Counted from the first letter of the stretch, positions 1-62,038 are shown. The stretch is DNA of 62,038 bases from Methyloceanibacter sp. (GCA_035715445.1 DASTKZ010000004.1:1-62038); one strand, 5' to 3'. Made by a program: numbers and translations. Notes: generated from the letters alone by a model not told the origin.

Positions 1-929
1 GTAATGCCCTCGGCGATGATGGGATGGGCTTCGCCCGCAGCGTTCCCGGCGCGAAACATTCCATCAGCAAAAGCCGCGCGGATCCCCGGCCTGATCGGAC
101 CGGCGGCGTGCCAGCTCTCGCGAATCTCGGCGTGGGCAAGCCCGTCGGCGACGCCCTGGCAAGACCGAGCGATGTGCCGCAACACGGCGTCGCCGGCGCG
201 CTCCTGGTCCTTGCGGCATCGGTTCAAGGTCTTTCGGGTGATGCAGCACGAGAGACTGACGCGCCCCTGATCGCTCCGCACCATGCCGCCATACCCGCCG
301 GGAAAAACGAGGAGCGGCATCAAATCGGGCGCAAGGTCGGCGCCGTCGAAATGGGCCTTGAAGGCGATGAGGTCGGACTCCCGGTGAGGCGCGTCGCAAT
401 CGGGGAGCCAGGGGCTTTTCTCCCACGAACCGTTGGCCGCGACGATCGTGTCGGCGAGGAGTGCTTCGCGCTTCCGGTCGTGCCCGATCTCGCATCGCCA
501 GCCATGGCGCAAGGGCTCGACGCTTGTGACGCGATACGGTTGCCAGAGATCGGCGCCGGCGCGCGTCGCGGCCTCGAGCAAGAGCAGGTCGAGACGCTCG
601 CGGCCGAGCGCCTGTCCCCATTTGCCAAACGAGCCTCCGACCGCCGGCATCGGCGCGACGCTTACGGTATCGCCGGCGAAGATTGCGACGCGCCGCACCT
701 CGGGGCCGGCGAGCGCGCGCACCTTCTCAAGCAGACCGAGTTCCGCGAGCAGAGCAAACGTGCTCGCCGAGATGAATTCGCCGCACACTTTCGGCCGGGG
801 GTAGCGGCTCATTTCGACGATAGCGACCTTCCAGCCGGCGCGGGCGAGCATGAGCGCGGTGGGGGAGCCTGCCGGGCCGCCGCCGATGACGACGGCGTCA
901 TAGCGTTTGGATGGCGCGGCGTTCAGCAT
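1..929 (-). CDS. NAD(P)/FAD-dependent oxidoreductase (flavoprotein hydroxylase/geranylgeranyl reductase-like), truncated by the left window edge
   Basis: Not in the ORF track because it has no stop inside the window. Hand translation from the ATG at 929 gives MLNAAPSKRYDAVIIGGGPAGS...VEMSRYPRPKVCGEFIS...GNAAGEAHPIIAEGI, with the Rossmann GxGxxG, KVCGE and second FAD motifs. The start overlaps the upstream methyltransferase stop. Confidence 0.88.
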   Translation of the reverse strand, partial: MLNAAPSKRYDAVVIGGGPAGSPTALMLARAGWKVAIVEMSRYPRPKVCGEFISASTFALLAELGLLEKVRALAGPEVRRVAIFAGDTVSVAPMPAVGGSFGKWGQALGRERLDLLLLEAATRAGADLWQPYRVTSVEPLRHGWRCEIGHDRKREALLADTIVAANGSWEKSPWLPDCDAPHRESDLIAFKAHFDGADLAPDLMPLLVFPGGYGGMVRSDQGRVSLSCCITRKTLNRCRKDQERAGDAVLRHIARSCQGVADGLAHAEIRESWHAAGPIRPGIRAAFADGMFRAGNAAGEAHPIIAEGI

Positions 930-1609
930 TTGCGAGCCGTGAAGCCATGGGAGAGCGCGGCGGGTCCCTCGTGCAGGGACCAGCCCTTAAGGTCGGGCCA
1001 CAAGGCAGACAGCTCGCGGCCGCGGAAGCCGGCGCGCACGCTCGCCGGCGCATCGTGCCGGCTGACATGGTTGCAGCCAAGCAGCCAAATCATCCGGCTG
1101 CCGAGAAGCGGAAGCGCGGCACGGCGAGGCTCCAGCGCGACGAAGGCCGGGGCAAGCGCGGCCGATCGCGCGAGAATTTCCGAAAGCTGAGGCGACTCGA
1201 AGTGATGCAGGAAAAGATTGGCGATGACGATATCGGCCGGTTTCGCCGCCGCGAGATAGGCGAACACGTCTTGCGCGACCTGCTCTTGCCGCCAGCCGAG
1301 GTCGTTAATCTCAGCGCGCGTTGCCGCAGGCACGATAGACTGCTGATCGACAAGGACGGTGGCGACGCCCGGCCAATGCGGCGCAAGACGCCGGGCGAGA
1401 CGGAGCATCAAACTGCCGTCGCCCGCGCCAAGCTCGACGATCCGTTTCGGGGGGGCAGTGGCGAGGCGCCGCAAGCGCCGCGCCATGATGGCGGGGTGTA
1501 GCATCACCGCATTGAGGAGCTTGAGGTCGCGGCGCGAGCGAATCGCGGCGGGGTCGTCGGCCGGCAGAACATCGAGGAGCTCGGTTTCGAGACGGCGCGG
1601 GAAGGCCAT
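923..1609 (-). CDS. Class I SAM-dependent methyltransferase (type III PKS-associated)
   Basis: IVELGAGDG SAM motif I, NLFLHHF motif, N-terminal ELLD...RRDLKLLN; start set at MAFPRR. Confidence 0.85.
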   Translation of the reverse strand: MAFPRRLETELLDVLPADDPAAIRSRRDLKLLNAVMLHPAIMARRLRRLATAPPKRIVELGAGDGSLMLRLARRLAPHWPGVATVLVDQQSIVPAATRAEINDLGWRQEQVAQDVFAYLAAAKPADIVIANLFLHHFESPQLSEILARSAALAPAFVALEPRRAALPLLGSRMIWLLGCNHVSRHDAPASVRAGFRGRELSALWPDLKGWSLHEGPAALSHGFTARKC

Positions 1610-1629
1610 GATCGCTTCCTGCCCCTCGT

Positions 1630-2709
1630 TCAAGCGGCGCGTCCCGTTCGGAACAACATGGTTTCGGCGATGAGGCCGGGCCCGAACGCCATGCCGCAAC
1701 CGGCCGCGTCGCGCTCGCCGGCGGCGAGCAGCTTGTTGAGGACGAACATAACAGTCGCGGACGACATGTTGCCGAAATCCCGGAGCACGCCGCGCGAGAC
1801 CGATAGCGCAGCCGGAGGAATGGCGAAAGCGCGCTCGACCGCGTCAACCACGGTCCGGCCGCCGGGATGAACCGCCCAGAGCCCGATCGTTCGCGGGTCT
1901 GCCCCCGCTAGGATCTCCTTGCCGTGGGCGCGAACGCCCTGCTCGATAGCCGCAGGCACTCGTCCCGAGAGAATCATGTCGAAGCCGCTGTCGCCAATGT
2001 CCCAGCGCATCAGCTCGGTCGTGTCGGGAAAATGCACGGCGCGGAAGCTGTCGATGGCGATGCCCTTTGGCTCGGAGGTGACGAGCGAGGCGGCGCAGCC
2101 GTCGCCCCAGAGAAGGAAGGTGAGAAGCTTGGCGAGGTCGCTCGTGTCCTGGAGGTGCAGCGTGCAGAGCTCGAAATTTACGATCAGAATTCTCGCCTTC
2201 GGATCGGATCGGACGATGTGGCGCGCAAGTTTCAGCGCGTTGATCGCCGCATAGCAGCCCATGAAGCCGACGATGGTGCGCTCGATGGAGCGGTGGAGTC
2301 CACAGCGCTCCACCAGTTCGAGATCGAGACCCGGCGCCGTGAAGCCGGTGCAGCAGGTTATGAGGAGGTGCGTGAGGCTTTCGCGTCCGCTGCCGAGTTC
2401 GAGCCGTTCGACGGCTGAGGCGGCGAGCCCCGGAGCCTTGTCATTGAACAGTCGCATGCGTGCCGCGGTCGAGGGGAAGTGGCCCCTGACATAAAAGGCG
2501 TTGGCGTCGAGCTCAGCCGTGTCGTTCTCGGCCGCCGGCGTCAGGAAAGAATAGCGGCGCTCGATGCCGGAGTGCTCGGCCATGCGCCGGAAGATGGTGC
2601 GCTGACGTCGATCGTCAGGAAGCAGCGTTTCGGCAAGGCGAACGAAGCCCGCGTGCACGTTGTTTGGCGGCACGGCAGTCGTGATGCGGTTGATATAAGC
2701 CGTTGTCAT
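1630..2709 (-). CDS. Type III polyketide synthase (chalcone/stilbene synthase family)
   Basis: Catalytic triad Cys (GFMGCYAA), His (WAVHPGG), Asn (FGNMSS); C-terminal AFGPGL. Confidence 0.95.
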   Translation of the reverse strand: MTTAYINRITTAVPPNNVHAGFVRLAETLLPDDRRQRTIFRRMAEHSGIERRYSFLTPAAENDTAELDANAFYVRGHFPSTAARMRLFNDKAPGLAASAVERLELGSGRESLTHLLITCCTGFTAPGLDLELVERCGLHRSIERTIVGFMGCYAAINALKLARHIVRSDPKARILIVNFELCTLHLQDTSDLAKLLTFLLWGDGCAASLVTSEPKGIAIDSFRAVHFPDTTELMRWDIGDSGFDMILSGRVPAAIEQGVRAHGKEILAGADPRTIGLWAVHPGGRTVVDAVERAFAIPPAALSVSRGVLRDFGNMSSATVMFVLNKLLAAGERDAAGCGMAFGPGLIAETMLFRTGRAA

Positions 2710-2833
2710 GGCGGGGACTGAACTTCACCCTCTCAACAACACCCCAGGCCCGGCGGCTATTCGTTCCAACAAGGCGGCGGCCCTATCGCGGGTTCCCGCC
2801 CTCCGCAAAAAAACACCTCAGGCGGCCGATCCA

Positions 2834-3364
2834 TCACCAGTTGGGGTTGGTGCAGCGAACGCCTTTGGGTGGAATCGAGACGATATCGCCGGTCTCAAGC
2901 GAAATCTCCCAGGCGCGGCGCACGTCGCTCCACCACTCCTTTGCTTCGTTGCCCTTCGCTTCACCCATGAACTTCAACGTCGCGTCCTCGCCCTGCACGC
3001 AGGCGATGGAAAACGCCGCCTCCTTCTGCGGCGCCGGCACGACCAGAGCGTCGGTCACGACGAACGAGGCCGGAACGTCGGCGGCCGCCTTGGCGACTTC
3101 ACGGCTTGTGAGCACGAGGTAGGTGCCGTCTTGCTCGCGCTGATATTGGTGGACATAGATCGGAGGGGCGACCAGACCGCCGCCAAGATCGAGCCAGCCC
3201 TCGATCTCGAGCTCATCGTCATAGGTCTTGCCGAGGAAACTCTTGGCGAAGGTCTCATCGGCGGACTCTTCCGGCGCGCGCTCGGCCGGCGCCCCAAGCG
3301 CAAGTTGCGGCGCGAACAGCAAGGCGGCAAGGATCAGAGGCCGTACGGCGCGAATTTGGACCAT
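2834..3364 (-). CDS. Hypothetical secreted protein
   Basis: Signal-peptide-like N-terminus, coding-like codon usage, C-terminal C-x-N. Confidence 0.7.
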   Translation of the reverse strand: MVQIRAVRPLILAALLFAPQLALGAPAERAPEESADETFAKSFLGKTYDDELEIEGWLDLGGGLVAPPIYVHQYQREQDGTYLVLTSREVAKAAADVPASFVVTDALVVPAPQKEAAFSIACVQGEDATLKFMGEAKGNEAKEWWSDVRRAWEISLETGDIVSIPPKGVRCTNPNW

Positions 3365-3500
3365 CGAGATTTCCCCCGGACGGAAACGTCTGGCCCCGAC
3401 AGTCTACTCACAATCGTGACCAAATCGGCGCGGGCGGCGGCCTTTGCATGAAACCCCGGAGGAAGCCCAAGGCCCAAGTCGCGGGCTCAAGAAAACGCGG

Positions 3501-3661
3501 TCACCGCGGGACAAGAGAGGCGGGCTTGCAGGTCTTGGTCGCCTTGTCCCACACGCCGCCCGTGGCCGGCATTGCTCCGCACGGCCGAGGCATTGCTTGC
3601 CGTCCCAGAATTTCCCCGCCTTCCGGCACTTTTCGGCGGGGCTGGTATCGGGTGCCGACAA
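3501..3661 (-). pseudogene. Possible frameshifted remnant of a Cys-rich repeat protein
   Basis: Two frames join near 3566 into AEKCRKAGKFWDGKQC...AEQCR/ATGGVWDKATKTCK, two copies of C-x3-G-x2-W-D-x(3-5)-C. No intact start was found. Confidence 0.4.
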
Positions 3662-3904
3662 GAATCACCGCGCCTGACCGCCACAGCCGCGCGGCGAGGC
3701 TCAAGACGCCCGCCTTGCCTGTTCTTTTGGGAGCCGATCTGGCAATCTTCCGCCCGACACGCCGCTTGCCGCATTTGAACCTTTCGACCTTCGCCGGCGT
3801 CCAAGGTTACGCGAGCGGCGGGGATGCCGATGCAAGCGCAAGCCGAAGAGCGGGCGCCATCGGCGAGCGATCAATCGGGCGGGCGCTAGCTCGGCATCGC
3901 AAGC

Positions 3905-5065
3905 ATGATCAATGCACGCATGATGAGGATGTTGCTCGCCGCGGGCCTTGCTTGCCTCGGCATGGCGCTCGCCGGTCTTGGCGCCGCGTGCGATTCGGAG
4001 CCGCAGCAATCGAGCGAAGCGGAGGGCCGCCGGCTCGACGCCATGATCGGGCAGATGATCATGATCGGCTTCGAGGGGCGGAGCGAACGCGAGCCGGACG
4101 TCGTGGCCGCGCACGATCAATTGGCGCAAGGGGTGATCGGGGGCGTCGTGCTCTACCCGGACAACATCGGTTTGCCGGAGCAACTCCGCGCGCTCACGAC
4201 CTATTTGCGCGATGCCAAGTCGTGGCCGATCCCATTCATCGCCGTCGATCAGGAAGGGGGATTGGTGCAGCGCCTGACCGGGCACCGCTACTTTCCATCG
4301 GCGCGGAGCGTCGGCGCCAATCCGAGCTTCGCCGCGCCGCACGCCGCCGAGCGTCTCTACCAGACCATGGCCGAGGAGCTGGCCAAAGCCGGTTTCAACC
4401 TCAATTTCGGTCCGGTCGTTGATCTCAGCCTCAATCCCCACAACTACGTCATCGTGCAGCGCGACAGAAGTTTCGGGGCCGATCCCAACATCGTTGCCAC
4501 GCTCGCCGGCGCCTTCATCCGCGCCCATCGCGTCGCGGGTATCGCCACGGTGGCGAAGCACTTTCCTGGGCATGGGTCGAGCACGGCCGACAGCCACAAG
4601 ACGCTCGCCGACGTCACCGGCACCTGGCAGGAGATCGAGATCGAGCCCTATCGGACGCTCGCCAAGGAGGGGTTGCTCGACGGCGTGATGGTCGGCCATC
4701 TCTACCATCCCCGATTCAGCGACGGCGCGAAGCTTCCGGCCTCGCTGTCGGGGCGGGCCGTCGCCGCTCTGCGCGATACCGGCTTCAAAGGCGTCGTGGT
4801 CAGCGACGACATGGAGATGGGCGCGGTCCGCGACGACTATTCGATCGAAGAGCGCGCGGTGAAGGCGGTCAACGCCGGCACCGATCTCCTCGTCTTCTCC
4901 AACGTCGCCTTGCGCGATCCGGAGCTCGGGACAAAGCTCCACGCCATCATCGCCAATGCCGTGCGCGAGGGGCGCATCTCGCGGTCACGCATCGAGAAGG
5001 CCTACGGCAAGATCATGCTGTTGAAGCGCCGCATCGCCGAGCACGACCTGCCCGGCAAATGGTGA
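3905..5065 (+). CDS. Glycoside hydrolase family 3 (beta-N-acetylhexosaminidase, NagZ-like), exported or lipoprotein
   Basis: VDQEGG, KHFPGHG, DSH and SDDMEMGA motifs; hydrophobic leader ending LGAAC. Confidence 0.9.
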   Translation: MINARMMRMLLAAGLACLGMALAGLGAACDSEPQQSSEAEGRRLDAMIGQMIMIGFEGRSEREPDVVAAHDQLAQGVIGGVVLYPDNIGLPEQLRALTTYLRDAKSWPIPFIAVDQEGGLVQRLTGHRYFPSARSVGANPSFAAPHAAERLYQTMAEELAKAGFNLNFGPVVDLSLNPHNYVIVQRDRSFGADPNIVATLAGAFIRAHRVAGIATVAKHFPGHGSSTADSHKTLADVTGTWQEIEIEPYRTLAKEGLLDGVMVGHLYHPRFSDGAKLPASLSGRAVAALRDTGFKGVVVSDDMEMGAVRDDYSIEERAVKAVNAGTDLLVFSNVALRDPELGTKLHAIIANAVREGRISRSRIEKAYGKIMLLKRRIAEHDLPGKW

Positions 5066-5079
5066 GCACGTTTCCGGCC

Positions 5080-6114
5080 TCAGTGGTAGGCGTCGTGCTC
5101 GGGCGCGTGCCATAGCGCGTAGTAGGAATACGCGGTGTAGCCGAGGATGATCGGCAGCAGCGGGATCGCGCCATATAGCATAAAGAGCTGGCTGTCCGGC
5201 GCGGCGGCGGCCTGCCAAATCGTGATACCGGGCGGAACGATATAGGGGAACAGGCTGACGGCGAGGCCGGTGTAGCACAGCATGAAGAGCGCGGCGCCGA
5301 GCAGGAAGGGCGTGTAGCGCTGCCGGCGGTTAAGCGCGAGCCACAGCGCGCCCACGGCAGCGGCGGTCGCGAGCGGCACCGGGCTCAGCATCACCATGTT
5401 GGCCGGAGTGAACCAGCGCGCGGCGATCTCGGGATGCAGGAGCGGCGTCCAGATGCTGAAAATGACGATGAACGCGGCCATCGCAATCAGTGCGGGATAG
5501 GCGATGCGGTAAGCCCATTCGCGTAAGGCGTCGTCGGCTTTCATGATCAGCCACCCCGTGGACAGCATCACATAGCCGGCGAGAAGCGCTAAAGACGTCA
5601 CGGCCGAAAACGGCGTCAACCAGTCGAACGGGCCGCCGGAGAACTTGTTGTCGGTGACGGCGAAGCCTTCGATGAAGGCCCCAATGATCGCGCCCTGCAT
5701 CAGCGCCGCAAGCACCGATCCGAAGCTGAAGGCGAAGTCCCACAGAAAGCGCGAGCGCTGCGACTTGAAGCGGAACTCGAAAGCGACGCCACGCAGGATC
5801 AGCCCGATCAGCATGAGGATGATGGGGATGTAGAGCGCGGGCAGCATGATCGAATAGGCGAGTGGAAACGCCGCGAGCAGTCCGCCGCCGCCGAGCACGA
5901 GCCAGGTCTCGTTGCCGTCCCAGAACGGTGCCACTGACGCCATCATCGCGTCGCGGTCCTTGTGCGACGGCGCGAGCGGGAAGAGCACGCCGAGACCGAG
6001 ATCGTAGCCGCCGAGCAGCACGTATAGGAACACGGCAAAGGCCAGGATCGCAGCCCAGACGAGCGGCAGGAGCACGGGAAGGAAATCCGTCATCTGGCTT
6101 GCTGTTTCGGTCAT
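5080..6114 (-). CDS. cydB: Cytochrome bd ubiquinol oxidase subunit II
   Basis: GYDLGLG, PFWDGNETWLV, LRGVAFEFR; ATGA overlap with the cydA stop. Confidence 0.95.
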   Translation of the reverse strand: MTETASQMTDFLPVLLPLVWAAILAFAVFLYVLLGGYDLGLGVLFPLAPSHKDRDAMMASVAPFWDGNETWLVLGGGGLLAAFPLAYSIMLPALYIPIILMLIGLILRGVAFEFRFKSQRSRFLWDFAFSFGSVLAALMQGAIIGAFIEGFAVTDNKFSGGPFDWLTPFSAVTSLALLAGYVMLSTGWLIMKADDALREWAYRIAYPALIAMAAFIVIFSIWTPLLHPEIAARWFTPANMVMLSPVPLATAAAVGALWLALNRRQRYTPFLLGAALFMLCYTGLAVSLFPYIVPPGITIWQAAAAPDSQLFMLYGAIPLLPIILGYTAYSYYALWHAPEHDAYH

Positions 6115-7496
6115 GGGTTGCCTGCCGCGGCCATCGGCCGATGTGAAAGGTCAGCGTCGTCGAGCTGGGGCACGGGCGGGGTTTCGTCGGGACCGCGCCG
6201 CACGAGCTTCGCGATGTAATAGAGGCCGGCGCCGAAGATGATGCCGTAGACCAGCACGAAGAGAAGGAGTGAGAACAGCACACTGCCGCCGGGAACGGGC
6301 GAGACGGCGTCCGCCGTGCGCAGCACGCCATAGACGGTCCAAGGCTGGCGTCCCACCTCGGCCACGAACCACCCCGCCAACACCGCGACGAAGCCGAGCG
6401 GCGAGACCCACACGAGCACGCGCAAGAACCAGCCGCTGTCGAACAGCCGTCCCCTGAGCCACAGAAACGAGCCGACCAGTCCCACCGCGATCATGATGAG
6501 GCCGATGCCGACCATGATGCGGAAGGCAAAAAACGGGATGATCGGATTGGGACGATCCTCGGGCGGGAAGGCTTTCAGTCCTTGGATCTCGCCGTCCCAT
6601 CGATGCGTCAGGATGAAACTGCCGAGCTTCGGAATCGCGATCTCGAAGTGATTCTTCTCCGCGGCGGGGTCGGGGACGGCGAATAAGATCAGCGGGGCGC
6701 TCCGCTGCGTTTCCCAATGGGCTTCGAGCGCGGCGATCTTGGCCGGCTGGTGCTCGCGCGCATTCAGTCCATGCTGATCGCCGATCACGAGCTGGAGCGG
6801 CGCGAGCCAGACGAGCAGGCTCAAGCCCATGCCGAGCATGATGCGGCCGTGGGGGACGCTCCGCTCGCGCAGAATGTACCAGGCGCCGATGCCGGCGACG
6901 ATAAAGGCGGTGGTGAGATAGGCGGCGGCGACCATATGGGCGAGGCGGTAGGGGAAGGACGGATTGAAGATCACCTGCCACCAATCGGTGACGTGAAGTA
7001 CGCCGTCCTCGGCGACGCGGAACCCGGCCGGGGTCTGCATCCAGCTATTGGCCGAGAGAATCCAGAAGGCCGAGACCACGGTGCCGAGCGCCACCATGCA
7101 GCTCGCGAAGAAATGCACCCATTTCGGCACGCGGTTCCATCCGAACAGCATGATGCCGAGAAAGCCCGCTTCGAGAAAGAAAGCGGTCAGCACTTCGTAC
7201 GACATCAAGGGGCCGATGACGTTGCCACCGCGGCGCGACAGTTCGCTCCAATTGGTGCCGAACTCGTAGGAGAGGACGACGCCGGAGACCACGCCCATGC
7301 CGAAGGAGACGGCGAAGATCTTGGTCCAATGAAGCGCGATGTCGCGGTAGATCGCCTTTCCGGTGCGAAGCCACAGCGCCTCGAGCACGACGAGCCAGGC
7401 TGCGAGCCCGATGGTGAAGGACGGAAAGAGAATGTGGAACGAGATGGTGAAGGCGAACTGGATGCGCGACAGCAATAGCGGATCGAGCTCTGACAT
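6111..7496 (-). CDS. cydA: Cytochrome bd ubiquinol oxidase subunit I (short Q-loop, CioA type)
   Basis: SRIQFAFTISFH, FGTNW, ANSWMQTP, QPAKIAALE, GRQPW motifs. Confidence 0.95.
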   Translation of the reverse strand: MSELDPLLLSRIQFAFTISFHILFPSFTIGLAAWLVVLEALWLRTGKAIYRDIALHWTKIFAVSFGMGVVSGVVLSYEFGTNWSELSRRGGNVIGPLMSYEVLTAFFLEAGFLGIMLFGWNRVPKWVHFFASCMVALGTVVSAFWILSANSWMQTPAGFRVAEDGVLHVTDWWQVIFNPSFPYRLAHMVAAAYLTTAFIVAGIGAWYILRERSVPHGRIMLGMGLSLLVWLAPLQLVIGDQHGLNAREHQPAKIAALEAHWETQRSAPLILFAVPDPAAEKNHFEIAIPKLGSFILTHRWDGEIQGLKAFPPEDRPNPIIPFFAFRIMVGIGLIMIAVGLVGSFLWLRGRLFDSGWFLRVLVWVSPLGFVAVLAGWFVAEVGRQPWTVYGVLRTADAVSPVPGGSVLFSLLLFVLVYGIIFGAGLYYIAKLVRRGPDETPPVPQLDDADLSHRPMAAAGNP

Positions 7497-7587
7497 CCCT
7501 GGCTCCACCTCGCAAGACGGCGTTTAGGGTTCGCCGATTCTCGAAGCCGAGACTAGCGCCGTTCGCGCGCGAGGCGAAGCGCCCAAT

Positions 7588-9022
7588 TTAACCGGCGCGG
7601 ATGGTTTTGAACGCTTCGAGCGCGCGGACACGAGCGGCGGCATGCTCGACGATAGGTGTGGGATAGGTGCGACCCAAGGCGACATTTGCGTCTGCGAGCG
7701 TCTGAGGCGGGGCTTCCCACGGCGCATGAATGACTGGCGCGGGCAGAAGCTTCAGTTCCGGCACCCATATCCGCACGTAGTCGCCGCGCGGATCGAATTT
7801 CCGGCCCTGAAGCACGGGGTTGAAGATGCGGAAATAGGGCGCGGCGTCTGTGCCCGAGCCCGCCACCCACTGCCAGCTCGCCGAATTGTTGGCGAGGTCG
7901 GCATCGACGAGAGTGTCGAGGAACCAATCGGCGCCAGGGCAGCAGCAGATGCTTGACGAGAAATGACGCAACGATCATGCGCGCGCGGTTCGGCATCCAG
8001 CCCGTCTGCCAGAGCTGGCGCATGGCGGCATCGACGATGGGATAGCCGGTCTCACCCTTCTGCCAGCAGTGGAATGCTGGGGCGTCGTCGCGCCAGGGGA
8101 AGCGGGCAAACTCGGGCTTGAGCGGTTGATGCGTCATCGCCGGGAAACGGTCGAGCAGGTGATAGGAAAACTCGCGCCAGCCGAGCTCGCGAAGAAAGGA
8201 GAAGGCGCCGCGATCGAGCTTGCCGCGCGCGCTAGCGGCGGCATGGGTCACGGCGTGCCAGACCTGGTTCGGGCCGAGCTCGCCGAAATGGAGATAGGGC
8301 GAGAGAAGCGACGACGTATCGCCGTCGAGATTGCCCCGGTCGTCGGCGTAACGTTGCAGGCGCTCGGCGATGAAGTCGCGAAGCCGCGCTTGCGCTGCGC
8401 TTTCGCCGGGCTGCCAGGCCGCGCGCAAACCGCCGGCCCAATCGGGTTTGGCCGGGAGTAGCTCAAGGCTCTCCAGACTCTCACTGTTGGCGGCGGCGAA
8501 ACGGCCGAGCTTCGGGACCGGAAGAGGCGCGCGCGGCGGCGGCGCGGCAAGGCAAGCCTTCCAGAACGGCGCGAACACGCGAAAGGGTTGCCCGCTCCCG
8601 GTTGCGATGGCCTCTGGCTCGAACAGGAGCCGGCCGGGAAAGAGCCGAAGCTCTGCGTTGCGTGCGGCGCAAACGGCGACGACAGTTTCTTCGAGCTTGC
8701 TCTCCCAAGGCTCGTAGCCTTTCGTCGCATGAATGGCAGATGCGCCGGTTTCATCGAGCAGCGCCGCCAGAATTTTCGGCACAGCGCCTCGACGCAGGTG
8801 AAGCCTGCCGCCGTGCTCGGCAAGACCGCGGCCGAGCGCGGCAAGGCTCCCATGCAGCCACCAGCGGGCGGCGCCCCCCATTCGCAAAGAGCCCGGCGTC
8901 TCGTCGTCGAGAATGTAGACGGGGAGGAGGGGCGCGCCGATCTTCGCCGCCTCGCGGAGTACGGCATGATCGGCAAGCCTGAGATCAAGCCGAAACCAGA
9001 CGATGATGGGGCTTGCGGTCAA
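7588..9022 (-). pseudogene. phr: Deoxyribodipyrimidine photolyase, frameshifted near 7935
   Basis: TTG start after GAGGA gives IIVWFRLDLRLADH...TGYPIVDAAMRQLWQTGWMPNRARMIVASFLVKHLLLPW. The C-terminus GADWFLDTLVDADLANNSASWQWVAG...YFRIFNP is in another frame. Confidence 0.88.
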
Positions 9023-9036
9023 TCGCGCGACCGTCC

Positions 9037-9558
9037 TCAGTCGCCGCGGGTGGCGGCAAGTGCCGCTTCGTGATGCTGGCGGGAGGCCGCGCCGAAGCAA
9101 CAGAAGACGACGCGCTCGATCGAAGCCGCTTGGGAGAGCGCGGCTGCGACGGCGCGAACGGCGATGAGCGCCGCGCGCTCGGGCGGAAAGCCGTAAGCGC
9201 CGGTCGAGATGGCGGGATAGGCGATCGAGCTGAGCCCGCGCTCGGAGGCAAGCGCGAGACTGTTGCGATAGCAGCTCGCGAGCAGCCGGTCCTCGCCGCG
9301 CTCGCCGCCGCCCCAGACAGGGCCGACGGTGTGGATCACGTGGCGCGCCTTGAGGCGGAAGCCGGGCGTGATCTTGGCCTCGCCCGTCTCGCAACCGCCG
9401 AGCGCGGCGCAAGCCTGTTTAAGCTCGGGGCCGGCCGCGCGATGGATCGCGCCATCGACGCCGCCGCCGCCGAGCAGGCTCCGATTGGCGGCGTTGACTA
9501 TGGCGTCGACGTCAAGCGCGGTGATATCGGCCTCGATGATCGCGATGCGGTCAAGCAT
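9037..9558 (-). CDS. Macrodomain O-acetyl-ADP-ribose deacetylase (YmdB-like)
   Basis: DIT...[39 protein letters not shown]. Confidence 0.93.
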
Positions 9559-9605
9559 CGCGCATTGGTCGCCGGGTCCAAGCGCCGATCAAGAGGCCTT
9601 GCCGA

Positions 9606-10151
9606 CTACTCGGCCGCCGACGCCGACGAGCCTTCCGCCGAGGACGGATTGACCGACCTGATCCAGGCGATGATCTTCCATACATCGTCGTTGGATTTGA
9701 CGATCCCGCCGAAGGGCGGCATCGGTCCGACCACGTTCTCCGATCCCTTGCGCTGATAGCCATCCTTCTGCAGTTCGTCTGAGCCGAGCGCGATCAAGCG
9801 GAACAGCGTGTCGCCGTCCTTCCCGTAGACCCAGACCTGGTTGGTGAGCGGAGGCCCCATGCCGCCGCCGCCGGTGCCACCGTGGCAACCGTTGCATCCG
9901 GCAGCCATGAATTTCTTATGGCCTTCATCGGCGACGCTCGCAAAGTCCTCATAGGGACTCTTCAGGCTGCCCTTCTCGGCTTGGCGCGCGGTTTCGAGCG
10001 GGGTGCCACCTCCGGCGGCCGCTTCGGCGTTCGGCGCCGGAGCCTGTGCCGCAGGGGCGCCTTCGGATGCGGGCGGCTGGGCTTCGTCGGCAGCAAGAGC
10101 AACGCCGCCTGCGAATCCGACAAGCAAGAGACTGAGTCCGATTCTAAGCAT
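9606..10151 (-). CDS. Periplasmic monoheme c-type cytochrome
   Basis: Signal peptide, CNGCH heme motif, GGGGMGPPL, distal GPMPPFG Met ligand; GAGGA RBS. Confidence 0.9.
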   Translation of the reverse strand: MLRIGLSLLLVGFAGGVALAADEAQPPASEGAPAAQAPAPNAEAAAGGGTPLETARQAEKGSLKSPYEDFASVADEGHKKFMAAGCNGCHGGTGGGGMGPPLTNQVWVYGKDGDTLFRLIALGSDELQKDGYQRKGSENVVGPMPPFGGIVKSNDDVWKIIAWIRSVNPSSAEGSSASAAE

Positions 10152-10280
10152 GGGCATGTCCTCGAGATTTTCCGGCAGGGGGGAAACCGGCAATCAGAGG
10201 TGCAACGGCTCTTTGCGCCTTAGGTTCCGGCACGCGCATGCCGGTTTGCCGGCGTAATTTTTGCGAAGCGCGGGAACTGC

Positions 10281-10317
10281 TTGACGCGGGCCAGGAGTTG
10301 TTATGTTATATCATCAC
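10281..10317 (+). promoter_or_regulatory. Sigma70-type -35 (TTGACG) with a Zur box over the -10/start region
   Basis: GTTATGTTATATCATCAC resembles the alphaproteobacterial Zur palindrome (TGTTAT-ATAACA core) and lies directly before the zur ATG. Confidence 0.7.
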
Positions 10318-10318
10318 T

Positions 10319-10723
10319 ATGGCCACCACGCAGCATCACCACCGCCCCAAGCTTTCGCGCAATCAGAACGAGATTCTCGCCTGTTTGCGCCGAGCTAAGG
10401 AGCCGATGAGCGCCTATGCGATCCTCGACCGGGTGAGAACTTCGGGCATCTCGCATCCTCCCACCGTCTACCGCGCGCTGAACGAGCTGATGCAGAAGGG
10501 CATGGTGCATCGCCTTCAGTCGCGCGCGGCCTTCATCGCCTGCGATCATGGCGCCTGCGACGGCAGACTGGCGTTCGCCATCTGCCGCCAATGCGGCAAG
10601 GTCGTCGAGATTCCCCTTTCCGATCGGGACGAGGCGGCGCTGCTCGATCTCGCGCCCGATCAAATCCTGCCGGACCAGGTCACCGTCGAGATCGCGGGCC
10701 GGTGCGAGACCTGCCGCGCTTAA
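10319..10723 (+). CDS. zur: Zinc uptake regulator, Fur family
   Basis: SAYAILD, PPTVYRAL, VHRLQS, CxxC motifs (CRQC, CETC); precedes a metal ABC operon. Confidence 0.88.
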   Translation: MATTQHHHRPKLSRNQNEILACLRRAKEPMSAYAILDRVRTSGISHPPTVYRALNELMQKGMVHRLQSRAAFIACDHGACDGRLAFAICRQCGKVVEIPLSDRDEAALLDLAPDQILPDQVTVEIAGRCETCRA

Positions 10724-10749
10724 AGCCCCGTCAGCAAGAGGACACGTCA

Positions 10750-10887
10750 ATGCGTATCGAACGGCGAGGCGAACCTCACCTTCATGCGGCCTACTCGCTG
10801 CTCCGCCTCTCGCTTGGCGCGCGCCTCCTCTTCGCCGCCGCCGCGTCGGCGTTGCTTTGGGGCGCCGTGCTCTGGGCTTTGAGGTGA
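10750..10887 (+). CDS. Small membrane protein (45 aa) in the zinc operon
   Basis: GAGGA RBS then MRIERRGEPHLHAAYSLLRLSLGARLLFAAAASALLWGAVLWALR; fills the gap between zur and the ATPase gene. Confidence 0.7.
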   Translation: MRIERRGEPHLHAAYSLLRLSLGARLLFAAAASALLWGAVLWALR

Positions 10888-10889
10888 GC

Positions 10890-11663
10890 ATGACCGCGAA
10901 GCGCCCCGCGATCTCCTTCCACGACGCGACGTTCGGCTACGACCGGCATCCGGCTGTGCATCACATCACGGGCGAAGTTAAGTCGGGTGCGCTCCTTGCC
11001 GTCATCGGTCCGAACGGCGCCGGCAAATCGACGCTGCTCAAGGGCATCGCCGGCGAGCTTCGGCCGCTCGGCGGCAGCATCGCGCTCGACGGCGCCAAAG
11101 CTTCGGGGATCGCCTATCTTCCGCAGCAGAACGAGACCGATCGCCTGTTCCCGATCTCGGTGTTCGACTGCGTTGCGATGGGGCTGTGGCGCAAGGTCGG
11201 CGCCTTTGGCGGCATTGACGGCAAGCACGAAGACGAGGTCGCGCATGCGCTCGCGACGGTCGGCTTGCAGGGTCTCTCCAACCGCCTCGTCGGCGCGCTC
11301 TCGGGCGGCCAGTTCCAGCGCGTGATGTTCGCGCGCCTCCTCTTGCAGGACGCCGCCATCATTCTTCTCGACGAGCCGTTCCGCGCCGTTGACAGCAGGA
11401 CCATCGCCGATCTCATCGGGCTGATCGGGCGCTGGCATAAAGAAGGGCGCACCGTGCTCGCGGCGCTGCACGATATCGAGCAGGTGCGGGCGCGTTTCCC
11501 CGAGACGCTCATCCTCGCGCGCGAAGTCGTGGCCTGGGGCGAGACACGCAAAGTGCTGACTTCCGCCAATCTCGCCAAGTCGCGCCAACTGGTCGAGGCC
11601 TTCGACGAGCATGCAGAGATTTGCGCGCGGGACGAGGCAATGCGCGAGCGGGAACCGGCATGA
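10890..11663 (+). CDS. Zn/Mn ABC transporter ATP-binding protein (AztA/ZnuC-like)
   Basis: Walker A GPNGAGKST, LSGGQ signature, LLDEP, C-terminal HxxIC tail. Confidence 0.93.
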   Translation: MTAKRPAISFHDATFGYDRHPAVHHITGEVKSGALLAVIGPNGAGKSTLLKGIAGELRPLGGSIALDGAKASGIAYLPQQNETDRLFPISVFDCVAMGLWRKVGAFGGIDGKHEDEVAHALATVGLQGLSNRLVGALSGGQFQRVMFARLLLQDAAIILLDEPFRAVDSRTIADLIGLIGRWHKEGRTVLAALHDIEQVRARFPETLILAREVVAWGETRKVLTSANLAKSRQLVEAFDEHAEICARDEAMREREPA

Positions 11664-12526
11664 TCGACGCGATCGTCAGTCCCTTCGTGGAATTTTCCTT
11701 CATGCGCCGCGCGCTCGTCGGCTGCCTTGCGCTCTCGCTCGGTGCGCCGCCGATCGGCGTGTTTCTCATGCTGCGGCGCATGAGCCTGATGGGCGACGCC
11801 CTGAGCCATGCCGTGCTCCCGGGGGCGGCCGTCGGCTACCTCCTGTTTGGACTGTCGCTTCCCGCCATGTCGTTCGGCGGATTCGTCGCCGGGCTTACGG
11901 TGGCCCTTGCCGCGGGGCTCGTCGCGCGGGCGACCCTGTTGCGCGAGGACGCGAGCCTCGCAGGGTTCTATCTCGTGTCGCTTGCGCTCGGCGTTCTGAT
12001 CGTCTCGATCAGGGGCAGCAATATCGATCTCCTGCATGTGCTGTTCGGAACGGTGCTTGCGCTCGACGATTCCGCGCTCATTCTCGTCGCCGCGATCGCC
12101 ACGATCTCGCTCACCGTGCTTGCGGTCATCTACCGCCCGCTCGTGCTCGAATGCTTCGATCCGCAATTCCTGCGCTCCGCGAGCGGATGGAGTTCGCCGA
12201 CGCATCTTATCTTCCTCGTGCTCGTGGTGCTCAATCTGGTGGCGGGGTTCCAGGCGCTTGGCACGTTGATGGCGGTCGGCATCATGCTGCTTCCGGCGGT
12301 GACTGCGCGGTTCTGGGCCGAGGATATGTCCGGGCTCATTGCGGTCGCGATCGCGTCCGCCTTCGCGGCGACCGTCGCGGGCCTGCTCCTGTCCTATTAC
12401 GCCAACGTGCCGACCGGACCGGCGACCGTCCTCCTGTGCGGGACCTTCTACCTTGTCTCGATGCTGCTTGGCCCGCGCGGCGGTTTGGTCTGGAACATTG
12501 TTCCGCGCCGTCATCTCGAAGCCTGA
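11660..12526 (+). CDS. Zn/Mn ABC transporter permease (AztB/ZnuB-like)
   Basis: LRRMSLMGDALSHAVLPG ABC-3 motif, multiple TM segments. Confidence 0.93.
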   Translation: MIDAIVSPFVEFSFMRRALVGCLALSLGAPPIGVFLMLRRMSLMGDALSHAVLPGAAVGYLLFGLSLPAMSFGGFVAGLTVALAAGLVARATLLREDASLAGFYLVSLALGVLIVSIRGSNIDLLHVLFGTVLALDDSALILVAAIATISLTVLAVIYRPLVLECFDPQFLRSASGWSSPTHLIFLVLVVLNLVAGFQALGTLMAVGIMLLPAVTARFWAEDMSGLIAVAIASAFAATVAGLLLSYYANVPTGPATVLLCGTFYLVSMLLGPRGGLVWNIVPRRHLEA

Positions 12527-12547
12527 TCTCAACCGCGGAGTTGCGAC

Positions 12548-13459
12548 ATGAAGCGTCACGTCATCTCATGTTTCGCATTGGCCGCCGCTACTCTTCTTCT
12601 CGCTTTGCCGGGCGGAGCGGGCGCCGCAGACAAGGTCAAAGCGGTCGCCTCGTTCAGCATCCTTGGCGACGTGGTCCGCCAGGTGGGCGGCGACAGGGTC
12701 GAGGTCGTGAACCTGGTCGGACCGAACGGCGATGCGCATGTGTTCAGCCCGACGCCCGCGGACGCCAAGGCCCTTGCTTCAGCCGATGTCTTCTTCGTCA
12801 ACGGGCTCGGCTTCGAAGGCTGGATCGAACGGCTGGAGAAATCCGCCGACTTCAAGGGCGAGGTCGTGGTCGCGAGCGAGGGCGTGAAGCCGCTCACCAT
12901 GATCGAGGAGGAGGGCGGCGCGCCCGACACGGTCACCGACCCCCACGCCTGGCAGGACCTCGCCAACGGCAAGATCTATGTCGCCAATATCCGTGACGGT
13001 CTGATCGCCTCCGATCCGGACGGGAAGTCCGCTTACGAGGCGAACGCGGCCAAATATCTCGCGGCGATCGACGAGGAGGAAAGTGCGGTGAAGGCCGCGC
13101 TCGGCGCTCTCCCCGAGGCGCGCCGCAAGATCATCACCTCGCACGATGCTTTCGGATATTTCGGCAAGGCTTACGGGCTTGAGATCATCGCGCCGCAAGG
13201 GGTGAGCACCGAGAGCGAAGCCTCGGCCCAGGACGTGGCCAAGATCATCCGCCAGATCAAGCAGCAGAAGATTCCGGCGGTGTTCGTCGAGAACATCACC
13301 GACCATCGCCTGCTCGACCAGATCGCGCGCGAGACCGGCGCCAAGATCGGCGGTGCGCTCTATTCCGACGCGCTGTCGGAGGCGGACGAACCGGCGCCGA
13401 CCTATCTCGACATGTTCCGCCACAATGCCGGGGCGATCGCGGCGGCGCTGTCGTCCTGA
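12548..13459 (+). CDS. Zn/Mn ABC transporter substrate-binding protein (AztC/TroA-like)
   Basis: DAHVF, DPHAW, TSHDAFGYF, YSDAL metal-ligand motifs; signal peptide. Confidence 0.93.
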   Translation: MKRHVISCFALAAATLLLALPGGAGAADKVKAVASFSILGDVVRQVGGDRVEVVNLVGPNGDAHVFSPTPADAKALASADVFFVNGLGFEGWIERLEKSADFKGEVVVASEGVKPLTMIEEEGGAPDTVTDPHAWQDLANGKIYVANIRDGLIASDPDGKSAYEANAAKYLAAIDEEESAVKAALGALPEARRKIITSHDAFGYFGKAYGLEIIAPQGVSTESEASAQDVAKIIRQIKQQKIPAVFVENITDHRLLDQIARETGAKIGGALYSDALSEADEPAPTYLDMFRHNAGAIAAALSS

Positions 13460-13502
13460 GGCGATGCTTCTCTCCGGACGAGGCCGCGATTATTCTCAAG
13501 AC

Positions 13503-13871
13503 ATGGTCACGGCTTCGCTGTCACGCCTGACCGGCTTCGCCGGGGCGGCACTGCTCGCGGCGATCGTCGTCGCGACGTTTGTTCCGGCGGCGTGGCAGGT
13601 GAGGCTCGGGCTGCATTGGCTCTTGGAGCACTTCCTTGCCTATTTCACCCTCACCCTCGTGTCCTCGATTGCCACGCGCCGGCCGATAACGGTGGCGGCT
13701 GTGCTCCTCCCGGTCGCCATTGTCTTGGAGACCTTGCAGGCGCTGACGGCCGATCGCGTGGCCGACGCCGCGACCGCGCTCTTTGCCGCCGCGGGCGTCG
13801 CATCGGCGGCGCTCCTTGCCGACCTCGTGATGGCGCTTGGGGGCAAGGCCGCAAGCGGGCCAAAAGCCTGA
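13503..13871 (+). CDS. VanZ-like membrane protein
   Basis: EHFLAY and LExxQ...R.AD motifs, hydrophobic; start uncertain. Confidence 0.6.
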   Translation: MVTASLSRLTGFAGAALLAAIVVATFVPAAWQVRLGLHWLLEHFLAYFTLTLVSSIATRRPITVAAVLLPVAIVLETLQALTADRVADAATALFAAAGVASAALLADLVMALGGKAASGPKA

Positions 13872-13931
13872 CACGCCGGGGTTCTGGCGCGGCCCCGCCA
13901 AATATCACCAAATATGATGTATCCTGACCCC

Positions 13932-15173
13932 ATGGAGACCAAGGCCCGTCGGCGCGCAATTCCGGTCAGGATCGGCACCGTCACGGTCGGTGGCGACGCG
14001 CCGATCGTCGTGCAGTCCATGACCAATACCGACACGGCCGATGTCGAAGCGACGGCGGCCCAGGTCGCGGCGTTGGCGCGCGCGGGCTCGGAGCTTGTCC
14101 GCATCACCGTCGATCGCGCCGAGGCGGCCGCCGCCGTGCCGCGTATCAAGGAGCGGCTCGACCGGCAGGGCGTCGATGCGCCGCTCATCGGCGACTTCCA
14201 CTTTAACGGCCACACGCTTCTGAAAGAGCATCCGGCTTGCGCCGAGGCGCTGGCCAAGTATCGCATCAATCCCGGCAATGTCGGCTTCAAGGACAAGCGC
14301 GACAGGCAGTTCGCCGAGATCATCGCGATCGCGCTTCGTCACTCAAAGCCGGTGCGGATCGGCGTGAATTGGGGAAGTCTCGACCAAGAGCTGCTGACGC
14401 GGCTGATGGACGAGAACGCGGCCTTGCGTGAACCAATGGAAGCTCGCGCGGTGATGCACGAGGCGATCGTGCAGTCGGCGTTGCTCAGTGCCGAGCGCGC
14501 GATCGAGCTCGGGCTTGGGCCGGGGCGCATCATCCTTTCGGCCAAGGTCTCAGCCGTGCAGGACCTGATCGCGGTTTACTCCATGCTCGGGTCGCGCTCC
14601 GAGCTTGCGCTCCATCTCGGGCTGACCGAGGCGGGCATGGGCTCCAAAGGCATCGTCGCCTCCTCGGCCGCGCTCGGCGTGCTGCTGCAACAGGGGATCG
14701 GCGACACGATCCGCATCTCGCTTACGCCCGAGCCCGGCGGAGACCGCACCCTCGAAGTGAAGGTCGCGCAGGAGCTGCTTCAGAGTATGGGCTTGAGGCA
14801 TTTCGTGCCGGTGGTCGCGGCCTGCCCCGGCTGCGGGCGCACCACCTCGACTACCTTCCAGGAGCTTGCCAGCGACATTCAGGACTTCATCCGCGACGAG
14901 ATGCCGGTGTGGAAGCGCCGCTATCCGGGCATTGAGACGCTCACGGTCGCGGTGATGGGCTGCATCGTCAACGGGCCCGGCGAATCGAAGCATGCCGATA
15001 TCGGCATCTCGCTTCCCGGAACCGGCGAGGCGCCGGCGGCGCCCGTGTTCATCGACGGCAAGAAGGCGGCGACTTTGCGCGGGCCAGGCGCCGCGGCGGA
15101 GTTCAAGCAGATGGTGCTCGACTATATCGAACGGCGGTTCGGCCGGAGCGCCGGCCGCGACGCGGCGGAGTAG
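13932..15173 (+). CDS. ispG: (E)-4-hydroxy-3-methylbut-2-enyl diphosphate synthase
   Basis: [40 protein letters not shown]. Confidence 0.97.
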
Positions 15174-15181
15174 GGGGTGAG

Positions 15182-15703
15182 ATGCGGAAGGGGTTCCTCG
15201 CGCTGATCGCGCTTCTCATTGTCGGCACGGCCGCGCTCGCCGAAGACGTTGCCGAGGAAGAGGCAGACGTCGATTCGTGGATCGGCTGCTGGAGCCGCGT
15301 CTACGATGCCGTGCACCTTGCCAAGCACCCGGCGCAGAAGGTCGCGGCGATGACGCTCTCTGTTGCGCCGCGCGAGGGCGAAAGCGACGGCGCGCCCGGC
15401 GCCTACCGCGCCAAGATCACCGCGCTCGTGCGCGACAAGCAGGACACTTTCGTCAATCCCGAAAACGCCCGCTGCGTCGAGCAGGGTACTGCGCTCTCCT
15501 GCTTCACCGACGGATTCTTCATCGGCCAATTCTCGATCGAGCGCGCCGGCAAGAACCGGAAGCTCGCGCTTCGCGGCGCGGGCCAGAATCTTGCGCTCGT
15601 GCCGGGGGTCGATCTCGGCGCCTTCATCGTCTTGTCGTCGCAAGATGCGGAGAACGCGCTGTTCCTGCTCCAGGCAGCTCCGGCGAAATCCTGCGCGCGG
15701 TAA
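15182..15703 (+). CDS. Hypothetical secreted protein
   Basis: GGGGG RBS, signal peptide, GCWSRVYDxxHLAKHPxQKV motif, four Cys. Confidence 0.75.
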   Translation: MRKGFLALIALLIVGTAALAEDVAEEEADVDSWIGCWSRVYDAVHLAKHPAQKVAAMTLSVAPREGESDGAPGAYRAKITALVRDKQDTFVNPENARCVEQGTALSCFTDGFFIGQFSIERAGKNRKLALRGAGQNLALVPGVDLGAFIVLSSQDAENALFLLQAAPAKSCAR

Positions 15704-15712
15704 TGTGAGGCT

Positions 15713-16429
15713 TCAGCCCTGCACCAGCTGCGCGGCGAAATTAACGCCAAGCGCGATTACCGCCGTGTTGAAGAAGAACGATAAAATGCCATGCACAACC
15801 ACGACGGCGCGCATGGGCCGCGACGATACCGAGACATCGGAGGTTTGTGCCGTGGTTCCCACCACGAAGGAAAAATAGACGAAGTCGAGATAGTCAGGCG
15901 TATGTTCTCCTGGAAATTTGAGACCGCCGCCAGCGCCGGCTTTGCCCCCCTTCTCGCTGTGGAACTCATGGGCGTAAAACACGGCGAACACCAACTGGAT
16001 CAACAGCCACGAAAGAACGAGTGTTGAGACCGACAAGACGATGCTGATGGTACGGTCGAAGCCATGTTCGGTCTTGAGGGCGGCCAACTGCGTCAACAAC
16101 GCAAGCATGGCGAAGAACGACCCGAGGATGACGATGACAAGGACGGCGATGCGGCTCTCACGCTCAATGCCAGCCTCTTGCTTGATGCCTTCGATCTCGG
16201 CGTGCCACATCTTTTGCACGACGAGGCCAAGATAGAGCCAACCGCCGGCGTTCCAGCCCGTGAGCGCGCGCGTGACCCAATCCTCGGTCGGCACAAGGAT
16301 GGCAAAGGCTAAACCGACGGCAGTCGCGATCAGGAAGCGAATCTGCGCCTGACCATGCAATGCCAGCGTCTCCCAACCTGACAATTGGCGCTTTTTGCCC
16401 GGCGTTGGTGACTTTTTCCACGGTGCCAT
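15713..16429 (-). CDS. DUF1345 family membrane protein
   Basis: YAHEF, FPG..PDYLDFVYFSFVVGTTAQTSDV, HGILSFFFNT. Confidence 0.88.
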   Translation of the reverse strand: MAPWKKSPTPGKKRQLSGWETLALHGQAQIRFLIATAVGLAFAILVPTEDWVTRALTGWNAGGWLYLGLVVQKMWHAEIEGIKQEAGIERESRIAVLVIVILGSFFAMLALLTQLAALKTEHGFDRTISIVLSVSTLVLSWLLIQLVFAVFYAHEFHSEKGGKAGAGGGLKFPGEHTPDYLDFVYFSFVVGTTAQTSDVSVSSRPMRAVVVVHGILSFFFNTAVIALGVNFAAQLVQG

Positions 16430-16444
16430 AGCCTCTCATCGCGC

Positions 16445-17335
16445 TCAGCGCTTACGGTCTACCGCGAATCGCACGATCTCAACCAGAGTGATCGCCCGAT
16501 CGCCGAACGGGGCAAGCGCCTGCTCGGCTTCGACGACGAGCTCGTCGAGCCGTTGCCGCGCCATGTCGGGGCCGAGGCGGGCAAGAAGCGTCGCTTTGCC
16601 GCGGGAAGCGTCCTTCGCCACGGCCTTGCCGAGGGCGGCCGCGTCACCTTCGGCATCGAGCAGATCGTCGGCGAGCTGAAACGCCTGGCCGAGGGAAGAC
16701 GCGTAGGCGATGAGAGCCGCGCGTTCGGGCAAGCCGGCGCGTCCGAGCGCTGCCCCCGCCTCGCAGGCGAAACGGAACAGGGCGCCGGTCTTGAGCGCCT
16801 GCATGGCGGCAATCTCGGACGGCGTGAAGCTCTGCCGCTCGGGGCTGAGATCGAGCGCCTGGCCTTGCGCCATGCCGCGCCAGCCGGCGGCTCGCGCGAG
16901 AAGAAGGACAAGCTCGGCGCGGATGGCGGGATCGGGATGGGTGCCATCGTCGCTCAGGATCTCGAAAGTGAGGGTGAGCAGCGCATCGCCGGCGAGGATG
17001 GCGGTCGCCTCGTCGAAAGCAATATGGAGAGCGGGCCGGCCGCGCCGGACGGCGTCGTCGTCCATGGCGGGCAAGTCGTCATGCGCCAGCGAGTAGCAGT
17101 GGATGCATTCGAGCGCGGTCGCGGCCGGAAGGGCCTCCTCGTCCTTAACGCCGAACAGCCGTGCCGACTCGACAAGAAGGAACGGTCTCAGGCGCTTGCC
17201 GCCGCTAAGCGCGGCGTAGCGCATGGCCTCGCCCAGCCGCTTGTCCTCGGGCCTCCCGCCGGGCTTGGCGAGCAGCCGGTCGAGCCGTCTCTCGACGGCC
17301 GCGGCAACCCGTTCGAGCTCTGCGAGAAGGGACAT
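16445..17335 (-). CDS. ispA: Farnesyl diphosphate synthase / geranyltranstransferase
   Basis: GGKRLRP, DDLPAMDDD..RRG, GQALD, FQLADDLLD. Confidence 0.93.
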   Translation of the reverse strand: MSLLAELERVAAAVERRLDRLLAKPGGRPEDKRLGEAMRYAALSGGKRLRPFLLVESARLFGVKDEEALPAATALECIHCYSLAHDDLPAMDDDAVRRGRPALHIAFDEATAILAGDALLTLTFEILSDDGTHPDPAIRAELVLLLARAAGWRGMAQGQALDLSPERQSFTPSEIAAMQALKTGALFRFACEAGAALGRAGLPERAALIAYASSLGQAFQLADDLLDAEGDAAALGKAVAKDASRGKATLLARLGPDMARQRLDELVVEAEQALAPFGDRAITLVEIVRFAVDRKR

Positions 17336-17440
17336 GTGGGAAAGCGAAACAATAGCGGCGCTTTGCCGCAAAATGATCGGTAATCCTTACCCTAATACGA
17401 CGTTGCTTGAGGCGGCAACCCGAGGGTACAAGGCCCAGTT

Positions 17441-18175
17441 ATGACGGTCCAAGCGGTCTCAGGCGAGCGCACGCGGAAGCGCAGCATGAGGCGAAAAAAG
17501 CATCCCTGGCTCAGGCGCACCTTTCGCCTTATTTCGGTGATCGCCGCCGTAATCGTCCTTTCAATCATCGCCTTTCGCTTCATCAATCCGCCCATCACCC
17601 CGGTCATGGCCGTGGAGAAGCTGAAGGGGAATACGCTTCGCCACCAATGGCTGCCGCTTAAGGATATGTCGCCGCAGCTTCCGCTCGCCGCGATCGCGAG
17701 CGAGGACGGCCGTTTCTGCTACCACTGGGGCGTCGATTGGAGCGCGGTGAACGAGGCCATCAAGGAAGGGGGAGGCCTCGGGGCTTTTCGCGGCGCAAGC
17801 ACGATACCGATGCAGACCGCGAAGAACCTCTATCTGTGGAGCGGGCGGAGCTATGTGCGCAAAGCGATCGAGGTGCCGCTCGCCTATGTTATGTCGGTGC
17901 TATGGCCGAAGGCGCGGATGATGGAGGTCTATCTCAATGTCGCCCAATTCGGCCCCGGCATTTTCGGAGTCGAAGCGGCAAGCCGTTACTATTTCCACAA
18001 GAGCGCGGCGGACCTGACCCGCCGCGAGGCGGTTCTTTTGGTGGCGACGCTGCCCAATCCGCGCTTCCGCAACCCGGCACGGCCGAGCCGGCGCATGCTG
18101 CTGGTCACGCTGGCGGTCGAGCGGCGCCTGCCGATCATGGCCGCGCGCACGGGTTGCCTTGAGCCACGGCGTTAA
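17441..18175 (+). CDS. mtgA: Monofunctional biosynthetic peptidoglycan transglycosylase
   Basis: SEDGRF..H.GVD, RGASTI.MQTAKNL, RKAIE, YLN, LPNP; start approximate. Confidence 0.93.
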   Translation: MTVQAVSGERTRKRSMRRKKHPWLRRTFRLISVIAAVIVLSIIAFRFINPPITPVMAVEKLKGNTLRHQWLPLKDMSPQLPLAAIASEDGRFCYHWGVDWSAVNEAIKEGGGLGAFRGASTIPMQTAKNLYLWSGRSYVRKAIEVPLAYVMSVLWPKARMMEVYLNVAQFGPGIFGVEAASRYYFHKSAADLTRREAVLLVATLPNPRFRNPARPSRRMLLVTLAVERRLPIMAARTGCLEPRR

Positions 18176-18286
18176 GCCTTCGTTTTGTTGTTCGGCCCTC
18201 TGGCCAGCCCCGAGGATTGCCACTATAAGGGCGGGCTCAATCAGGCGCGGCAACCCGCGCCGGTCTGTCGATAGGGTTTTACGAGA

Positions 18287-18472
18287 ATGGCCGTTCCCAA
18301 AAGAAAAACCTCGCGGATGAAGCGCGGCAACAGGCGGAGCCACGATAGGCTTCAGGCTCCGACTTACATCGAGGATAAGGATTCCGGCGAGCTCCGCCGG
18401 CCGCATCACATCGACTTGAAATCGGGCCGCTATCGCGGCCGCCAAGTGCTCGACGTCAAGGAAGAGACTTAA
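18287..18472 (+). CDS. rpmF: 50S ribosomal protein L32 (Cys-free form)
   Basis: MAVPKRKTS...RRSHD...GELRRPHH. Confidence 0.97.
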
Positions 18473-18515
18473 AGCTAGGGACTTGAAGCTGACTTAAAGC
18501 TAGGGACTTGAAGCT
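18466..18515. repeat. Perfect 25-bp tandem duplication
   Basis: GACTTAAAGCTAGGGACTTGAAGCT at 18466-18490 and 18491-18515. Confidence 0.95.
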
Positions 18516-19063
18516 TAAGTCTTCGGCGCGCCGCCTTCTGTCGCGGTGAGGCGCTTTGCCAGCGCCGCAAGCTCGGCGTCGTGAATGCCCACCTCCTCGA
18601 GATGGCGCACGGTGTTCAGCACGTAATCGACATTGCCGCCGGCGAGGCCCACTGCCGACCGCACCAGCGCCGCCTGCCGCGCGAGCGATAGGCGTCCCGC
18701 ATATTGCGGGTGGCCGCGATCGGCCAGATAGCACAGGGCGTCGCATTGGCGGTCTGAGCCGTCGAGCAGGCTCACCTGCTTGATTGCCTCCACATAGACG
18801 TCCGTCACCTGCTCGCGCGCGCGGAGATAGGCGACCGTCTCGTCGCGATTGTCGGCTTCCACCCGGAAGGCGATGCCGCGGCAAGCGCCGCCTTCGTCGA
18901 GACCGAGCACGAGACCCGGGCGTTCCTGCGTCCCGCGATGATGGAAGGAATAGATGCAAAGCGAGCGGTGCGCGCCGATCAGAGCCGCGGGCACGCGCTC
19001 CATGAAGGCGAAGCCCGGCTGCCACATCAGAGAGCCGTAGCCGAACACCCAAAGCTCAGCCAT
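18515..19063 (-). CDS. chaC: Gamma-glutamylcyclotransferase, ChaC family
   Basis: WVFGYGSLMW, HRGT..RPGLVLGL, YLRARE. Confidence 0.93.
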   Translation of the reverse strand: MAELWVFGYGSLMWQPGFAFMERVPAALIGAHRSLCIYSFHHRGTQERPGLVLGLDEGGACRGIAFRVEADNRDETVAYLRAREQVTDVYVEAIKQVSLLDGSDRQCDALCYLADRGHPQYAGRLSLARQAALVRSAVGLAGGNVDYVLNTVRHLEEVGIHDAELAALAKRLTATEGGAPKT

Positions 19064-19069
19064 GAGCCG

Positions 19070-19996
19070 TCAGTCGTCGTGGCCGTGCGGCCGGCCGAAA
19101 TCGGCCGCGTCGGTGTCTTGCCCCGCCTCGATGATCCCGCGGCGAATGGCGCGGGTGCGGGTAAACAGCGCTTCGAGCGCGGGTCCGTCGTCCCAGCGGA
19201 TCATGCGCTGAAGGGCGGCGAGGTCCTCGGAGAAGCGGGCCAACATTTCCAGCACCGCCTCCTTGTTGTTGAGGAACACGTCGCGCCACATCACGGGGTC
19301 CGAAGCGGCGATGCGGGTGAAGTCGCGGAAGCCGCCCGCCGAGAACTTGACGACCTCCGACTGCGTGACTTCCTCCATGTCGGCGGCGGTGCCGACAATA
19401 TTGTAGGCGATGAGATGCGGCACGTGGCTGGTGATGGCGAGAACGAGGTCATGATGCTCGGCGCTCATGATCTCGACCTTGGCGCCGATGAGGCGCCAGA
19501 AGGCGGCGAGGCGGTCAACCGCCGCGGCGTCGGTTCCCTCGGGCGGCGTCAAGATGCACCAGCGGCCTTCGAACAGTTCGGCGAAGCCCGAATCGGGACC
19601 GGAGTGCTCCGTGCCCGCGACGGGATGGGCCGGCACGAAATGAAGGGTCTTCGGCAAATGCGCGCCCATGTCGCGGATGACCGAGCTCTTGACCGATCCC
19701 ACGTCGGACACCGTGGCGCCGGACTTGAGATGCGGGCCAATTTCTTTAGCGACCGTGCCGCAGACGCCAACGGGAATGCAGACGATGACGAGGTCGGCGC
19801 CCTTGACCGCGTGGGCGTTGGTCTCGACCACCTTGTCGGCGATGCCGAGCTCGGCAACGCGTTTTCTCGTTTTCGCCGAGCGCGCGGTCGCCACGATTTC
19901 GCGCACGGCGCCATGAGCGCGGGCGGCACGCGCGATCGAGGAGCCGATCAGCCCAACGCCGATAAGCGCGAGCGTGTCGTAAAGCGGCGTCGTCAT
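19070..19996 (-). CDS. tyrC: Prephenate/arogenate (cyclohexadienyl) dehydrogenase
   Basis: [37 protein letters not shown]. Confidence 0.93.
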
Positions 19997-21108
19997 TGTC
20001 GGGCGCTATTCCCCCGCATAAAGGCGGTGAGCGCATCGAGCGCGGCGCGGTTCTCGTCTTCCGTGCCGATGGTCACGCGCAACGCGCCGGGAAGGCCGTA
20101 TTCCTCGACCCTCCGCAAGATGATGCGCCGCTCATGCAGGAACTTGTCGGCCGCAACCGCCGATTTGCCGTTCGCTGCTCCGAAATGCAGGAGGAGGAAA
20201 TTGGCTGCGCTCGGGGTGACGCCAAGTCCGATGCCGGAAAAAGCCTCGGCGAGCTTTCCTCGCCACAGCTCGTTATGCTCGACGGCCGCTTGCGCCCAAG
20301 GTTGATCGGAAAGTGCAGCGACGCCGGCCGCGATCGCGGGTCCCGAGACATTGAACGGCCCCCTGATCCGGTTCAGCGCATCGGCGATCGCAGGCGGACA
20401 AGAGGCCCAGCCGATGCGAAGCGAAGCAAGCCCGTAGAGCTTGGAGAAAGTGCGCGTCATCACCGTGTTGGACGAGGTCGCGACAAGCTCGATGCCCGAC
20501 TCGTAATCGTTCTTGCGCACATATTCGGCATAGGCCGCGTCGAGCACGAGAAGCACGTCGTCCGGCAAGGCTTCGCGCAGGCGCTTGACCTCGTCGAACG
20601 GCAGATACGTGCCGGTCGGATTGTTGGGGTTGGCGATGAACACGAGCCGCGTCCGCGGGCTCAAGCAAGCGAGGATCGCATCGACATCGGCGGTGAGCTC
20701 CGTCTCCGGAGCTGCCACCGGGGTTGCGCCCCGCGCCATGATCGCGATCTTGTAAACGAGGAAGCCGTGGGCGCTGTAGATCGCCTCGTCGCCGGGACCG
20801 AGATAGGCGGCGGCGAGCAGGTTGAGCAGCTCGTCGGAGCCCGCGCCGCAGACGATGCGGGCCGCATCGAGGCCGTAGAAAGCAGCGATTGCCTCGCGCA
20901 AGGGCCGCGCGGAACCGTCAGGGTAGCGCGACAGCGCGGCGGCGGCTTCGCGATAGGCCGCGATCGCGCGGGGCGACGGCCCGAACGGGGTCTCGTTCGA
21001 GGAGAGCTTGATCACGGCGTCAGCGCCAGGAAGCGCGCTCGTGCCCGGCACGTAGGGCGCGATGTCGAGAACGCCTGGGCGGGGGCGCGGGCCACGCGTG
21101 GCGGCCAT
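19993..21108 (-). CDS. hisC: Histidinol-phosphate aminotransferase
   Basis: [35 protein letters not shown]. Confidence 0.95.
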
Positions 21109-21248
21109 GGGACTTCTCCTCGAAGGCTCGACGAAGGGCCTCTCATAGGCCCAATCCAAGCGGCAAAGCAAAGAAAAGATTGACTTTCACGGTCAAGCTC
21201 CTAGCTAACCCCGAATTGTGCAGGCTTCGTTACCTTTCTGGCGTAAGC

Positions 21249-21311
21249 CGGTATCCAGACAACCGGCACCGAGCAAAGCATCTGGTTTCCGGCTTTCCGC
21301 CGGAATGACGG
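21249..21311. repeat. Degenerate palindromic interspersed repeat (REP/RPE-like)
   Basis: GGTATCCAG...CTGGTTTCCGGCTTTCCGCCGGAATGAC; same architecture as the element at 26054-26155. Confidence 0.5.
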
Positions 21312-21367
21312 AACAAGATGAAGCGGAACGTCACCGCGTGGCGGAGTGAGTCAGGCATTGAACGGGC

Positions 21368-22576
21368 ATGAGCGAGACACCGACGGCGCAAGCCTTTGCT
21401 GACCATTCCTTGCGGCTTGCGCAGATTGCGAACCCGCAGAGCGAGATCGTGCACTTTCCGGCGCACGAGCCGCTGCCGCTCGACTGCGGCGCCCAGCTTG
21501 CGCCGTTCTCCATCGCCTATCAGACCTATGGCGAGCTCAACGCGGCGAAGTCGAACCTCGTTCTCGTCTGCCATGCGCTGACCGGCGACCAGCACGTCGC
21601 CAACATTCATCCCGTCACCGGCAAGCCCGGCTGGTGGGACACCATGGTCGGTCCCGGCAAGCCGATCGACACCGATCGCTATTTCGTGCTCTGCCCCAAC
21701 GTCATCGGCGGATGCATGGGCTCGACCGGCCCGAGCTCGATCAATCCGGCCACGGGGCGCGTCTACGGGCTCGACTTCCCCGTCATCACCATCGCCGACA
21801 TGGTGCGGGCGCAGGCGCGCCTGCTCGATCATCTCGGCGTCCCCGACGTGCTCTCGGTGCTGGGCGGGTCGATGGGCGGCATGCAGGTGCTGGAATGGGC
21901 CTCGACCTTTAAGGATCGCGTGTTCTCGGCGGTGCCGATCGCCTGTTCCGCGCGCCACTCCTCGCAGAACATCGCCTTTCACGAGGTTGGACGCCAGGCA
22001 GTGATGGCGGATCCCGATTGGTGCCAGGGCCGCTATCTCGACGAGGGGCGGAACCCGCGCAAGGGTCTCGCCGTCGCGCGCATGGCCGCGCACATCACCT
22101 ATATGTCCGACGACGCGTTGCACCGGAAGTTCGGCCGCAATCTCCAGGACCGGGACAGGATCACTTTCGGCTTCGACGCCGACTTTCAGGTGGAAAGCTA
22201 TCTGCGCCACCAGGGCTTGAGCTTTGTCGATCGCTTCGACGCCAACTCCTATCTCTACATCACCCGCGCCATGGATTATTTCGACCTCGCCGCCGACCAT
22301 GGCGGGGCGCTCGCCAACGCATTCACCGGCACCAAGACGCGCTTCTGCCTCGTCTCGTTCACCAGCGACTGGCTGTTCCCGACCGAGGAGAGCCGCGAGA
22401 TCGTGCACGCGCTGAACGCGGTCGCAGCCAATGTCAGCTTCGTCGAGCTCAAGACCATGAACGGTCACGACTCGTTTCTGCTGCACGAGCCCGAGCTGTT
22501 CGATACGATCCGCGGTTTCTTGGCCGCGGGGGCGGCGAAGCGCGGGATCGCGGGAGCGGAAGGATGGCTGCCATGA
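21368..22576 (+). CDS. metX: Homoserine O-acetyltransferase
   Basis: [20 protein letters not shown] nucleophile motif, RFDANSY, GHDSFL. Confidence 0.96.
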
Positions 22577-23214
22577 ACGTCAACGTGCCGCCGCCCGCCA
22601 TCCGCGCCGCCGACACGAGCCGCGTCGATCTTCTGTTCATCGCCGAGATGGTGAGCCCCGGCGCGCGCGTGCTCGATGTGGGTTGTGGCGACGGCACGCT
22701 GCTGCGGCTGCTGTCGGAGAAGCGCGGCGTTGACGGCCGTGGCATCGAGCTCAGCCAAGCGGGGGTGAATTCCTGCGTGGCGCAAGGCTTGTCCGTGATC
22801 CAGGGCGACGCCGACACCGACCTCGTCCATTATCCGGACCTTGCCTTCGACTTCGCCATCCTGTCCCAGACGCTTCAGGCGACCTATTCGCCGCGCCATG
22901 TGCTCGAGCAGCTATTGCGCATCGGCAAGCGCGCCGTGGTCTCGTTTCCGAATTTCGGCCATTGGCGGGTGCGGGGGCAGCTCCTGTTCGGCGGCCAGAT
23001 GCCGCTGACCGACAATCTGCCCGACCATTGGTACGACACGCCGAATATCCATCTCTGCACGATCAAGGACTTCCGCGGCCTGTGCAAAGATGTCGGCGCG
23101 CGCGTCGAGCGCGCCGTGGCGCTCAACGCCTACGGGCGGAAGCTCGGCGTCTCCATGCCGGCCTTCGCCCAGAACCTGTTCGGCGAGCAGGCGGTATTCC
23201 TATTGTCGCGGTAA
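22573..23214 (+). CDS. metW: Methionine biosynthesis protein MetW
   Basis: [31 protein letters not shown]; overlaps the metX stop. Confidence 0.95.
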
Positions 23215-23946
23215 GGCCGCAGGCGTCACGCCGGCGGGAACGGGGACGAGCCGGCGCCGCCGCGTGTTGGCGGTCTCGCGCGCCGGGATCGCCGCGTAAA
23301 CTTCCTTGGTCGCCTCGATGACGATCACGCCGGAGAAGGTCGGCCACAACAGCAGCCCGAGCCGTTCCCAGAACAGCGGCCACCGCAAGAGGATGCGCCA
23401 ATTGAAGGGCGGCATGTGCAGCGCATATTCCCAATCCTCAGGCGAGAACATCGCCTCCTTCAGAAGGCGGGTGATCTGGCGGCGGCTGAAGGGGCTGCCA
23501 TAGCCGAACGGCGTCGTGTCGACGCGCGCCCACAGCCCGCGACGGTTGGGCACGACGATCAAGAGACGCCCGCGCGGCGCCAAGACGCGCCAGACCTCGC
23601 GCAAGAGCTCGAGCGGCTTCTCCGACCATTCGAGCATGTGCACGAGAAGGATGCGGTCGGCGCCCTCATCGATCAGCGGGAGATCGGTGTCATCGACCAG
23701 AACCGAGAGCGACTGACCCTGCTCAGGCCAAACAACGGCTCCGAGGCGCCCCGGCATCAGCGCGCCCAACGGTTCCGCCTCGGCCCTGAAGGGCGCGAGA
23801 TAGGGCGTGACGAAGCCGAGCCCGAAGGTGCGGCAGGATTTGAGGTCGCTCCACCGCGACCTCACGCGGGCGCCGAGCAGCCGGCGCACCACGCGGCCGA
23901 GGGGGCGGGCGTAGAACTCCTTGAGATCGGCGGCGTCGAGATGCAT
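23200..23946 (-). CDS. Class I SAM-dependent methyltransferase (YafS-like, divergent from gloB)
   Basis: LLREVWRVL.P.GRL, PNRRGLWAR..TPFG.G.PFS. Confidence 0.85.
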   Translation of the reverse strand: MHLDAADLKEFYARPLGRVVRRLLGARVRSRWSDLKSCRTFGLGFVTPYLAPFRAEAEPLGALMPGRLGAVVWPEQGQSLSVLVDDTDLPLIDEGADRILLVHMLEWSEKPLELLREVWRVLAPRGRLLIVVPNRRGLWARVDTTPFGYGSPFSRRQITRLLKEAMFSPEDWEYALHMPPFNWRILLRWPLFWERLGLLLWPTFSGVIVIEATKEVYAAIPARETANTRRRRLVPVPAGVTPAALPRQ

Positions 23947-24069
23947 GCGCCATCATAGCGCGTGAAGGTTAAGCGCCGCACCCTCTCCTCCGGGGCGGTT
24001 CAATGCGACACGCAGGAATGGTATTGTCCCTTGTTAGTGGTTTTTGGCAAAATGAGCGTCGGAGGAGCG

Positions 24070-24840
24070 ATGTCTCGCCTCGAAGTGCACCAATATCCGA
24101 CGCGGAGCGACAATTACGGCGTGCTCGTGCACGACGCCGCGACAGGCGCGACCGCCGCCATCGATGCGCCCGACGCCGAGGAGCTGCTTGCCGCGTTGCA
24201 CGAGAAGGGCTGGACCCTCAGCCACATCCTCACCACTCACCATCATCACGACCACACCGCCGGCAACACCATCGTCAAGCGCATGACCGGCTGCATCATC
24301 GTCGGCCCGGCGAAGGAGGCCTCCTCCATTCCCGATATCGATGTCACGGTCAAAGAGGGCGACACGGTCGCCATCGGCAACGCGAAAGCGCGCGTGATCG
24401 AGACGCCGGGCCACACCAAGGGTCACGTCAGCTATCATTTCCCCGACGACGAACTCGTCTTCGTCGGCGATACGCTGTTCTCGGTCGGGTGCGGCAAGCT
24501 GCTCGAAGGCGACGCCAAGACGATGTGGGCCTCGCTGAAGAAGCTCGCGGGCCTGCCGCCGGAGACCAATCTCTATTGCGGCCACGAATACACCAACAAC
24601 AATTGCCGGTTCGCGCTCACGGTCGAGCCCGAGAACGACGCGCTCCGCGCGCGCGCCTCGGAGGTCGCCGCGCTCGCCGAGGAGGGGGCGCCCGCGCTGC
24701 CGACCACGATCGCGCAGGAGCTTGCCACCAATCCGTTCCTCAGACCCTCGAGCCCCGCCATCCAGAAGCGGCTCGGCATGGAGGGGCGCGAGCTATGGCA
24801 GATCTTCGGCGAGGTCAGGCGCCGCAAGGACCGTTTCTAA
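24070..24840 (+). CDS. gloB: Hydroxyacylglutathione hydrolase (glyoxalase II)
   Basis: DNY, THHHHDH, TPGHT.GH, GDTLF..GCG, CGHEYT, TNPFLR; GGAGG RBS. Confidence 0.95.
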   Translation: MSRLEVHQYPTRSDNYGVLVHDAATGATAAIDAPDAEELLAALHEKGWTLSHILTTHHHHDHTAGNTIVKRMTGCIIVGPAKEASSIPDIDVTVKEGDTVAIGNAKARVIETPGHTKGHVSYHFPDDELVFVGDTLFSVGCGKLLEGDAKTMWASLKKLAGLPPETNLYCGHEYTNNNCRFALTVEPENDALRARASEVAALAEEGAPALPTTIAQELATNPFLRPSSPAIQKRLGMEGRELWQIFGEVRRRKDRF

Positions 24841-24850
24841 GGCTTCGCGC

Positions 24851-25276
24851 ATGGGCGACGCGCTGACCGCCGAGGACGTGATCAGGCAGCATGACCTCAA
24901 GCCGCATCCGGAAGGGGGCTGGTTCCGCGAGACCTTCCGCGACGCGACAGGGCCTCACGGCCGCGCGCACTCGACCGCGATCCTGTTCCTGCTGAAGGCG
25001 GGCGAGGTCTCGCGCTGGCACAAGGTCGATGCGGCCGAGCTTTGGCACTGGTATGGCGGGGCGCCGCTTATGCTCGAGGTGAAGCACGGCGCGGCGCGCC
25101 ACGAATACCGGCTCGGTCCCGATTGGCACAAAGGCGAGCACCCGCATGCGGCGGTTCCGGCGCATGCCTGGCAGAGCGCGCGGAGCCTTGGCGCCTGGAC
25201 GCTGCTCGGCTGCACCGTTGCGCCCGGCTTCGATTTTGGGGGCTTCGAACTCGCGCCCCACGACTTCGAGCCGTAA
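24851..25276 (+). CDS. Cupin superfamily protein (DUF985/Cupin_5)
   Basis: PHPEGGWFRET, TAILFLL, WH...ELWHWY, CTVAPGFDF. Confidence 0.9.
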   Translation: MGDALTAEDVIRQHDLKPHPEGGWFRETFRDATGPHGRAHSTAILFLLKAGEVSRWHKVDAAELWHWYGGAPLMLEVKHGAARHEYRLGPDWHKGEHPHAAVPAHAWQSARSLGAWTLLGCTVAPGFDFGGFELAPHDFEP

Positions 25277-25280
25277 GCCG

Positions 25281-26003
25281 CTAATCCATGAAGGCGCCGC
25301 CGTTGATGGTGAGCGTCGAGCCGGTGATCCACCCCGCGTCGTCGGCGGCGAGGAACAGCACGCAGCGGGCGACCTCATCGGCCTCGCCGAGACGCCCGAC
25401 CGGAATCTGCGCCACGATCGACTTCATCACGTCGTCGGAAACGCCGGCAAGCAACTCGGTCCGCACATAGCCCGGCGCAATCGCGTTCACGGTGATGCCC
25501 TTGCGCGCGCTCTCGAGCGCGAGCGCCCGGGTGAAGCCGATCACGCCGGCTTTGGCCGAGCAGTAATTGGCGAGCCCAAGCTGGCCCTTCTGCCCATTGA
25601 TCGAGGAGATGTTGACGATGCGGCCGAAGCCCTTCTCGCGCATGGCGTTGATGACCGGCCGCGTCATGTTGAAGAGCGAATCGAGATTGGTGCGAATGAC
25701 CTGCTCCCACTGCTCATGCGTCATCTTTTGCAGCATGGCGTCGCGCGAGATGCCGGCATTGTTGACCAGGACCTCGATCGGTCCGACCTCGTTCTGGACA
25801 TTGATGATGCCCTGCTCGCAGGCGAGGTAATCGCCGACGTCCCATTTGAACGCCGGGATCTTGGTTTCATTGCTGAACGCCTTGGCGGCGTCGTCATTGC
25901 CGCCGTAGTTGGCGGCGACGTTGTAGCCTGCGCCCTTGAACGCCCGGCTGATCGCGGCGCCGATGCCGCGCGTTCCTCCCGTAACGAGAGCTACCCTTCC
26001 CAT
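25281..26003 (-). CDS. phbB: Acetoacetyl-CoA reductase
   Basis: TGGTRGIG, NNAGI.RD, SSINGQKGQ.G.ANY..AK; downstream of the thiolase. Confidence 0.95.
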   Translation of the reverse strand: MGRVALVTGGTRGIGAAISRAFKGAGYNVAANYGGNDDAAKAFSNETKIPAFKWDVGDYLACEQGIINVQNEVGPIEVLVNNAGISRDAMLQKMTHEQWEQVIRTNLDSLFNMTRPVINAMREKGFGRIVNISSINGQKGQLGLANYCSAKAGVIGFTRALALESARKGITVNAIAPGYVRTELLAGVSDDVMKSIVAQIPVGRLGEADEVARCVLFLAADDAGWITGSTLTINGGAFMD

Positions 26004-26053
26004 GAATGCCTCCCTTTGACGGCGCTTCTTTGGCGCCTAATGCTACATTGGTT

Positions 26054-26155
26054 TGTCATTGCCCGGCTCGACCGGGCAATCCAGTAATCTAAGATCACCA
26101 AGAAAACGCGAACCCGTGGGTTACTGGATTCCCGCTTTCGCGGGAATCCAGTCAT
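26054..26155. repeat. Composite palindromic interspersed repeat (REP/RPE-like; right arm fits ATTCCC-N8-GGGAAT)
   Basis: GTCATTGCCCGG-CTCGA-CCGGGCAATCCAGTAA ... TTACTGGATTCCCGC-TTTC-GCGGGAATCCAGT: two hairpins joined by ATCCAGTAA/TTACTGGAT inverted repeats. Confidence 0.8.
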
Positions 26156-26162
26156 AACGCGA

Positions 26163-27344
26163 TCAATCCCGCTCGACGCACATGGCGATGCCCATGCCGC
26201 CGCCGATGCAGAGCGTGGCAAGGCCCTTCTTGGCGTTCCGCCTTTGCATCTCGTGCAGCAGCGTGACGAGCACGCGCGCGCCGGAAGCGCCGATCGGATG
26301 GCCGATGGCGATGGCGCCGCCATTGACGTTGACCTTGCCGGCGTCCCAGGCGAGGTCCTTGTTCACCGCCAAAGCCTGCGCGGCGAAAGCCTCGTTGGCC
26401 TCGATCAAGTCGAGATCGCCGACGTCCCAGCCGGCCTTCTTCAAGGCTTTGCGCGAAGCGGGGATCGGGCCTGAGCCCATGATCTTGGGATCCACGCCGG
26501 CGACGGCCCACGACGCGATGCGGCCAAGCGGCTTCAGGCCGCGCTTCTTCGCTTCCTTCGCGCTCATCAGCACGACGGCGGCGGCGCCGTCATTGATTCC
26601 GGAGGCATTGCCGGCCGTCACCGAGCCTTCCTTGTCGAAAGCGGGCCTGAGCTTGGCCGCGTCCTCGATCTTGGCGCCCTCGCGGATATATTCGTCTTCG
26701 GCGACCACGGTCTCGCCCTTGCGGGTCTTCACCGTGACGGGGGCGATCTCGTCCTTGAACTTGCCGGCCTTCCTGGCGGCCTCGGCCTTGTTCTGCGACT
26801 GCGTGGCGAACTTGTCCTGATCCTCGCGGGTGATCTGCCACTGACGGGCGACATTCTCGGCGGTGGTGCCCATGTGGTAGCCGTTGAAGGCCTCCCACAG
26901 CCCGTCCTTGATCATCGAATCGATGAACTCGATCGCACCCATCTTCTGGCCGTTGCGGAGGTGAGCGACATGAGGCGCAAGGCTCATGCTCTCCTGGCCG
27001 CCGGCGACGACGACATCGGCATCTCCCGCGGCAATCTGCTGGGCGCCGAGCGCGACCGCGCGGAGGCCCGAGCCGCAGACCTGGTTCACGCCCCAGGCGG
27101 TCGCCTCGATCGGCACGCCGGCGGCGATCGCCGCCTGCCGGGCCGGATTCTGACCCTCGCCCGCGGTCAGCACCTGACCCATGATCACTTCATCGACATC
27201 GGCCGGGGCGACCTTGGCCCGCTCGAGCGCCGCCCGAATGGCGACTTCGCCAAGCGTGTGGGCCGGCAAGCTCGAGAGCGCGCCATTGAAGGAACCGACA
27301 GGTGTGCGCGCCGCGCCGACGATGACAATATCTTCCTCGCTCAT
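26163..27344 (-). CDS. phbA: Acetyl-CoA acetyltransferase (beta-ketothiolase)
   Basis: [27 protein letters not shown]. Confidence 0.96.
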
Positions 27345-27537
27345 TCTCCACATCTCCGCTTTCAGTGGGGGTCCAAGGTCATAACTTAGGGAGTCCCGGT
27401 AGGGAAGCCCAGGTTTGCGCACCGTTAGGGGTTCGGGCGAAAAGCCCTGGTGCTATGCACAAATATCGTGCTAACTGATCTCGCAGTTGCGGGATAAAGC
27501 CCCTTGGGCGCCCCCAAGGCGTAGGAGCGATAGGCAC

Positions 27538-28149
27538 GTGGCAAGGGACGCCGAACACGAGAGCCGGCCGGTCATCATCAAGAAATATGCCAACCGCAGG
27601 CTCTACAATACTGACACAAGCACGTATGTGACGCTCGAGGACTTGGCGGAGATGGTCCGGTCCAACCGAGACTTTGTCGTTTACGACGCAAAGTCCGGCG
27701 AAGACTTGACCCATTCGGTCCTGACCCAGATTATCGTCGAGCAGGAAAGCCGCGGCACCAACCTCCTTCCCATCGGGTTCTTGCGCCAGCTCATCCGCTT
27801 CTACGGCGACAGCATGCAGAAGCTCGTGCCGAGCTATCTCGAATTCAGCCTCGACTCGCTCACCCGCCAGCAGGAGCAGTACCGGCGGCGATTTGCGCAT
27901 GCCTTCGGCACCGCGGCCTTCGAGGCGATGCAGGAGCAAGTGCGCAAGAACTTCGACACGTTCGAGCGCGCGCTCGGGATGTTCACCCCCTTCGGCTCGA
28001 ACGAGGCCGGCGAAGGCAAGAGCGCCCCTCTAGTGGAGAAAACCGAAGCCGGCCCCGCGGGCGCCAAGCCCGGCGAGGACGAAATCGCGAACCTGAAGGC
28101 CGAGCTCACCGCCATGCAAGCGCGGCTCGAGCAACTCTCCCGCCGCTAG
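27538..28149 (+). CDS. phaR: Polyhydroxyalkanoate synthesis repressor
   Basis: IKKYANRRLYNT..S.YVTL, VYDAKSGEDLT; GTG start; divergent from phbAB. Confidence 0.95.
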   Translation: MARDAEHESRPVIIKKYANRRLYNTDTSTYVTLEDLAEMVRSNRDFVVYDAKSGEDLTHSVLTQIIVEQESRGTNLLPIGFLRQLIRFYGDSMQKLVPSYLEFSLDSLTRQQEQYRRRFAHAFGTAAFEAMQEQVRKNFDTFERALGMFTPFGSNEAGEGKSAPLVEKTEAGPAGAKPGEDEIANLKAELTAMQARLEQLSRR

Positions 28150-28185
28150 CCATACTTTGTCATCCTGAGGCGCGAGCCCAGCGGG

Positions 28186-28917
28186 CTACGGGCTGTTTGC
28201 GCTGACGAGATCGTCCCGCGCCTTTTCCAGATGTTGGGTGATCAGCGCGAAGGCGCCTTGCCCGTCGCGCGCGTTAAGCGCATCGAAGATGGCGCGGTGC
28301 TGGCGGTTGTAATCGGCGATGACGTCGGGAGTCAGGATCTTTTCCTTCATCGCGTCCCACTGCGCGTGAAGCCGCACATGATTGATCTGGCGGTAGACGT
28401 AGATGAGGAGCGGGTTCGACGACGCATGGGCGATGAGGAGATGGAACTCGCCGTCCCATTTCGAGAAGGAATCCTTGTCGCTCTCCGACTCTTCGGCGTG
28501 GCCGAGCACCGCCTCCATGTCGTCGAGATTGCGCCGCGTCGCATGCAGGACGGCAAGCCGCGTGGTGAAGGGCTCGACCGCAAGCCGCGCCTCGATGAGC
28601 TGGAGCGGACTGACCTGATCGGCAAGATCGATGTTCCGTCGCGCCGAGGTCACGCTCGCGCCGACGAAGGTCCCGCTGCCGAGGCGGCGTGACACGAGCC
28701 CGGCCTTCTCGAGTTGATCGAGCGCGCGCCGCACCGTGCTTCGCGCCGCCTGGAAGGTCTCGGCCAATTGCCGTTCGGGCGGCAGCCGGTCGCCCTCGCT
28801 GTAAGCGCCGGTCTCGATGGCGCGGCGGATATAGGCGGAGATGGCGCGCGGCCCCCGGCTCGGTTTTTCGAATCCTGCGGGGATGGCTTGCGCGAGTCGA
28901 AGACGCTCTTCGGTCAA
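28186..28917 (-). CDS. GntR/FadR-family transcriptional regulator (FCD domain)
   Basis: GDRLPPER.LA...RSTVRRAL..L...GSGTFV, FH..IA..S.N; TTG start after GAGGG (start uncertain). Confidence 0.9.
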   Translation of the reverse strand: MTEERLRLAQAIPAGFEKPSRGPRAISAYIRRAIETGAYSEGDRLPPERQLAETFQAARSTVRRALDQLEKAGLVSRRLGSGTFVGASVTSARRNIDLADQVSPLQLIEARLAVEPFTTRLAVLHATRRNLDDMEAVLGHAEESESDKDSFSKWDGEFHLLIAHASSNPLLIYVYRQINHVRLHAQWDAMKEKILTPDVIADYNRQHRAIFDALNARDGQGAFALITQHLEKARDDLVSANSP

Positions 28918-28947
28918 GGTCTGTCCCTCTGCACTGGAGGCCCACTT

Positions 28948-29056
28948 TGGACCCAAACGAAAAAATTGGTTTACAGCAGCTCCGCGTGATGCGCTATAGT
29001 CATCATACAAAGGTTCCTCGATTGGGTCCAGTGGTATGGGACCAAAACCGGACCAA
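28948..29056. promoter_or_regulatory. Divergent promoter region with repeated GGACC/GGTCC half-sites (putative FadR-type operators)
   Basis: TGGACCCAA (28948) and its exact inverse TTGGGTCCA (29022), then TGGTATGGGACCA and CGGACCAAT; TTTACA-N17-GCTATA lies between them. Confidence 0.55.
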
Positions 29057-29080
29057 TCCTTCCGTCGCGGGGGTGTGCCG

Positions 29081-30424
29081 ATGAGTGTCCCACAAGGTGT
29101 CAAATACGCCATCATCGGGGCGGGCGTTCACGGCCTCAGCACGGCTTTCCATCTCGCGCAAAGGCTGAAAGCGGCGGGCAGGGGCTCGGGCGCCGACATT
29201 CTCGTCGTGGACAAGACCGGCGTCGGAGCGGGCGCCTCGGGCATCGCCTGCGGTGTCGTCCGCAACAATTATTTCCAGCCGGCCATGCGCGAGTTGATGG
29301 CCCACTCCGTCGAGGTGTGGGAGAGCGATCCCAAGGCCTATTCCTACCATCCCGTGGGCTACATGCAGGTCAGCCCCGAGAGCATGCACGCCGACGTCGC
29401 CTCAATCTACGAGCAGCAGAAGGCGATCGGCTACGAGTCCACCTTCGTCGAGGGCGCGGACGATTCGATGCGATACATGCTCGGCCTGTTCGACGATTGG
29501 CAGGCGCAAGGCATCACCTCCGTGCTGCATGAAAAGCGCGGCGGCTACGCCAACAATCAGGCGAGCATGCGCGGCCTTGCCGCCAAGGCTCAAGAAGAGG
29601 GCGTGCGCATCCTCTCCGGTGTCGAAGTGAAAAGCTTCGAGTTCGGCTCAAATAGCGGGGCGGTGACCGCGCTCAACACCAATCAGGGCCGCATCGCCTG
29701 CGACACGGTCGTGGTCGGGGTCGGCCCCTGGGTCAACAAGATTTGGAACCTGCTCGAGCTGCCGAAGAAGATTACCGTCAAGGCCAACGGCAAGGTTCGC
29801 GACCACGTTCCGATGTGGAAGTTCTGGTGTCTGGAGGAAGGCACGCTCGGCGTCGATCCGCACATGCACCGGACCAATGACGGGCGCTTCCCGCCAGTGC
29901 TCCATGTCGATACCGACGCGCCGCTCTATTCCGACCGCGACCGCAAGCTCATCACCGACAAGATCTGGGGCATCTACTACAAGCCCGATTTCAACTTCGG
30001 CGGCGTTCAGGGCGGCGCTTCGCCTTACAAGGTCGAGCAGGATCCCGATCAGGTCGCGGTCGATCCTTACGGGCCCGAGTCGCCCGAGTTCGTCGTCGGC
30101 GAGGACTTCATCGAAATGTGGTGCTCGGCGCTCGCCCATTGCCAGAAGCGTTTCGAAGGCCAGATGCCGCTCTACAAGCGCGATGAGAATTCCGGGGGGC
30201 TCGGCTGCTTTACCCCGGACAATTTTCCGGTCTTCGACCGGTTCCGCGAGAACGTCTATGTCATCGCCGATTCCAACCACGGCTATAAAATGATCGGCGT
30301 CGGCAAGCTCGTGGCGCAGGAGCTCGTTGGCGAGACGAGCAGATTGCTTGAACCGTTCCGGTTCGCACGCTTTGCCAAGGGAGAACTTCATCCGACCTCT
30401 CACAGCCCGTTTCCTTGGAGTTGA
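29081..30424 (+). CDS. FAD-dependent oxidoreductase, DAO/sarcosine oxidase beta-like, stand-alone
   Basis: IIGAGVHG, GASGIACGVVRNNY (compare GNVGRNTTIVRSNY in SoxB), TPDNFP, HGYKM. Confidence 0.88.
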   Translation: MSVPQGVKYAIIGAGVHGLSTAFHLAQRLKAAGRGSGADILVVDKTGVGAGASGIACGVVRNNYFQPAMRELMAHSVEVWESDPKAYSYHPVGYMQVSPESMHADVASIYEQQKAIGYESTFVEGADDSMRYMLGLFDDWQAQGITSVLHEKRGGYANNQASMRGLAAKAQEEGVRILSGVEVKSFEFGSNSGAVTALNTNQGRIACDTVVVGVGPWVNKIWNLLELPKKITVKANGKVRDHVPMWKFWCLEEGTLGVDPHMHRTNDGRFPPVLHVDTDAPLYSDRDRKLITDKIWGIYYKPDFNFGGVQGGASPYKVEQDPDQVAVDPYGPESPEFVVGEDFIEMWCSALAHCQKRFEGQMPLYKRDENSGGLGCFTPDNFPVFDRFRENVYVIADSNHGYKMIGVGKLVAQELVGETSRLLEPFRFARFAKGELHPTSHSPFPWS

Positions 30425-30472
30425 TGAGAGCGTCGTCAGTTTCACATTTGCGGTGGTCAGCGGGAGAGTGGC

Positions 30473-31996
30473 ATGGATCGACGTGTCGAAACGAAGAAGG
30501 GAAATAGAGCGAACCGCTCGAAACCCACGGATATCGAGCAGTTCGTCGAGGCGCCGGGGCGGAGCAAGCTCGTCGCCGAAGTGCGGAAGAAGATCGATGC
30601 GCTCGGCATCGACTATCTCTATCTCCAATTCATCTCGGTCACGGGCCGGATCATGGGCAAGGGCATCCCGGCCGACCACTGGGAATCGGTGGCGGAGAAG
30701 GGCTTCCAGCTCGTCTACGGCGCCACCATGAACCTGTTCCTCAACCGGCGCGGCGAATATCTCGGCTACGGCCCGGAAGCCGCCGAACTCGTCGGCATCC
30801 CCGAGCCCGAGACCTTCATGCAGCTGCCCTGGGACAAGCGGGTGGCGCGGCTCTGGTGCACGCTGTTCCGCAACCGCGAAGAGCGCATAGATCCCGGCGC
30901 CTTCCTCACCGCGGATGCGCGCGGCAATCTCCGCCGCCTGCACGACCAGTTCCAGAAGGACCACGGGCTCCAGCTTCGTCACGGCACCGAGCCCGAGATG
31001 ATGTGGCTGAAGAAGGACGCCGACGGTCAGCCGAACGGCGGCTACTCCAACCCCTACTGCTATCACATCGATCAGTTCGAGAGCTTGCGGCCGGTCTACA
31101 TGCAGGTGATCGACTATTGCCGCAAGATGGGCCTCGACATGATCCAGGGCGACCACGAAGATTCGCCCGGCCAGCTCGAGCTCAATTTTACCTTCGACGA
31201 CGCGCTCCGGACCGCCGACCGGCTGGCGACCTACCGGCAAATCTGCGCGCAAGTCGCGCGCGAGTTCGGCATCATCGCCTGCTTTATGTGCAAGCCGTTC
31301 ATGGGCGTCTCCGCCAATGGCTGCCACCACAACATCTCGCTGTGGCGCGGCGGCAAGGACGAGCAGAAGACGCTCGGCAACGACCCCAAGAAGCTACCCG
31401 GAATGGCGCAGAACTACACCTACTCCAAGGGCGGCGTGAACACCTTCATGCCCGATACCGACGACGTTCAGCTTCCGGGCAAGATCGGCCTCATGGCAAT
31501 CGGCGGCATTGTCAAGCATCTTGGCGCGCTGACCGCGATCGGCTGCTCGACCGTGAACTCTTACCGCAGGCTGTGGGACACGGGGTTTTGGGCGCCGGTG
31601 TTCTCCGATTGGGGCTTCCAGAACCGCACCACGGGCTTGCGCGTCTCGGCGCCTGGCCGCTTCGAATACCGCGCGGTGGACGCCATGGTGAACCCGCATC
31701 TGATGGCGGCCGGGCTCATCATGGCCATGGATGACGGCATCAAGAACAAGCTCAATCCGGGGAAGCCCGAGGAGCGCAACATCTATCAGGCCATGGAGGC
31801 GGGAAAGCAGGTCAAGAGACTGCCGATGACGCTCGGCGACGCGCTTGCCGCGCTGGAGAAGGACCCGGTGATCCGTTCGGCGATGCCGGGCGAAATGTAC
31901 CGGCTCTACGACGAGTACAAGCGCGACGAGTGGGAGCGGTTCCTCCATACGACGACGGAATGGGACATCAAGACCTATCTCGACTGCCTGCCATAG
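30473..31996 (+). CDS. Glutamine synthetase-like gamma-glutamyl-amine ligase (divergent from GmaS)
   Basis: GTEPE, HEDSPGQLE, FMCKPF..NGCHH, NSYRRL, NRT, RFEYR. Confidence 0.9.
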   Translation: MDRRVETKKGNRANRSKPTDIEQFVEAPGRSKLVAEVRKKIDALGIDYLYLQFISVTGRIMGKGIPADHWESVAEKGFQLVYGATMNLFLNRRGEYLGYGPEAAELVGIPEPETFMQLPWDKRVARLWCTLFRNREERIDPGAFLTADARGNLRRLHDQFQKDHGLQLRHGTEPEMMWLKKDADGQPNGGYSNPYCYHIDQFESLRPVYMQVIDYCRKMGLDMIQGDHEDSPGQLELNFTFDDALRTADRLATYRQICAQVAREFGIIACFMCKPFMGVSANGCHHNISLWRGGKDEQKTLGNDPKKLPGMAQNYTYSKGGVNTFMPDTDDVQLPGKIGLMAIGGIVKHLGALTAIGCSTVNSYRRLWDTGFWAPVFSDWGFQNRTTGLRVSAPGRFEYRAVDAMVNPHLMAAGLIMAMDDGIKNKLNPGKPEERNIYQAMEAGKQVKRLPMTLGDALAALEKDPVIRSAMPGEMYRLYDEYKRDEWERFLHTTTEWDIKTYLDCLP

Positions 31997-32024
31997 CGGC
32001 AAGCCCGAGCAGAGGAGACAACAT

Positions 32025-32960
32025 ATGTGCGGAATTGCCGGCCTCATCCATCGCGACGGCGTGACCAATGTCGGCCGGGAGATGACGGCCATGCTGAGGA
32101 GCCTCAAGCATCGCGGTCCCGATTCGACCGGGTTCGCGATCTATGGCGCCTCCGTGCCCAATGAATATGTCATGCGCCTCAAGCTCGCCGAGCAGGAGGA
32201 CATGACGCGGGACCACCGCATCCGGCCGAAGATCAGGGAGCGCCAGGCCGAGGTCGATCGGCGCCTCGCCGAGCTCGGGGCGGAAACGGTCGAGATCGCC
32301 GAAGCCACGCCTTACGCGTTCCGCTATCGCCTGCGCTACGCCGGCGATACGCGGGGGCTCACCACCGAGATCGAACAGATCGAGGGGGCCGAAGTCCTGT
32401 CGTTCGGCTCGGCTCTCGAGCTGATCAAAGACCTTGGCGATGCGTCGGTGGTCTCCGAGCAATACGGGCTCGGCGGCTTCCGGGGCACGCACGGCATCGG
32501 GCACACGCGCATGGCGACGGAATCCGACGTCGATATTCGCTCGGCCCACCCCTACTGGGCCTATCCCTATAACGACATCGCGGTCGTGCATAACGGCCAG
32601 ATCACCAATTACTGGATCATGAGGCGCGAGATGGAGCGGCTCGGACACCGCTTCATGTCGAATTGCGATTCGGAGCTGCTCGCGGTCTACACCGCCAACA
32701 ATCTCGAGAAGGGGGCAACGCTGGAAGATTCGCTCAAAGCCTCCATCAAGGACATCGACGGCGTGTTCACCTATGTCGTGGCGACCGAGAACGAGCTCGG
32801 CATGGCCAAAGACACGATGGCGGCGAAGCCGATGGTTCTTTACGAAAGCGACAACCTCGTCGCGCTCGCCTCGGAGGAAGTCGCCATTCGCGCCATAATG
32901 CCGCGCGAGATCGACACGTACGATCCTTACGACGAGGAGATTCGCGTATGGCAGAGATAG
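32025..32960 (+). CDS. Class II glutamine amidotransferase (MgsA/GlxB-like paralog)
   Basis: N-terminal MCGIAG nucleophile, HRGPDS, GHTRMATES, HNGQI.N, DSE; AGGAG RBS. Confidence 0.92.
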   Translation: MCGIAGLIHRDGVTNVGREMTAMLRSLKHRGPDSTGFAIYGASVPNEYVMRLKLAEQEDMTRDHRIRPKIRERQAEVDRRLAELGAETVEIAEATPYAFRYRLRYAGDTRGLTTEIEQIEGAEVLSFGSALELIKDLGDASVVSEQYGLGGFRGTHGIGHTRMATESDVDIRSAHPYWAYPYNDIAVVHNGQITNYWIMRREMERLGHRFMSNCDSELLAVYTANNLEKGATLEDSLKASIKDIDGVFTYVVATENELGMAKDTMAAKPMVLYESDNLVALASEEVAIRAIMPREIDTYDPYDEEIRVWQR

Positions 32961-33820
32961 CGCGATCCGAGCTTAGCGAGCAGGAGCGCCGCTCCTACGA
33001 GATGGGGCTGCATACCGAGCCGCTCAAAGGCCGCTCGATTCAAAAATTTTTCGACGTCGATTTGAGAGACGGGCACCACGGCTTTGCGCTGCCGAACGCT
33101 TTCGAGGTCGATTTCAACAAGCGCGCCGAGATCGACGCCGGCGACCTCGAGACCAAAGCCGTCAATCTGCGCATTCGCGAATTGATGGCGGACGGCTACG
33201 GCACGATCGTGATCCGCAATCCCGGCGCCAAGCATTCGATCGCGGTCGGCATTCTGAACCGTCTCAATCTCATCATCGACGGCTCGCTCGGCTATTTCGG
33301 TTGCGGCCTGCTCGACGGGCCGAATGTGCGGATCGCGGGCCGGGTCGGCTGGTCGTGCGCCGAAAACATGATGAGCGGGATGATCCTGATCGAGAAGAAC
33401 GCTGGTTCGCAATTCGGCGCCGCCATCCGCGGCGGCGATCTCGTCTGCCGCGGCAATGTCGGCTCGCGCACTGGTATCGACCAGAAGGGCGGAACCATCA
33501 TCGTCGGCGGCGATACCGGCGCCTTCACCGGCTTCATGATGCAGCGCGGGCGCATGGTGATCTGCGGCAATGCCGGGAAGAATCTCGGCGATTCCATGTA
33601 TGACGGCACCATCTATCTCGCCGGCGAGCCGCAAAGCCTCGGCGTCGATGCCGTGTGGGGCACGATGACCGATCTCGACAAGAGTTGGCTCGAGACCAAG
33701 CTCCGCCGCTACGAGCTCTTGCCCAAGGGCGGTGTCGGCGCGTTCCGCAAGGTCGTCGCCGGCAAGCAATTGTGGAACTACGACAATCTCGAGCCGACGG
33801 AAAAGAAACTGGTGTTATGA
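32948..33820 (+). CDS. GXGXG beta-helix protein (MgsB/GlxC-like paralog) with N-terminal extension
   Basis: AENMMSG, GGTIIVGG, GDSMYDG, LWNYD; glutamate synthase C-terminal domain repeats. Confidence 0.9.
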   Translation: MAEIARSELSEQERRSYEMGLHTEPLKGRSIQKFFDVDLRDGHHGFALPNAFEVDFNKRAEIDAGDLETKAVNLRIRELMADGYGTIVIRNPGAKHSIAVGILNRLNLIIDGSLGYFGCGLLDGPNVRIAGRVGWSCAENMMSGMILIEKNAGSQFGAAIRGGDLVCRGNVGSRTGIDQKGGTIIVGGDTGAFTGFMMQRGRMVICGNAGKNLGDSMYDGTIYLAGEPQSLGVDAVWGTMTDLDKSWLETKLRRYELLPKGGVGAFRKVVAGKQLWNYDNLEPTEKKLVL

Positions 33821-33842
33821 GGCAAGAGGCTGGGCGGAAACG

Positions 33843-35228
33843 ATGAAAAAAGACAAGAACGGCAAGAACGGCAACGGCAGCGCCAGGGCGCCGGCCGAGT
33901 CCGAAAGATTCATCCTCGGCAAGAGCCAGATTTTCACGCCGGAGGTCATCAACGACATCCATGTGAAGTCGGAGCTCGGGCGCTATCGCATGCGCGGCTT
34001 CTCGCTGTTCAAGAAGATCCCGCATTGGGACGATTTGACTTTCCTGCCGGGCACGCTCACCCGCTTCGTCATCGAGGGCTATCGCGAGAAGTGCGAAACC
34101 AAGACGGTGATCGGCCCTAGGGCGAAGCGGCCGATGGTGCTCGACATTCCGGTCTATGTGACCGGCATGAGCTTCGGCGCGCTCTCCTACGAAGCCAAGA
34201 TCGCGCTTGCCCGCGGCGCCACCATGGCCGGCTCGGCCACATGCTCGGGCGAGGGCGGCATGATCCCGGACGAGCGGCGCTACTCGATCAAGTGGTTCTA
34301 TCAGTGCATCCAGTCGCGTTACGGCTTTAACCCGCATCACTTGCGCCTCGCCGACGCGTGCGAGTTCTTCATCGGACAGGGCTGCAAGGTCGGGCTTGGC
34401 GGCCATCTGATGGGACAGAAAGTGACCGACCAGGTCGCCGAGATGCGCTCGCTTCCCGCCGGCATCGATCAACGCTCGCCGGCGCGCCATCCCGACTGGC
34501 TCGGCCCCGACGATCTAGCGCTCAAGATCGAGGAAGTGCGCGAAGCGACAAACTGGGAAATTCCCATCCAGCTCAAGCTCGGCGCCGCGCGCGTCTATGA
34601 CGACGTGCGCATGGCGGTGAAATGCGGTCCCGACTCCATCTATATCGACGCCATGGAAGGCGGCACCGGCGCTGGTCCGCACATCGCGACCGAAGATACC
34701 GGCGTGCCCGGGATCGCCGCCATCCGCCAGGCGCGACGCGCCATCGACGAGCTTGGCAAGCGCGGCGAGATCAGCTTGGTCTACGCCGGCGGCATCCGCA
34801 ACGGCGGCGACGTGGCCAAGGCGATGGCGCTCGGCGCCGATGCGATCGCGATCGGTCACTCGGTGCTGATGGCGCTCAACTGCAACAAGGAGATCCCGGA
34901 GTCGGATTTCGAGAACGAGATCGGCGTTCCGGCCGGCTATTGCTATCATTGCCATACCGGGCGCTGCCCGGTCGGCGTCGCGACCCAAGATCCCGAACTC
35001 CGCAGGCGGCTCGATCCCGACGCCGCGGCCGAGCGCGTCTACAATTTCCTGCACACGCTGACGCTCGAAGCGCAGATGCTCGCGCGCGCCTGCGGCAAGA
35101 CTTCGGTGCACAGCCTCGAGCCCGAGGACCTTGCCGCGCTGACGATGGAAGCCTCGGCCATGGCGCAGGTGCCTCTGGCCGGGACCGACTACACCGTCGG
35201 CGTCGACAACTATCACAAGATCGGATGA
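33843..35228 (+). CDS. FMN-binding glutamate synthase-family protein (MgsC/GlxD-like paralog) with Fe-S cysteines
   Basis: GMSFGALS, GEGG, GGHLMGQKV, RHPDWLGPDDL, GGIRNG.D, CYHCHTGRCPVGVATQD. Confidence 0.93.
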   Translation: MKKDKNGKNGNGSARAPAESERFILGKSQIFTPEVINDIHVKSELGRYRMRGFSLFKKIPHWDDLTFLPGTLTRFVIEGYREKCETKTVIGPRAKRPMVLDIPVYVTGMSFGALSYEAKIALARGATMAGSATCSGEGGMIPDERRYSIKWFYQCIQSRYGFNPHHLRLADACEFFIGQGCKVGLGGHLMGQKVTDQVAEMRSLPAGIDQRSPARHPDWLGPDDLALKIEEVREATNWEIPIQLKLGAARVYDDVRMAVKCGPDSIYIDAMEGGTGAGPHIATEDTGVPGIAAIRQARRAIDELGKRGEISLVYAGGIRNGGDVAKAMALGADAIAIGHSVLMALNCNKEIPESDFENEIGVPAGYCYHCHTGRCPVGVATQDPELRRRLDPDAAAERVYNFLHTLTLEAQMLARACGKTSVHSLEPEDLAALTMEASAMAQVPLAGTDYTVGVDNYHKIG

Positions 35229-35241
35229 GCGGAGCACCGCC

Positions 35242-35685
35242 ATGTCCCGCAAGAACAGGAAAGACGGAAAGGGCGCCAAGGGCGCCAAGAGGTCCAAAGC
35301 CAAGGACGATATCGACAAATATTTGAAGGACGCGGGCGGACTCGACACCGCGCGCGAACAAGCGATCGGCCAGCACATCGGCTACCGCTACGACGTCAAT
35401 CTTCTTCCCGATTACGGCCGGCTCACGCCCTATCTCAAGGACTACATCGAGTTCATGGGCTGGGACGACCTCAACTGGCTCGAAGACGTGCACATGGGAT
35501 ACGAGGCGGGTCAGCCCGCGATCTTCGATCGCAACATCAATGGCTGGGTGCGCATCCCCAAAGAGATGAAGCTGCCCGACAACCAGCAGGACCGCGACAT
35601 GCTGGCGCGCGAGCTTCTGGTGCGCTTCCAGACCTCGCCCAACCATCCGCTGGTTTTGCTGAACAAGGCTTACCGAAAGTTCTGA
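35242..35685 (+). CDS. Protein of unknown function, last gene of the divergent Mgs-like operon
   Basis: GGAG RBS, 13-bp gap after the previous stop, strong GC3 bias, globular-looking aromatic/acidic core. Confidence 0.85.
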   Translation: MSRKNRKDGKGAKGAKRSKAKDDIDKYLKDAGGLDTAREQAIGQHIGYRYDVNLLPDYGRLTPYLKDYIEFMGWDDLNWLEDVHMGYEAGQPAIFDRNINGWVRIPKEMKLPDNQQDRDMLARELLVRFQTSPNHPLVLLNKAYRKF

Positions 35686-35713
35686 GCTTGCGCGGAATTG
35701 GCCGAGGCCCCGA

Positions 35714-36265
35714 TCAGGTCTCGGCCGATTTCCAATCCGGCCTGAAGCCGAGCACCAGCACGTCATCGGGCAACGAGGGATTGAACGCACGATTGTGCCA
35801 GAGCGTGACTTCTCTCAACGCTTCGCCGGCCTCCGTCTCGAACACCGCGCAAGGCAGGCGGTAGTGTTGCGAGAATTGTTCGAAGGCGAGCACGCATCTG
35901 CCATCGCGAATGAGTCTTGCCGCAAGATCCGACTGTGGGGGGAGCACCGCCGTCAGGACGTCGCCAAAGTCCCCGGGCTGCTGGAAATAGTCAGCCTGCA
36001 AATAGGTGAGGGCGCGCTGGTAGACATCGCGCGGATCGGCGGTCTTCGTCACCTGGAAGCGGAAGAAAGCCGTGCTCTCGGCCGGGTCGCGCGGAAGGAT
36101 GAGCACGGTCAGAGCCGGCGACAATTCACGGCCCGACGCATCGTGCACGTGCGGGCGCATGCCGGGCGAGGGGCGCCCTCCGTCCTGGCGCATGGCGATC
36201 TGCCGGATGCGGCATTGCCAGGCGAGGAAACCGTCGCGTAGCGTCTTGGCGGCACTTGCCGTCAT
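35714..36265 (-). CDS. Hypothetical protein
   Basis: 183-aa ORF with normal composition (FLAWQCRIRQ...WHNRAFNP) filling the gap, AGGA RBS. Confidence 0.75.
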   Translation of the reverse strand: MTASAAKTLRDGFLAWQCRIRQIAMRQDGGRPSPGMRPHVHDASGRELSPALTVLILPRDPAESTAFFRFQVTKTADPRDVYQRALTYLQADYFQQPGDFGDVLTAVLPPQSDLAARLIRDGRCVLAFEQFSQHYRLPCAVFETEAGEALREVTLWHNRAFNPSLPDDVLVLGFRPDWKSAET

Positions 36266-36363
36266 CGTAAGCGTCCTTGCGCTTGCGGCCGGCGGTCTAA
36301 TGTGGCCCGGGTCAGGCCCATTGCGGCCCCGCCAGCGATGAAAAACGCCCGGAATTTCAATCC

Positions 36364-36424
36364 TTTCCTGTCGGTAAAAGGATTTTCACGTCGATTGACG
36401 GGATTTCGGGAGAAGCCTAGCATC
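36364..36424 (+). promoter_or_regulatory. amt promoter: tandem operator boxes plus TTGACG-N17-TAGCAT
   Basis: TTTCCTGTCGGTAAA-N5-TTTCACGTCGATTGACG; aligns without gaps to the mgsA promoter through the -35. Confidence 0.65.
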
Positions 36425-36614
36425 TTCGCGGCGCAGGGGAGCAAAACTCCAAGCGAAAAAAGGGAGGGACGAGCAGCAATGCACTGTGCTGGGCGCGCAC
36501 AGGACGCATGGGTCTGCACCATCAACGAGGAAGGCAAGAACTGTAACGGCTTTCGTCCATGGGGGCGCGTCGTCGTTGACGCCTGCCGCACCGAGGCAAG
36601 AAGGGGGTATAACA

Positions 36615-38012
36615 ATGGGCGACCAACTAAATGCACTAACGACGATTTTCACCGAGTTCTATTACTGGGTGACGATCGTCATCATGTTCCTGATCCATGT
36701 CGGCTTCTGCACCTACGAAGTCGGCGTGTCGCGCAGACGCAACCATCTAAAAACGCTGATGAAGAATGCGATCGCGATTCCGGTCGTGACCGTTACCTTC
36801 TTCTTCTTCGGCTGGTGGATCTATTTTGCGTTTCCAAACGGACCGGGCATCACCGGCGGATTGATCGCGGCGCCGTTCTCCGAGCCGTGGAATCCGTTGA
36901 TGGCACCGCATCTGTCCGGCGTAAACCCAACCGAAAGTGGAGTGAGCGCGACCGACGCCCTGATCTGGCACCGTCTCAACGGCGTGTTCTGGGGCGCCTT
37001 CCTCATGTTCTCGGCCACGACCGCTTCGATCATTTCCGGCTCGATCATCGAGCGCGCCCGCTCGGGCGCCTTCTGGATCGTCGCCGTGCTGATCGGTTCG
37101 GTATTTTGGATCCTCGATGCGGCCTGGGGCTGGCACCCGCAAGGCTGGATGGTGAAGCTTTGGGGCTACCATGACGCTTATGCCTCCGGCGTCGTCCATG
37201 CCATCGCCGGCGGCGCGGTACTTGCCTTTCTGATCGTTCTCGGTCCCCGGATCGGAAAATTCCGACCCGATGGGACGCCGCGCGATATACCGCCCCACAA
37301 TGAGTGGCTCGTCACGATCGGGTTGTTCTTCATCTATACGGGCTTCTGGGGCTTCTATGCCGCGTGCAACATTCCGATCATCTCGCCCGCGACCATCGCC
37401 GGCCAGATCACCGGAGAGACCTGGACGGCGACGAATATCTATCTCGCGCCAACGTCGCTTTCGGCGATCACCTTCAACTTCATGATGTCGCTGTCGGGCG
37501 GGTTGATGGCCGGCTACATCGTCTCGAAGGGCAATCCGTTCTGGACGTTCTCATGCGGACTGTGCGGCATCATTGCCGCCTCGGCCGGCAACGATCTCTA
37601 CCATCCAGTCCAGGCGTTGCTGATCGGCGCTATCGTTCCGGTCATTGTCTACAAGCTGCACTACTGGGTCGAACGCCGGTTCAAGATCGACGATGCGGTG
37701 GGCGCGGCGGCGGTGCACGGCTATGGCGGATTCCTTGGCGTGGTCGTCGCTGGTTTCATGCTGTGGGGGCAGCCGTCCTCCCCGTATGAAGGCTTCGCGC
37801 ATATCAATCCGCTGGGAAATTTCGCCGGCGCTTGCTTGATGTGGCTGCTCGGCTTCGTTCCTATCTTCATTGCATGCAAGATCCTCGACAGTTTCGGATT
37901 GTTGCGTGTTCCGAGGAAGGTCGAGCTCGAAGGTGTCGACTTTGCCTACAACCACGCCTTCATGGAGTCGGTTCGTGAAGTGAGCGCTGCCGAAAAGGCG
38001 ATGATCAAGTAG
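36615..38012 (+). CDS. amt: Ammonium transporter family protein (non-canonical Amt, possible amine transporter)
   Basis: SIISGSIIER, GVVH and AVHG twin His, LGPRIGKF, IDDAVG; about 11 TM segments. Confidence 0.92.
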   Translation: MGDQLNALTTIFTEFYYWVTIVIMFLIHVGFCTYEVGVSRRRNHLKTLMKNAIAIPVVTVTFFFFGWWIYFAFPNGPGITGGLIAAPFSEPWNPLMAPHLSGVNPTESGVSATDALIWHRLNGVFWGAFLMFSATTASIISGSIIERARSGAFWIVAVLIGSVFWILDAAWGWHPQGWMVKLWGYHDAYASGVVHAIAGGAVLAFLIVLGPRIGKFRPDGTPRDIPPHNEWLVTIGLFFIYTGFWGFYAACNIPIISPATIAGQITGETWTATNIYLAPTSLSAITFNFMMSLSGGLMAGYIVSKGNPFWTFSCGLCGIIAASAGNDLYHPVQALLIGAIVPVIVYKLHYWVERRFKIDDAVGAAAVHGYGGFLGVVVAGFMLWGQPSSPYEGFAHINPLGNFAGACLMWLLGFVPIFIACKILDSFGLLRVPRKVELEGVDFAYNHAFMESVREVSAAEKAMIK

Positions 38013-38033
38013 ATATCCGAGAGGAGAGGAAAA

Positions 38034-38255
38034 ATGTCGACCAATGGAATGACAAGCTGGGCCGTCGACCTCAAGGATGTCGGCGCAATCTATCCCTTCC
38101 AGGGATGGGAAGTGCTAATGGTCATCCTTGGCGTTGTCTTCTGGATCGGCTGGCACATTGTCCAGACGCGCCAGGAAACCGCGGAGATCGAATCCAATCT
38201 GAAGGCCGACCGCAGCGGCGACGAAACCAGGGCGTCGATCGACCGCTACTATTAG
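38034..38255 (+). CDS. Small single-pass membrane protein (73 aa) downstream of amt
   Basis: GAGGAGAGG RBS, one TM segment (VLMVILGVVFWIGWHI), followed by a hairpin. Confidence 0.85.
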   Translation: MSTNGMTSWAVDLKDVGAIYPFQGWEVLMVILGVVFWIGWHIVQTRQETAEIESNLKADRSGDETRASIDRYY

Positions 38256-38270
38256 AAGGACTTGCATGGC

Positions 38271-38308
38271 CAGGCCCGTTAGGGACGCAATGCGCCCTGA
38301 CGGGCCTG
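38271..38308. terminator. Stem-loop between convergent genes
   Basis: CAGGCCCGTTAGGG...CCCTGACGGGCCTG inverted repeat. Confidence 0.65.
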
Positions 38309-38327
38309 AGCATGTTTGTTGCTAACG

Positions 38328-39569
38328 CTATCGCTCGAGGCTTTCAGGGTTCCAGCCCAATAGCGCAAGCATGAGAAAGAACCCTGCGACATAGGCGACG
38401 GCCACGGGCCAGCCCTCTTTCAGCCAGCGAACCGTGGATTTGGCTTCGGGCATCAGACCCGCGACGGCTACGCCTGCGGACGATCCGAACCAAATCATTG
38501 AGCCGCCGAAGCCCACGGCGTAGGCCAGAAAGCCCCAATCATAGTTGTCCTGTTTTATGGCAAGCGCGGTGAGCGGAATGTTGTCGAACACCGCCGAGAC
38601 GAATCCCAGTCCAAGCGCCGTCTCCCAACTCGGCATAGGCAAGGATTTAACCGGCATCAACGATGCCGCGGAGACGAGCGCAATAAGGAAGATCGCCCCG
38701 CGCGCGGCGCGCGGAACGATCGACCAATCCGGTTGCGCTATCGGGATGGTCAGGAGAATGGCAGCCGCGACTGCAAGTCCAATCAGTGGCACCTTGTCCA
38801 GCATACTTGCGTCGAGGAAATGCGCGCCGACATTGGCCGCGATAGCCGAGGCGAGCACGATGATCACCACGGTAACGTGTCGATAGGAAATGCGCAGACC
38901 TGACGGTGGATCCTTGACGATCGGCGCGTATTTCTGCTGGGCCCGCGCGGCAGGAATGCCCGAGACGAACAGCGCGCATGCGGCCGCGACATAGGCATGC
39001 AGAACCGAAAGAGGACTTACGCCGGCGATCCACAGCATCGTCGTCGTGGTGTCGCCGATCACACTGCCCGAACCGCCGGCGTTTGATGCTCCCACAACCG
39101 CCGCGAGGTAACCGACACGGACGTTACCCTTGAAGACGTGCTTCGCCACGGTCGCGCCGATGAGGGCTGCGGCAATGTTGTCGAGAAACGAGGAGATAAC
39201 GAACACGAGGATCAGGAGCATTAGGCCGCCTGTCCAGTTGTCAGGCAGAGCGGCCGGCATCCAGTCGGGGATGCGGCTTGCCTCGAAATGGCGCGCAAGG
39301 AGAGCAAAGCCGATCAGAAGCAGAAACAGGTTTGTAAGCAGAACCCATTCATGCTCGAAATGCGCAAGGAGACCGGGCAATCCCGCGCCGGCGACGAACC
39401 CGGTACCCAACAGCTTCTTCAGGATGATGACGCTCAGGCCGCTGAGAGCGACGGCGAGCGTATGCCGGTGAAAAATGGCCACGCCGGCGAGCGTGAGGGC
39501 GAAGAGCAGAAAATCGATGCAGACCGAGACGTCGTGAGCGCTGAGATAGGGAGCGAAGCTGACGGTCAC
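38328..39569 (-). CDS. NhaD/ArsB/citrate transporter (IT superfamily) membrane protein
   Basis: SSFLDNIAA, NAGG.GSVIGDTTT, SAVFDNIP, GGS..WFGSSAGV. Confidence 0.88.
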   Translation of the reverse strand: MTVSFAPYLSAHDVSVCIDFLLFALTLAGVAIFHRHTLAVALSGLSVIILKKLLGTGFVAGAGLPGLLAHFEHEWVLLTNLFLLLIGFALLARHFEASRIPDWMPAALPDNWTGGLMLLILVFVISSFLDNIAAALIGATVAKHVFKGNVRVGYLAAVVGASNAGGSGSVIGDTTTTMLWIAGVSPLSVLHAYVAAACALFVSGIPAARAQQKYAPIVKDPPSGLRISYRHVTVVIIVLASAIAANVGAHFLDASMLDKVPLIGLAVAAAILLTIPIAQPDWSIVPRAARGAIFLIALVSAASLMPVKSLPMPSWETALGLGFVSAVFDNIPLTALAIKQDNYDWGFLAYAVGFGGSMIWFGSSAGVAVAGLMPEAKSTVRWLKEGWPVAVAYVAGFFLMLALLGWNPESLER

Positions 39570-39611
39570 GTGCAGGGTCCTACCGGCTTCCCAGACTTCT
39601 CACTCTGCCTC

Positions 39612-40067
39612 TCAACCCAACAGCACCTTGTAGCGGACGAAGTCGTCGGCCTTGGTGAAGCGATCGTAGAGGCGTCGCGCCGTCGCGTTCCCTTGGCGGG
39701 TGTGCCAATAGAGCCGCGACCAGCCGCGCTCGCGGCCAAGCACGAGGAGATCCTCGATCAGAGCCCGCCCCAGTCCGCGGCCTCTCGTCGCGGGATCCAC
39801 GAACAGATCCTCAAGGTAGCAGCGGGGCTCAATTTCCCACGAGCCTGGATGCACGACCGAGATGGTGAAGCCGGCAACGGCGCCCTCCCATTCGGCCATG
39901 CGCCCGATCATGCCGGAGCCCGGCATGAACAGCCGCTGCCAGGTCGCCGCCGTCACGTCCTCGGCGACCTCGGCCTCGTAGAAGGCGAGATAGCCCGCCC
40001 ACAGGCGCCGCCAGGCAGCCTCATCCCCAAGCTTGGGGTTGCGAATAACGAGTGCGGGGGCCGGCAT
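39612..40067 (-). CDS. GNAT family N-acetyltransferase
   Basis: YLEDLFV.P..RGRGLGRALI, N..ARRLY. Confidence 0.92.
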   Translation of the reverse strand: MPAPALVIRNPKLGDEAAWRRLWAGYLAFYEAEVAEDVTAATWQRLFMPGSGMIGRMAEWEGAVAGFTISVVHPGSWEIEPRCYLEDLFVDPATRGRGLGRALIEDLLVLGRERGWSRLYWHTRQGNATARRLYDRFTKADDFVRYKVLLG

Positions 40068-40076
40068 TGCCGAACG

Positions 40077-41381
40077 CTAGCAGTCGAGCGTTGCGGCCCG
40101 CTCCCAGGACGAGAGATGCCCGGTATAGTCGTTCCACTCGCGCATCTTGAGCTTGACGTAGGAATCGACGAACTCGTCGCCGAGCTCCCGGCGCAGGAGC
40201 TCGGATTTCGCCGTCACGCGCAACGCGTCGAGCAGATTGAGGGGAAGCTTCTTGGTGCCGGGCGGAGCCTTGTGTCCTTCGGCGTACATGTCGATATCGA
40301 GCGGCTTGCCCGGATCGATGCTCCGCGCGATGCCGTCGAGGCCCGCGGCGAGGATCGCCGCCGGCAGCAGATACGGATTGGTGGCGCCGTCGGCGAGCCG
40401 GAACTCGAAGCGCCCGCCGCCCGGGATGCGGATCATATGCGTGCGGTTGTTGCCGGCATAGGTCACGGTGTTGGGCGACCACGTCGCGCCCGACAACGTC
40501 ACCGGCGCGTTGATACGCTTGTATGAATTCACCGTGGGATTGGTGATGGCGCAAATGTCGCCGGCGGAATTCATCAACCCGCCGATGAAGTTGTAGGCGG
40601 TGCGCGACAGGCCGAGCGCGTCCTTGCCGTCGTCGAAACTGTTCTTGTTGCCCTGCCACAGGGAGGCATGGACGTGGCAGCCGCTGCCGGTGAGATTGGC
40701 GAAAGGCTTCGGCATGAAGGTGGCGCGCAAGCCATGCTTCTCGGCTATGGCCTTGACCATGTATTTGAAGAAGGCCATGCGATCGGCGGTGACGAGCGCG
40801 TCGTCGAACGCCCAATTCATTTCGAACTGGCCGTTGGCGTCCTCGTGATCGTTCTGGTAGGCGCCCCAGCCGAGCTCGAGCATCGAATCGCAAATCTCGC
40901 TGATGACGTCATAACGGCGCATCAGCGCGGACTGGTCGTAGCAGGGCTTGGACTGCGTATCGGCGGCGTCGCTGATCGCGGCCCCGTCGGGACTCAGAAG
41001 AAAGAACTCGCACTCCACGCCGGTCTTGAGCTGGAAGCCGGCCTTTGCAGCCTTGGCGATCATCCGCTTCAAGATATTGCGCGGCGCATGCTCGACCGGC
41101 TTGCCGTTCATGTAGGGATCGGCGGCGAGCCAGCCGACTTCACGCTTCCACGGCAATTGGATCAGGCTCGCGGGATCGGGAATGGCGAGGACATCGGGGT
41201 CGGCGGGGGTCATGTCGAGCCAGCTCGCGAAACCGGCGAAACCCGCGCCGTCCTTGGCCATGTCGGCGATCGCGGCCGAGGGCGCGAGTTTTGCTCTGAG
41301 CGTGCCGAACAAATCGACATAGGAGATCAAGAAATACTTGATCCCGCGCTCTTTTGCGATCTTCGCCAAGTCCGTTGCCAT
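40077..41381 (-). CDS. gmaS: Gamma-glutamylmethylamide synthetase (GlnT-type glutamine synthetase family)
   Basis: GAGFAGFA, GVECEFFL, YQNDHEDANGQFEMNW, SGATWSP, NNRTH; directly after mgsABC. Confidence 0.92.
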   Translation of the reverse strand: MATDLAKIAKERGIKYFLISYVDLFGTLRAKLAPSAAIADMAKDGAGFAGFASWLDMTPADPDVLAIPDPASLIQLPWKREVGWLAADPYMNGKPVEHAPRNILKRMIAKAAKAGFQLKTGVECEFFLLSPDGAAISDAADTQSKPCYDQSALMRRYDVISEICDSMLELGWGAYQNDHEDANGQFEMNWAFDDALVTADRMAFFKYMVKAIAEKHGLRATFMPKPFANLTGSGCHVHASLWQGNKNSFDDGKDALGLSRTAYNFIGGLMNSAGDICAITNPTVNSYKRINAPVTLSGATWSPNTVTYAGNNRTHMIRIPGGGRFEFRLADGATNPYLLPAAILAAGLDGIARSIDPGKPLDIDMYAEGHKAPPGTKKLPLNLLDALRVTAKSELLRRELGDEFVDSYVKLKMREWNDYTGHLSSWERAATLDC

Positions 41382-41399
41382 TACCTTCTCCTCCCTGAC

Positions 41400-42728
41400 T
41401 TAAACCGAACCGCCTTGGCCCGGAATCCAGCTCGTGCCGGCAAGCGGCACCCGCGCCATGGCGGCCGACTCGACCGTGAGCGCCACGAGATCCTCGGGCT
41501 CGAGATTGTGAACGTGGCTCTTGCCGCAGGCGCGCGCGATGGTCTGCGTCTCGAGCGTCAAGACGGAAAGATAATTGGCGAGCCGCCGGCCGGCGAGAAC
41601 CGGATCGAGTCTCGCGGCGAGCGCCGTGTCCTGAGTGGTGATGCCGGCGGGGTCGCGCCCCTCATGCCAGTCGTCGTAGCAGCCGGAAGTGGTGCCGAGC
41701 TTTTGATACTCATCCTCGAGCGCGGGGTCGTTGTCGCCGAGCGCGACCAGCGCCGCGGTGCCGATCGCAACCGCGTCCGCCCCGAGCGCAAGCGCCTTGG
41801 CCACGTCGGCGCCGTTGCGAATGCCGCCGGAAACGATCAGCTGAACTTTGCGGTGCATGCCGAGGTCCTGGAGCGCATCGACCGCCGGCCGGATGGATCC
41901 GAGGATCGGCAGCCCGATATGCTCGATGAACACTTCCTGCGTGGCCGCCGTGCCTCCTTGCATGCCGTCGAGCACAATCACGTCGGCTCCGGCCTTGACG
42001 GCAAGGGCGGTGTCATAGAAGGGGCGCGAAGCGCCTACCTTGACGTAGATCGGCTTCTGCCAATCGGTGATCTCCCGGATCTCCTCGATCTTGATCTCGA
42101 GGTCGTCGGGGCCAGTCCAGTCGGGGTGACGGCAGGCCGAGCGTTGGTCGATTCCCTTAGGCAACGTCCGCATCTCGGCAACGCGATCGGAGATTTTCTG
42201 CCCGAGCAGCATGCCGCCGCCGCCGGGCTTGGCGCCCTGGCCGACCACGATCTCGATGGCATCGGCGCGGCGCAGATCGTCGGGGTTCATGCCATAGCGC
42301 GAGGGCAGCACCTGATAGACGAGGATCGTCGAGTGATGACGCTCCTCCTCGGTCATGCCGCCGTCGCCGGTCGTGGTCGAGGTGCCGACTTGCGACGCGC
42401 CGCGCCCCAACGCCTCCTTGGCCTGGGCCGAGAGCGAGCCGAAGCTCATGCCGGCGATGGTGACGGGAATCTTGATGTGGATGGGTTTCTCGGCGAACCG
42501 GGTGCCGAGCCACACATCGGTCGCGCAGCGCTCGCGATAGCCTTCGAGCGGATAGCGGCTGATCGAGGCGCCGAGGAAGAGAAGGTCGTCGAAATGCGGA
42601 ACCTTGCGCTTGGCGCCGGCGCCGCGGATATCGTAGATGCCGGTGGCGGCGGCGCGGCGGATCTCCGACAGCGCAGACGCATCGAACGTTGCTGAGGGGC
42701 GCGGAGTGGTTCGCGGCGTCCAATCCAT
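41400..42728 (-). CDS. mgsC: N-methylglutamate synthase subunit C (FMN-binding)
   Basis: GMSFGSLS, GQGAKPGGGGMLLGQK, RHPDWTGPDDL, DDWHEGRDPAGITTQD. Confidence 0.93.
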   Translation of the reverse strand: MDWTPRTTPRPSATFDASALSEIRRAAATGIYDIRGAGAKRKVPHFDDLLFLGASISRYPLEGYRERCATDVWLGTRFAEKPIHIKIPVTIAGMSFGSLSAQAKEALGRGASQVGTSTTTGDGGMTEEERHHSTILVYQVLPSRYGMNPDDLRRADAIEIVVGQGAKPGGGGMLLGQKISDRVAEMRTLPKGIDQRSACRHPDWTGPDDLEIKIEEIREITDWQKPIYVKVGASRPFYDTALAVKAGADVIVLDGMQGGTAATQEVFIEHIGLPILGSIRPAVDALQDLGMHRKVQLIVSGGIRNGADVAKALALGADAVAIGTAALVALGDNDPALEDEYQKLGTTSGCYDDWHEGRDPAGITTQDTALAARLDPVLAGRRLANYLSVLTLETQTIARACGKSHVHNLEPEDLVALTVESAAMARVPLAGTSWIPGQGGSV

Positions 42729-43417
42729 CAATAGGCTCCGGTGTGATCGACGTGGAAATTGTATAGCTTGCGCGCCGAGCCGTAACGCCGGAACTCGCCA
42801 GGGTCAATCTGGCCGTTGACGCCCGCCCGCTCCAGCACCGCATGCACGGCGCGTTTGTGCTCGTCGCGCATCGGCTTCTCGATGCAATCCGCGCCGAGAC
42901 TCCTGACCTTGCCGCGCACGAAGAGGCGCGCCTCGTAGATCGAATCGCCAAGCGCGTCGCCCGCCTCTCCGAACACGATCAAGTTGCCGGCCTGGGCCAT
43001 GAAGGCGCTCATATGGCCGACCGAACCCTGCACGACGATGTCGATTCCCTTCATGGAGATGCCGCAGCGCGAGGACGCGTTGCCGTCGATGCGGAGCAGC
43101 CCGCCGCGCCCGGTCGCGCCCGCCGATTGGCTGGCATCGCCCGTGACATGGACCAAGCCCGACATCATGTTCTCGGCCACGCCGACGCCGGCGCTGCCGT
43201 GGATCAGCACGGTCGCGTGCTTGTTCATGCCGGCGCAGTAATAGCCGACCGGGCCGTTGATCTCGACGGTGATCGGAGCATTGAGCCCGGCGGCAATGGC
43301 GTGACGCCCGGCCGGATGATCGACGATCCAGTGCCGCTCGTTGGTGTCGGGGCGGAGGCGGTGGAGCGCCGCGTTCAACTCTCTGAGCGGCGTTGAAGCG
43401 AGATCGATCTCGGGCAC
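42728..43417 (-). CDS. mgsB: N-methylglutamate synthase subunit B (GXGXG)
   Basis: GYYCAGMN, AENMMSG, RCGISMKG, GDSIYEA, YGSARKLYNF; GTG start. Confidence 0.93.
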   Translation of the reverse strand: MPEIDLASTPLRELNAALHRLRPDTNERHWIVDHPAGRHAIAAGLNAPITVEINGPVGYYCAGMNKHATVLIHGSAGVGVAENMMSGLVHVTGDASQSAGATGRGGLLRIDGNASSRCGISMKGIDIVVQGSVGHMSAFMAQAGNLIVFGEAGDALGDSIYEARLFVRGKVRSLGADCIEKPMRDEHKRAVHAVLERAGVNGQIDPGEFRRYGSARKLYNFHVDHTGAY

Positions 43418-43419
43418 AA

Positions 43420-44310
43420 TCAACGCTCCCAGAAATAGACGGTCGCGGGCTCGGGCTCCCACACCCGCGCGTTCTCGATGCCGGGCAGGCCGGCCAGCGC
43501 GCGGTATTCGGAGCCGAAGGCGACGTAACGGTCGGTCTCGGCCATCACTGCCGGCTTGCAGGCGATACCGTCGCGGAGCACGCCAAAGCCGTTCTCGGTG
43601 CCGACCACGAAGGTGTAGAAGCCGTCGAGATCGTCGAGGCTCACCGTCAGCGCGTCGCCGAGCGACTTGCCTTCGCGCATCTTCCAGCTGAGATAGCCTG
43701 CGGCAACTTCGGTGTCGTTCTCGGTGTCGAAATGGAAGCCCTCGCGCTTCAGCACGCGGCGGAGATTGTTATGGTTCGACAGCGAGCCGTTGTGCACGAG
43801 GCACTGGTCCTTGCCGGTCGAATAGGGGTGGGCGCCGTCGGTGGTCACCGCCGATTCCGTCGCCATGCGCGTATGCCCGATGGCGTGGGTGCCTTGCATC
43901 GAGGCAAGGCGGAAGCGCTCTGTGACCTCTTCGGGGCGTCCCACCTCTTTATAAACCTCGATCCTCCGCCCGCGTCCGACGAGCTCGACGCCGGGCGCCT
44001 CGCGCTCAAGCCAATCGACAAGGGCCCCGGCCGAGGCATCGGCGAGAGCGACCACGACATGGGTGTCGTGCGTCGTCGTCTTCGCGCCCGCGAAGTCCTT
44101 GGCGATCCGCGCGGCCGTTTCCTTGGCGGCGCCGGCGGAGGACGTCCGCAGCGTGAGCTTGGTTTCGCCCGCCTTGCCCGCGCCATAGACGGCGAAGCCC
44201 GCGCTGTCGGGGCCACGGTCCGACATTGTGGCGAGCATCCCGGCGGTCAGCTTGCCGAGCTCCGGTTCGAGCGAGGGGTCCTTGATGAAGAGTCCAACGA
44301 TGCCGCACAT
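43420..44310 (-). CDS. mgsA: N-methylglutamate synthase subunit A (class II amidotransferase)
   Basis: MCGIVG, RGPDSAG, GHTRMATES, HNGSLSNH, NDTE. Confidence 0.93.
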   Translation of the reverse strand: MCGIVGLFIKDPSLEPELGKLTAGMLATMSDRGPDSAGFAVYGAGKAGETKLTLRTSSAGAAKETAARIAKDFAGAKTTTHDTHVVVALADASAGALVDWLEREAPGVELVGRGRRIEVYKEVGRPEEVTERFRLASMQGTHAIGHTRMATESAVTTDGAHPYSTGKDQCLVHNGSLSNHNNLRRVLKREGFHFDTENDTEVAAGYLSWKMREGKSLGDALTVSLDDLDGFYTFVVGTENGFGVLRDGIACKPAVMAETDRYVAFGSEYRALAGLPGIENARVWEPEPATVYFWER

Positions 44311-44341
44311 TGCAAGAAAGCTCCGGGTTAGCCCCATGAAC

Positions 44342-44400
44342 GATGCTACGGGGCGCAGCCGCTCGTCAACCCGGGTGAAATAAAGTTTCCTAGGGAGAAA
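44342..44400 (-). promoter_or_regulatory. mgsA promoter: tandem operator boxes plus TTGACG-N15-TAGCAT
   Basis: Minus strand reads TTTCTCCCTAGGAAA-N5-TTTCACCCGGGTTGACG; same layout as the amt promoter. Confidence 0.65.
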
Positions 44401-44401
44401 T

Positions 44402-45109
44402 TCAACTGCGGGGGTAGATGATGATCGAAAGATAGGTCATCGGCCGCTCGAGCAGCTCTTCGGGCCCGTGCGGCGCGCCGGAGTCGAAGAACAGCGCATC
44501 GCCCGCCGACATCGGATAGAGCTTGTCGGCATGACGGTAAATCACCTTGCCGGTCAGCATGTAAATGAACTCGACGCCGTCATGCTGGAATAGGGCGTAA
44601 GGCTCGGCGTCCTCGCTCAGCGTGATGAGATAGGGTTCGACAACGATATCGCCCGAAATCGAGTGCCCGAGCAGTTCGTAGCGGTGTCCCGATTTGGTGC
44701 CGCGACGTTCGATCAGCACGCCCTGGCCCGCGCGCACATAGGAACAGTCGCGCCGCTCCTCGAAGTCGGCAAAGAAACTCGTGAGCGGCACGTTGAGCGC
44801 GCGCGCGAGCGCCTTAAGGGTGGAGAGCGAGGGCGAGGTGCCGCCGTTTTCGATCTTCGACAGCATGCCCGGCGAAAGCCCGGCCTGGGCCGCAAGCTCC
44901 GTCGCGGTGAGTTGCAGTCTCTGGCGGAGCAGCCGCACCTTTCGGCCGATCGAGATCTCGAGTTGAAGCTCGCCGGTCGTCGGCGCGCTCGAGCCGGTGG
45001 CATAGACATCGGACGCGTTGCCGTCGCCGGAAACTTGGCGCGGCACAGGGCCACGGCGGCGCGCAGGGGTGCGCGCCTTCAACAATTTTGAGGAGAGCCT
45101 CGTCGCCAT
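44402..45109 (-). CDS. XRE HTH plus cupin transcriptional regulator of the mgs-gmaS operon
   Basis: LS.GMLSKIENG..SPSL, FQH.GVEFIYML.G cupin; GGAGG RBS. Confidence 0.92.
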   Translation of the reverse strand: MATRLSSKLLKARTPARRRGPVPRQVSGDGNASDVYATGSSAPTTGELQLEISIGRKVRLLRQRLQLTATELAAQAGLSPGMLSKIENGGTSPSLSTLKALARALNVPLTSFFADFEERRDCSYVRAGQGVLIERRGTKSGHRYELLGHSISGDIVVEPYLITLSEDAEPYALFQHDGVEFIYMLTGKVIYRHADKLYPMSAGDALFFDSGAPHGPEELLERPMTYLSIIIYPRS

Positions 45110-45363
45110 CCTGCCTCCTTCCACTCCTTTCGGCCCGACTTCAGAAAATTGGGTCAGGTAGAAGCTAGCACGAACCGGCGAAGGCAGGACACCTCCCAAG
45201 AACCCGCCTGAATTGGGACCACCCGCGTTTGATAAGGGTTAGGTTCGGAAACGCACCGGGGCCGAAAGCCACCCCCTGCGCTGTGGTTGAACCTGTTCGA
45301 GCCAACATGCGTCAAAAGGTGTGAGCAGCAACTACGCTTGTCTAATCCGACTGGAGGTTTGAA

Positions 45364-45759
45364 ATGTCACAGAGACAGCCGACCATCGTCTCTACCTTAT
45401 ATGCCTTGTCGTCGACGGCATTTGTGCCAGTAGCTAATGCCGAGAGCGCAATATGCGGCGAGCCTTGTTCGGCGGGCCCAAGTTTTGCAGATGGAACGGT
45501 GCGAGCTAGAGCAATAGTTTGCAGCTCCGCCATCATCACCCCAACCGGTCCAGTCATGGTGCGCGCAAGAAGCTGCGGGTGCGTCAGCAGTAACGGCGCT
45601 CAACATCTGAGACCGTTCCGCACGCTGAAAACGGAACGGTCTACTTTTACAAGAGAACAAAAGAAGCTGACAAAGAGTTTCTTTTCGCCGTTACCATTGG
45701 GATCGCCGTGCCATCAGCGAGCAGGTAACGATTTAATTCGTGGGCGATCTCTCGCCTAG
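45364..45759 (+). CDS. Hypothetical protein or decayed gene
   Basis: Strong GGAGG RBS and AxA signal-like site (VANA), but weak codon bias. Confidence 0.3.
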   Translation: MSQRQPTIVSTLYALSSTAFVPVANAESAICGEPCSAGPSFADGTVRARAIVCSSAIITPTGPVMVRARSCGCVSSNGAQHLRPFRTLKTERSTFTREQKKLTKSFFSPLPLGSPCHQRAGNDLIRGRSLA

Positions 45760-45776
45760 TGTCAGGCGTTTCAAAC

Positions 45777-45962
45777 TCAACCGGGCGAACCCCGTGTATG
45801 AAGAGACCCGGCTTGTAGCAGCGGGGCCGGCGCTTGACGCTCGACCTGCTGCGTTTGCTTTGTCACCCTCCCGCCGTCGATTCCGATGAAAATGGCATTC
45901 ACTCCCGCGGCGAGCACGAACAGGGACGTGAGCAGAGCAGCGCATTTTGTGGATTTCTTCAT
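45777..45962 (-). CDS. Small hypothetical membrane/secreted protein (61 aa)
   Basis: GGAGG RBS, MKKSTK followed by a hydrophobic stretch. Confidence 0.5.
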   Translation of the reverse strand: MKKSTKCAALLTSLFVLAAGVNAIFIGIDGGRVTKQTQQVERQAPAPLLQAGSLHTRGSPG

Positions 45963-46171
45963 CAGAAGCCTCCACTGATTGGTTGGGCCGCAGCGACCGT
46001 TATCGTCCTTGTCGCGGCTTTGTACTGTTGACAAGATAGGTTAGGCGGAGCCAAGGCTCCATTCTCTAAGGGGATGAAGACCTTTCCAAAGCGATAGTCC
46101 GCCTACACCTTTGGTTTAGATCTTCTGGGGCCGGATGGCGCTCCGAAGCCGCGGTTCCACCGGAGCTCATT

Positions 46172-48043
46172 GTGCTTAGAAGTTTGCGCACTAGCACGAA
46201 GCTTTTGCTCCTGTGCGGCGTTTTCGTCGGCGCGTTGGCGGTGGCAACCTACGGTCTCATCGCCGAGAAGCAGATTGCTATCCAATTCGTGCGTAAGGAG
46301 CTGGTTGGCGTCGAGCATTTGCGCGTCGTTCGCGGAATTTACGCGTCTCTCCTCAAGGAAGGCCCGGGCGGGTCGCAGAGCGCGGGAACAGGGAACGCAG
46401 ATGAAACGCGGAAGAGGCTCGCGGCGGCGAGTTCGGTCGATCCCGGACAGCTCGACACGGCGGCGCTCGAACGGGCGCTTAGCGATGCTATCGACAAGCT
46501 CGCATCGGCCGAAGACCGAGACCAGAGACCGGCTCTAGTTGCCGGCGCGCTGACCGCGGCGCGTAACCTCGCGGCGCGGATCGGCGATGACTCCAACCTC
46601 ACTCTCGATCCGGATCTCGACAGTTTCTACATCCAGAACATCGCCGTCAGCAAAATGCCAGCCCTTCTCAGCGAGATTGGAGAGATGCAGTCCGCACTCG
46701 AGACCCCCGCCTCCGCACAGCCGGCACCCGAGACCCCCGCGGTGCGCATTTTGGTGTTGGATGGCATGATTCGATCGACCCTGGAAGAAATCGAAAAAGA
46801 CTTGCAAGCGTCATATCGCGGCGGCAACGGCGCCCGGCTTCGGCAAGTGCTCGATGCCGACTTGCAGACTATGATCGCGGATGCGAACGCCTATCTCGAC
46901 ACGGTGAAGGCCTCGCTAAGCGGCGTGGCCGATGCAAGCGCACTCGCTGATCGTAATGCGACCGCGGCGAACAGCGCGATCGAAGCTTGGACCAAGAGCC
47001 TGACCGAGCTGAAGCGGCTTCTCGATGCGAGACTCGCAGCCCTCCTTGGCAACCTGCGGAGTAGTCTCCTTCTCAACGGCCTCCTGTCGGCGCTCGCCCT
47101 GACATTTGCCCTGATCACGGGACGTCATATCGTGCAACCACTCTTGAAGCTGGAACGTCTTGCTGACGAGGTAGGGCAAACTAAGGACTACAAACTTCGC
47201 ACCGATTACAAGAGTCGGGATGAGATTGGCCGGCTTGCGATCGCGTTCAATGCCATGTTGGCGGAACTTGCGACGGCGCGCGAGCGCGAGGCCGCCGATG
47301 CAGCCCGAAATGCGGCGATGCAAACCGAACTTGCCCGGGTTGCGCGGGTATCCACGATGGGCGAGATGGCGGCTTCAATTGCCCACGAGATCAACCAACC
47401 ACTTGCGGCAATCGTGAATAACGCGAATGCGAGTTTGCGGTGGCTAGGCCGGGATCCTCCAAATGTGGAGCGCGCGCGCTCGGCGCTCGACCGCGTCGTT
47501 TCCGATGGAGCACGGGCGAGCGAGGTTATCAACAGCATTCGAGCAATGCTGGAAAAAAGCGGCCAGGAGCGAGTCAAGCTTGATGTCAATGACCTAATTC
47601 GCGAGGTCATGACCTTCGTACGCGCCGATTTGAGGCATCACGGGATTACGGTACGAACCGACCTAGCTGGCGATGTGCCAGGTATAGCGGCCGTGCGCAT
47701 TCAGTTGCAACAAGTCCTGCTCAACTTGGTTGCCAATGCCGTTGAGTCCATGAGCGCGGTCGATGATCGTGCCCGGGTACTCACTGTTCGCTGCAAAAAG
47801 GCCGATAGCCATGGCATACTCATTACCATCGAAGATACCGGAGCTGGGATCGGCCGGACGGATCTTGAACGCGTCTTCGAGCCGTTCTTTTCGACGAAAC
47901 CCGAGGGAATGGGCATGGGATTGTCCATCTGCCGATCCATCGTTGAGGCGCATGGCGGTCGCATCGTAGCATCACCGGCTCGTGACCGCGGATCGGTGTT
48001 TGAGGTCATTTTGCCGCTCGGCGAGCCAAGCCAATCTGCATGA
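46172..48043 (+). CDS. Membrane sensor histidine kinase (periplasmic helical domain, HAMP, HisKA, HATPase; NodV/FixL-like core)
   Basis: NLTLDPDLDSFY, DEIGRLA..FN.M, IAHEINQPL, QQVLLNL..NA, DTGAG, GMGMGL. Confidence 0.93.
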   Translation: MLRSLRTSTKLLLLCGVFVGALAVATYGLIAEKQIAIQFVRKELVGVEHLRVVRGIYASLLKEGPGGSQSAGTGNADETRKRLAAASSVDPGQLDTAALERALSDAIDKLASAEDRDQRPALVAGALTAARNLAARIGDDSNLTLDPDLDSFYIQNIAVSKMPALLSEIGEMQSALETPASAQPAPETPAVRILVLDGMIRSTLEEIEKDLQASYRGGNGARLRQVLDADLQTMIADANAYLDTVKASLSGVADASALADRNATAANSAIEAWTKSLTELKRLLDARLAALLGNLRSSLLLNGLLSALALTFALITGRHIVQPLLKLERLADEVGQTKDYKLRTDYKSRDEIGRLAIAFNAMLAELATAREREAADAARNAAMQTELARVARVSTMGEMAASIAHEINQPLAAIVNNANASLRWLGRDPPNVERARSALDRVVSDGARASEVINSIRAMLEKSGQERVKLDVNDLIREVMTFVRADLRHHGITVRTDLAGDVPGIAAVRIQLQQVLLNLVANAVESMSAVDDRARVLTVRCKKADSHGILITIEDTGAGIGRTDLERVFEPFFSTKPEGMGMGLSICRSIVEAHGGRIVASPARDRGSVFEVILPLGEPSQSA

Positions 48044-48735
48044 AACTGCCGATGAAAGAGTGCGCCCCTTCCGAACCTGTTGTGTTCGTCATTGACGATG
48101 ATGCGTCGGTTCGGGATTCATTGAAGAATCTCTTGGAGAGTGTCGGGCTGCGTGCCGAGTTGTTCGATTCGCCGCAAAGTTTTACCCAGGCTCACCTGCC
48201 CGATTCGCCGAGCTGTTTGATCCTGGATGTGAGGTTGCCCGGCCTCACCGGGCTCGAGTTTCAAAATCAACTGTTGAAGTCGGGCGTGTCGCTGCCGATC
48301 ATTTTCATCACGGGGCACGGCGATATTCCCATGAGCGTTCGTGCCATGAAGCTGGGTGCCGTCGAGTTTCTAACCAAGCCGTTCCGCGACCAGGACTTGC
48401 TGGAGGCAGTCCGGGTGGGCTTGGACAGGGACCGCGAGCGACGGAGCGATGAGAAGTCTCGTGCGGCCTTGCATGACCGTTTCGGGTCGTTGACGGCGCG
48501 TGAGAAGCAAGTGATCGGTTTGATCGCGACTGGTCTCTCCAATAAGCAAATTGCCGGCGAGATTGGGACCAGCAACGCGACGGCCAAGGTGCATCGGGCC
48601 AATATCATGCGCAAGATGCAAGCGCGCTCTCTAGCTGACTTGTTACGGATGGCGGACGTGCTCGATATTCGCGCGTGGAGCCCACGACGTAGTACTCCGT
48701 TTGACGACGACGGACCCGGCGCAACAGGTTTATAG
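48040..48735 (+). CDS. FixJ/NodW-family response regulator (REC plus LuxR HTH)
   Basis: VIDDD, LDVRLPG, ITGHGD, FLTKP, LT.REK, KVHRAN.MRKM. Confidence 0.94.
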   Translation: MKLPMKECAPSEPVVFVIDDDASVRDSLKNLLESVGLRAELFDSPQSFTQAHLPDSPSCLILDVRLPGLTGLEFQNQLLKSGVSLPIIFITGHGDIPMSVRAMKLGAVEFLTKPFRDQDLLEAVRVGLDRDRERRSDEKSRAALHDRFGSLTAREKQVIGLIATGLSNKQIAGEIGTSNATAKVHRANIMRKMQARSLADLLRMADVLDIRAWSPRRSTPFDDDGPGATGL

Positions 48736-48936
48736 CCAGATTTGGGTGGCATCCAAAGTCCGGTTCGCGTCAAAAGCGACATCGCACTACTCTTTGTCGG
48801 TAAGTCGAAGGCTAAGATGCTTGTCGTAATGCTCGGATCACGTCTTCCAACCGTTGCGAAGCACCCCGTCGTGATAGGCTCAATTTTGCAAAACGAACCC
48901 AATTGCTGCAGCGCAGTAGCGCCGCGACGAGTGGGC

Positions 48937-49938
48937 CTACCCACTGAGCCGCGTTTGGCTCGGCGGCTCGTCGAAAGCGCGCGCGTAGGCGCGGGCGAAT
49001 TGGCTCGCCGAGGCGAAGCCCGTGGCAAGCGCCACGTCGAGCACGGGCAGCGTCGTTTCGCGCAAAAGCTGGCGCGCCCGCTCAAGCCTCAGCCAACGAT
49101 AGTGCCGATGGATGCCGTGGCCAATATGGCGGCGGAACAGCCGCTCGAGCTGCCGGAGCGAAATTCGCGCCTTACGCGCCAGGGAGGCACGCGAAAGCGG
49201 CATCTCAATGCTCGCTTCCATCGCGCGCAACACCGCAAGCAGCTTCTCGTCGGCGATGCCGAGCCGGTAGCGGAGATCCATGCGCTGCGGGCCGAAGCCT
49301 TCGCGGACATGAGTGTGCAGGAACCAGTCGCCCACGGCGGCGGCGAGCTGACGGCCGCGATCCCTCTCGATAATGGCGACCATCATGTCGAGCGCCGAGA
49401 TGCCGCCCGAGCAGGTGATGCGGTTGCCGTCGATCTCGAACAGCGACGGCACGACCGCGACGCCGGGGAAGGCCTCGCGAAAGGCGGGCAGGTGCTCCCA
49501 ATGGAGCGTGGCGCGGCGCTGATCGAGAAGCCCCGCCTTGGCGACGAGGTAGGGTCCGCCGGAAATGCCGCCGATGACGGCGCCCTTGCGGGCGAGCCGC
49601 CGCAGCCAGGCAAACACCGAGCGGTCGTCGAACAGCGCCGGATTGCCGCCAGCGCAGACGAACACCATGTCGGCCGCGCGCTCGGTATTGGTGCCGCAAT
49701 CGGGGATGACGGCGACACCGTTCGAGGCGAGCACCGGCTTGCCGCCGGGGGCCGCATGCCACCAGCGATAAAGCTCGCGGCCGGAGAGAAGGTTCGCGGC
49801 GCGCAAGGGCTCGATCACCGCGGCATAAGACATCAACGCGAAACCCGGCACGAGCAAGAAGCCCACGGTTTGCGGGGCGTCGTGCTTGACGGGGATGGTG
49901 CCCTCGACCGGCGCGGGCGGGGCGTGCTTCATGGCCAT
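48937..49938 (-). CDS. GlxA-family (DJ-1 domain) AraC transcriptional regulator
   Basis: EPLRAAN, ATLHWEH, RQLERLF, VALATGF.S.SQF; divergent from mgd/sox. Confidence 0.93.
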   Translation of the reverse strand: MAMKHAPPAPVEGTIPVKHDAPQTVGFLLVPGFALMSYAAVIEPLRAANLLSGRELYRWWHAAPGGKPVLASNGVAVIPDCGTNTERAADMVFVCAGGNPALFDDRSVFAWLRRLARKGAVIGGISGGPYLVAKAGLLDQRRATLHWEHLPAFREAFPGVAVVPSLFEIDGNRITCSGGISALDMMVAIIERDRGRQLAAAVGDWFLHTHVREGFGPQRMDLRYRLGIADEKLLAVLRAMEASIEMPLSRASLARKARISLRQLERLFRRHIGHGIHRHYRWLRLERARQLLRETTLPVLDVALATGFASASQFARAYARAFDEPPSQTRLSG

Positions 49939-49944
49939 GTCGCA

Positions 49945-49974
49945 AAATGTCAAACATGCGGCGTGAAATGTCAA
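49945..49974. promoter_or_regulatory. AraC-type direct repeat operator
   Basis: AAATGTCAA at 49945 and 49966, a 21-bp period, in the 68-bp divergent spacer. Confidence 0.6.
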
Positions 49975-50006
49975 TCGCGGCGCCAAGCGGAGCGCAAAGA
50001 TCGCCC

Positions 50007-51257
50007 ATGCGCTATTCGCTCGGCAGCCTCCTCGTCAACGCCGTCACCGGCAACCGGCACTGGAAGCCGCTCTGGCGCGAGCCCGAGCCCAAGCCCGCCT
50101 ACGACGTCGTGATCGTCGGCGGCGGCGGCCACGGGCTCGCCGCCGCGCACTATCTCGCCAAAGAGCACGGCATCACCAATGTCGCCGTGGTCGAGAAATC
50201 CTATCTCGGCTCGGGCAATGTCGGGCGCAACACCACCATCGTCCGCTCCAACTATCTCCTTCCCGGCAATCTTCCCTTCTACGAATGGTCGATGAAGTTG
50301 TGGGAGGGGCTCGAGCAGGACGTCAACTACAACACGATGGTGAGCCAGCGCGGGGTGCTCAATGTCTTTCACAGCGACCCGCAGCGCGACGCTTATGCGA
50401 GGCGCGGCAACGCCATGCGGCTGCACGGCGTCGATGCCGAACTGATCGACCCCGAGCAAGTGCGCGCGCTCGTCCCCTTCGTCGATTTCGACAACGCGCG
50501 CTTTCCGGTGCGGGGCGGCCTGCTGCAGCCGCGCGGGGGCACGGTCCGGCATGACGCCGTCGCCTGGGGCTACGCCCGCTCAGCCGATGAGCGCGGTGTC
50601 GACATCATCCAGAACTGTGCCGCGACCGGCTTCCGCATCGGAGGCGGCCGCGTTCTCGGCGTCGAGACCAAGAAAGGCTTCATCGCCGCCAAGAAGGTCG
50701 CGCTGTCATGCGCCGGCAACTCCTCGCGCGTCGCCGCCATGGCGGGCTTACGGCTGCCGATCGAAAGCCACTCGGTCCAGGCCTTTGTCACCGAAGGCGT
50801 GAAGCCGGTGATCGACGTGGTGATGACGTTCGGCGCCGGACATTTCTATGTCAGTCAGTCGGATAAAGGCGGGCTTGTCTTCGGCGGCGATATCGAGGGT
50901 TACAATTCCTACGCCCAACGCGGCAATCTGCCGGTGATCGAGGATGTGTGCGAGGGCGGGATGGCGCTCATGCCGGTGATCGGACGCCTGCGCATCCTGC
51001 GCTCGTGGGGCGGGCTGCTCGACATGACGATGGACGGTTCGCCGATCATCGACAAGACGCCGATCGACGGGCTCTATCTCAACGCCGGCTGGTGCTATGG
51101 CGGCTTCAAGGCGACGCCGGCATCGGGCTGGTGCTTCGCCCATCTCATCGCCACGGGCGAGCCGCATCCTTTGGCCGCCGCCTATCGTCTCGACCGCTTC
51201 GCTCAAGGCCGCGTCGTCGACGAGAAGGGCATGGGCGCGCAACCGAACCTGCACTGA
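50007..51257 (+). CDS. mgdA: N-methylglutamate dehydrogenase subunit A / sarcosine oxidase beta
   Basis: GGGGHGLA, GRNTTIVRSNY, RHDAVAWGYA, GWCYGGFKATP. mgd rather than sox is inferred from the mgs/gmaS context. Confidence 0.88.
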   Translation: MRYSLGSLLVNAVTGNRHWKPLWREPEPKPAYDVVIVGGGGHGLAAAHYLAKEHGITNVAVVEKSYLGSGNVGRNTTIVRSNYLLPGNLPFYEWSMKLWEGLEQDVNYNTMVSQRGVLNVFHSDPQRDAYARRGNAMRLHGVDAELIDPEQVRALVPFVDFDNARFPVRGGLLQPRGGTVRHDAVAWGYARSADERGVDIIQNCAATGFRIGGGRVLGVETKKGFIAAKKVALSCAGNSSRVAAMAGLRLPIESHSVQAFVTEGVKPVIDVVMTFGAGHFYVSQSDKGGLVFGGDIEGYNSYAQRGNLPVIEDVCEGGMALMPVIGRLRILRSWGGLLDMTMDGSPIIDKTPIDGLYLNAGWCYGGFKATPASGWCFAHLIATGEPHPLAAAYRLDRFAQGRVVDEKGMGAQPNLH

Positions 51258-51267
51258 GGCCGAAGCC

Positions 51268-51537
51268 ATGCGCATCACCTGTCCTTATTGCGGCGAGCGG
51301 GCGCTGGAGGAATTCACCTATCGCGGCGACGCTACGGTGAAGCGGCCCGAGAGCCTCGATCCCGGCGCTTCCGGCGCATGGGTCGACTACGTTTATCTCC
51401 GCGACAATCCGGCTGGGCTGCACAAGGAACACTGGCATCACAGCGCGGGCTGCCATTCTTGGCTCGTGGTCACGCGCAATATGAGCACGCACGAGATCGT
51501 CGCGGTCGAGCCCGCCGCGAAGGAGACTTCGAAATGA
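51268..51537 (+). CDS. mgdB: N-methylglutamate dehydrogenase subunit B / sarcosine oxidase delta
   Basis: CPYCG.R..EF, LRDNP.G, H..GC Zn motif. Confidence 0.88.
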   Translation: MRITCPYCGERALEEFTYRGDATVKRPESLDPGASGAWVDYVYLRDNPAGLHKEHWHHSAGCHSWLVVTRNMSTHEIVAVEPAAKETSK

Positions 51538-54515
51538 CGGCCCCGCATCAGCCGAACCGGCTCGCAGACGGCAGCCTGATCGACCGCTCGCGGACCTTGC
51601 GCTTTGATTTCGACGGCAGAGAGCTCAGCGGCCATCCCGGCGACACGCTCGCCTCGGCGCTGCTTGCCAACGGCGTTCGTCTCGTCGGCCGCTCGTTCAA
51701 ATACCATCGCCCGCGCGGCATTCTCACCGCGGGGTCGGAAGAGCCGAATGCTCTGGTCGAACTTCGCACGGGCGCGCGGCGCGAGCCCAATACCCGCGCC
51801 ACCACGATCGAGCTTTACGAGGGGCTTGTCGCCGCAAGCCAGAATCGGTGGCCCTCGCTCAAGCTCGATGTTCTCGCCGTGAATCAGCTCTTCGCGCCGA
51901 TCTTCACCGCGGGCTTTTACTACAAGACCTTCATGTGGCCCGCTTCGTTCTGGGAGAAGGTCTACGAGCCGATGATCCGCCGCGCCGCGGGGTTAGGCCG
52001 CGCGGCCGAAGCGCCCGATCCCGACCATTACGAGAAGGCTAACGCCTTCTGCGACGTGCTGGTGATCGGCTCAGGGCCTGCCGGACTTGCCGTGGCGCGG
52101 GCCGCCGCCCGGTCGGGCGCGCGCGTGATCCTGTGCGAGGAGGATTTCCGCCTCGGCGGGACGCTGCTCGCCGAACGCCACGACATCGACGGCGCGCCCG
52201 CGCGCGACTTCGCCGAGACGGTCGAGGCAGAGCTCGAAGCGCTGCCTGAGTGCCGGATCTTGCGGCGCACCACCGTGCAGGGCGTTTACGACGGCGGCAC
52301 CTATGCCGCGCTCGAACGCGTCAACGATCACGTTCCGCTGCCGCCGGCGCACGAGCCGCGCCAGCGGCTGTGGCGCATCGTGGCCAAGCGCGCGGTGGTT
52401 TGCGCCGGGGCCATCGAGCGGCCGATCGTGTTCGGCGACAATGACCGGCCCGGCGTCATGCTGGCGGGAGCCGTGCGCGCTTACGTCAATCGCTTCGGCG
52501 TCGCGCCGGGACGCCGCACCGTTGTCTTCGCCGACAATGACGACGCGTTCCGGACGGTTGCCGACCTCGCCCAGGCTGGAGTCGAAGTCGCGGCCGTGGT
52601 CGATGGGCGGCGGACCGCCTCACGCGCCGCGCAAGGGGCAGCCGAGGCGGCAGGCGCCCGCTACTTTGCCAATGCCGCGATCGAGCGCGTGCGGGGGCGC
52701 CACGGCGTCAAAGGCATCGAGATCAGGGATGCGAGCGGCGCCCGCGCCAAGTTCGCTTGCGACCTCATTGCCGTCTCCGGCGGCTGGAATCCCGCGCTTC
52801 ATCTCACCACCCATCTCAACGGCAAGCCGCAATGGAACGAAGCTCTCGCGGCGCTGGTTCCTGGTACTTTGCCGCCGGGATTAAGCGTCGCCGGCGCGGC
52901 CAAGGGCACTTACGGGCTCGAAGCGTGTCTCGCCGAAGGCGACGAAGCAGGCGCCACGGCCGCGTCCGAATGCGGCTTCGCGGCTTCGCCCTCGCGAGCT
53001 CGCGTTGCCGCGCAAACCGCCACGACAAGCCCGGTGTGGCATGTCGAGAAGAGCAAGGGCAAGGCCTTCGTCGATTTCCAGAACGACGTCGCGGTCTCCG
53101 ACGTGAAGCTTGCCGCGCGCGAGGGCTTCCGCATCCCCGAGCATCTCAAGCGCTACACGACGCTCGGCATGGCGACTGACCAGGGCAAGACCGGCAACGC
53201 CAACGGGGCCGCGGTTCTTGCCGCCGCAACCGGGCGCTATATCGGCGCGGTCGGCACCACCACGTACCGGCCGCCCTATACGCCGATCGCCATCAGCGCC
53301 TTTGCCGGCCATCACCGCGGACGCGACTTCCGCCCCGCCCGGCTTGCGCCGTCGCATCGATGGGCCGAGGAGCAGGGTGCCGTGTTCGTCGAGACCGGTC
53401 CCTGGCTTCGCGCGCTCTACTATCCGAAGTCGGGCGAGCAGCCGCAAGGCTCCGTCAACCGCGAAGTCGCGACCGTCCGCAGCCAGGCCGGAGTGTGCGA
53501 CGTCTCGACGCTCGGCAAGATCGACGTGCAAGGCAAGGACGCCGGACTCTTTCTCGATCGCGTCTATACCAGCACCTTCTCGACGCTGCCGGTGGGGAAG
53601 GCGCGCTACGGGCTCATGCTGCGCGAGGACGGGTTCGTGCTCGACGACGGCACGACCGCGAGGCTCGCCGAGGACCACTATTTCATGACCACCACCACGT
53701 TGAACGCGGTCAAGATCATGCAGCATCTCGAATTCTGCCAGCAAGCGTTGTGGCCCGAGCTCGACGTGCAGACGGTCTCCGTGACGGAACAATGGGCGCA
53801 ATTCGCCATCGCCGGTCCTCGCGCGCGCGAGGTGCTGCAAGGCGTGGTCGATTCCGAGCACGACCTCTCCAACGCGGGCTTTCCCTATCTTGCCTGCGGC
53901 GAGTTAAGCGTTGCAGGCGGGATCCCCGCGCGGGTCTACCGCCTCTCCTTTTCCGGCGAGCTTGCCTACGAGATTGGCGTTCCGGCGGGGTTCGGCGACG
54001 CCCTGATCCGCGCCATCATGGAAGCGGGCGCGCCGTTCGGACTTGCGCCTTACGGCACCGAGGCGCTCGGCGTGCTCCGCATCGAGAAGGGGCATCCCGC
54101 GGGCGCGGAACTCAACGGCCAAACCACGGCGCACGATCTCGGTTTCGGCAAGATGCTCTCGGCCAAGAAGGATTTCATCGGCCGGTTCATGGCGGCGCGC
54201 GAAGCGCTGACCAATAATTCGCGGCCGACGCTTGTAGGATTGAAGCCGCTTGGCCGCGATGATCGCATCCGCGCCGGCGCCCATCTCATCCCCAAGGACA
54301 AGGAGGCGAACGCCAGAAACGATCAGGGCTATGTCACCTCGATCGCGTTCTCGCCCTCGCTCGGCCATTGGCTTGGCCTTGGGCTGCTCGCCCGCGGGCC
54401 AGAGCGGCATGGTGAGATCGTGCGCGCTTACGATCCCGTGCGCGGCGGCGATACCCTGGTCGAAGTGCGGCCGCCCTGCTTCATCGATCCGGAAGGAGAG
54501 CGCCTCCGTGCCTAG
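51534..54515 (+). CDS. mgdC: N-methylglutamate dehydrogenase subunit C / sarcosine oxidase alpha
   Basis: GRSFKYHRPRG, GFYYKTFMWP, KRYTTLGMATDQGK, GcvT-like DVSTLGKI and LRIEKG. Confidence 0.9.
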   Translation: MTAPHQPNRLADGSLIDRSRTLRFDFDGRELSGHPGDTLASALLANGVRLVGRSFKYHRPRGILTAGSEEPNALVELRTGARREPNTRATTIELYEGLVAASQNRWPSLKLDVLAVNQLFAPIFTAGFYYKTFMWPASFWEKVYEPMIRRAAGLGRAAEAPDPDHYEKANAFCDVLVIGSGPAGLAVARAAARSGARVILCEEDFRLGGTLLAERHDIDGAPARDFAETVEAELEALPECRILRRTTVQGVYDGGTYAALERVNDHVPLPPAHEPRQRLWRIVAKRAVVCAGAIERPIVFGDNDRPGVMLAGAVRAYVNRFGVAPGRRTVVFADNDDAFRTVADLAQAGVEVAAVVDGRRTASRAAQGAAEAAGARYFANAAIERVRGRHGVKGIEIRDASGARAKFACDLIAVSGGWNPALHLTTHLNGKPQWNEALAALVPGTLPPGLSVAGAAKGTYGLEACLAEGDEAGATAASECGFAASPSRARVAAQTATTSPVWHVEKSKGKAFVDFQNDVAVSDVKLAAREGFRIPEHLKRYTTLGMATDQGKTGNANGAAVLAAATGRYIGAVGTTTYRPPYTPIAISAFAGHHRGRDFRPARLAPSHRWAEEQGAVFVETGPWLRALYYPKSGEQPQGSVNREVATVRSQAGVCDVSTLGKIDVQGKDAGLFLDRVYTSTFSTLPVGKARYGLMLREDGFVLDDGTTARLAEDHYFMTTTTLNAVKIMQHLEFCQQALWPELDVQTVSVTEQWAQFAIAGPRAREVLQGVVDSEHDLSNAGFPYLACGELSVAGGIPARVYRLSFSGELAYEIGVPAGFGDALIRAIMEAGAPFGLAPYGTEALGVLRIEKGHPAGAELNGQTTAHDLGFGKMLSAKKDFIGRFMAAREALTNNSRPTLVGLKPLGRDDRIRAGAHLIPKDKEANARNDQGYVTSIAFSPSLGHWLGLGLLARGPERHGEIVRAYDPVRGGDTLVEVRPPCFIDPEGERLRA

Positions 54516-55134
54516 CCGCACCTTCCACGCGTCCTCCGCACTTGCGGGCCTCGCCGTTCCCGGCCGCTTCGGCAGGGAAGGGGGTGAGGCCGGCGTTGCG
54601 ATCGAAGAGCGAACCGGGCTCGGTCTCGCCACCGTCGCCGCGCGGAAGGGCGAGGCGGAAGCGCTGAAACGGGCGGTCGCGTCGGCCTACGGGGTCGAGC
54701 TTCCCGATCGCTCGCGCGCCGTGCACGGGCCGTCGGTGAGCTTTATCGGCTACGGGCCCGGGCAATGGCTTGCCGTGTCGGAAGCGTTTGCCGGCGAGGC
54801 GCTTGCGCGCGAACTCGGCGAACGCCTGCGCGGGCTCGCCTCGATCTCCGATCAGAGCGGCGGCCGGACGGTGCTGCGCGTGAGCGGGCCTTACGCCCAC
54901 GCCGTGCTCGCCAAAGGCCTGCCGATCGACCTTCATCCGCGCGCCTTCGAAACCGGAAGCGCCGCGACCAGCACGATCTCGCTCATGGGCGTGCAGATTT
55001 GGCAGGTCGATGACGCGCCTACCTACGACCTTGCGATCTTCCGCAGCGTTTCGGCGAGCTTTTGGCGCTGGCTGACCGCCTCGGCGGGAGAGTTCGGCTA
55101 CACGGTGGCGAAGGGCGGAAGCCGGCCGCAATAG
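54508..55134 (+). CDS. mgdD: N-methylglutamate dehydrogenase subunit D / sarcosine oxidase gamma
   Basis: GPGQWL, DQS, VLAKG.PIDLHP, RS.S.SFW.WL; GTG start overlapping mgdC. Confidence 0.88.
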   Translation: MPSRTFHASSALAGLAVPGRFGREGGEAGVAIEERTGLGLATVAARKGEAEALKRAVASAYGVELPDRSRAVHGPSVSFIGYGPGQWLAVSEAFAGEALARELGERLRGLASISDQSGGRTVLRVSGPYAHAVLAKGLPIDLHPRAFETGSAATSTISLMGVQIWQVDDAPTYDLAIFRSVSASFWRWLTASAGEFGYTVAKGGSRPQ

Positions 55135-55136
55135 AA

Positions 55137-55166
55137 AAGGCGCGCGAGGCGGCCCCCGCGCGCCTT
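55137..55166. terminator. Stem-loop terminator between convergent genes
   Basis: AAGGCGCGCG / CGCGCGCCTT 10-bp stem preceded by an A run. Confidence 0.7.
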
Positions 55167-55184
55167 CGATGGTTTTCAAGCAAG

Positions 55185-55790
55185 CTAAGCCGGCTTGATA
55201 TCGATGGCCACGGCGCGGGTTACGAGCAGCGCCACGTCGTCGCCCACCTCGACCTGGTCGAAGCCCTGAATGTCGGGACCGATCGCAATCGTGCGCGTCT
55301 TGCCCCCGGTCCCGGCAAAGGTGATGGTGCGCTGGTTGCGGTTGATGGCGGCGACGGTGTCGGTGATCTCGATCGTGGTGAGGTCGGTGGCGCCATGCGG
55401 TGTCGCTTCAACCCAATCCTGCTCGGCGACGGTCGGCGCATTCATGTTCATGCCGGCCTCTTCCTCCTGGGCAAAGCCGTCGGCGGCGGGCGCCTTATTG
55501 AGCTTGCGCAACCCCACGGCCACCTCATCGGCATAGCTGATGGTGATCCGCTCTTTCAGCTTGATCAGCTTGATGTGCTCGGGCTTGACCTTGACCTCAA
55601 CCCAGTTGTTGTTCGGGCCGACAAGGGTGACGACCTGCTTGGTCACGTCGATCGCTTGGACCGTGGCGACCATGGAAATCACGCCGGCATCGCTCTCGAT
55701 CTCGACCGGCCCGGCCTTCGCGGCGTCAATCAACAAAAGCGACAGAGCAACAACAAACGCGCCCTTCAGCGCAGCCATAAGCAACTTCAT
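55185..55790 (-). CDS. Periplasmic protein with two internal beta-rich (OB-fold-like) repeats
   Basis: GGAGG RBS, signal peptide, repeats ATVQAIDVTKQVVTLVGP / DTVAAINRNQRTITFAGT. Confidence 0.8.
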   Translation of the reverse strand: MKLLMAALKGAFVVALSLLLIDAAKAGPVEIESDAGVISMVATVQAIDVTKQVVTLVGPNNNWVEVKVKPEHIKLIKLKERITISYADEVAVGLRKLNKAPAADGFAQEEEAGMNMNAPTVAEQDWVEATPHGATDLTTIEITDTVAAINRNQRTITFAGTGGKTRTIAIGPDIQGFDQVEVGDDVALLVTRAVAIDIKPA

Positions 55791-55828
55791 CGTTACCTCC
55801 AACACTGACATTCGAAACGAACGACGCA

Positions 55829-56731
55829 TTACCAGTTGAAGGTGACACCCATCAATGGTCCATGCTGAACGACGTTAAGGGCGTTCTCTCCGAAGCGGCC
55901 GTTCTCGCTGTAATCGACAGCAAGCGCGCGGTAACCGATCACCGTGTGGAGTGGCTTCCCGAAGCAATTGACGTCGAAGCCATACGTGGCGACGGCTTGC
56001 CACGAAAATTCACTCCCGGCGCCAAAACCTCCAACATCTCCTATGAGCGTAAACTCTCTGCCAGGGGCAATCTGATGCCTGATCCGCGCTCCCACGACGG
56101 GATCGACCCATTCAAGATCGCCGGATCGCGCGATCGCTACACGGCGTGATCTCTGAAACTGAAGGCCGAGTTCCCGTAGATCGACCGTGAGCGTACCGGT
56201 GAGACGCAGAGAAAGATCGACCTCTTGGTTCCAGTAGCGTGCGCTCCCCATCAGGTCCAAAGCTGTAAAGCTGCCCGGTGCGCTTTGCCAACGGGCGATT
56301 TCATAAGAGACACCTGATTGGATAATGAGTTCTTGGTAGTCAAGCTGGGCATTGCCCCTGACGTTCAGAGCAGCTCTGTCAAATCGCCCGAGCGGATCTC
56401 TGGTGATGTTGAAGTCGCCGGGAAATCCAAGATCAGCCCATACGAGGTCGGTAAAGAAGGCGAGGCGGCCTTTGCGCGCCTCGAAATAGCTCATCCAAGC
56501 GAGTAGTGAATCACTCTTCTCGACGATCTCGATGAAGCTTTCATTGACGTCGACCTTGTGCCCACGCACGGTCACGTCACCGTTGATACTGGTTGCCCAG
56601 CCATAGGGCGTGAAACTGAATTGCCATTTGTCGGGCAATTCTGCCGGTTCGGCGTAACCTAAATCGGCCGCCATCGCGGGGCTTGAGGCCCCAAGCCAAG
56701 CGCAGACCGCTAAGAGGCGGGCGTGGTTCAC
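55829..56731 (-). CDS. Putative outer-membrane beta-barrel protein
   Basis: Signal peptide (AMA-ADL), W.F..TPYGW, WVDPVVGAR, GDVGGFG, C-terminal aromatic (GVTFNW). Confidence 0.85.
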   Translation of the reverse strand: MNHARLLAVCAWLGASSPAMAADLGYAEPAELPDKWQFSFTPYGWATSINGDVTVRGHKVDVNESFIEIVEKSDSLLAWMSYFEARKGRLAFFTDLVWADLGFPGDFNITRDPLGRFDRAALNVRGNAQLDYQELIIQSGVSYEIARWQSAPGSFTALDLMGSARYWNQEVDLSLRLTGTLTVDLRELGLQFQRSRRVAIARSGDLEWVDPVVGARIRHQIAPGREFTLIGDVGGFGAGSEFSWQAVATYGFDVNCFGKPLHTVIGYRALAVDYSENGRFGENALNVVQHGPLMGVTFNW

Positions 56732-56858
56732 GGTGGACTTACCCCCAAGGCCAAATGGGCTCGCGGCCCATAGGTAACACCTAAGGCGGGGTCCGGGTTG
56801 TGCAAAAAGGCAACAGAGGAGGGGGAAAATTCGCGAAAGGTAGCAAAAAACCGGGTTT

Positions 56859-57116
56859 CTAACCCGTTTTTCGTCGCCTGAGCGGATAGCTCGCGTTGTC
56901 GTAAAGAGCGCGGATGCCGTAGCCGTCGAAACGCTCCTCGTTGACCTCGAGCGTGCTGCCGATGAGAAGCTCGGGTGGCAGTTCCTCGACGGCGTACTTG
57001 ATCGCTTCGGCGGCACTCTTGAAGCGCGTATAGCGCATCGGCCGCTTTCCGGTTTTGCTCGCGCTGGCGTAAAGCTCGGCGGGAGCCCTGTAATCGAACG
57101 CACGCACGAGCGGCAT
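56859..57116 (-). CDS. Small hypothetical protein (Hyphomicrobiales type)
   Basis: FDY.APAEL, Y.RF..AAEAI.YA.E.LP, I..LY...YPL pattern. Confidence 0.8.
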   Translation of the reverse strand: MPLVRAFDYRAPAELYASASKTGKRPMRYTRFKSAAEAIKYAVEELPPELLIGSTLEVNEERFDGYGIRALYDNASYPLRRRKTG

Positions 57117-57286
57117 TAAAGCATGGCGGACGAAGCAAGGCCAGCGTCGGCGTATGCTGTTTACTGCTTTTAAGGCGCCGAAGGGATTGCCGGTCGCGCC
57201 GTTCGTTGTCAGGTTATGACTTGGTGAATGTCCGAGGCGCGGGTTGTGCAGATCCGTGCTCGGGTGCCTCTTTGGAGGTCGATCTC

Positions 57287-59026
57287 ATGCCGCACGCCCC
57301 GCCGCTCGTTGCCACCATCGCGCTCGGCCTCGTGCTCGCCTTCAGCCTCGGCGTCGTCGCTCATCGCCTCAAGTTGCCGCCGCTCGTCGGCTACCTGGTT
57401 GCCGGAATCTTGATCGGACCGTTCACGCCGGGCTTCGTCGCCGACCAGAACATTGCCAATCAGCTCGCGGAGGTCGGCGTTATTCTCCTCATGTTCGGCG
57501 TTGGCTTGCACTTCTCGCCCAAGGACCTGCTGTCGGTGCGCGCTATCGCCATTTCGGGCGCGGCAGCGCAAGGGCTGATTGCCGTGCCGCTTGGCATTGG
57601 TGTCGGCTGGTTGCTCGGCTGGTCGCTTGGCGCCGGAATTATTTTTGGCATCGCGCTTGCGGTGGCGAGCACCGTGGTGGTGCTCAGGGTGTTGCAGGAG
57701 CGGCGGCTGCTCGAAACCGAACGCGGGCGGATCACCGTCGGCTGGCTGATCGTGCAGGACATTGCCATGATCCTCGTGCTCGTGCTCCTACCGGGGCTCG
57801 CCGCGCTGTTTCACGGGATGGAGACGGCGCCAAAATCGACGGAGATTCTTCTCTCGGTCACCACGGTTCTGGGGAAGTTCGGCATTTTCGTCGCCGTCAT
57901 GCTGATCGTGGGCAAGAAGCTCATTCCGGCGATCCTGCACTATGTCGCTCACACCGGGAGCCGCGAACTGTTTCGCCTTGCGGTCCTTTCCATCGCGCTC
58001 GGCGTCGCCTACGCCGCGGCGGAGCTGTTCGGCATCTCGCTCGCGCTCGGCGCCTTCTTCGCCGGCATGATCTTGAGCGAGTCCGCCCTCAGCCAGCAGG
58101 CCGCAACCGAATCGCTTCCCTTGCGCGACGCCTTCGCGGTTCTGTTCTTCGTCTCGGTCGGCATGCTGTTCAACCCCACGATTGTGACGAACGCGCCGCT
58201 TGCGCTGCTTGCAACCATTCTCATCATCGCTATCGCCAAGTCGGTCGCTGCCTATGGCGTCGTGCGCCTGTTCGGGCACACGGTCCCGGTCGCGCTCATC
58301 ATCTCCGCCTCGCTGGCGCAGATCGGCGAGTTCTCGTTCATCCTGGCCAATCGCAGCTTTGAATTCGCTCTCATCCCGGCTGAGGCGCGCGACCTCATTC
58401 TCGCCGGAGCCATCATCAGCATACTGATCAATCCGCTGCTTTTCGCCGCGCTCGATGTCTATGCCGCGCGGCGCGAGAAGCCGCCGGTCGAAGCGGCGCC
58501 GGAGCAGAAGGAGGATGAGACCAAAATGCGCGAGCCTGTACCTCCGACCGCGCTCACGGGCCATGTGGTGCTCGTCGGCCATGGCCGGGTCGGCGGCTTT
58601 ATCAGCGCGGCGCTGATGGAACGGAAGATTCCGCTCTTCATCATCGAGGACAGCGATGACAGGGTCGCCGCCTTGCGGCAACTCGGCGTCGAGGCGATTA
58701 CCGGCAACGCGGCCGACCCCGAGGTGATCCGGGCGGCGAATTTGGGCGCGGCGCGCTGCCTGCTCGTGGCTATCCCCGACGCGTTCGAGGGCGGGCAGGT
58801 GGTGCAGCAGGCCCGCGCCATCAATCCCGCCCTCCCCATAGTCGCCAGGGCACATTTCGAGGAGGAGATCGGCCACCTCAAACGGCACGGCGCCAACATC
58901 GTGGTGATGGGCGAGCATGAGATTGCGAAGACGATGCTCGACACCGTGCCCGCCGCCGCAACGCCGGCCGACCAGCCTGCCGGCGCTGCCGAACTGTCTC
59001 CCCGCGTCAGCCCGGTAGCCACTTAA
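57287..59026 (+). CDS. ybaL: CPA2 cation:proton antiporter with TrkA-N domain (YbaL/RosB-like), copy 1
   Basis: PLVGYL, GVILLMFGVGLHFS, LRDAFAVLFFVSVGM, AQIGEFSF, GHGRVG; GGAGG RBS. Confidence 0.92.
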   Translation: MPHAPPLVATIALGLVLAFSLGVVAHRLKLPPLVGYLVAGILIGPFTPGFVADQNIANQLAEVGVILLMFGVGLHFSPKDLLSVRAIAISGAAAQGLIAVPLGIGVGWLLGWSLGAGIIFGIALAVASTVVVLRVLQERRLLETERGRITVGWLIVQDIAMILVLVLLPGLAALFHGMETAPKSTEILLSVTTVLGKFGIFVAVMLIVGKKLIPAILHYVAHTGSRELFRLAVLSIALGVAYAAAELFGISLALGAFFAGMILSESALSQQAATESLPLRDAFAVLFFVSVGMLFNPTIVTNAPLALLATILIIAIAKSVAAYGVVRLFGHTVPVALIISASLAQIGEFSFILANRSFEFALIPAEARDLILAGAIISILINPLLFAALDVYAARREKPPVEAAPEQKEDETKMREPVPPTALTGHVVLVGHGRVGGFISAALMERKIPLFIIEDSDDRVAALRQLGVEAITGNAADPEVIRAANLGAARCLLVAIPDAFEGGQVVQQARAINPALPIVARAHFEEEIGHLKRHGANIVVMGEHEIAKTMLDTVPAAATPADQPAGAAELSPRVSPVAT

Positions 59027-59041
59027 GTCCGAGCCGATCCC

Positions 59042-60772
59042 ATGCCGCACTACACGCCGCTCATCACGACGATCGTCGCCGCGCTCACTCTAGCGTGGGC
59101 GTTCGCGGCCGTGGCCCATCGGCTGAAACTCCCGCCGCTCGTCGGCTATCTGCTCGCCGGTATCGCCATCGGACCGTTCACGCCGGGCTTCGTCGCGGAC
59201 CAAAACATTGCCAATGAGCTTGCCGAGATCGGCGTCATTCTCTTGATGTTCGGCGTCGGTTTGCACTTCTCGCTCGAGGACCTCCTCTCGGTCAGGAAGA
59301 TCTCCGTTCCGGGCGCTCTCGCCCAAATTCTATGCGCTACGCTGCTCGGCTTAGGCCTTGCCATGTGGCTAGGCTGGCCGCTCGGGGCGGGGCTCGTGTT
59401 CGGACTTGCGCTCTCGGTGGCGAGCACCGTCGTCTTGCTGCGCGCCTTGCAGGAGCGGCGCCTGATCGAGACCGAACGCGGCCGGATCGCGGTGGGGTGG
59501 CTCATCGTCGAGGACATCGCCATGGTGCTCGCGCTTGTCCTCTTGCCGGTCGTTGCCGGCTTGCTCACCGGTGCGGGGGCAGGGACGAGCGTGGCGGACG
59601 TCGCGCTCGCGATCGGCCTGACCGGCGCCAAGATCGCGGCCTTCGTCGCCATCATGCTCATCGTCGGCAAGCGGGTCATCCCCTGGATCCTGCATGCCAT
59701 GGCGCATTCCGGCTCGCGCGAGATGTTCCGCCTGTCGGTGCTCGTGATCGCGCTCGGCACGGCGTTCGCGGCAGCGGAGCTGTTCGGCGTGTCGTTCGCG
59801 CTCGGAGCCTTCTTCGCCGGCATGATCTTGAGCGAGTCGAAGCTGAGTCAACAGGCCGCGACCGAGACCTTGCCGCTGCGCGACGCCTTCGCGGTGCTGT
59901 TCTTCGTCTCCGTCGGCATGCTGTTTGATCCCACCATTCTCATACGGGAGCCGGTGCCGGTTGTGGCGACGCTGCTCATCATCATCGTCGGCAAGTCGCT
60001 GGCCGCTTACGCCATCGTGCGCGCCTTCGGCTATTCCAACGCGACCGCGCTCACCATTTCCGCTTCGCTCGCGCAGATCGGGGAATTCTCCTTCATCCTC
60101 GCCAATCTCGGCGTCGATCTGCAGCTCCTATCCGAGCCCGGCCGCGACCTCATTCTTGCCGGCGCCATCATCTCCATCATCCTCAACCCATTCCTGTTTT
60201 CCGCGCTCGACTGGATAAGCGCCCGGCAGGAAACGCAGCCCGCCAAGGCGCCGTCAGCGCGCGCGGGCGAAACCGGTCCGCGCGAGACGATCGAGCCCAC
60301 GAGCCTCAAGGACCATGTGGTCTTGATCGGCCATGGCCGGGTCGGTCGCGCCGTCAGCGCCGCCTTGCGCGCGCAAAAGGTGCCGCTCTTCGTCATCGAA
60401 GACGACGCGGAAGCGGTCGGCGCACTCAAAGCCCAGGGCATCGAGGCGCTGGCCGGCAACGCCGCCGATCCGGAGGTGCTCCAGGCGGCGAACCTAGGCG
60501 TCGCGCGCTGCCTTCTCGTTGCCATTCCGGACGCGTTCGAGGGCGGCCAGGTCGTGCAGCAGGCGCGCGCCGTCAATTCGTCGCTCCCCATCATCGCCCG
60601 GGCGCATTTCGAGGAAGAGATCGACCATCTCAAGCGGCACGGCGCCAATGTCGTGGTGATGGGCGAGCACGAAATCGCGAAGTCGATGCTCGTCAATATT
60701 GCCGAGGTCGCGCCCAAACGCGCGGGATATCCCCGCCAGGCCACGAAACCCAAGCGGCCGAAGGCGCGCTAG
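59042..60772 (+). CDS. ybaL: CPA2 cation:proton antiporter with TrkA-N domain (YbaL/RosB-like), copy 2
   Basis: Same motifs as copy 1, with WLIVED. Confidence 0.93.
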   Translation: MPHYTPLITTIVAALTLAWAFAAVAHRLKLPPLVGYLLAGIAIGPFTPGFVADQNIANELAEIGVILLMFGVGLHFSLEDLLSVRKISVPGALAQILCATLLGLGLAMWLGWPLGAGLVFGLALSVASTVVLLRALQERRLIETERGRIAVGWLIVEDIAMVLALVLLPVVAGLLTGAGAGTSVADVALAIGLTGAKIAAFVAIMLIVGKRVIPWILHAMAHSGSREMFRLSVLVIALGTAFAAAELFGVSFALGAFFAGMILSESKLSQQAATETLPLRDAFAVLFFVSVGMLFDPTILIREPVPVVATLLIIIVGKSLAAYAIVRAFGYSNATALTISASLAQIGEFSFILANLGVDLQLLSEPGRDLILAGAIISIILNPFLFSALDWISARQETQPAKAPSARAGETGPRETIEPTSLKDHVVLIGHGRVGRAVSAALRAQKVPLFVIEDDAEAVGALKAQGIEALAGNAADPEVLQAANLGVARCLLVAIPDAFEGGQVVQQARAVNSSLPIIARAHFEEEIDHLKRHGANVVVMGEHEIAKSMLVNIAEVAPKRAGYPRQATKPKRPKAR

Positions 60773-61134
60773 CGGGAAGCAGCCGCGAGCGCGTCGGCCT
60801 CTTCGTCGGTGAAGACGCGGCTCCGGGTCAGGAAGCGCACGCCTTCGGGCGCTTCAACCGAGAAGCCGTGGCCGCGGCCGGGAACGACGTCGATGATGAG
60901 CTGGGTGTGCTTCCAGTAGTCGAACTGGTCGGCGTCCATATAGAAGGGAGCGCCGCCGATCTCGCCGAGCTTCACGTCGTTGCCGCCGACGCGGAACTCG
61001 GCTTCGGGATAGCACATCGGCGCCGAACCGTCGCAGCAGCCGCCCGATTGATGGAACATCAAGGGCCCATGCTTGGCGCGCAGCCGCTCGATCAGCTTGA
61101 GCGTTTCATCCGTGGCGAGGACGCGTTCGACCAT
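60769..61134 (-). CDS. DUF779 family protein
   Basis: HGPLMFHQSGGCCDGSAPMC, YWKHTQL.IDVV.GRG. Confidence 0.92.
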   Translation of the reverse strand: MVERVLATDETLKLIERLRAKHGPLMFHQSGGCCDGSAPMCYPEAEFRVGGNDVKLGEIGGAPFYMDADQFDYWKHTQLIIDVVPGRGHGFSVEAPEGVRFLTRSRVFTDEEADALAAASR

Positions 61135-61230
61135 GAGGGAGCATAGCGCAAAAAGCCGCCCTTTTGACGATGAACCTGGCGAAGGCACGCGGCGTCGAAC
61201 GTGTATCCAGACCCGCGAGAGGAGATTGCC

Positions 61231-61488
61231 ACGACCCGCACAGCCATCCGCCACAGGCTTTCCGCCCTTGCCGCCGCCGCGCTCATCGTCGCTGTTGCCG
61301 GCAGCTCGGCTTCGGCTCAAGACTGGGACTACGTCAATAGGGCTCGCGGAATGTTGTTCCCTCCCGGTCAAGCAGGCGGCGTGGCGGAACGCGCTCACGG
61401 GCTCGCTACGAAGACGCATTCGCAGCGCGCAAGGTCAGTCTCCGACCAAGCCGTCCAAAAAGGGTTGTCGCTCTCGGACGAACAGTAG
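61231..61488 (+). pseudogene. Secreted small protein with ACG in place of the start codon (possible pseudogene)
   Basis: GAGGAG-N6-ACG, then a clear signal peptide TRTAIRHRLSALAAAALIVAVAGSSASA. Confidence 0.4.
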
Positions 61489-61691
61489 CTTGGCGTGACC
61501 CCGACCGTGGCACGCAACGTCTAAGAGAACGTCGCAGAATAGGAACGCTGACAGGGTGGTTTCGCTTTCTGCACCACCTGGCGCGGAACGGGACGCGGGA
61601 GACATCAAGGAGACCTCGGCGATGCTCCCGCCTCCAAGGCCCTTCGGCCCTTATCGCTCATAGCTCGCTTCGGCGGGCGCCCCTAAAAACC

Positions 61692-61928
61692 TCAGTGCTG
61701 ATGGAATGCACCGAGACAGCGTTCGAACAGCATCTCAACATCCAATTGCCGCGGCTTGGCATATGTCATGATGCACGTTGCCAAGAGACGCCTAGCGTCT
61801 TCGCGCTCTTTTTCGTCCCTGTCATAGCCCTCTGCGCGAAGCCTCTCCCAAACTCGTTCGAACACCTCGTGAAGGGTCTTCAGATCGTCTGGTCCGAAGG
61901 CCGATGTATCCTCGTGACGGAACGGCAT
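61692..61928 (-). CDS. Small hypothetical protein
   Basis: MPFR...FGPDDL..L..VF...W..L pattern typical of small rhizobial hypotheticals; GAGG RBS. Confidence 0.65.
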   Translation of the reverse strand: MPFRHEDTSAFGPDDLKTLHEVFERVWERLRAEGYDRDEKEREDARRLLATCIMTYAKPRQLDVEMLFERCLGAFHQH

Positions 61929-62038
61929 GTGCTCTGCCTCACAGATCACATTCAAGGCGCGCTTACGGCCGTCGCTTTTTGAATTCACCTAAAGCGCGTT
62001 GTGCTCGCCGCCGCCGGCCTTCACCCTGCCGGGCGAAT

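Follow-up and report, generated by a model that had tools for sequence, protein, structure and literature searches.

A widespread sister of the N-methylglutamate pathway is a candidate for DMA breakdown in TMAO-degrading alphaproteobacteria

A gene module at positions 28186..38308 of a Methyloceanibacter sp. contig is, judged from sequence, a widespread, uncharacterised sister of the N-methylglutamate (methylamine-on-glutamate) pathway. Trimethylamine oxide (TMAO) demethylase (Tdm) makes dimethylamine (DMA), and DmmABCD is a DMA monooxygenase (PMC5520151). The module occurs in TMAO degraders without a known DMA monooxygenase, so we think it probable that it breaks down DMA in place of DmmABCD. 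The window, which is the whole stretch of DNA that was analysed, spans 62,038 nt (GCA_035715445.1 DASTKZ010000004.1:1-62038) and contains the following features.

28186..28917, minus strand: GntR/FCD (FadR-type) regulator, divergent (Pfam GntR and FCD)
28965..28975, plus strand: conserved intergenic motif ATTGGTTTACA, likely an operator or -35 element
29081..30424, plus strand: DAO-family flavoprotein, accessory (PF01266)
30473..31996, plus strand: GS-fold amine ligase, core; predicted gamma-glutamyl-dimethylamide synthetase
32025..32960, plus strand: class II amidotransferase (MgsA/GltB1-like), core; Met-Cys start, HTRMATES and HNG motifs
32948..33820, plus strand: GXGXG beta-helix subunit (MgsB/GltB3-like), core (PF01493; 33% to MgsB)
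33843..35228, plus strand: FMN subunit (MgsC/GltB2-like), core (PF01645); predicted Fe-S cysteines
35242..35685, plus strand: 147-aa orphan, core (SAR11_1309-like by gene order; 112/114 loci)
35714..36265, minus strand: 183-aa predicted split-barrel (PNPOx-like) flavin-binding protein, accessory (structure model and fold matches)
36615..38012, plus strand: atypical Amt-family transporter (PF00909; below the TIGR00836 cut-off)
38034..38255, plus strand: 73-aa membrane protein encoded after Amt genes of this type (43/114 loci)
40077..44310, minus strand: canonical mgsABC-gmaS, context (GmaS 661 bits, TIGR03105)
50007..55134, plus strand: mgdABCD/soxBDAG-type dehydrogenase, context (TIGR01373 and TIGR01372 above cut-off; soxG match below cut-off)

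A preliminary description of this DNA had noted a second, divergent set of genes beside the canonical ones. The observation itself is confirmed, while its interpretation is partly supported. Every gene listed there is present and intact, and the operon is indeed tightly spaced, with gaps of 48, 28, -13, 22 and 13 bp from the flavoprotein to the orphan. The conserved minus-strand gene at 35714-36265, between the operon and amt, had been overlooked. As described, the paralogs within the window are clearly different, with identities of 29% (ligase to GmaS), 34% (amidotransferase to MgsA), 33% (GXGXG subunit to MgsB) and 51% (FMN subunit to MgsC). A neighborhood survey found the five-gene core of ligase, amidotransferase, GXGXG subunit, FMN/Fe-S subunit and 147-aa orphan intact in 112 of 114 well-covered loci, and gene order kept to this degree is not due to chance. 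The module matched 516 stretches in species-level genomes, and for one marine type the number of metagenome stretches is estimated at 2,000. In a phylum sample the 147-aa family was found in only 3 of 201 genomes, a count that permits no statement on Gammaproteobacteria. Our literature searches, in a set where subscription papers are sparse, found no account of the module's function, in keeping with its having been called uncharacterised; searches for dimethylglutamate returned, by title, mammalian studies only.

Phylogenies of the ligase and the FMN subunit place the module outside the GmaS and MgsC clades, supporting a separate sister system. In the ligase tree, 22 module-type ligases form their own clade (support 100/98) and 8 GmaS form another. 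The window's GmaS is close to PDB 7CQL, carries the motif YDDWHEGRD and scores 661 bits on TIGR03105 (GmaS/type III glutamate-ammonia ligase), whereas the module ligase reaches 300 bits against a cut-off of 469.6. The GmaS catalytic and amine-site residues (K30′, Y147, Q175, D177, E179, E186, N188 and the Mg and Glu ligands) are kept in 117/117 ligases and R327 in 115, with changes from GmaS in the pocket shell (A48′V, Y174I, G231A and H237N). We predict that the ligase is a gamma-glutamyl-dimethylamide synthetase. Characterized GmaS takes ethylamine with a Km of 58 uM and is a poor DMA ligase (16 mM vs 27 uM; PMC7948447).

The ligase's nearest outgroups in the tree are P450-linked ligases, a likeness to amine pathways that combine gamma-glutamylation with a P450, such as Ipu (isopropylamine) and the PipA/CYP151-linked GS-like genes; the main module differs in using a GltB-like synthase and not a P450 plus hydrolase. 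At L076, L084 and G456 a P450 takes the place of the synthase behind the ligase, with TMAO or methylamine genes nearby. This arrangement arose twice in the ligase tree, the P450s share 52-53% identity with that of Gordonia pGKT2, and the variants fit an order of events in which the dimethylamide is made first and demethylated next.

Three of the remaining core genes have the make-up of MgsABC, comprising a class II amidotransferase that keeps Cys1 (98 of the 103 copies extracted begin with Met-Cys), a GXGXG protein and an FMN GltB2-type protein. In a tree built without cysteine-bearing MgsC, the 15 module FMN subunits group as a sister clade to the 13 MgsC (99, 100) and are not nested among them. 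Cysteines C347, C367, C370 and C375 are invariant and align with the GltB cysteine region, and CxxCx4C is present in 165/165 module FMN subunits, so that the subunit is predicted to carry an Fe-S cluster. We rejected this motif as a unique mark of the module, as 9 of 24 MgsC keep it; the window's canonical MgsC lacks the cysteines. A complex prediction for the FMN subunit and the 147-aa protein gave no answer (score 0.00) and speaks neither way. The orphan had no match in Pfam/NCBIfam, among PDB folds or in the Atlas, and its structure model has a pLDDT of 73.6. The module shares with the N-methylglutamate pathway (GmaS, MgsABC and MgdABCD) a ligase with a three-piece GltB-like enzyme, the GmaS catalytic residues, the amidotransferase Cys1 and motifs, and frequent adjacency. 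It differs in its separate clades, 29-51% identity, ligase-first order, a constant additional gene of 147 aa, a regulator of GntR rather than XRE type, and a spread tied to Tdm and to the absence of Dmm. GltB (PDB 7MFM, 1EA0) working with GS likewise has amidotransferase, FMN and GXGXG domains and the aligned cysteine region; unlike GltB, the module is divided into separate subunits, lacks a GltD partner, has 19 extra residues inserted into the cysteine motif and shows the signature of an amine ligase.

The accessory genes are less constant. The regulator, for which we used TTG at 28917 as an uncertain start codon, adjoins the module in 90/114 well-covered loci. The motif ATTGGTTTACA occurs once in the window, at 59/68 close loci, at 2/34 distant loci and about 0 times in shuffles. 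A promoter and terminator scan gave signal at chance level, and contigs from four soil RNA libraries cover nearly all bins, which is uninformative on expression as DNA carry-over is possible. The flavoprotein (SAR11_1304-like by gene order) had been described as a parallel of MgdA, a reading that did not hold: the two align at 24-25% over about 200 residues only, and the flavoprotein scores 63 bits on the SoxB model TIGR01373 (cut-off 529; MgdA 691) and stands alone, without linked D, A and G subunits. It is dispensable, being found at 92/114 loci, missing from 22/114 and detected in 0 of 5 module genomes in which it was looked for. It is possibly an N-demethylase. An 804-aa DMGDH-like subfamily in 6 loci, all flavoprotein-less, was considered as its substitute and rejected because of its genome-wide spread (4/8 flavoprotein-lacking, 5/17 flavoprotein-bearing and 6/10 Dmm genomes). 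The split-barrel protein (model pLDDT 96.7; top fold matches to Rv2074 and PNPOx-like proteins at E 3e-4 and a TM of roughly 0.4) is a possible electron shuttle; its gene is at 80/114 loci and 0/57 low-GC marine loci. A constant electron donor was not evident, since 6/112 core loci have neither the flavoprotein nor the split-barrel gene, nor was any demethylase constantly linked across the 114 loci. The Amt and 73-aa genes are present as described but are not specific to the module, as an Amt homologue (64-65%) and the 73-aa gene also lie beside mgsABC-gmaS in Dmm genomes (L183, L184). Recurring neighbors include Tmm and a TMAO permease.

The distribution of the module supports DMA as the substrate. 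In a sample of 251 genomes from one alphaproteobacterial family, one per genus, 24 have the module, 36 a full DmmC-type gene and none both, with thresholds for DmmC (213 vs 198 bits) and Tdm (790 vs 655 bits) set at gaps seen in the data. Among the 60 genomes with full Tdm, 35 have Dmm (complete in 33, divided between contig ends in 2), 23 the module, 1 the ligase and P450, and 1 (G463) neither; the observed overlap of module and Dmm is 0 against 13.4 expected (P 1e-14, uncorrected for kinship). It is by this complementary spread that we provisionally place the module in a DMA-degrading class. An RpoB tree of 48 labelled genomes has 8 module/Dmm swaps, at least 4 of them forced by well-supported branches; corrected for kinship, a sign test can draw on just 4 supported pairs (p 0.125). 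Module and Tdm lie within 11.5 kb in 18 of 23 genomes and on separate contigs in the other 5. A direct DmmC query of 10 module genomes returned 27-30% paralogues or nothing in all 10. In a class sample of 301 genomes, 24 have the module and 20 Tdm, 15 of the latter with the module, while none of the 19 strong DmmC-type matches is in a module genome; Tdm was not found in 9 of the 24 module genomes. The window's genome has Tdm but no match to DmmC (PF11927 long type) or DmmA (NF041259), a model that did identify DmmA in a Dmm locus. The module and DmmABCD (PMC5520151) would thus share a step, DMA removal after Tdm, and they occupy the same place in methylated-amine gene islands; they have no sequence relationship, were never together in the genomes searched, and the module core has no oxygenase and a predicted ATP-dependent capture.

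We tentatively propose, with somewhat less than even confidence, N,N-dimethylglutamate chemistry overall. The ligase would capture DMA at the cost of ATP, giving gamma-glutamyl-dimethylamide. From this the amidotransferase would pass DMA on to the FMN subunit, where it would combine with 2-oxoglutarate and undergo reduction to N,N-dimethylglutamate, the electrons arriving via the Fe-S cluster. The methyl groups would then be taken off to formaldehyde or methylene-THF by MgdABCD or by the accessory flavoprotein, leaving glutamate, and the window's mgdABCD/soxBDAG-type dehydrogenase is the likely downstream step. Where mgsABC is missing, the synthase probably also takes gamma-glutamylmethylamide from GmaS, as suggested by gmaS standing without mgsABC next to the module. 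Against this picture, G213 has no clear Mgd, and among 10 module genomes picked for lack of canonical MgsC a search for GmaS came up empty in 5. Part of our confidence in DMA breakdown belongs to a different chemistry, on its own rather unlikely, in which the ligase still traps DMA, while either the FMN/Fe-S enzyme catalyses an oxidation or demethylation takes place on the amide itself, with electrons leaving via the Fe-S cluster to give formaldehyde and methylamine, gamma-glutamylmethylamide or N-methylglutamate directly. The lack of a constantly linked demethylase, the amide-stage demethylation implied by the P450 variants, and gmaS adjoining the module in 30/114 loci all favor it. However, GltB-fold FMN domains perform imine reduction or transamination with 2-oxoglutarate (PMC6237917) and are not known for N-methyl oxidation.

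It is improbable that the module is a second methylamine system without a DMA role, that is, a (reductive) N-methylglutamate synthase dependent on Fe-S and paired with a ligase of its own, serving carbon or energy supply or placed under different regulation. This would account for the 9 of 13 low-GC loci that run from the module to gmaS without mgsABC, for the amine-binding Y147, Q175, D177, E186 and N188 being kept, and for genomes in which canonical MgsC was not found (G377, which is one contig and 100% complete, G379, G425, G334 and G213). It leaves the DmmC exclusion and the tie to Tdm unexplained, canonical MgsC persists in 15 of the 24 module genomes of the family sample, the ligase has not displaced GmaS, and the presumed SAR11 core goes down under N limitation. 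The preliminary description had suggested another amine. That the substrate is not methylamine remains likely, but its choice of ethylamine or another primary amine is not supported, as GmaS already serves ethylamine and takes DMA poorly, and the module tracks Tdm and excludes DMA monooxygenase. We very much doubt an ethylamine, cyclic or other amine, even with sister ligases (40-56% identity) beside P450s, ABC transporters and gamma-glutamyl hydrolases on plasmids of Ruegeria, Paracoccus, Rhodococcus and Gordonia, with some module genomes lacking Tdm, and with PhyH, CN-hydrolase and MBL genes recurring close by; the clusters found have no recurring aldehyde dehydrogenase and no amine transporter beyond TMAO/methylamine types. 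An extra ammonium-assimilating GS with a split GOGAT and Amt is hardly credible. The GS fold, GltB-like parts, Fe-S motif, Amt and public names (glutamine synthetase) would suit it, yet the ligase has Trp where GlnA of the same genome has Glu in the flap (GFWAP vs GYEAP) and Val at the GS ammonium-site Asp position, reaches 239 bits against the GlnA model's cut-off of 429, and shares its genome with GlnA-like and GltB genes.

The proposed DMA breakdown by the module also bears on SAR11. By gene order and neighbors, and not by sequence comparison, the module corresponds to SAR11_1304-1310 of Pelagibacter HTCC1062, annotated sox, glnT, gltB2, hypothetical and amt and with no pathway assigned in the searched literature. 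In low-GC marine contigs, the genes running from the TMAO-binding protein through diaminopropionate ammonia-lyase stand in the same order as in HTCC1062. According to PMC8918994 and PMC5520151, HTCC1062 grows on TMAO as sole N source without dmm, and a Dmm replacement is proposed. The suggestion that the module scavenges N is weakened by PMC3870248, where under N limitation the presumed SAR11 ligase is at 0.67x and the FMN subunit at 0.66x, with the flavoprotein alone rising; the locus tags had no match in the supplements of that paper.

It is conceivable, although we would stop short of calling it probable, that the module is the missing DMA pathway for SAR11 as well as for many alphaproteobacteria of sea and soil, being oxygenase-free, ATP-driven, running via gamma-glutamyl-dimethylamide and N,N-dimethylglutamate, and using a four-subunit Fe-S synthase with one subunit of new fold. 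The module is a concrete, testable candidate for the Dmm replacement postulated in PMC8918994. A marine bottleneck at DMA, tied to DMA-rich aerosols, was proposed because SAR11 and many marine bacteria lack dmmDABC (PMC5520151). If our reading is true, DMA-degrading potential has been undercounted and this bottleneck would be overturned. Biocatalysis would gain a ligase that acts on a secondary amine, and a stated gap in SAR11 metabolism, that of the ocean's most abundant bacteria, would be closed.

All genes named in the preliminary description were found intact and closely spaced, together with one that it had overlooked:

35714-36265, - strand: gene for a 183-aa protein

Modeling predicts a split-barrel flavin-binding fold for this protein. 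Profile and structure comparison yielded neither a family nor a fold match for the 147-aa protein, which has 312 matching cluster representatives, many of them fragmentary. The module proteins are 29-51% identical to the products of the canonical gmaS and mgsABC in the window. The locus's nearest named relatives are Methyloceanibacter MAGs, among the best 80 (those retrieved) of 516 module-matching stretches in species-level genomes, and 3,125 of 7,996 scored candidates are ligase relatives at E<=1e-100. We pooled 198 ligase loci, mutually non-independent, from several searches, and 114 had sufficient flank. The amidotransferase, GXGXG, FMN and 147-aa genes all lie beside the ligase in 112 of these; in the other two a P450 replaces the synthase genes. 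Accessory genes are less constant (flavoprotein 92, GntR/FCD regulator 90, 183-aa gene 80, amt 51 and tdm 50 of 114 loci). The amt and 73-aa genes, previously counted as module parts, are indeed present, but they also adjoin mgsABC-gmaS in genomes with the dimethylamine (DMA) monooxygenase Dmm and are therefore general methylamine-island genes. The proposed parallel between the flavoprotein and MgdA did not hold, as the SoxB model gave 63 bits for the former versus 691 for MgdA. In five searched module genomes lacking a local flavoprotein (97-100% complete), a search run without a positive control found none elsewhere in any of them. A DMGDH-like substitute for it was rejected after failing a genome-wide test.

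Several neighboring features were also recorded. A Nit1/omega-amidase-like CN hydrolase gene often directly follows the 147-aa gene (28/114 loci, e.g. L049:6125-6988 and L167-L182; on contig C73 in the window's own genome), with a possible role in repair or amide hydrolysis. Between the two operons lie an NhaD-like transporter gene (38328-39569; 75% paralogue on contig C12) and a GNAT gene (39612-40067) that recurs at that place in 11/84 loci, and a tandem pair of Kef-type Na/H-exchanger/TrkA-N genes occupies 57224-60772. Just 5' of the flavoprotein gene, an imperfect inverted repeat at 29022-29054 (TTGGGTCC...GGGACCAA) and further GGACCAA copies are possible GntR sites.

On the TIGR03105 profile (cut-off 470), the window GmaS, which is close to PDB 7CQL, scores 661 bits and the module ligase 300. 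The claim of separate paralogs was borne out by the ligase phylogeny, where module ligases form their own clade (100/98) with P450-linked plasmid ligases rather than GmaS as outgroups. Residue positions described for RhGmaS, a characterized GmaS, in the available part of PMC7948447 were transferred via the window GmaS onto 117 module ligases. The Mg, glutamate and amine-site residues are retained in all 117, while A48'V, Y174I, G231A and H237N distinguish them from GmaS and the flap loop is five residues shorter; the flap position holds Trp in the module ligase and Glu in the own genome's GlnA. Because the site residues are kept and four positions and the flap are changed, we predict a functional amine ligase whose pocket is modified.

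Four cysteines of the FMN subunit, located in the GltB cysteine region, are invariant, and CxxCx4C occurs in 165/165 module FMN subunits. These Fe-S cysteines are missing from the window MgsC and retained in 9/24 MgsC, so the motif is ancestral rather than unique to the module. Cysteine-bearing MgsC orthologues, 73-75% identical to the window MgsC, occur at loci L109, L111, L113, L116, L284, L285, L315 and L317, and the Asp-substituted form is a single sub-lineage. A third Mgs-like type lies beside gmaS at L250:7433-11963 (genome G097), where a GXGXG-FMN fusion (~680-aa frame) with a CxxCxxCx4C motif precedes an 874-aa frame for a GltD-like Fe-S flavoprotein. It has matches at 40-45% in at least 15 genomes of a 301-genome alphaproteobacterial sample and probably acts as an N-methylglutamate synthase driven by NAD(P)H.

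Trimethylamine monooxygenase (Tmm), the TMAO demethylase Tdm and a TMAO permease recur as module neighbors, each above its NCBIfam cut-off. As the Tdm product is DMA, DMA was tested as the module substrate. Among the 301 alphaproteobacterial genomes, the module occurs in 24 and Tdm in 20, with 15 shared; 19 have strong DmmC-type matches (>=200 bits), none with the module. In a second sample (251 genomes of a single family, one per genus), 24 have the module, 36 a full DmmC-type gene and none both. Thresholds were placed at gaps observed in the data: at least 213 bits for DmmC-type genes (a ubiquitous paralogue reaches at most 198) and at least 790 for Tdm, which retained 60 of 67 genomes with Tdm-like matches and excluded seven weaker ones. 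A profile search confirmed DmmA beside one DmmC-type gene, and no DmmC orthologue turned up when 10 of the 24 module genomes were queried directly. The 60 Tdm genomes comprise 33 with whole DmmC, two with DmmC split across contig ends, 23 with the module, one with a ligase and P450 (G456) and one with neither system (G463). Module and Dmm would be expected together in 13.4 of them and were observed in 0 (P 1e-14, kinship ignored). On an RpoB tree of 22/24 module and 26/36 Dmm genomes (the others had no usable rpoB or fell outside the search; G379 was removed for its long branch), the labels are clustered and require 8 changes, of which supported branches account for at least 4; a kinship-aware sign test on four pairs gave p 0.125. 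Module and Tdm lie within 11.5 kb in 18/23 genomes with both. The own genome (96.7% complete) carries Tdm on a contig of 2.3 kb, and searches of it for DmmC, DmmA and Tmm gave no match.

The preliminary description had suggested a second N-methylglutamate-like system for another amine, such as ethylamine. The available part of PMC7948447 gives RhGmaS Km values of 27 uM for methylamine, 58 uM for ethylamine and 16 mM for DMA. GmaS thus already accepts ethylamine, which argues against that substrate, and a separate ligase would be needed for DMA but not for ethylamine. Some observations count against DMA, however: 9/24 class-sample module genomes have no Tdm match, GmaS was not found in 5/10 module genomes (chosen for lacking MgsC), and an Mgd search of genome G213 returned only a 56% SoxB-type match.

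By analogy with GS/GOGAT and GmaS/Mgs (PMC6237917, in the part available), the ligase would convert DMA to gamma-glutamyl-dimethylamide. The synthase would then join DMA to 2-oxoglutarate and, by reducing the resulting iminium, form N,N-dimethylglutamate; its demethylation would fall to Mgd or the flavoprotein. Five module genomes, in four of which gmaS adjoins the module, yielded no canonical MgsC, and 9/13 low-GC loci have no mgsABC between module and gmaS; the module synthase therefore probably accepts gamma-glutamylmethylamide too. A divergent mgdA/mgdC-like pair recurring near the module (41-44% and 35-38% to the window's; L021, L071, L084, L132, L361) is a candidate demethylase for its product. 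At L076:10001-12729, L084:10001-12725 and L244:15780-18494 (G456) the ligase is directly followed by a P450 and synthase genes are missing. These variants, which have two separate origins in the ligase tree and neighbor TMAO permease, tmm/tdm or mgs/mgd, possibly represent a further, third DMA route, consistent with a dimethylamide demethylated to the GmaS product. An amt-gmaS-P450 block (P450 ~41-44% to other P450s) occurs at L263, L264 and L268, in genomes without canonical mgsABC (G377, G334, G356), and may be an oxidative route from gamma-glutamylmethylamide.

In SAR11 HTCC1062, the available parts of PMC3160333, PMC3870248, PMC2704228 and PMC5069961 list 1302 opuAC, 1303 gcvT-like, 1304 monomeric sox, 1305 glnT, 1308 gltB2, 1309 hypothetical, 1310 amt, 1313-1315 glxBCD, 1316 glnT and 1317 diaminopropionate ammonia-lyase. 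Metagenome contigs of 32-36% GC repeat this order as far as the ammonia-lyase, with the module at the position of 1304-1310, and 28/31 with sufficient upstream DNA carry tdm. The gene order of 1304-1310 thus matches that of module-bearing contigs, and from gene order alone we infer that it is the module. In low-GC marine loci a 116-aa gene with no NCBIfam match follows tdm (L283:8174-8524, L308:2420-2767). N limitation lowered the presumed SAR11 ligase and FMN subunit but raised the flavoprotein (PMC3870248, in part), so in SAR11 the presumed module genes do not form one regulatory unit.

Our literature search, with subscription papers mostly outside it, found no functional description of the module, and the available portions of PMC7574528 and PMC9699525 do not mention it. 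As far as the portions available state, dmmDABC is missing in all SAR11 (PMC5520151), the SAR11 DMA route is an open question (PMC3870248), and HTCC1062 grows with TMAO as sole N, for which a Dmm isoenzyme was postulated (PMC8918994). We read the module as a variant form of glutamate-mediated amine catabolism, with DMA as its probable substrate.
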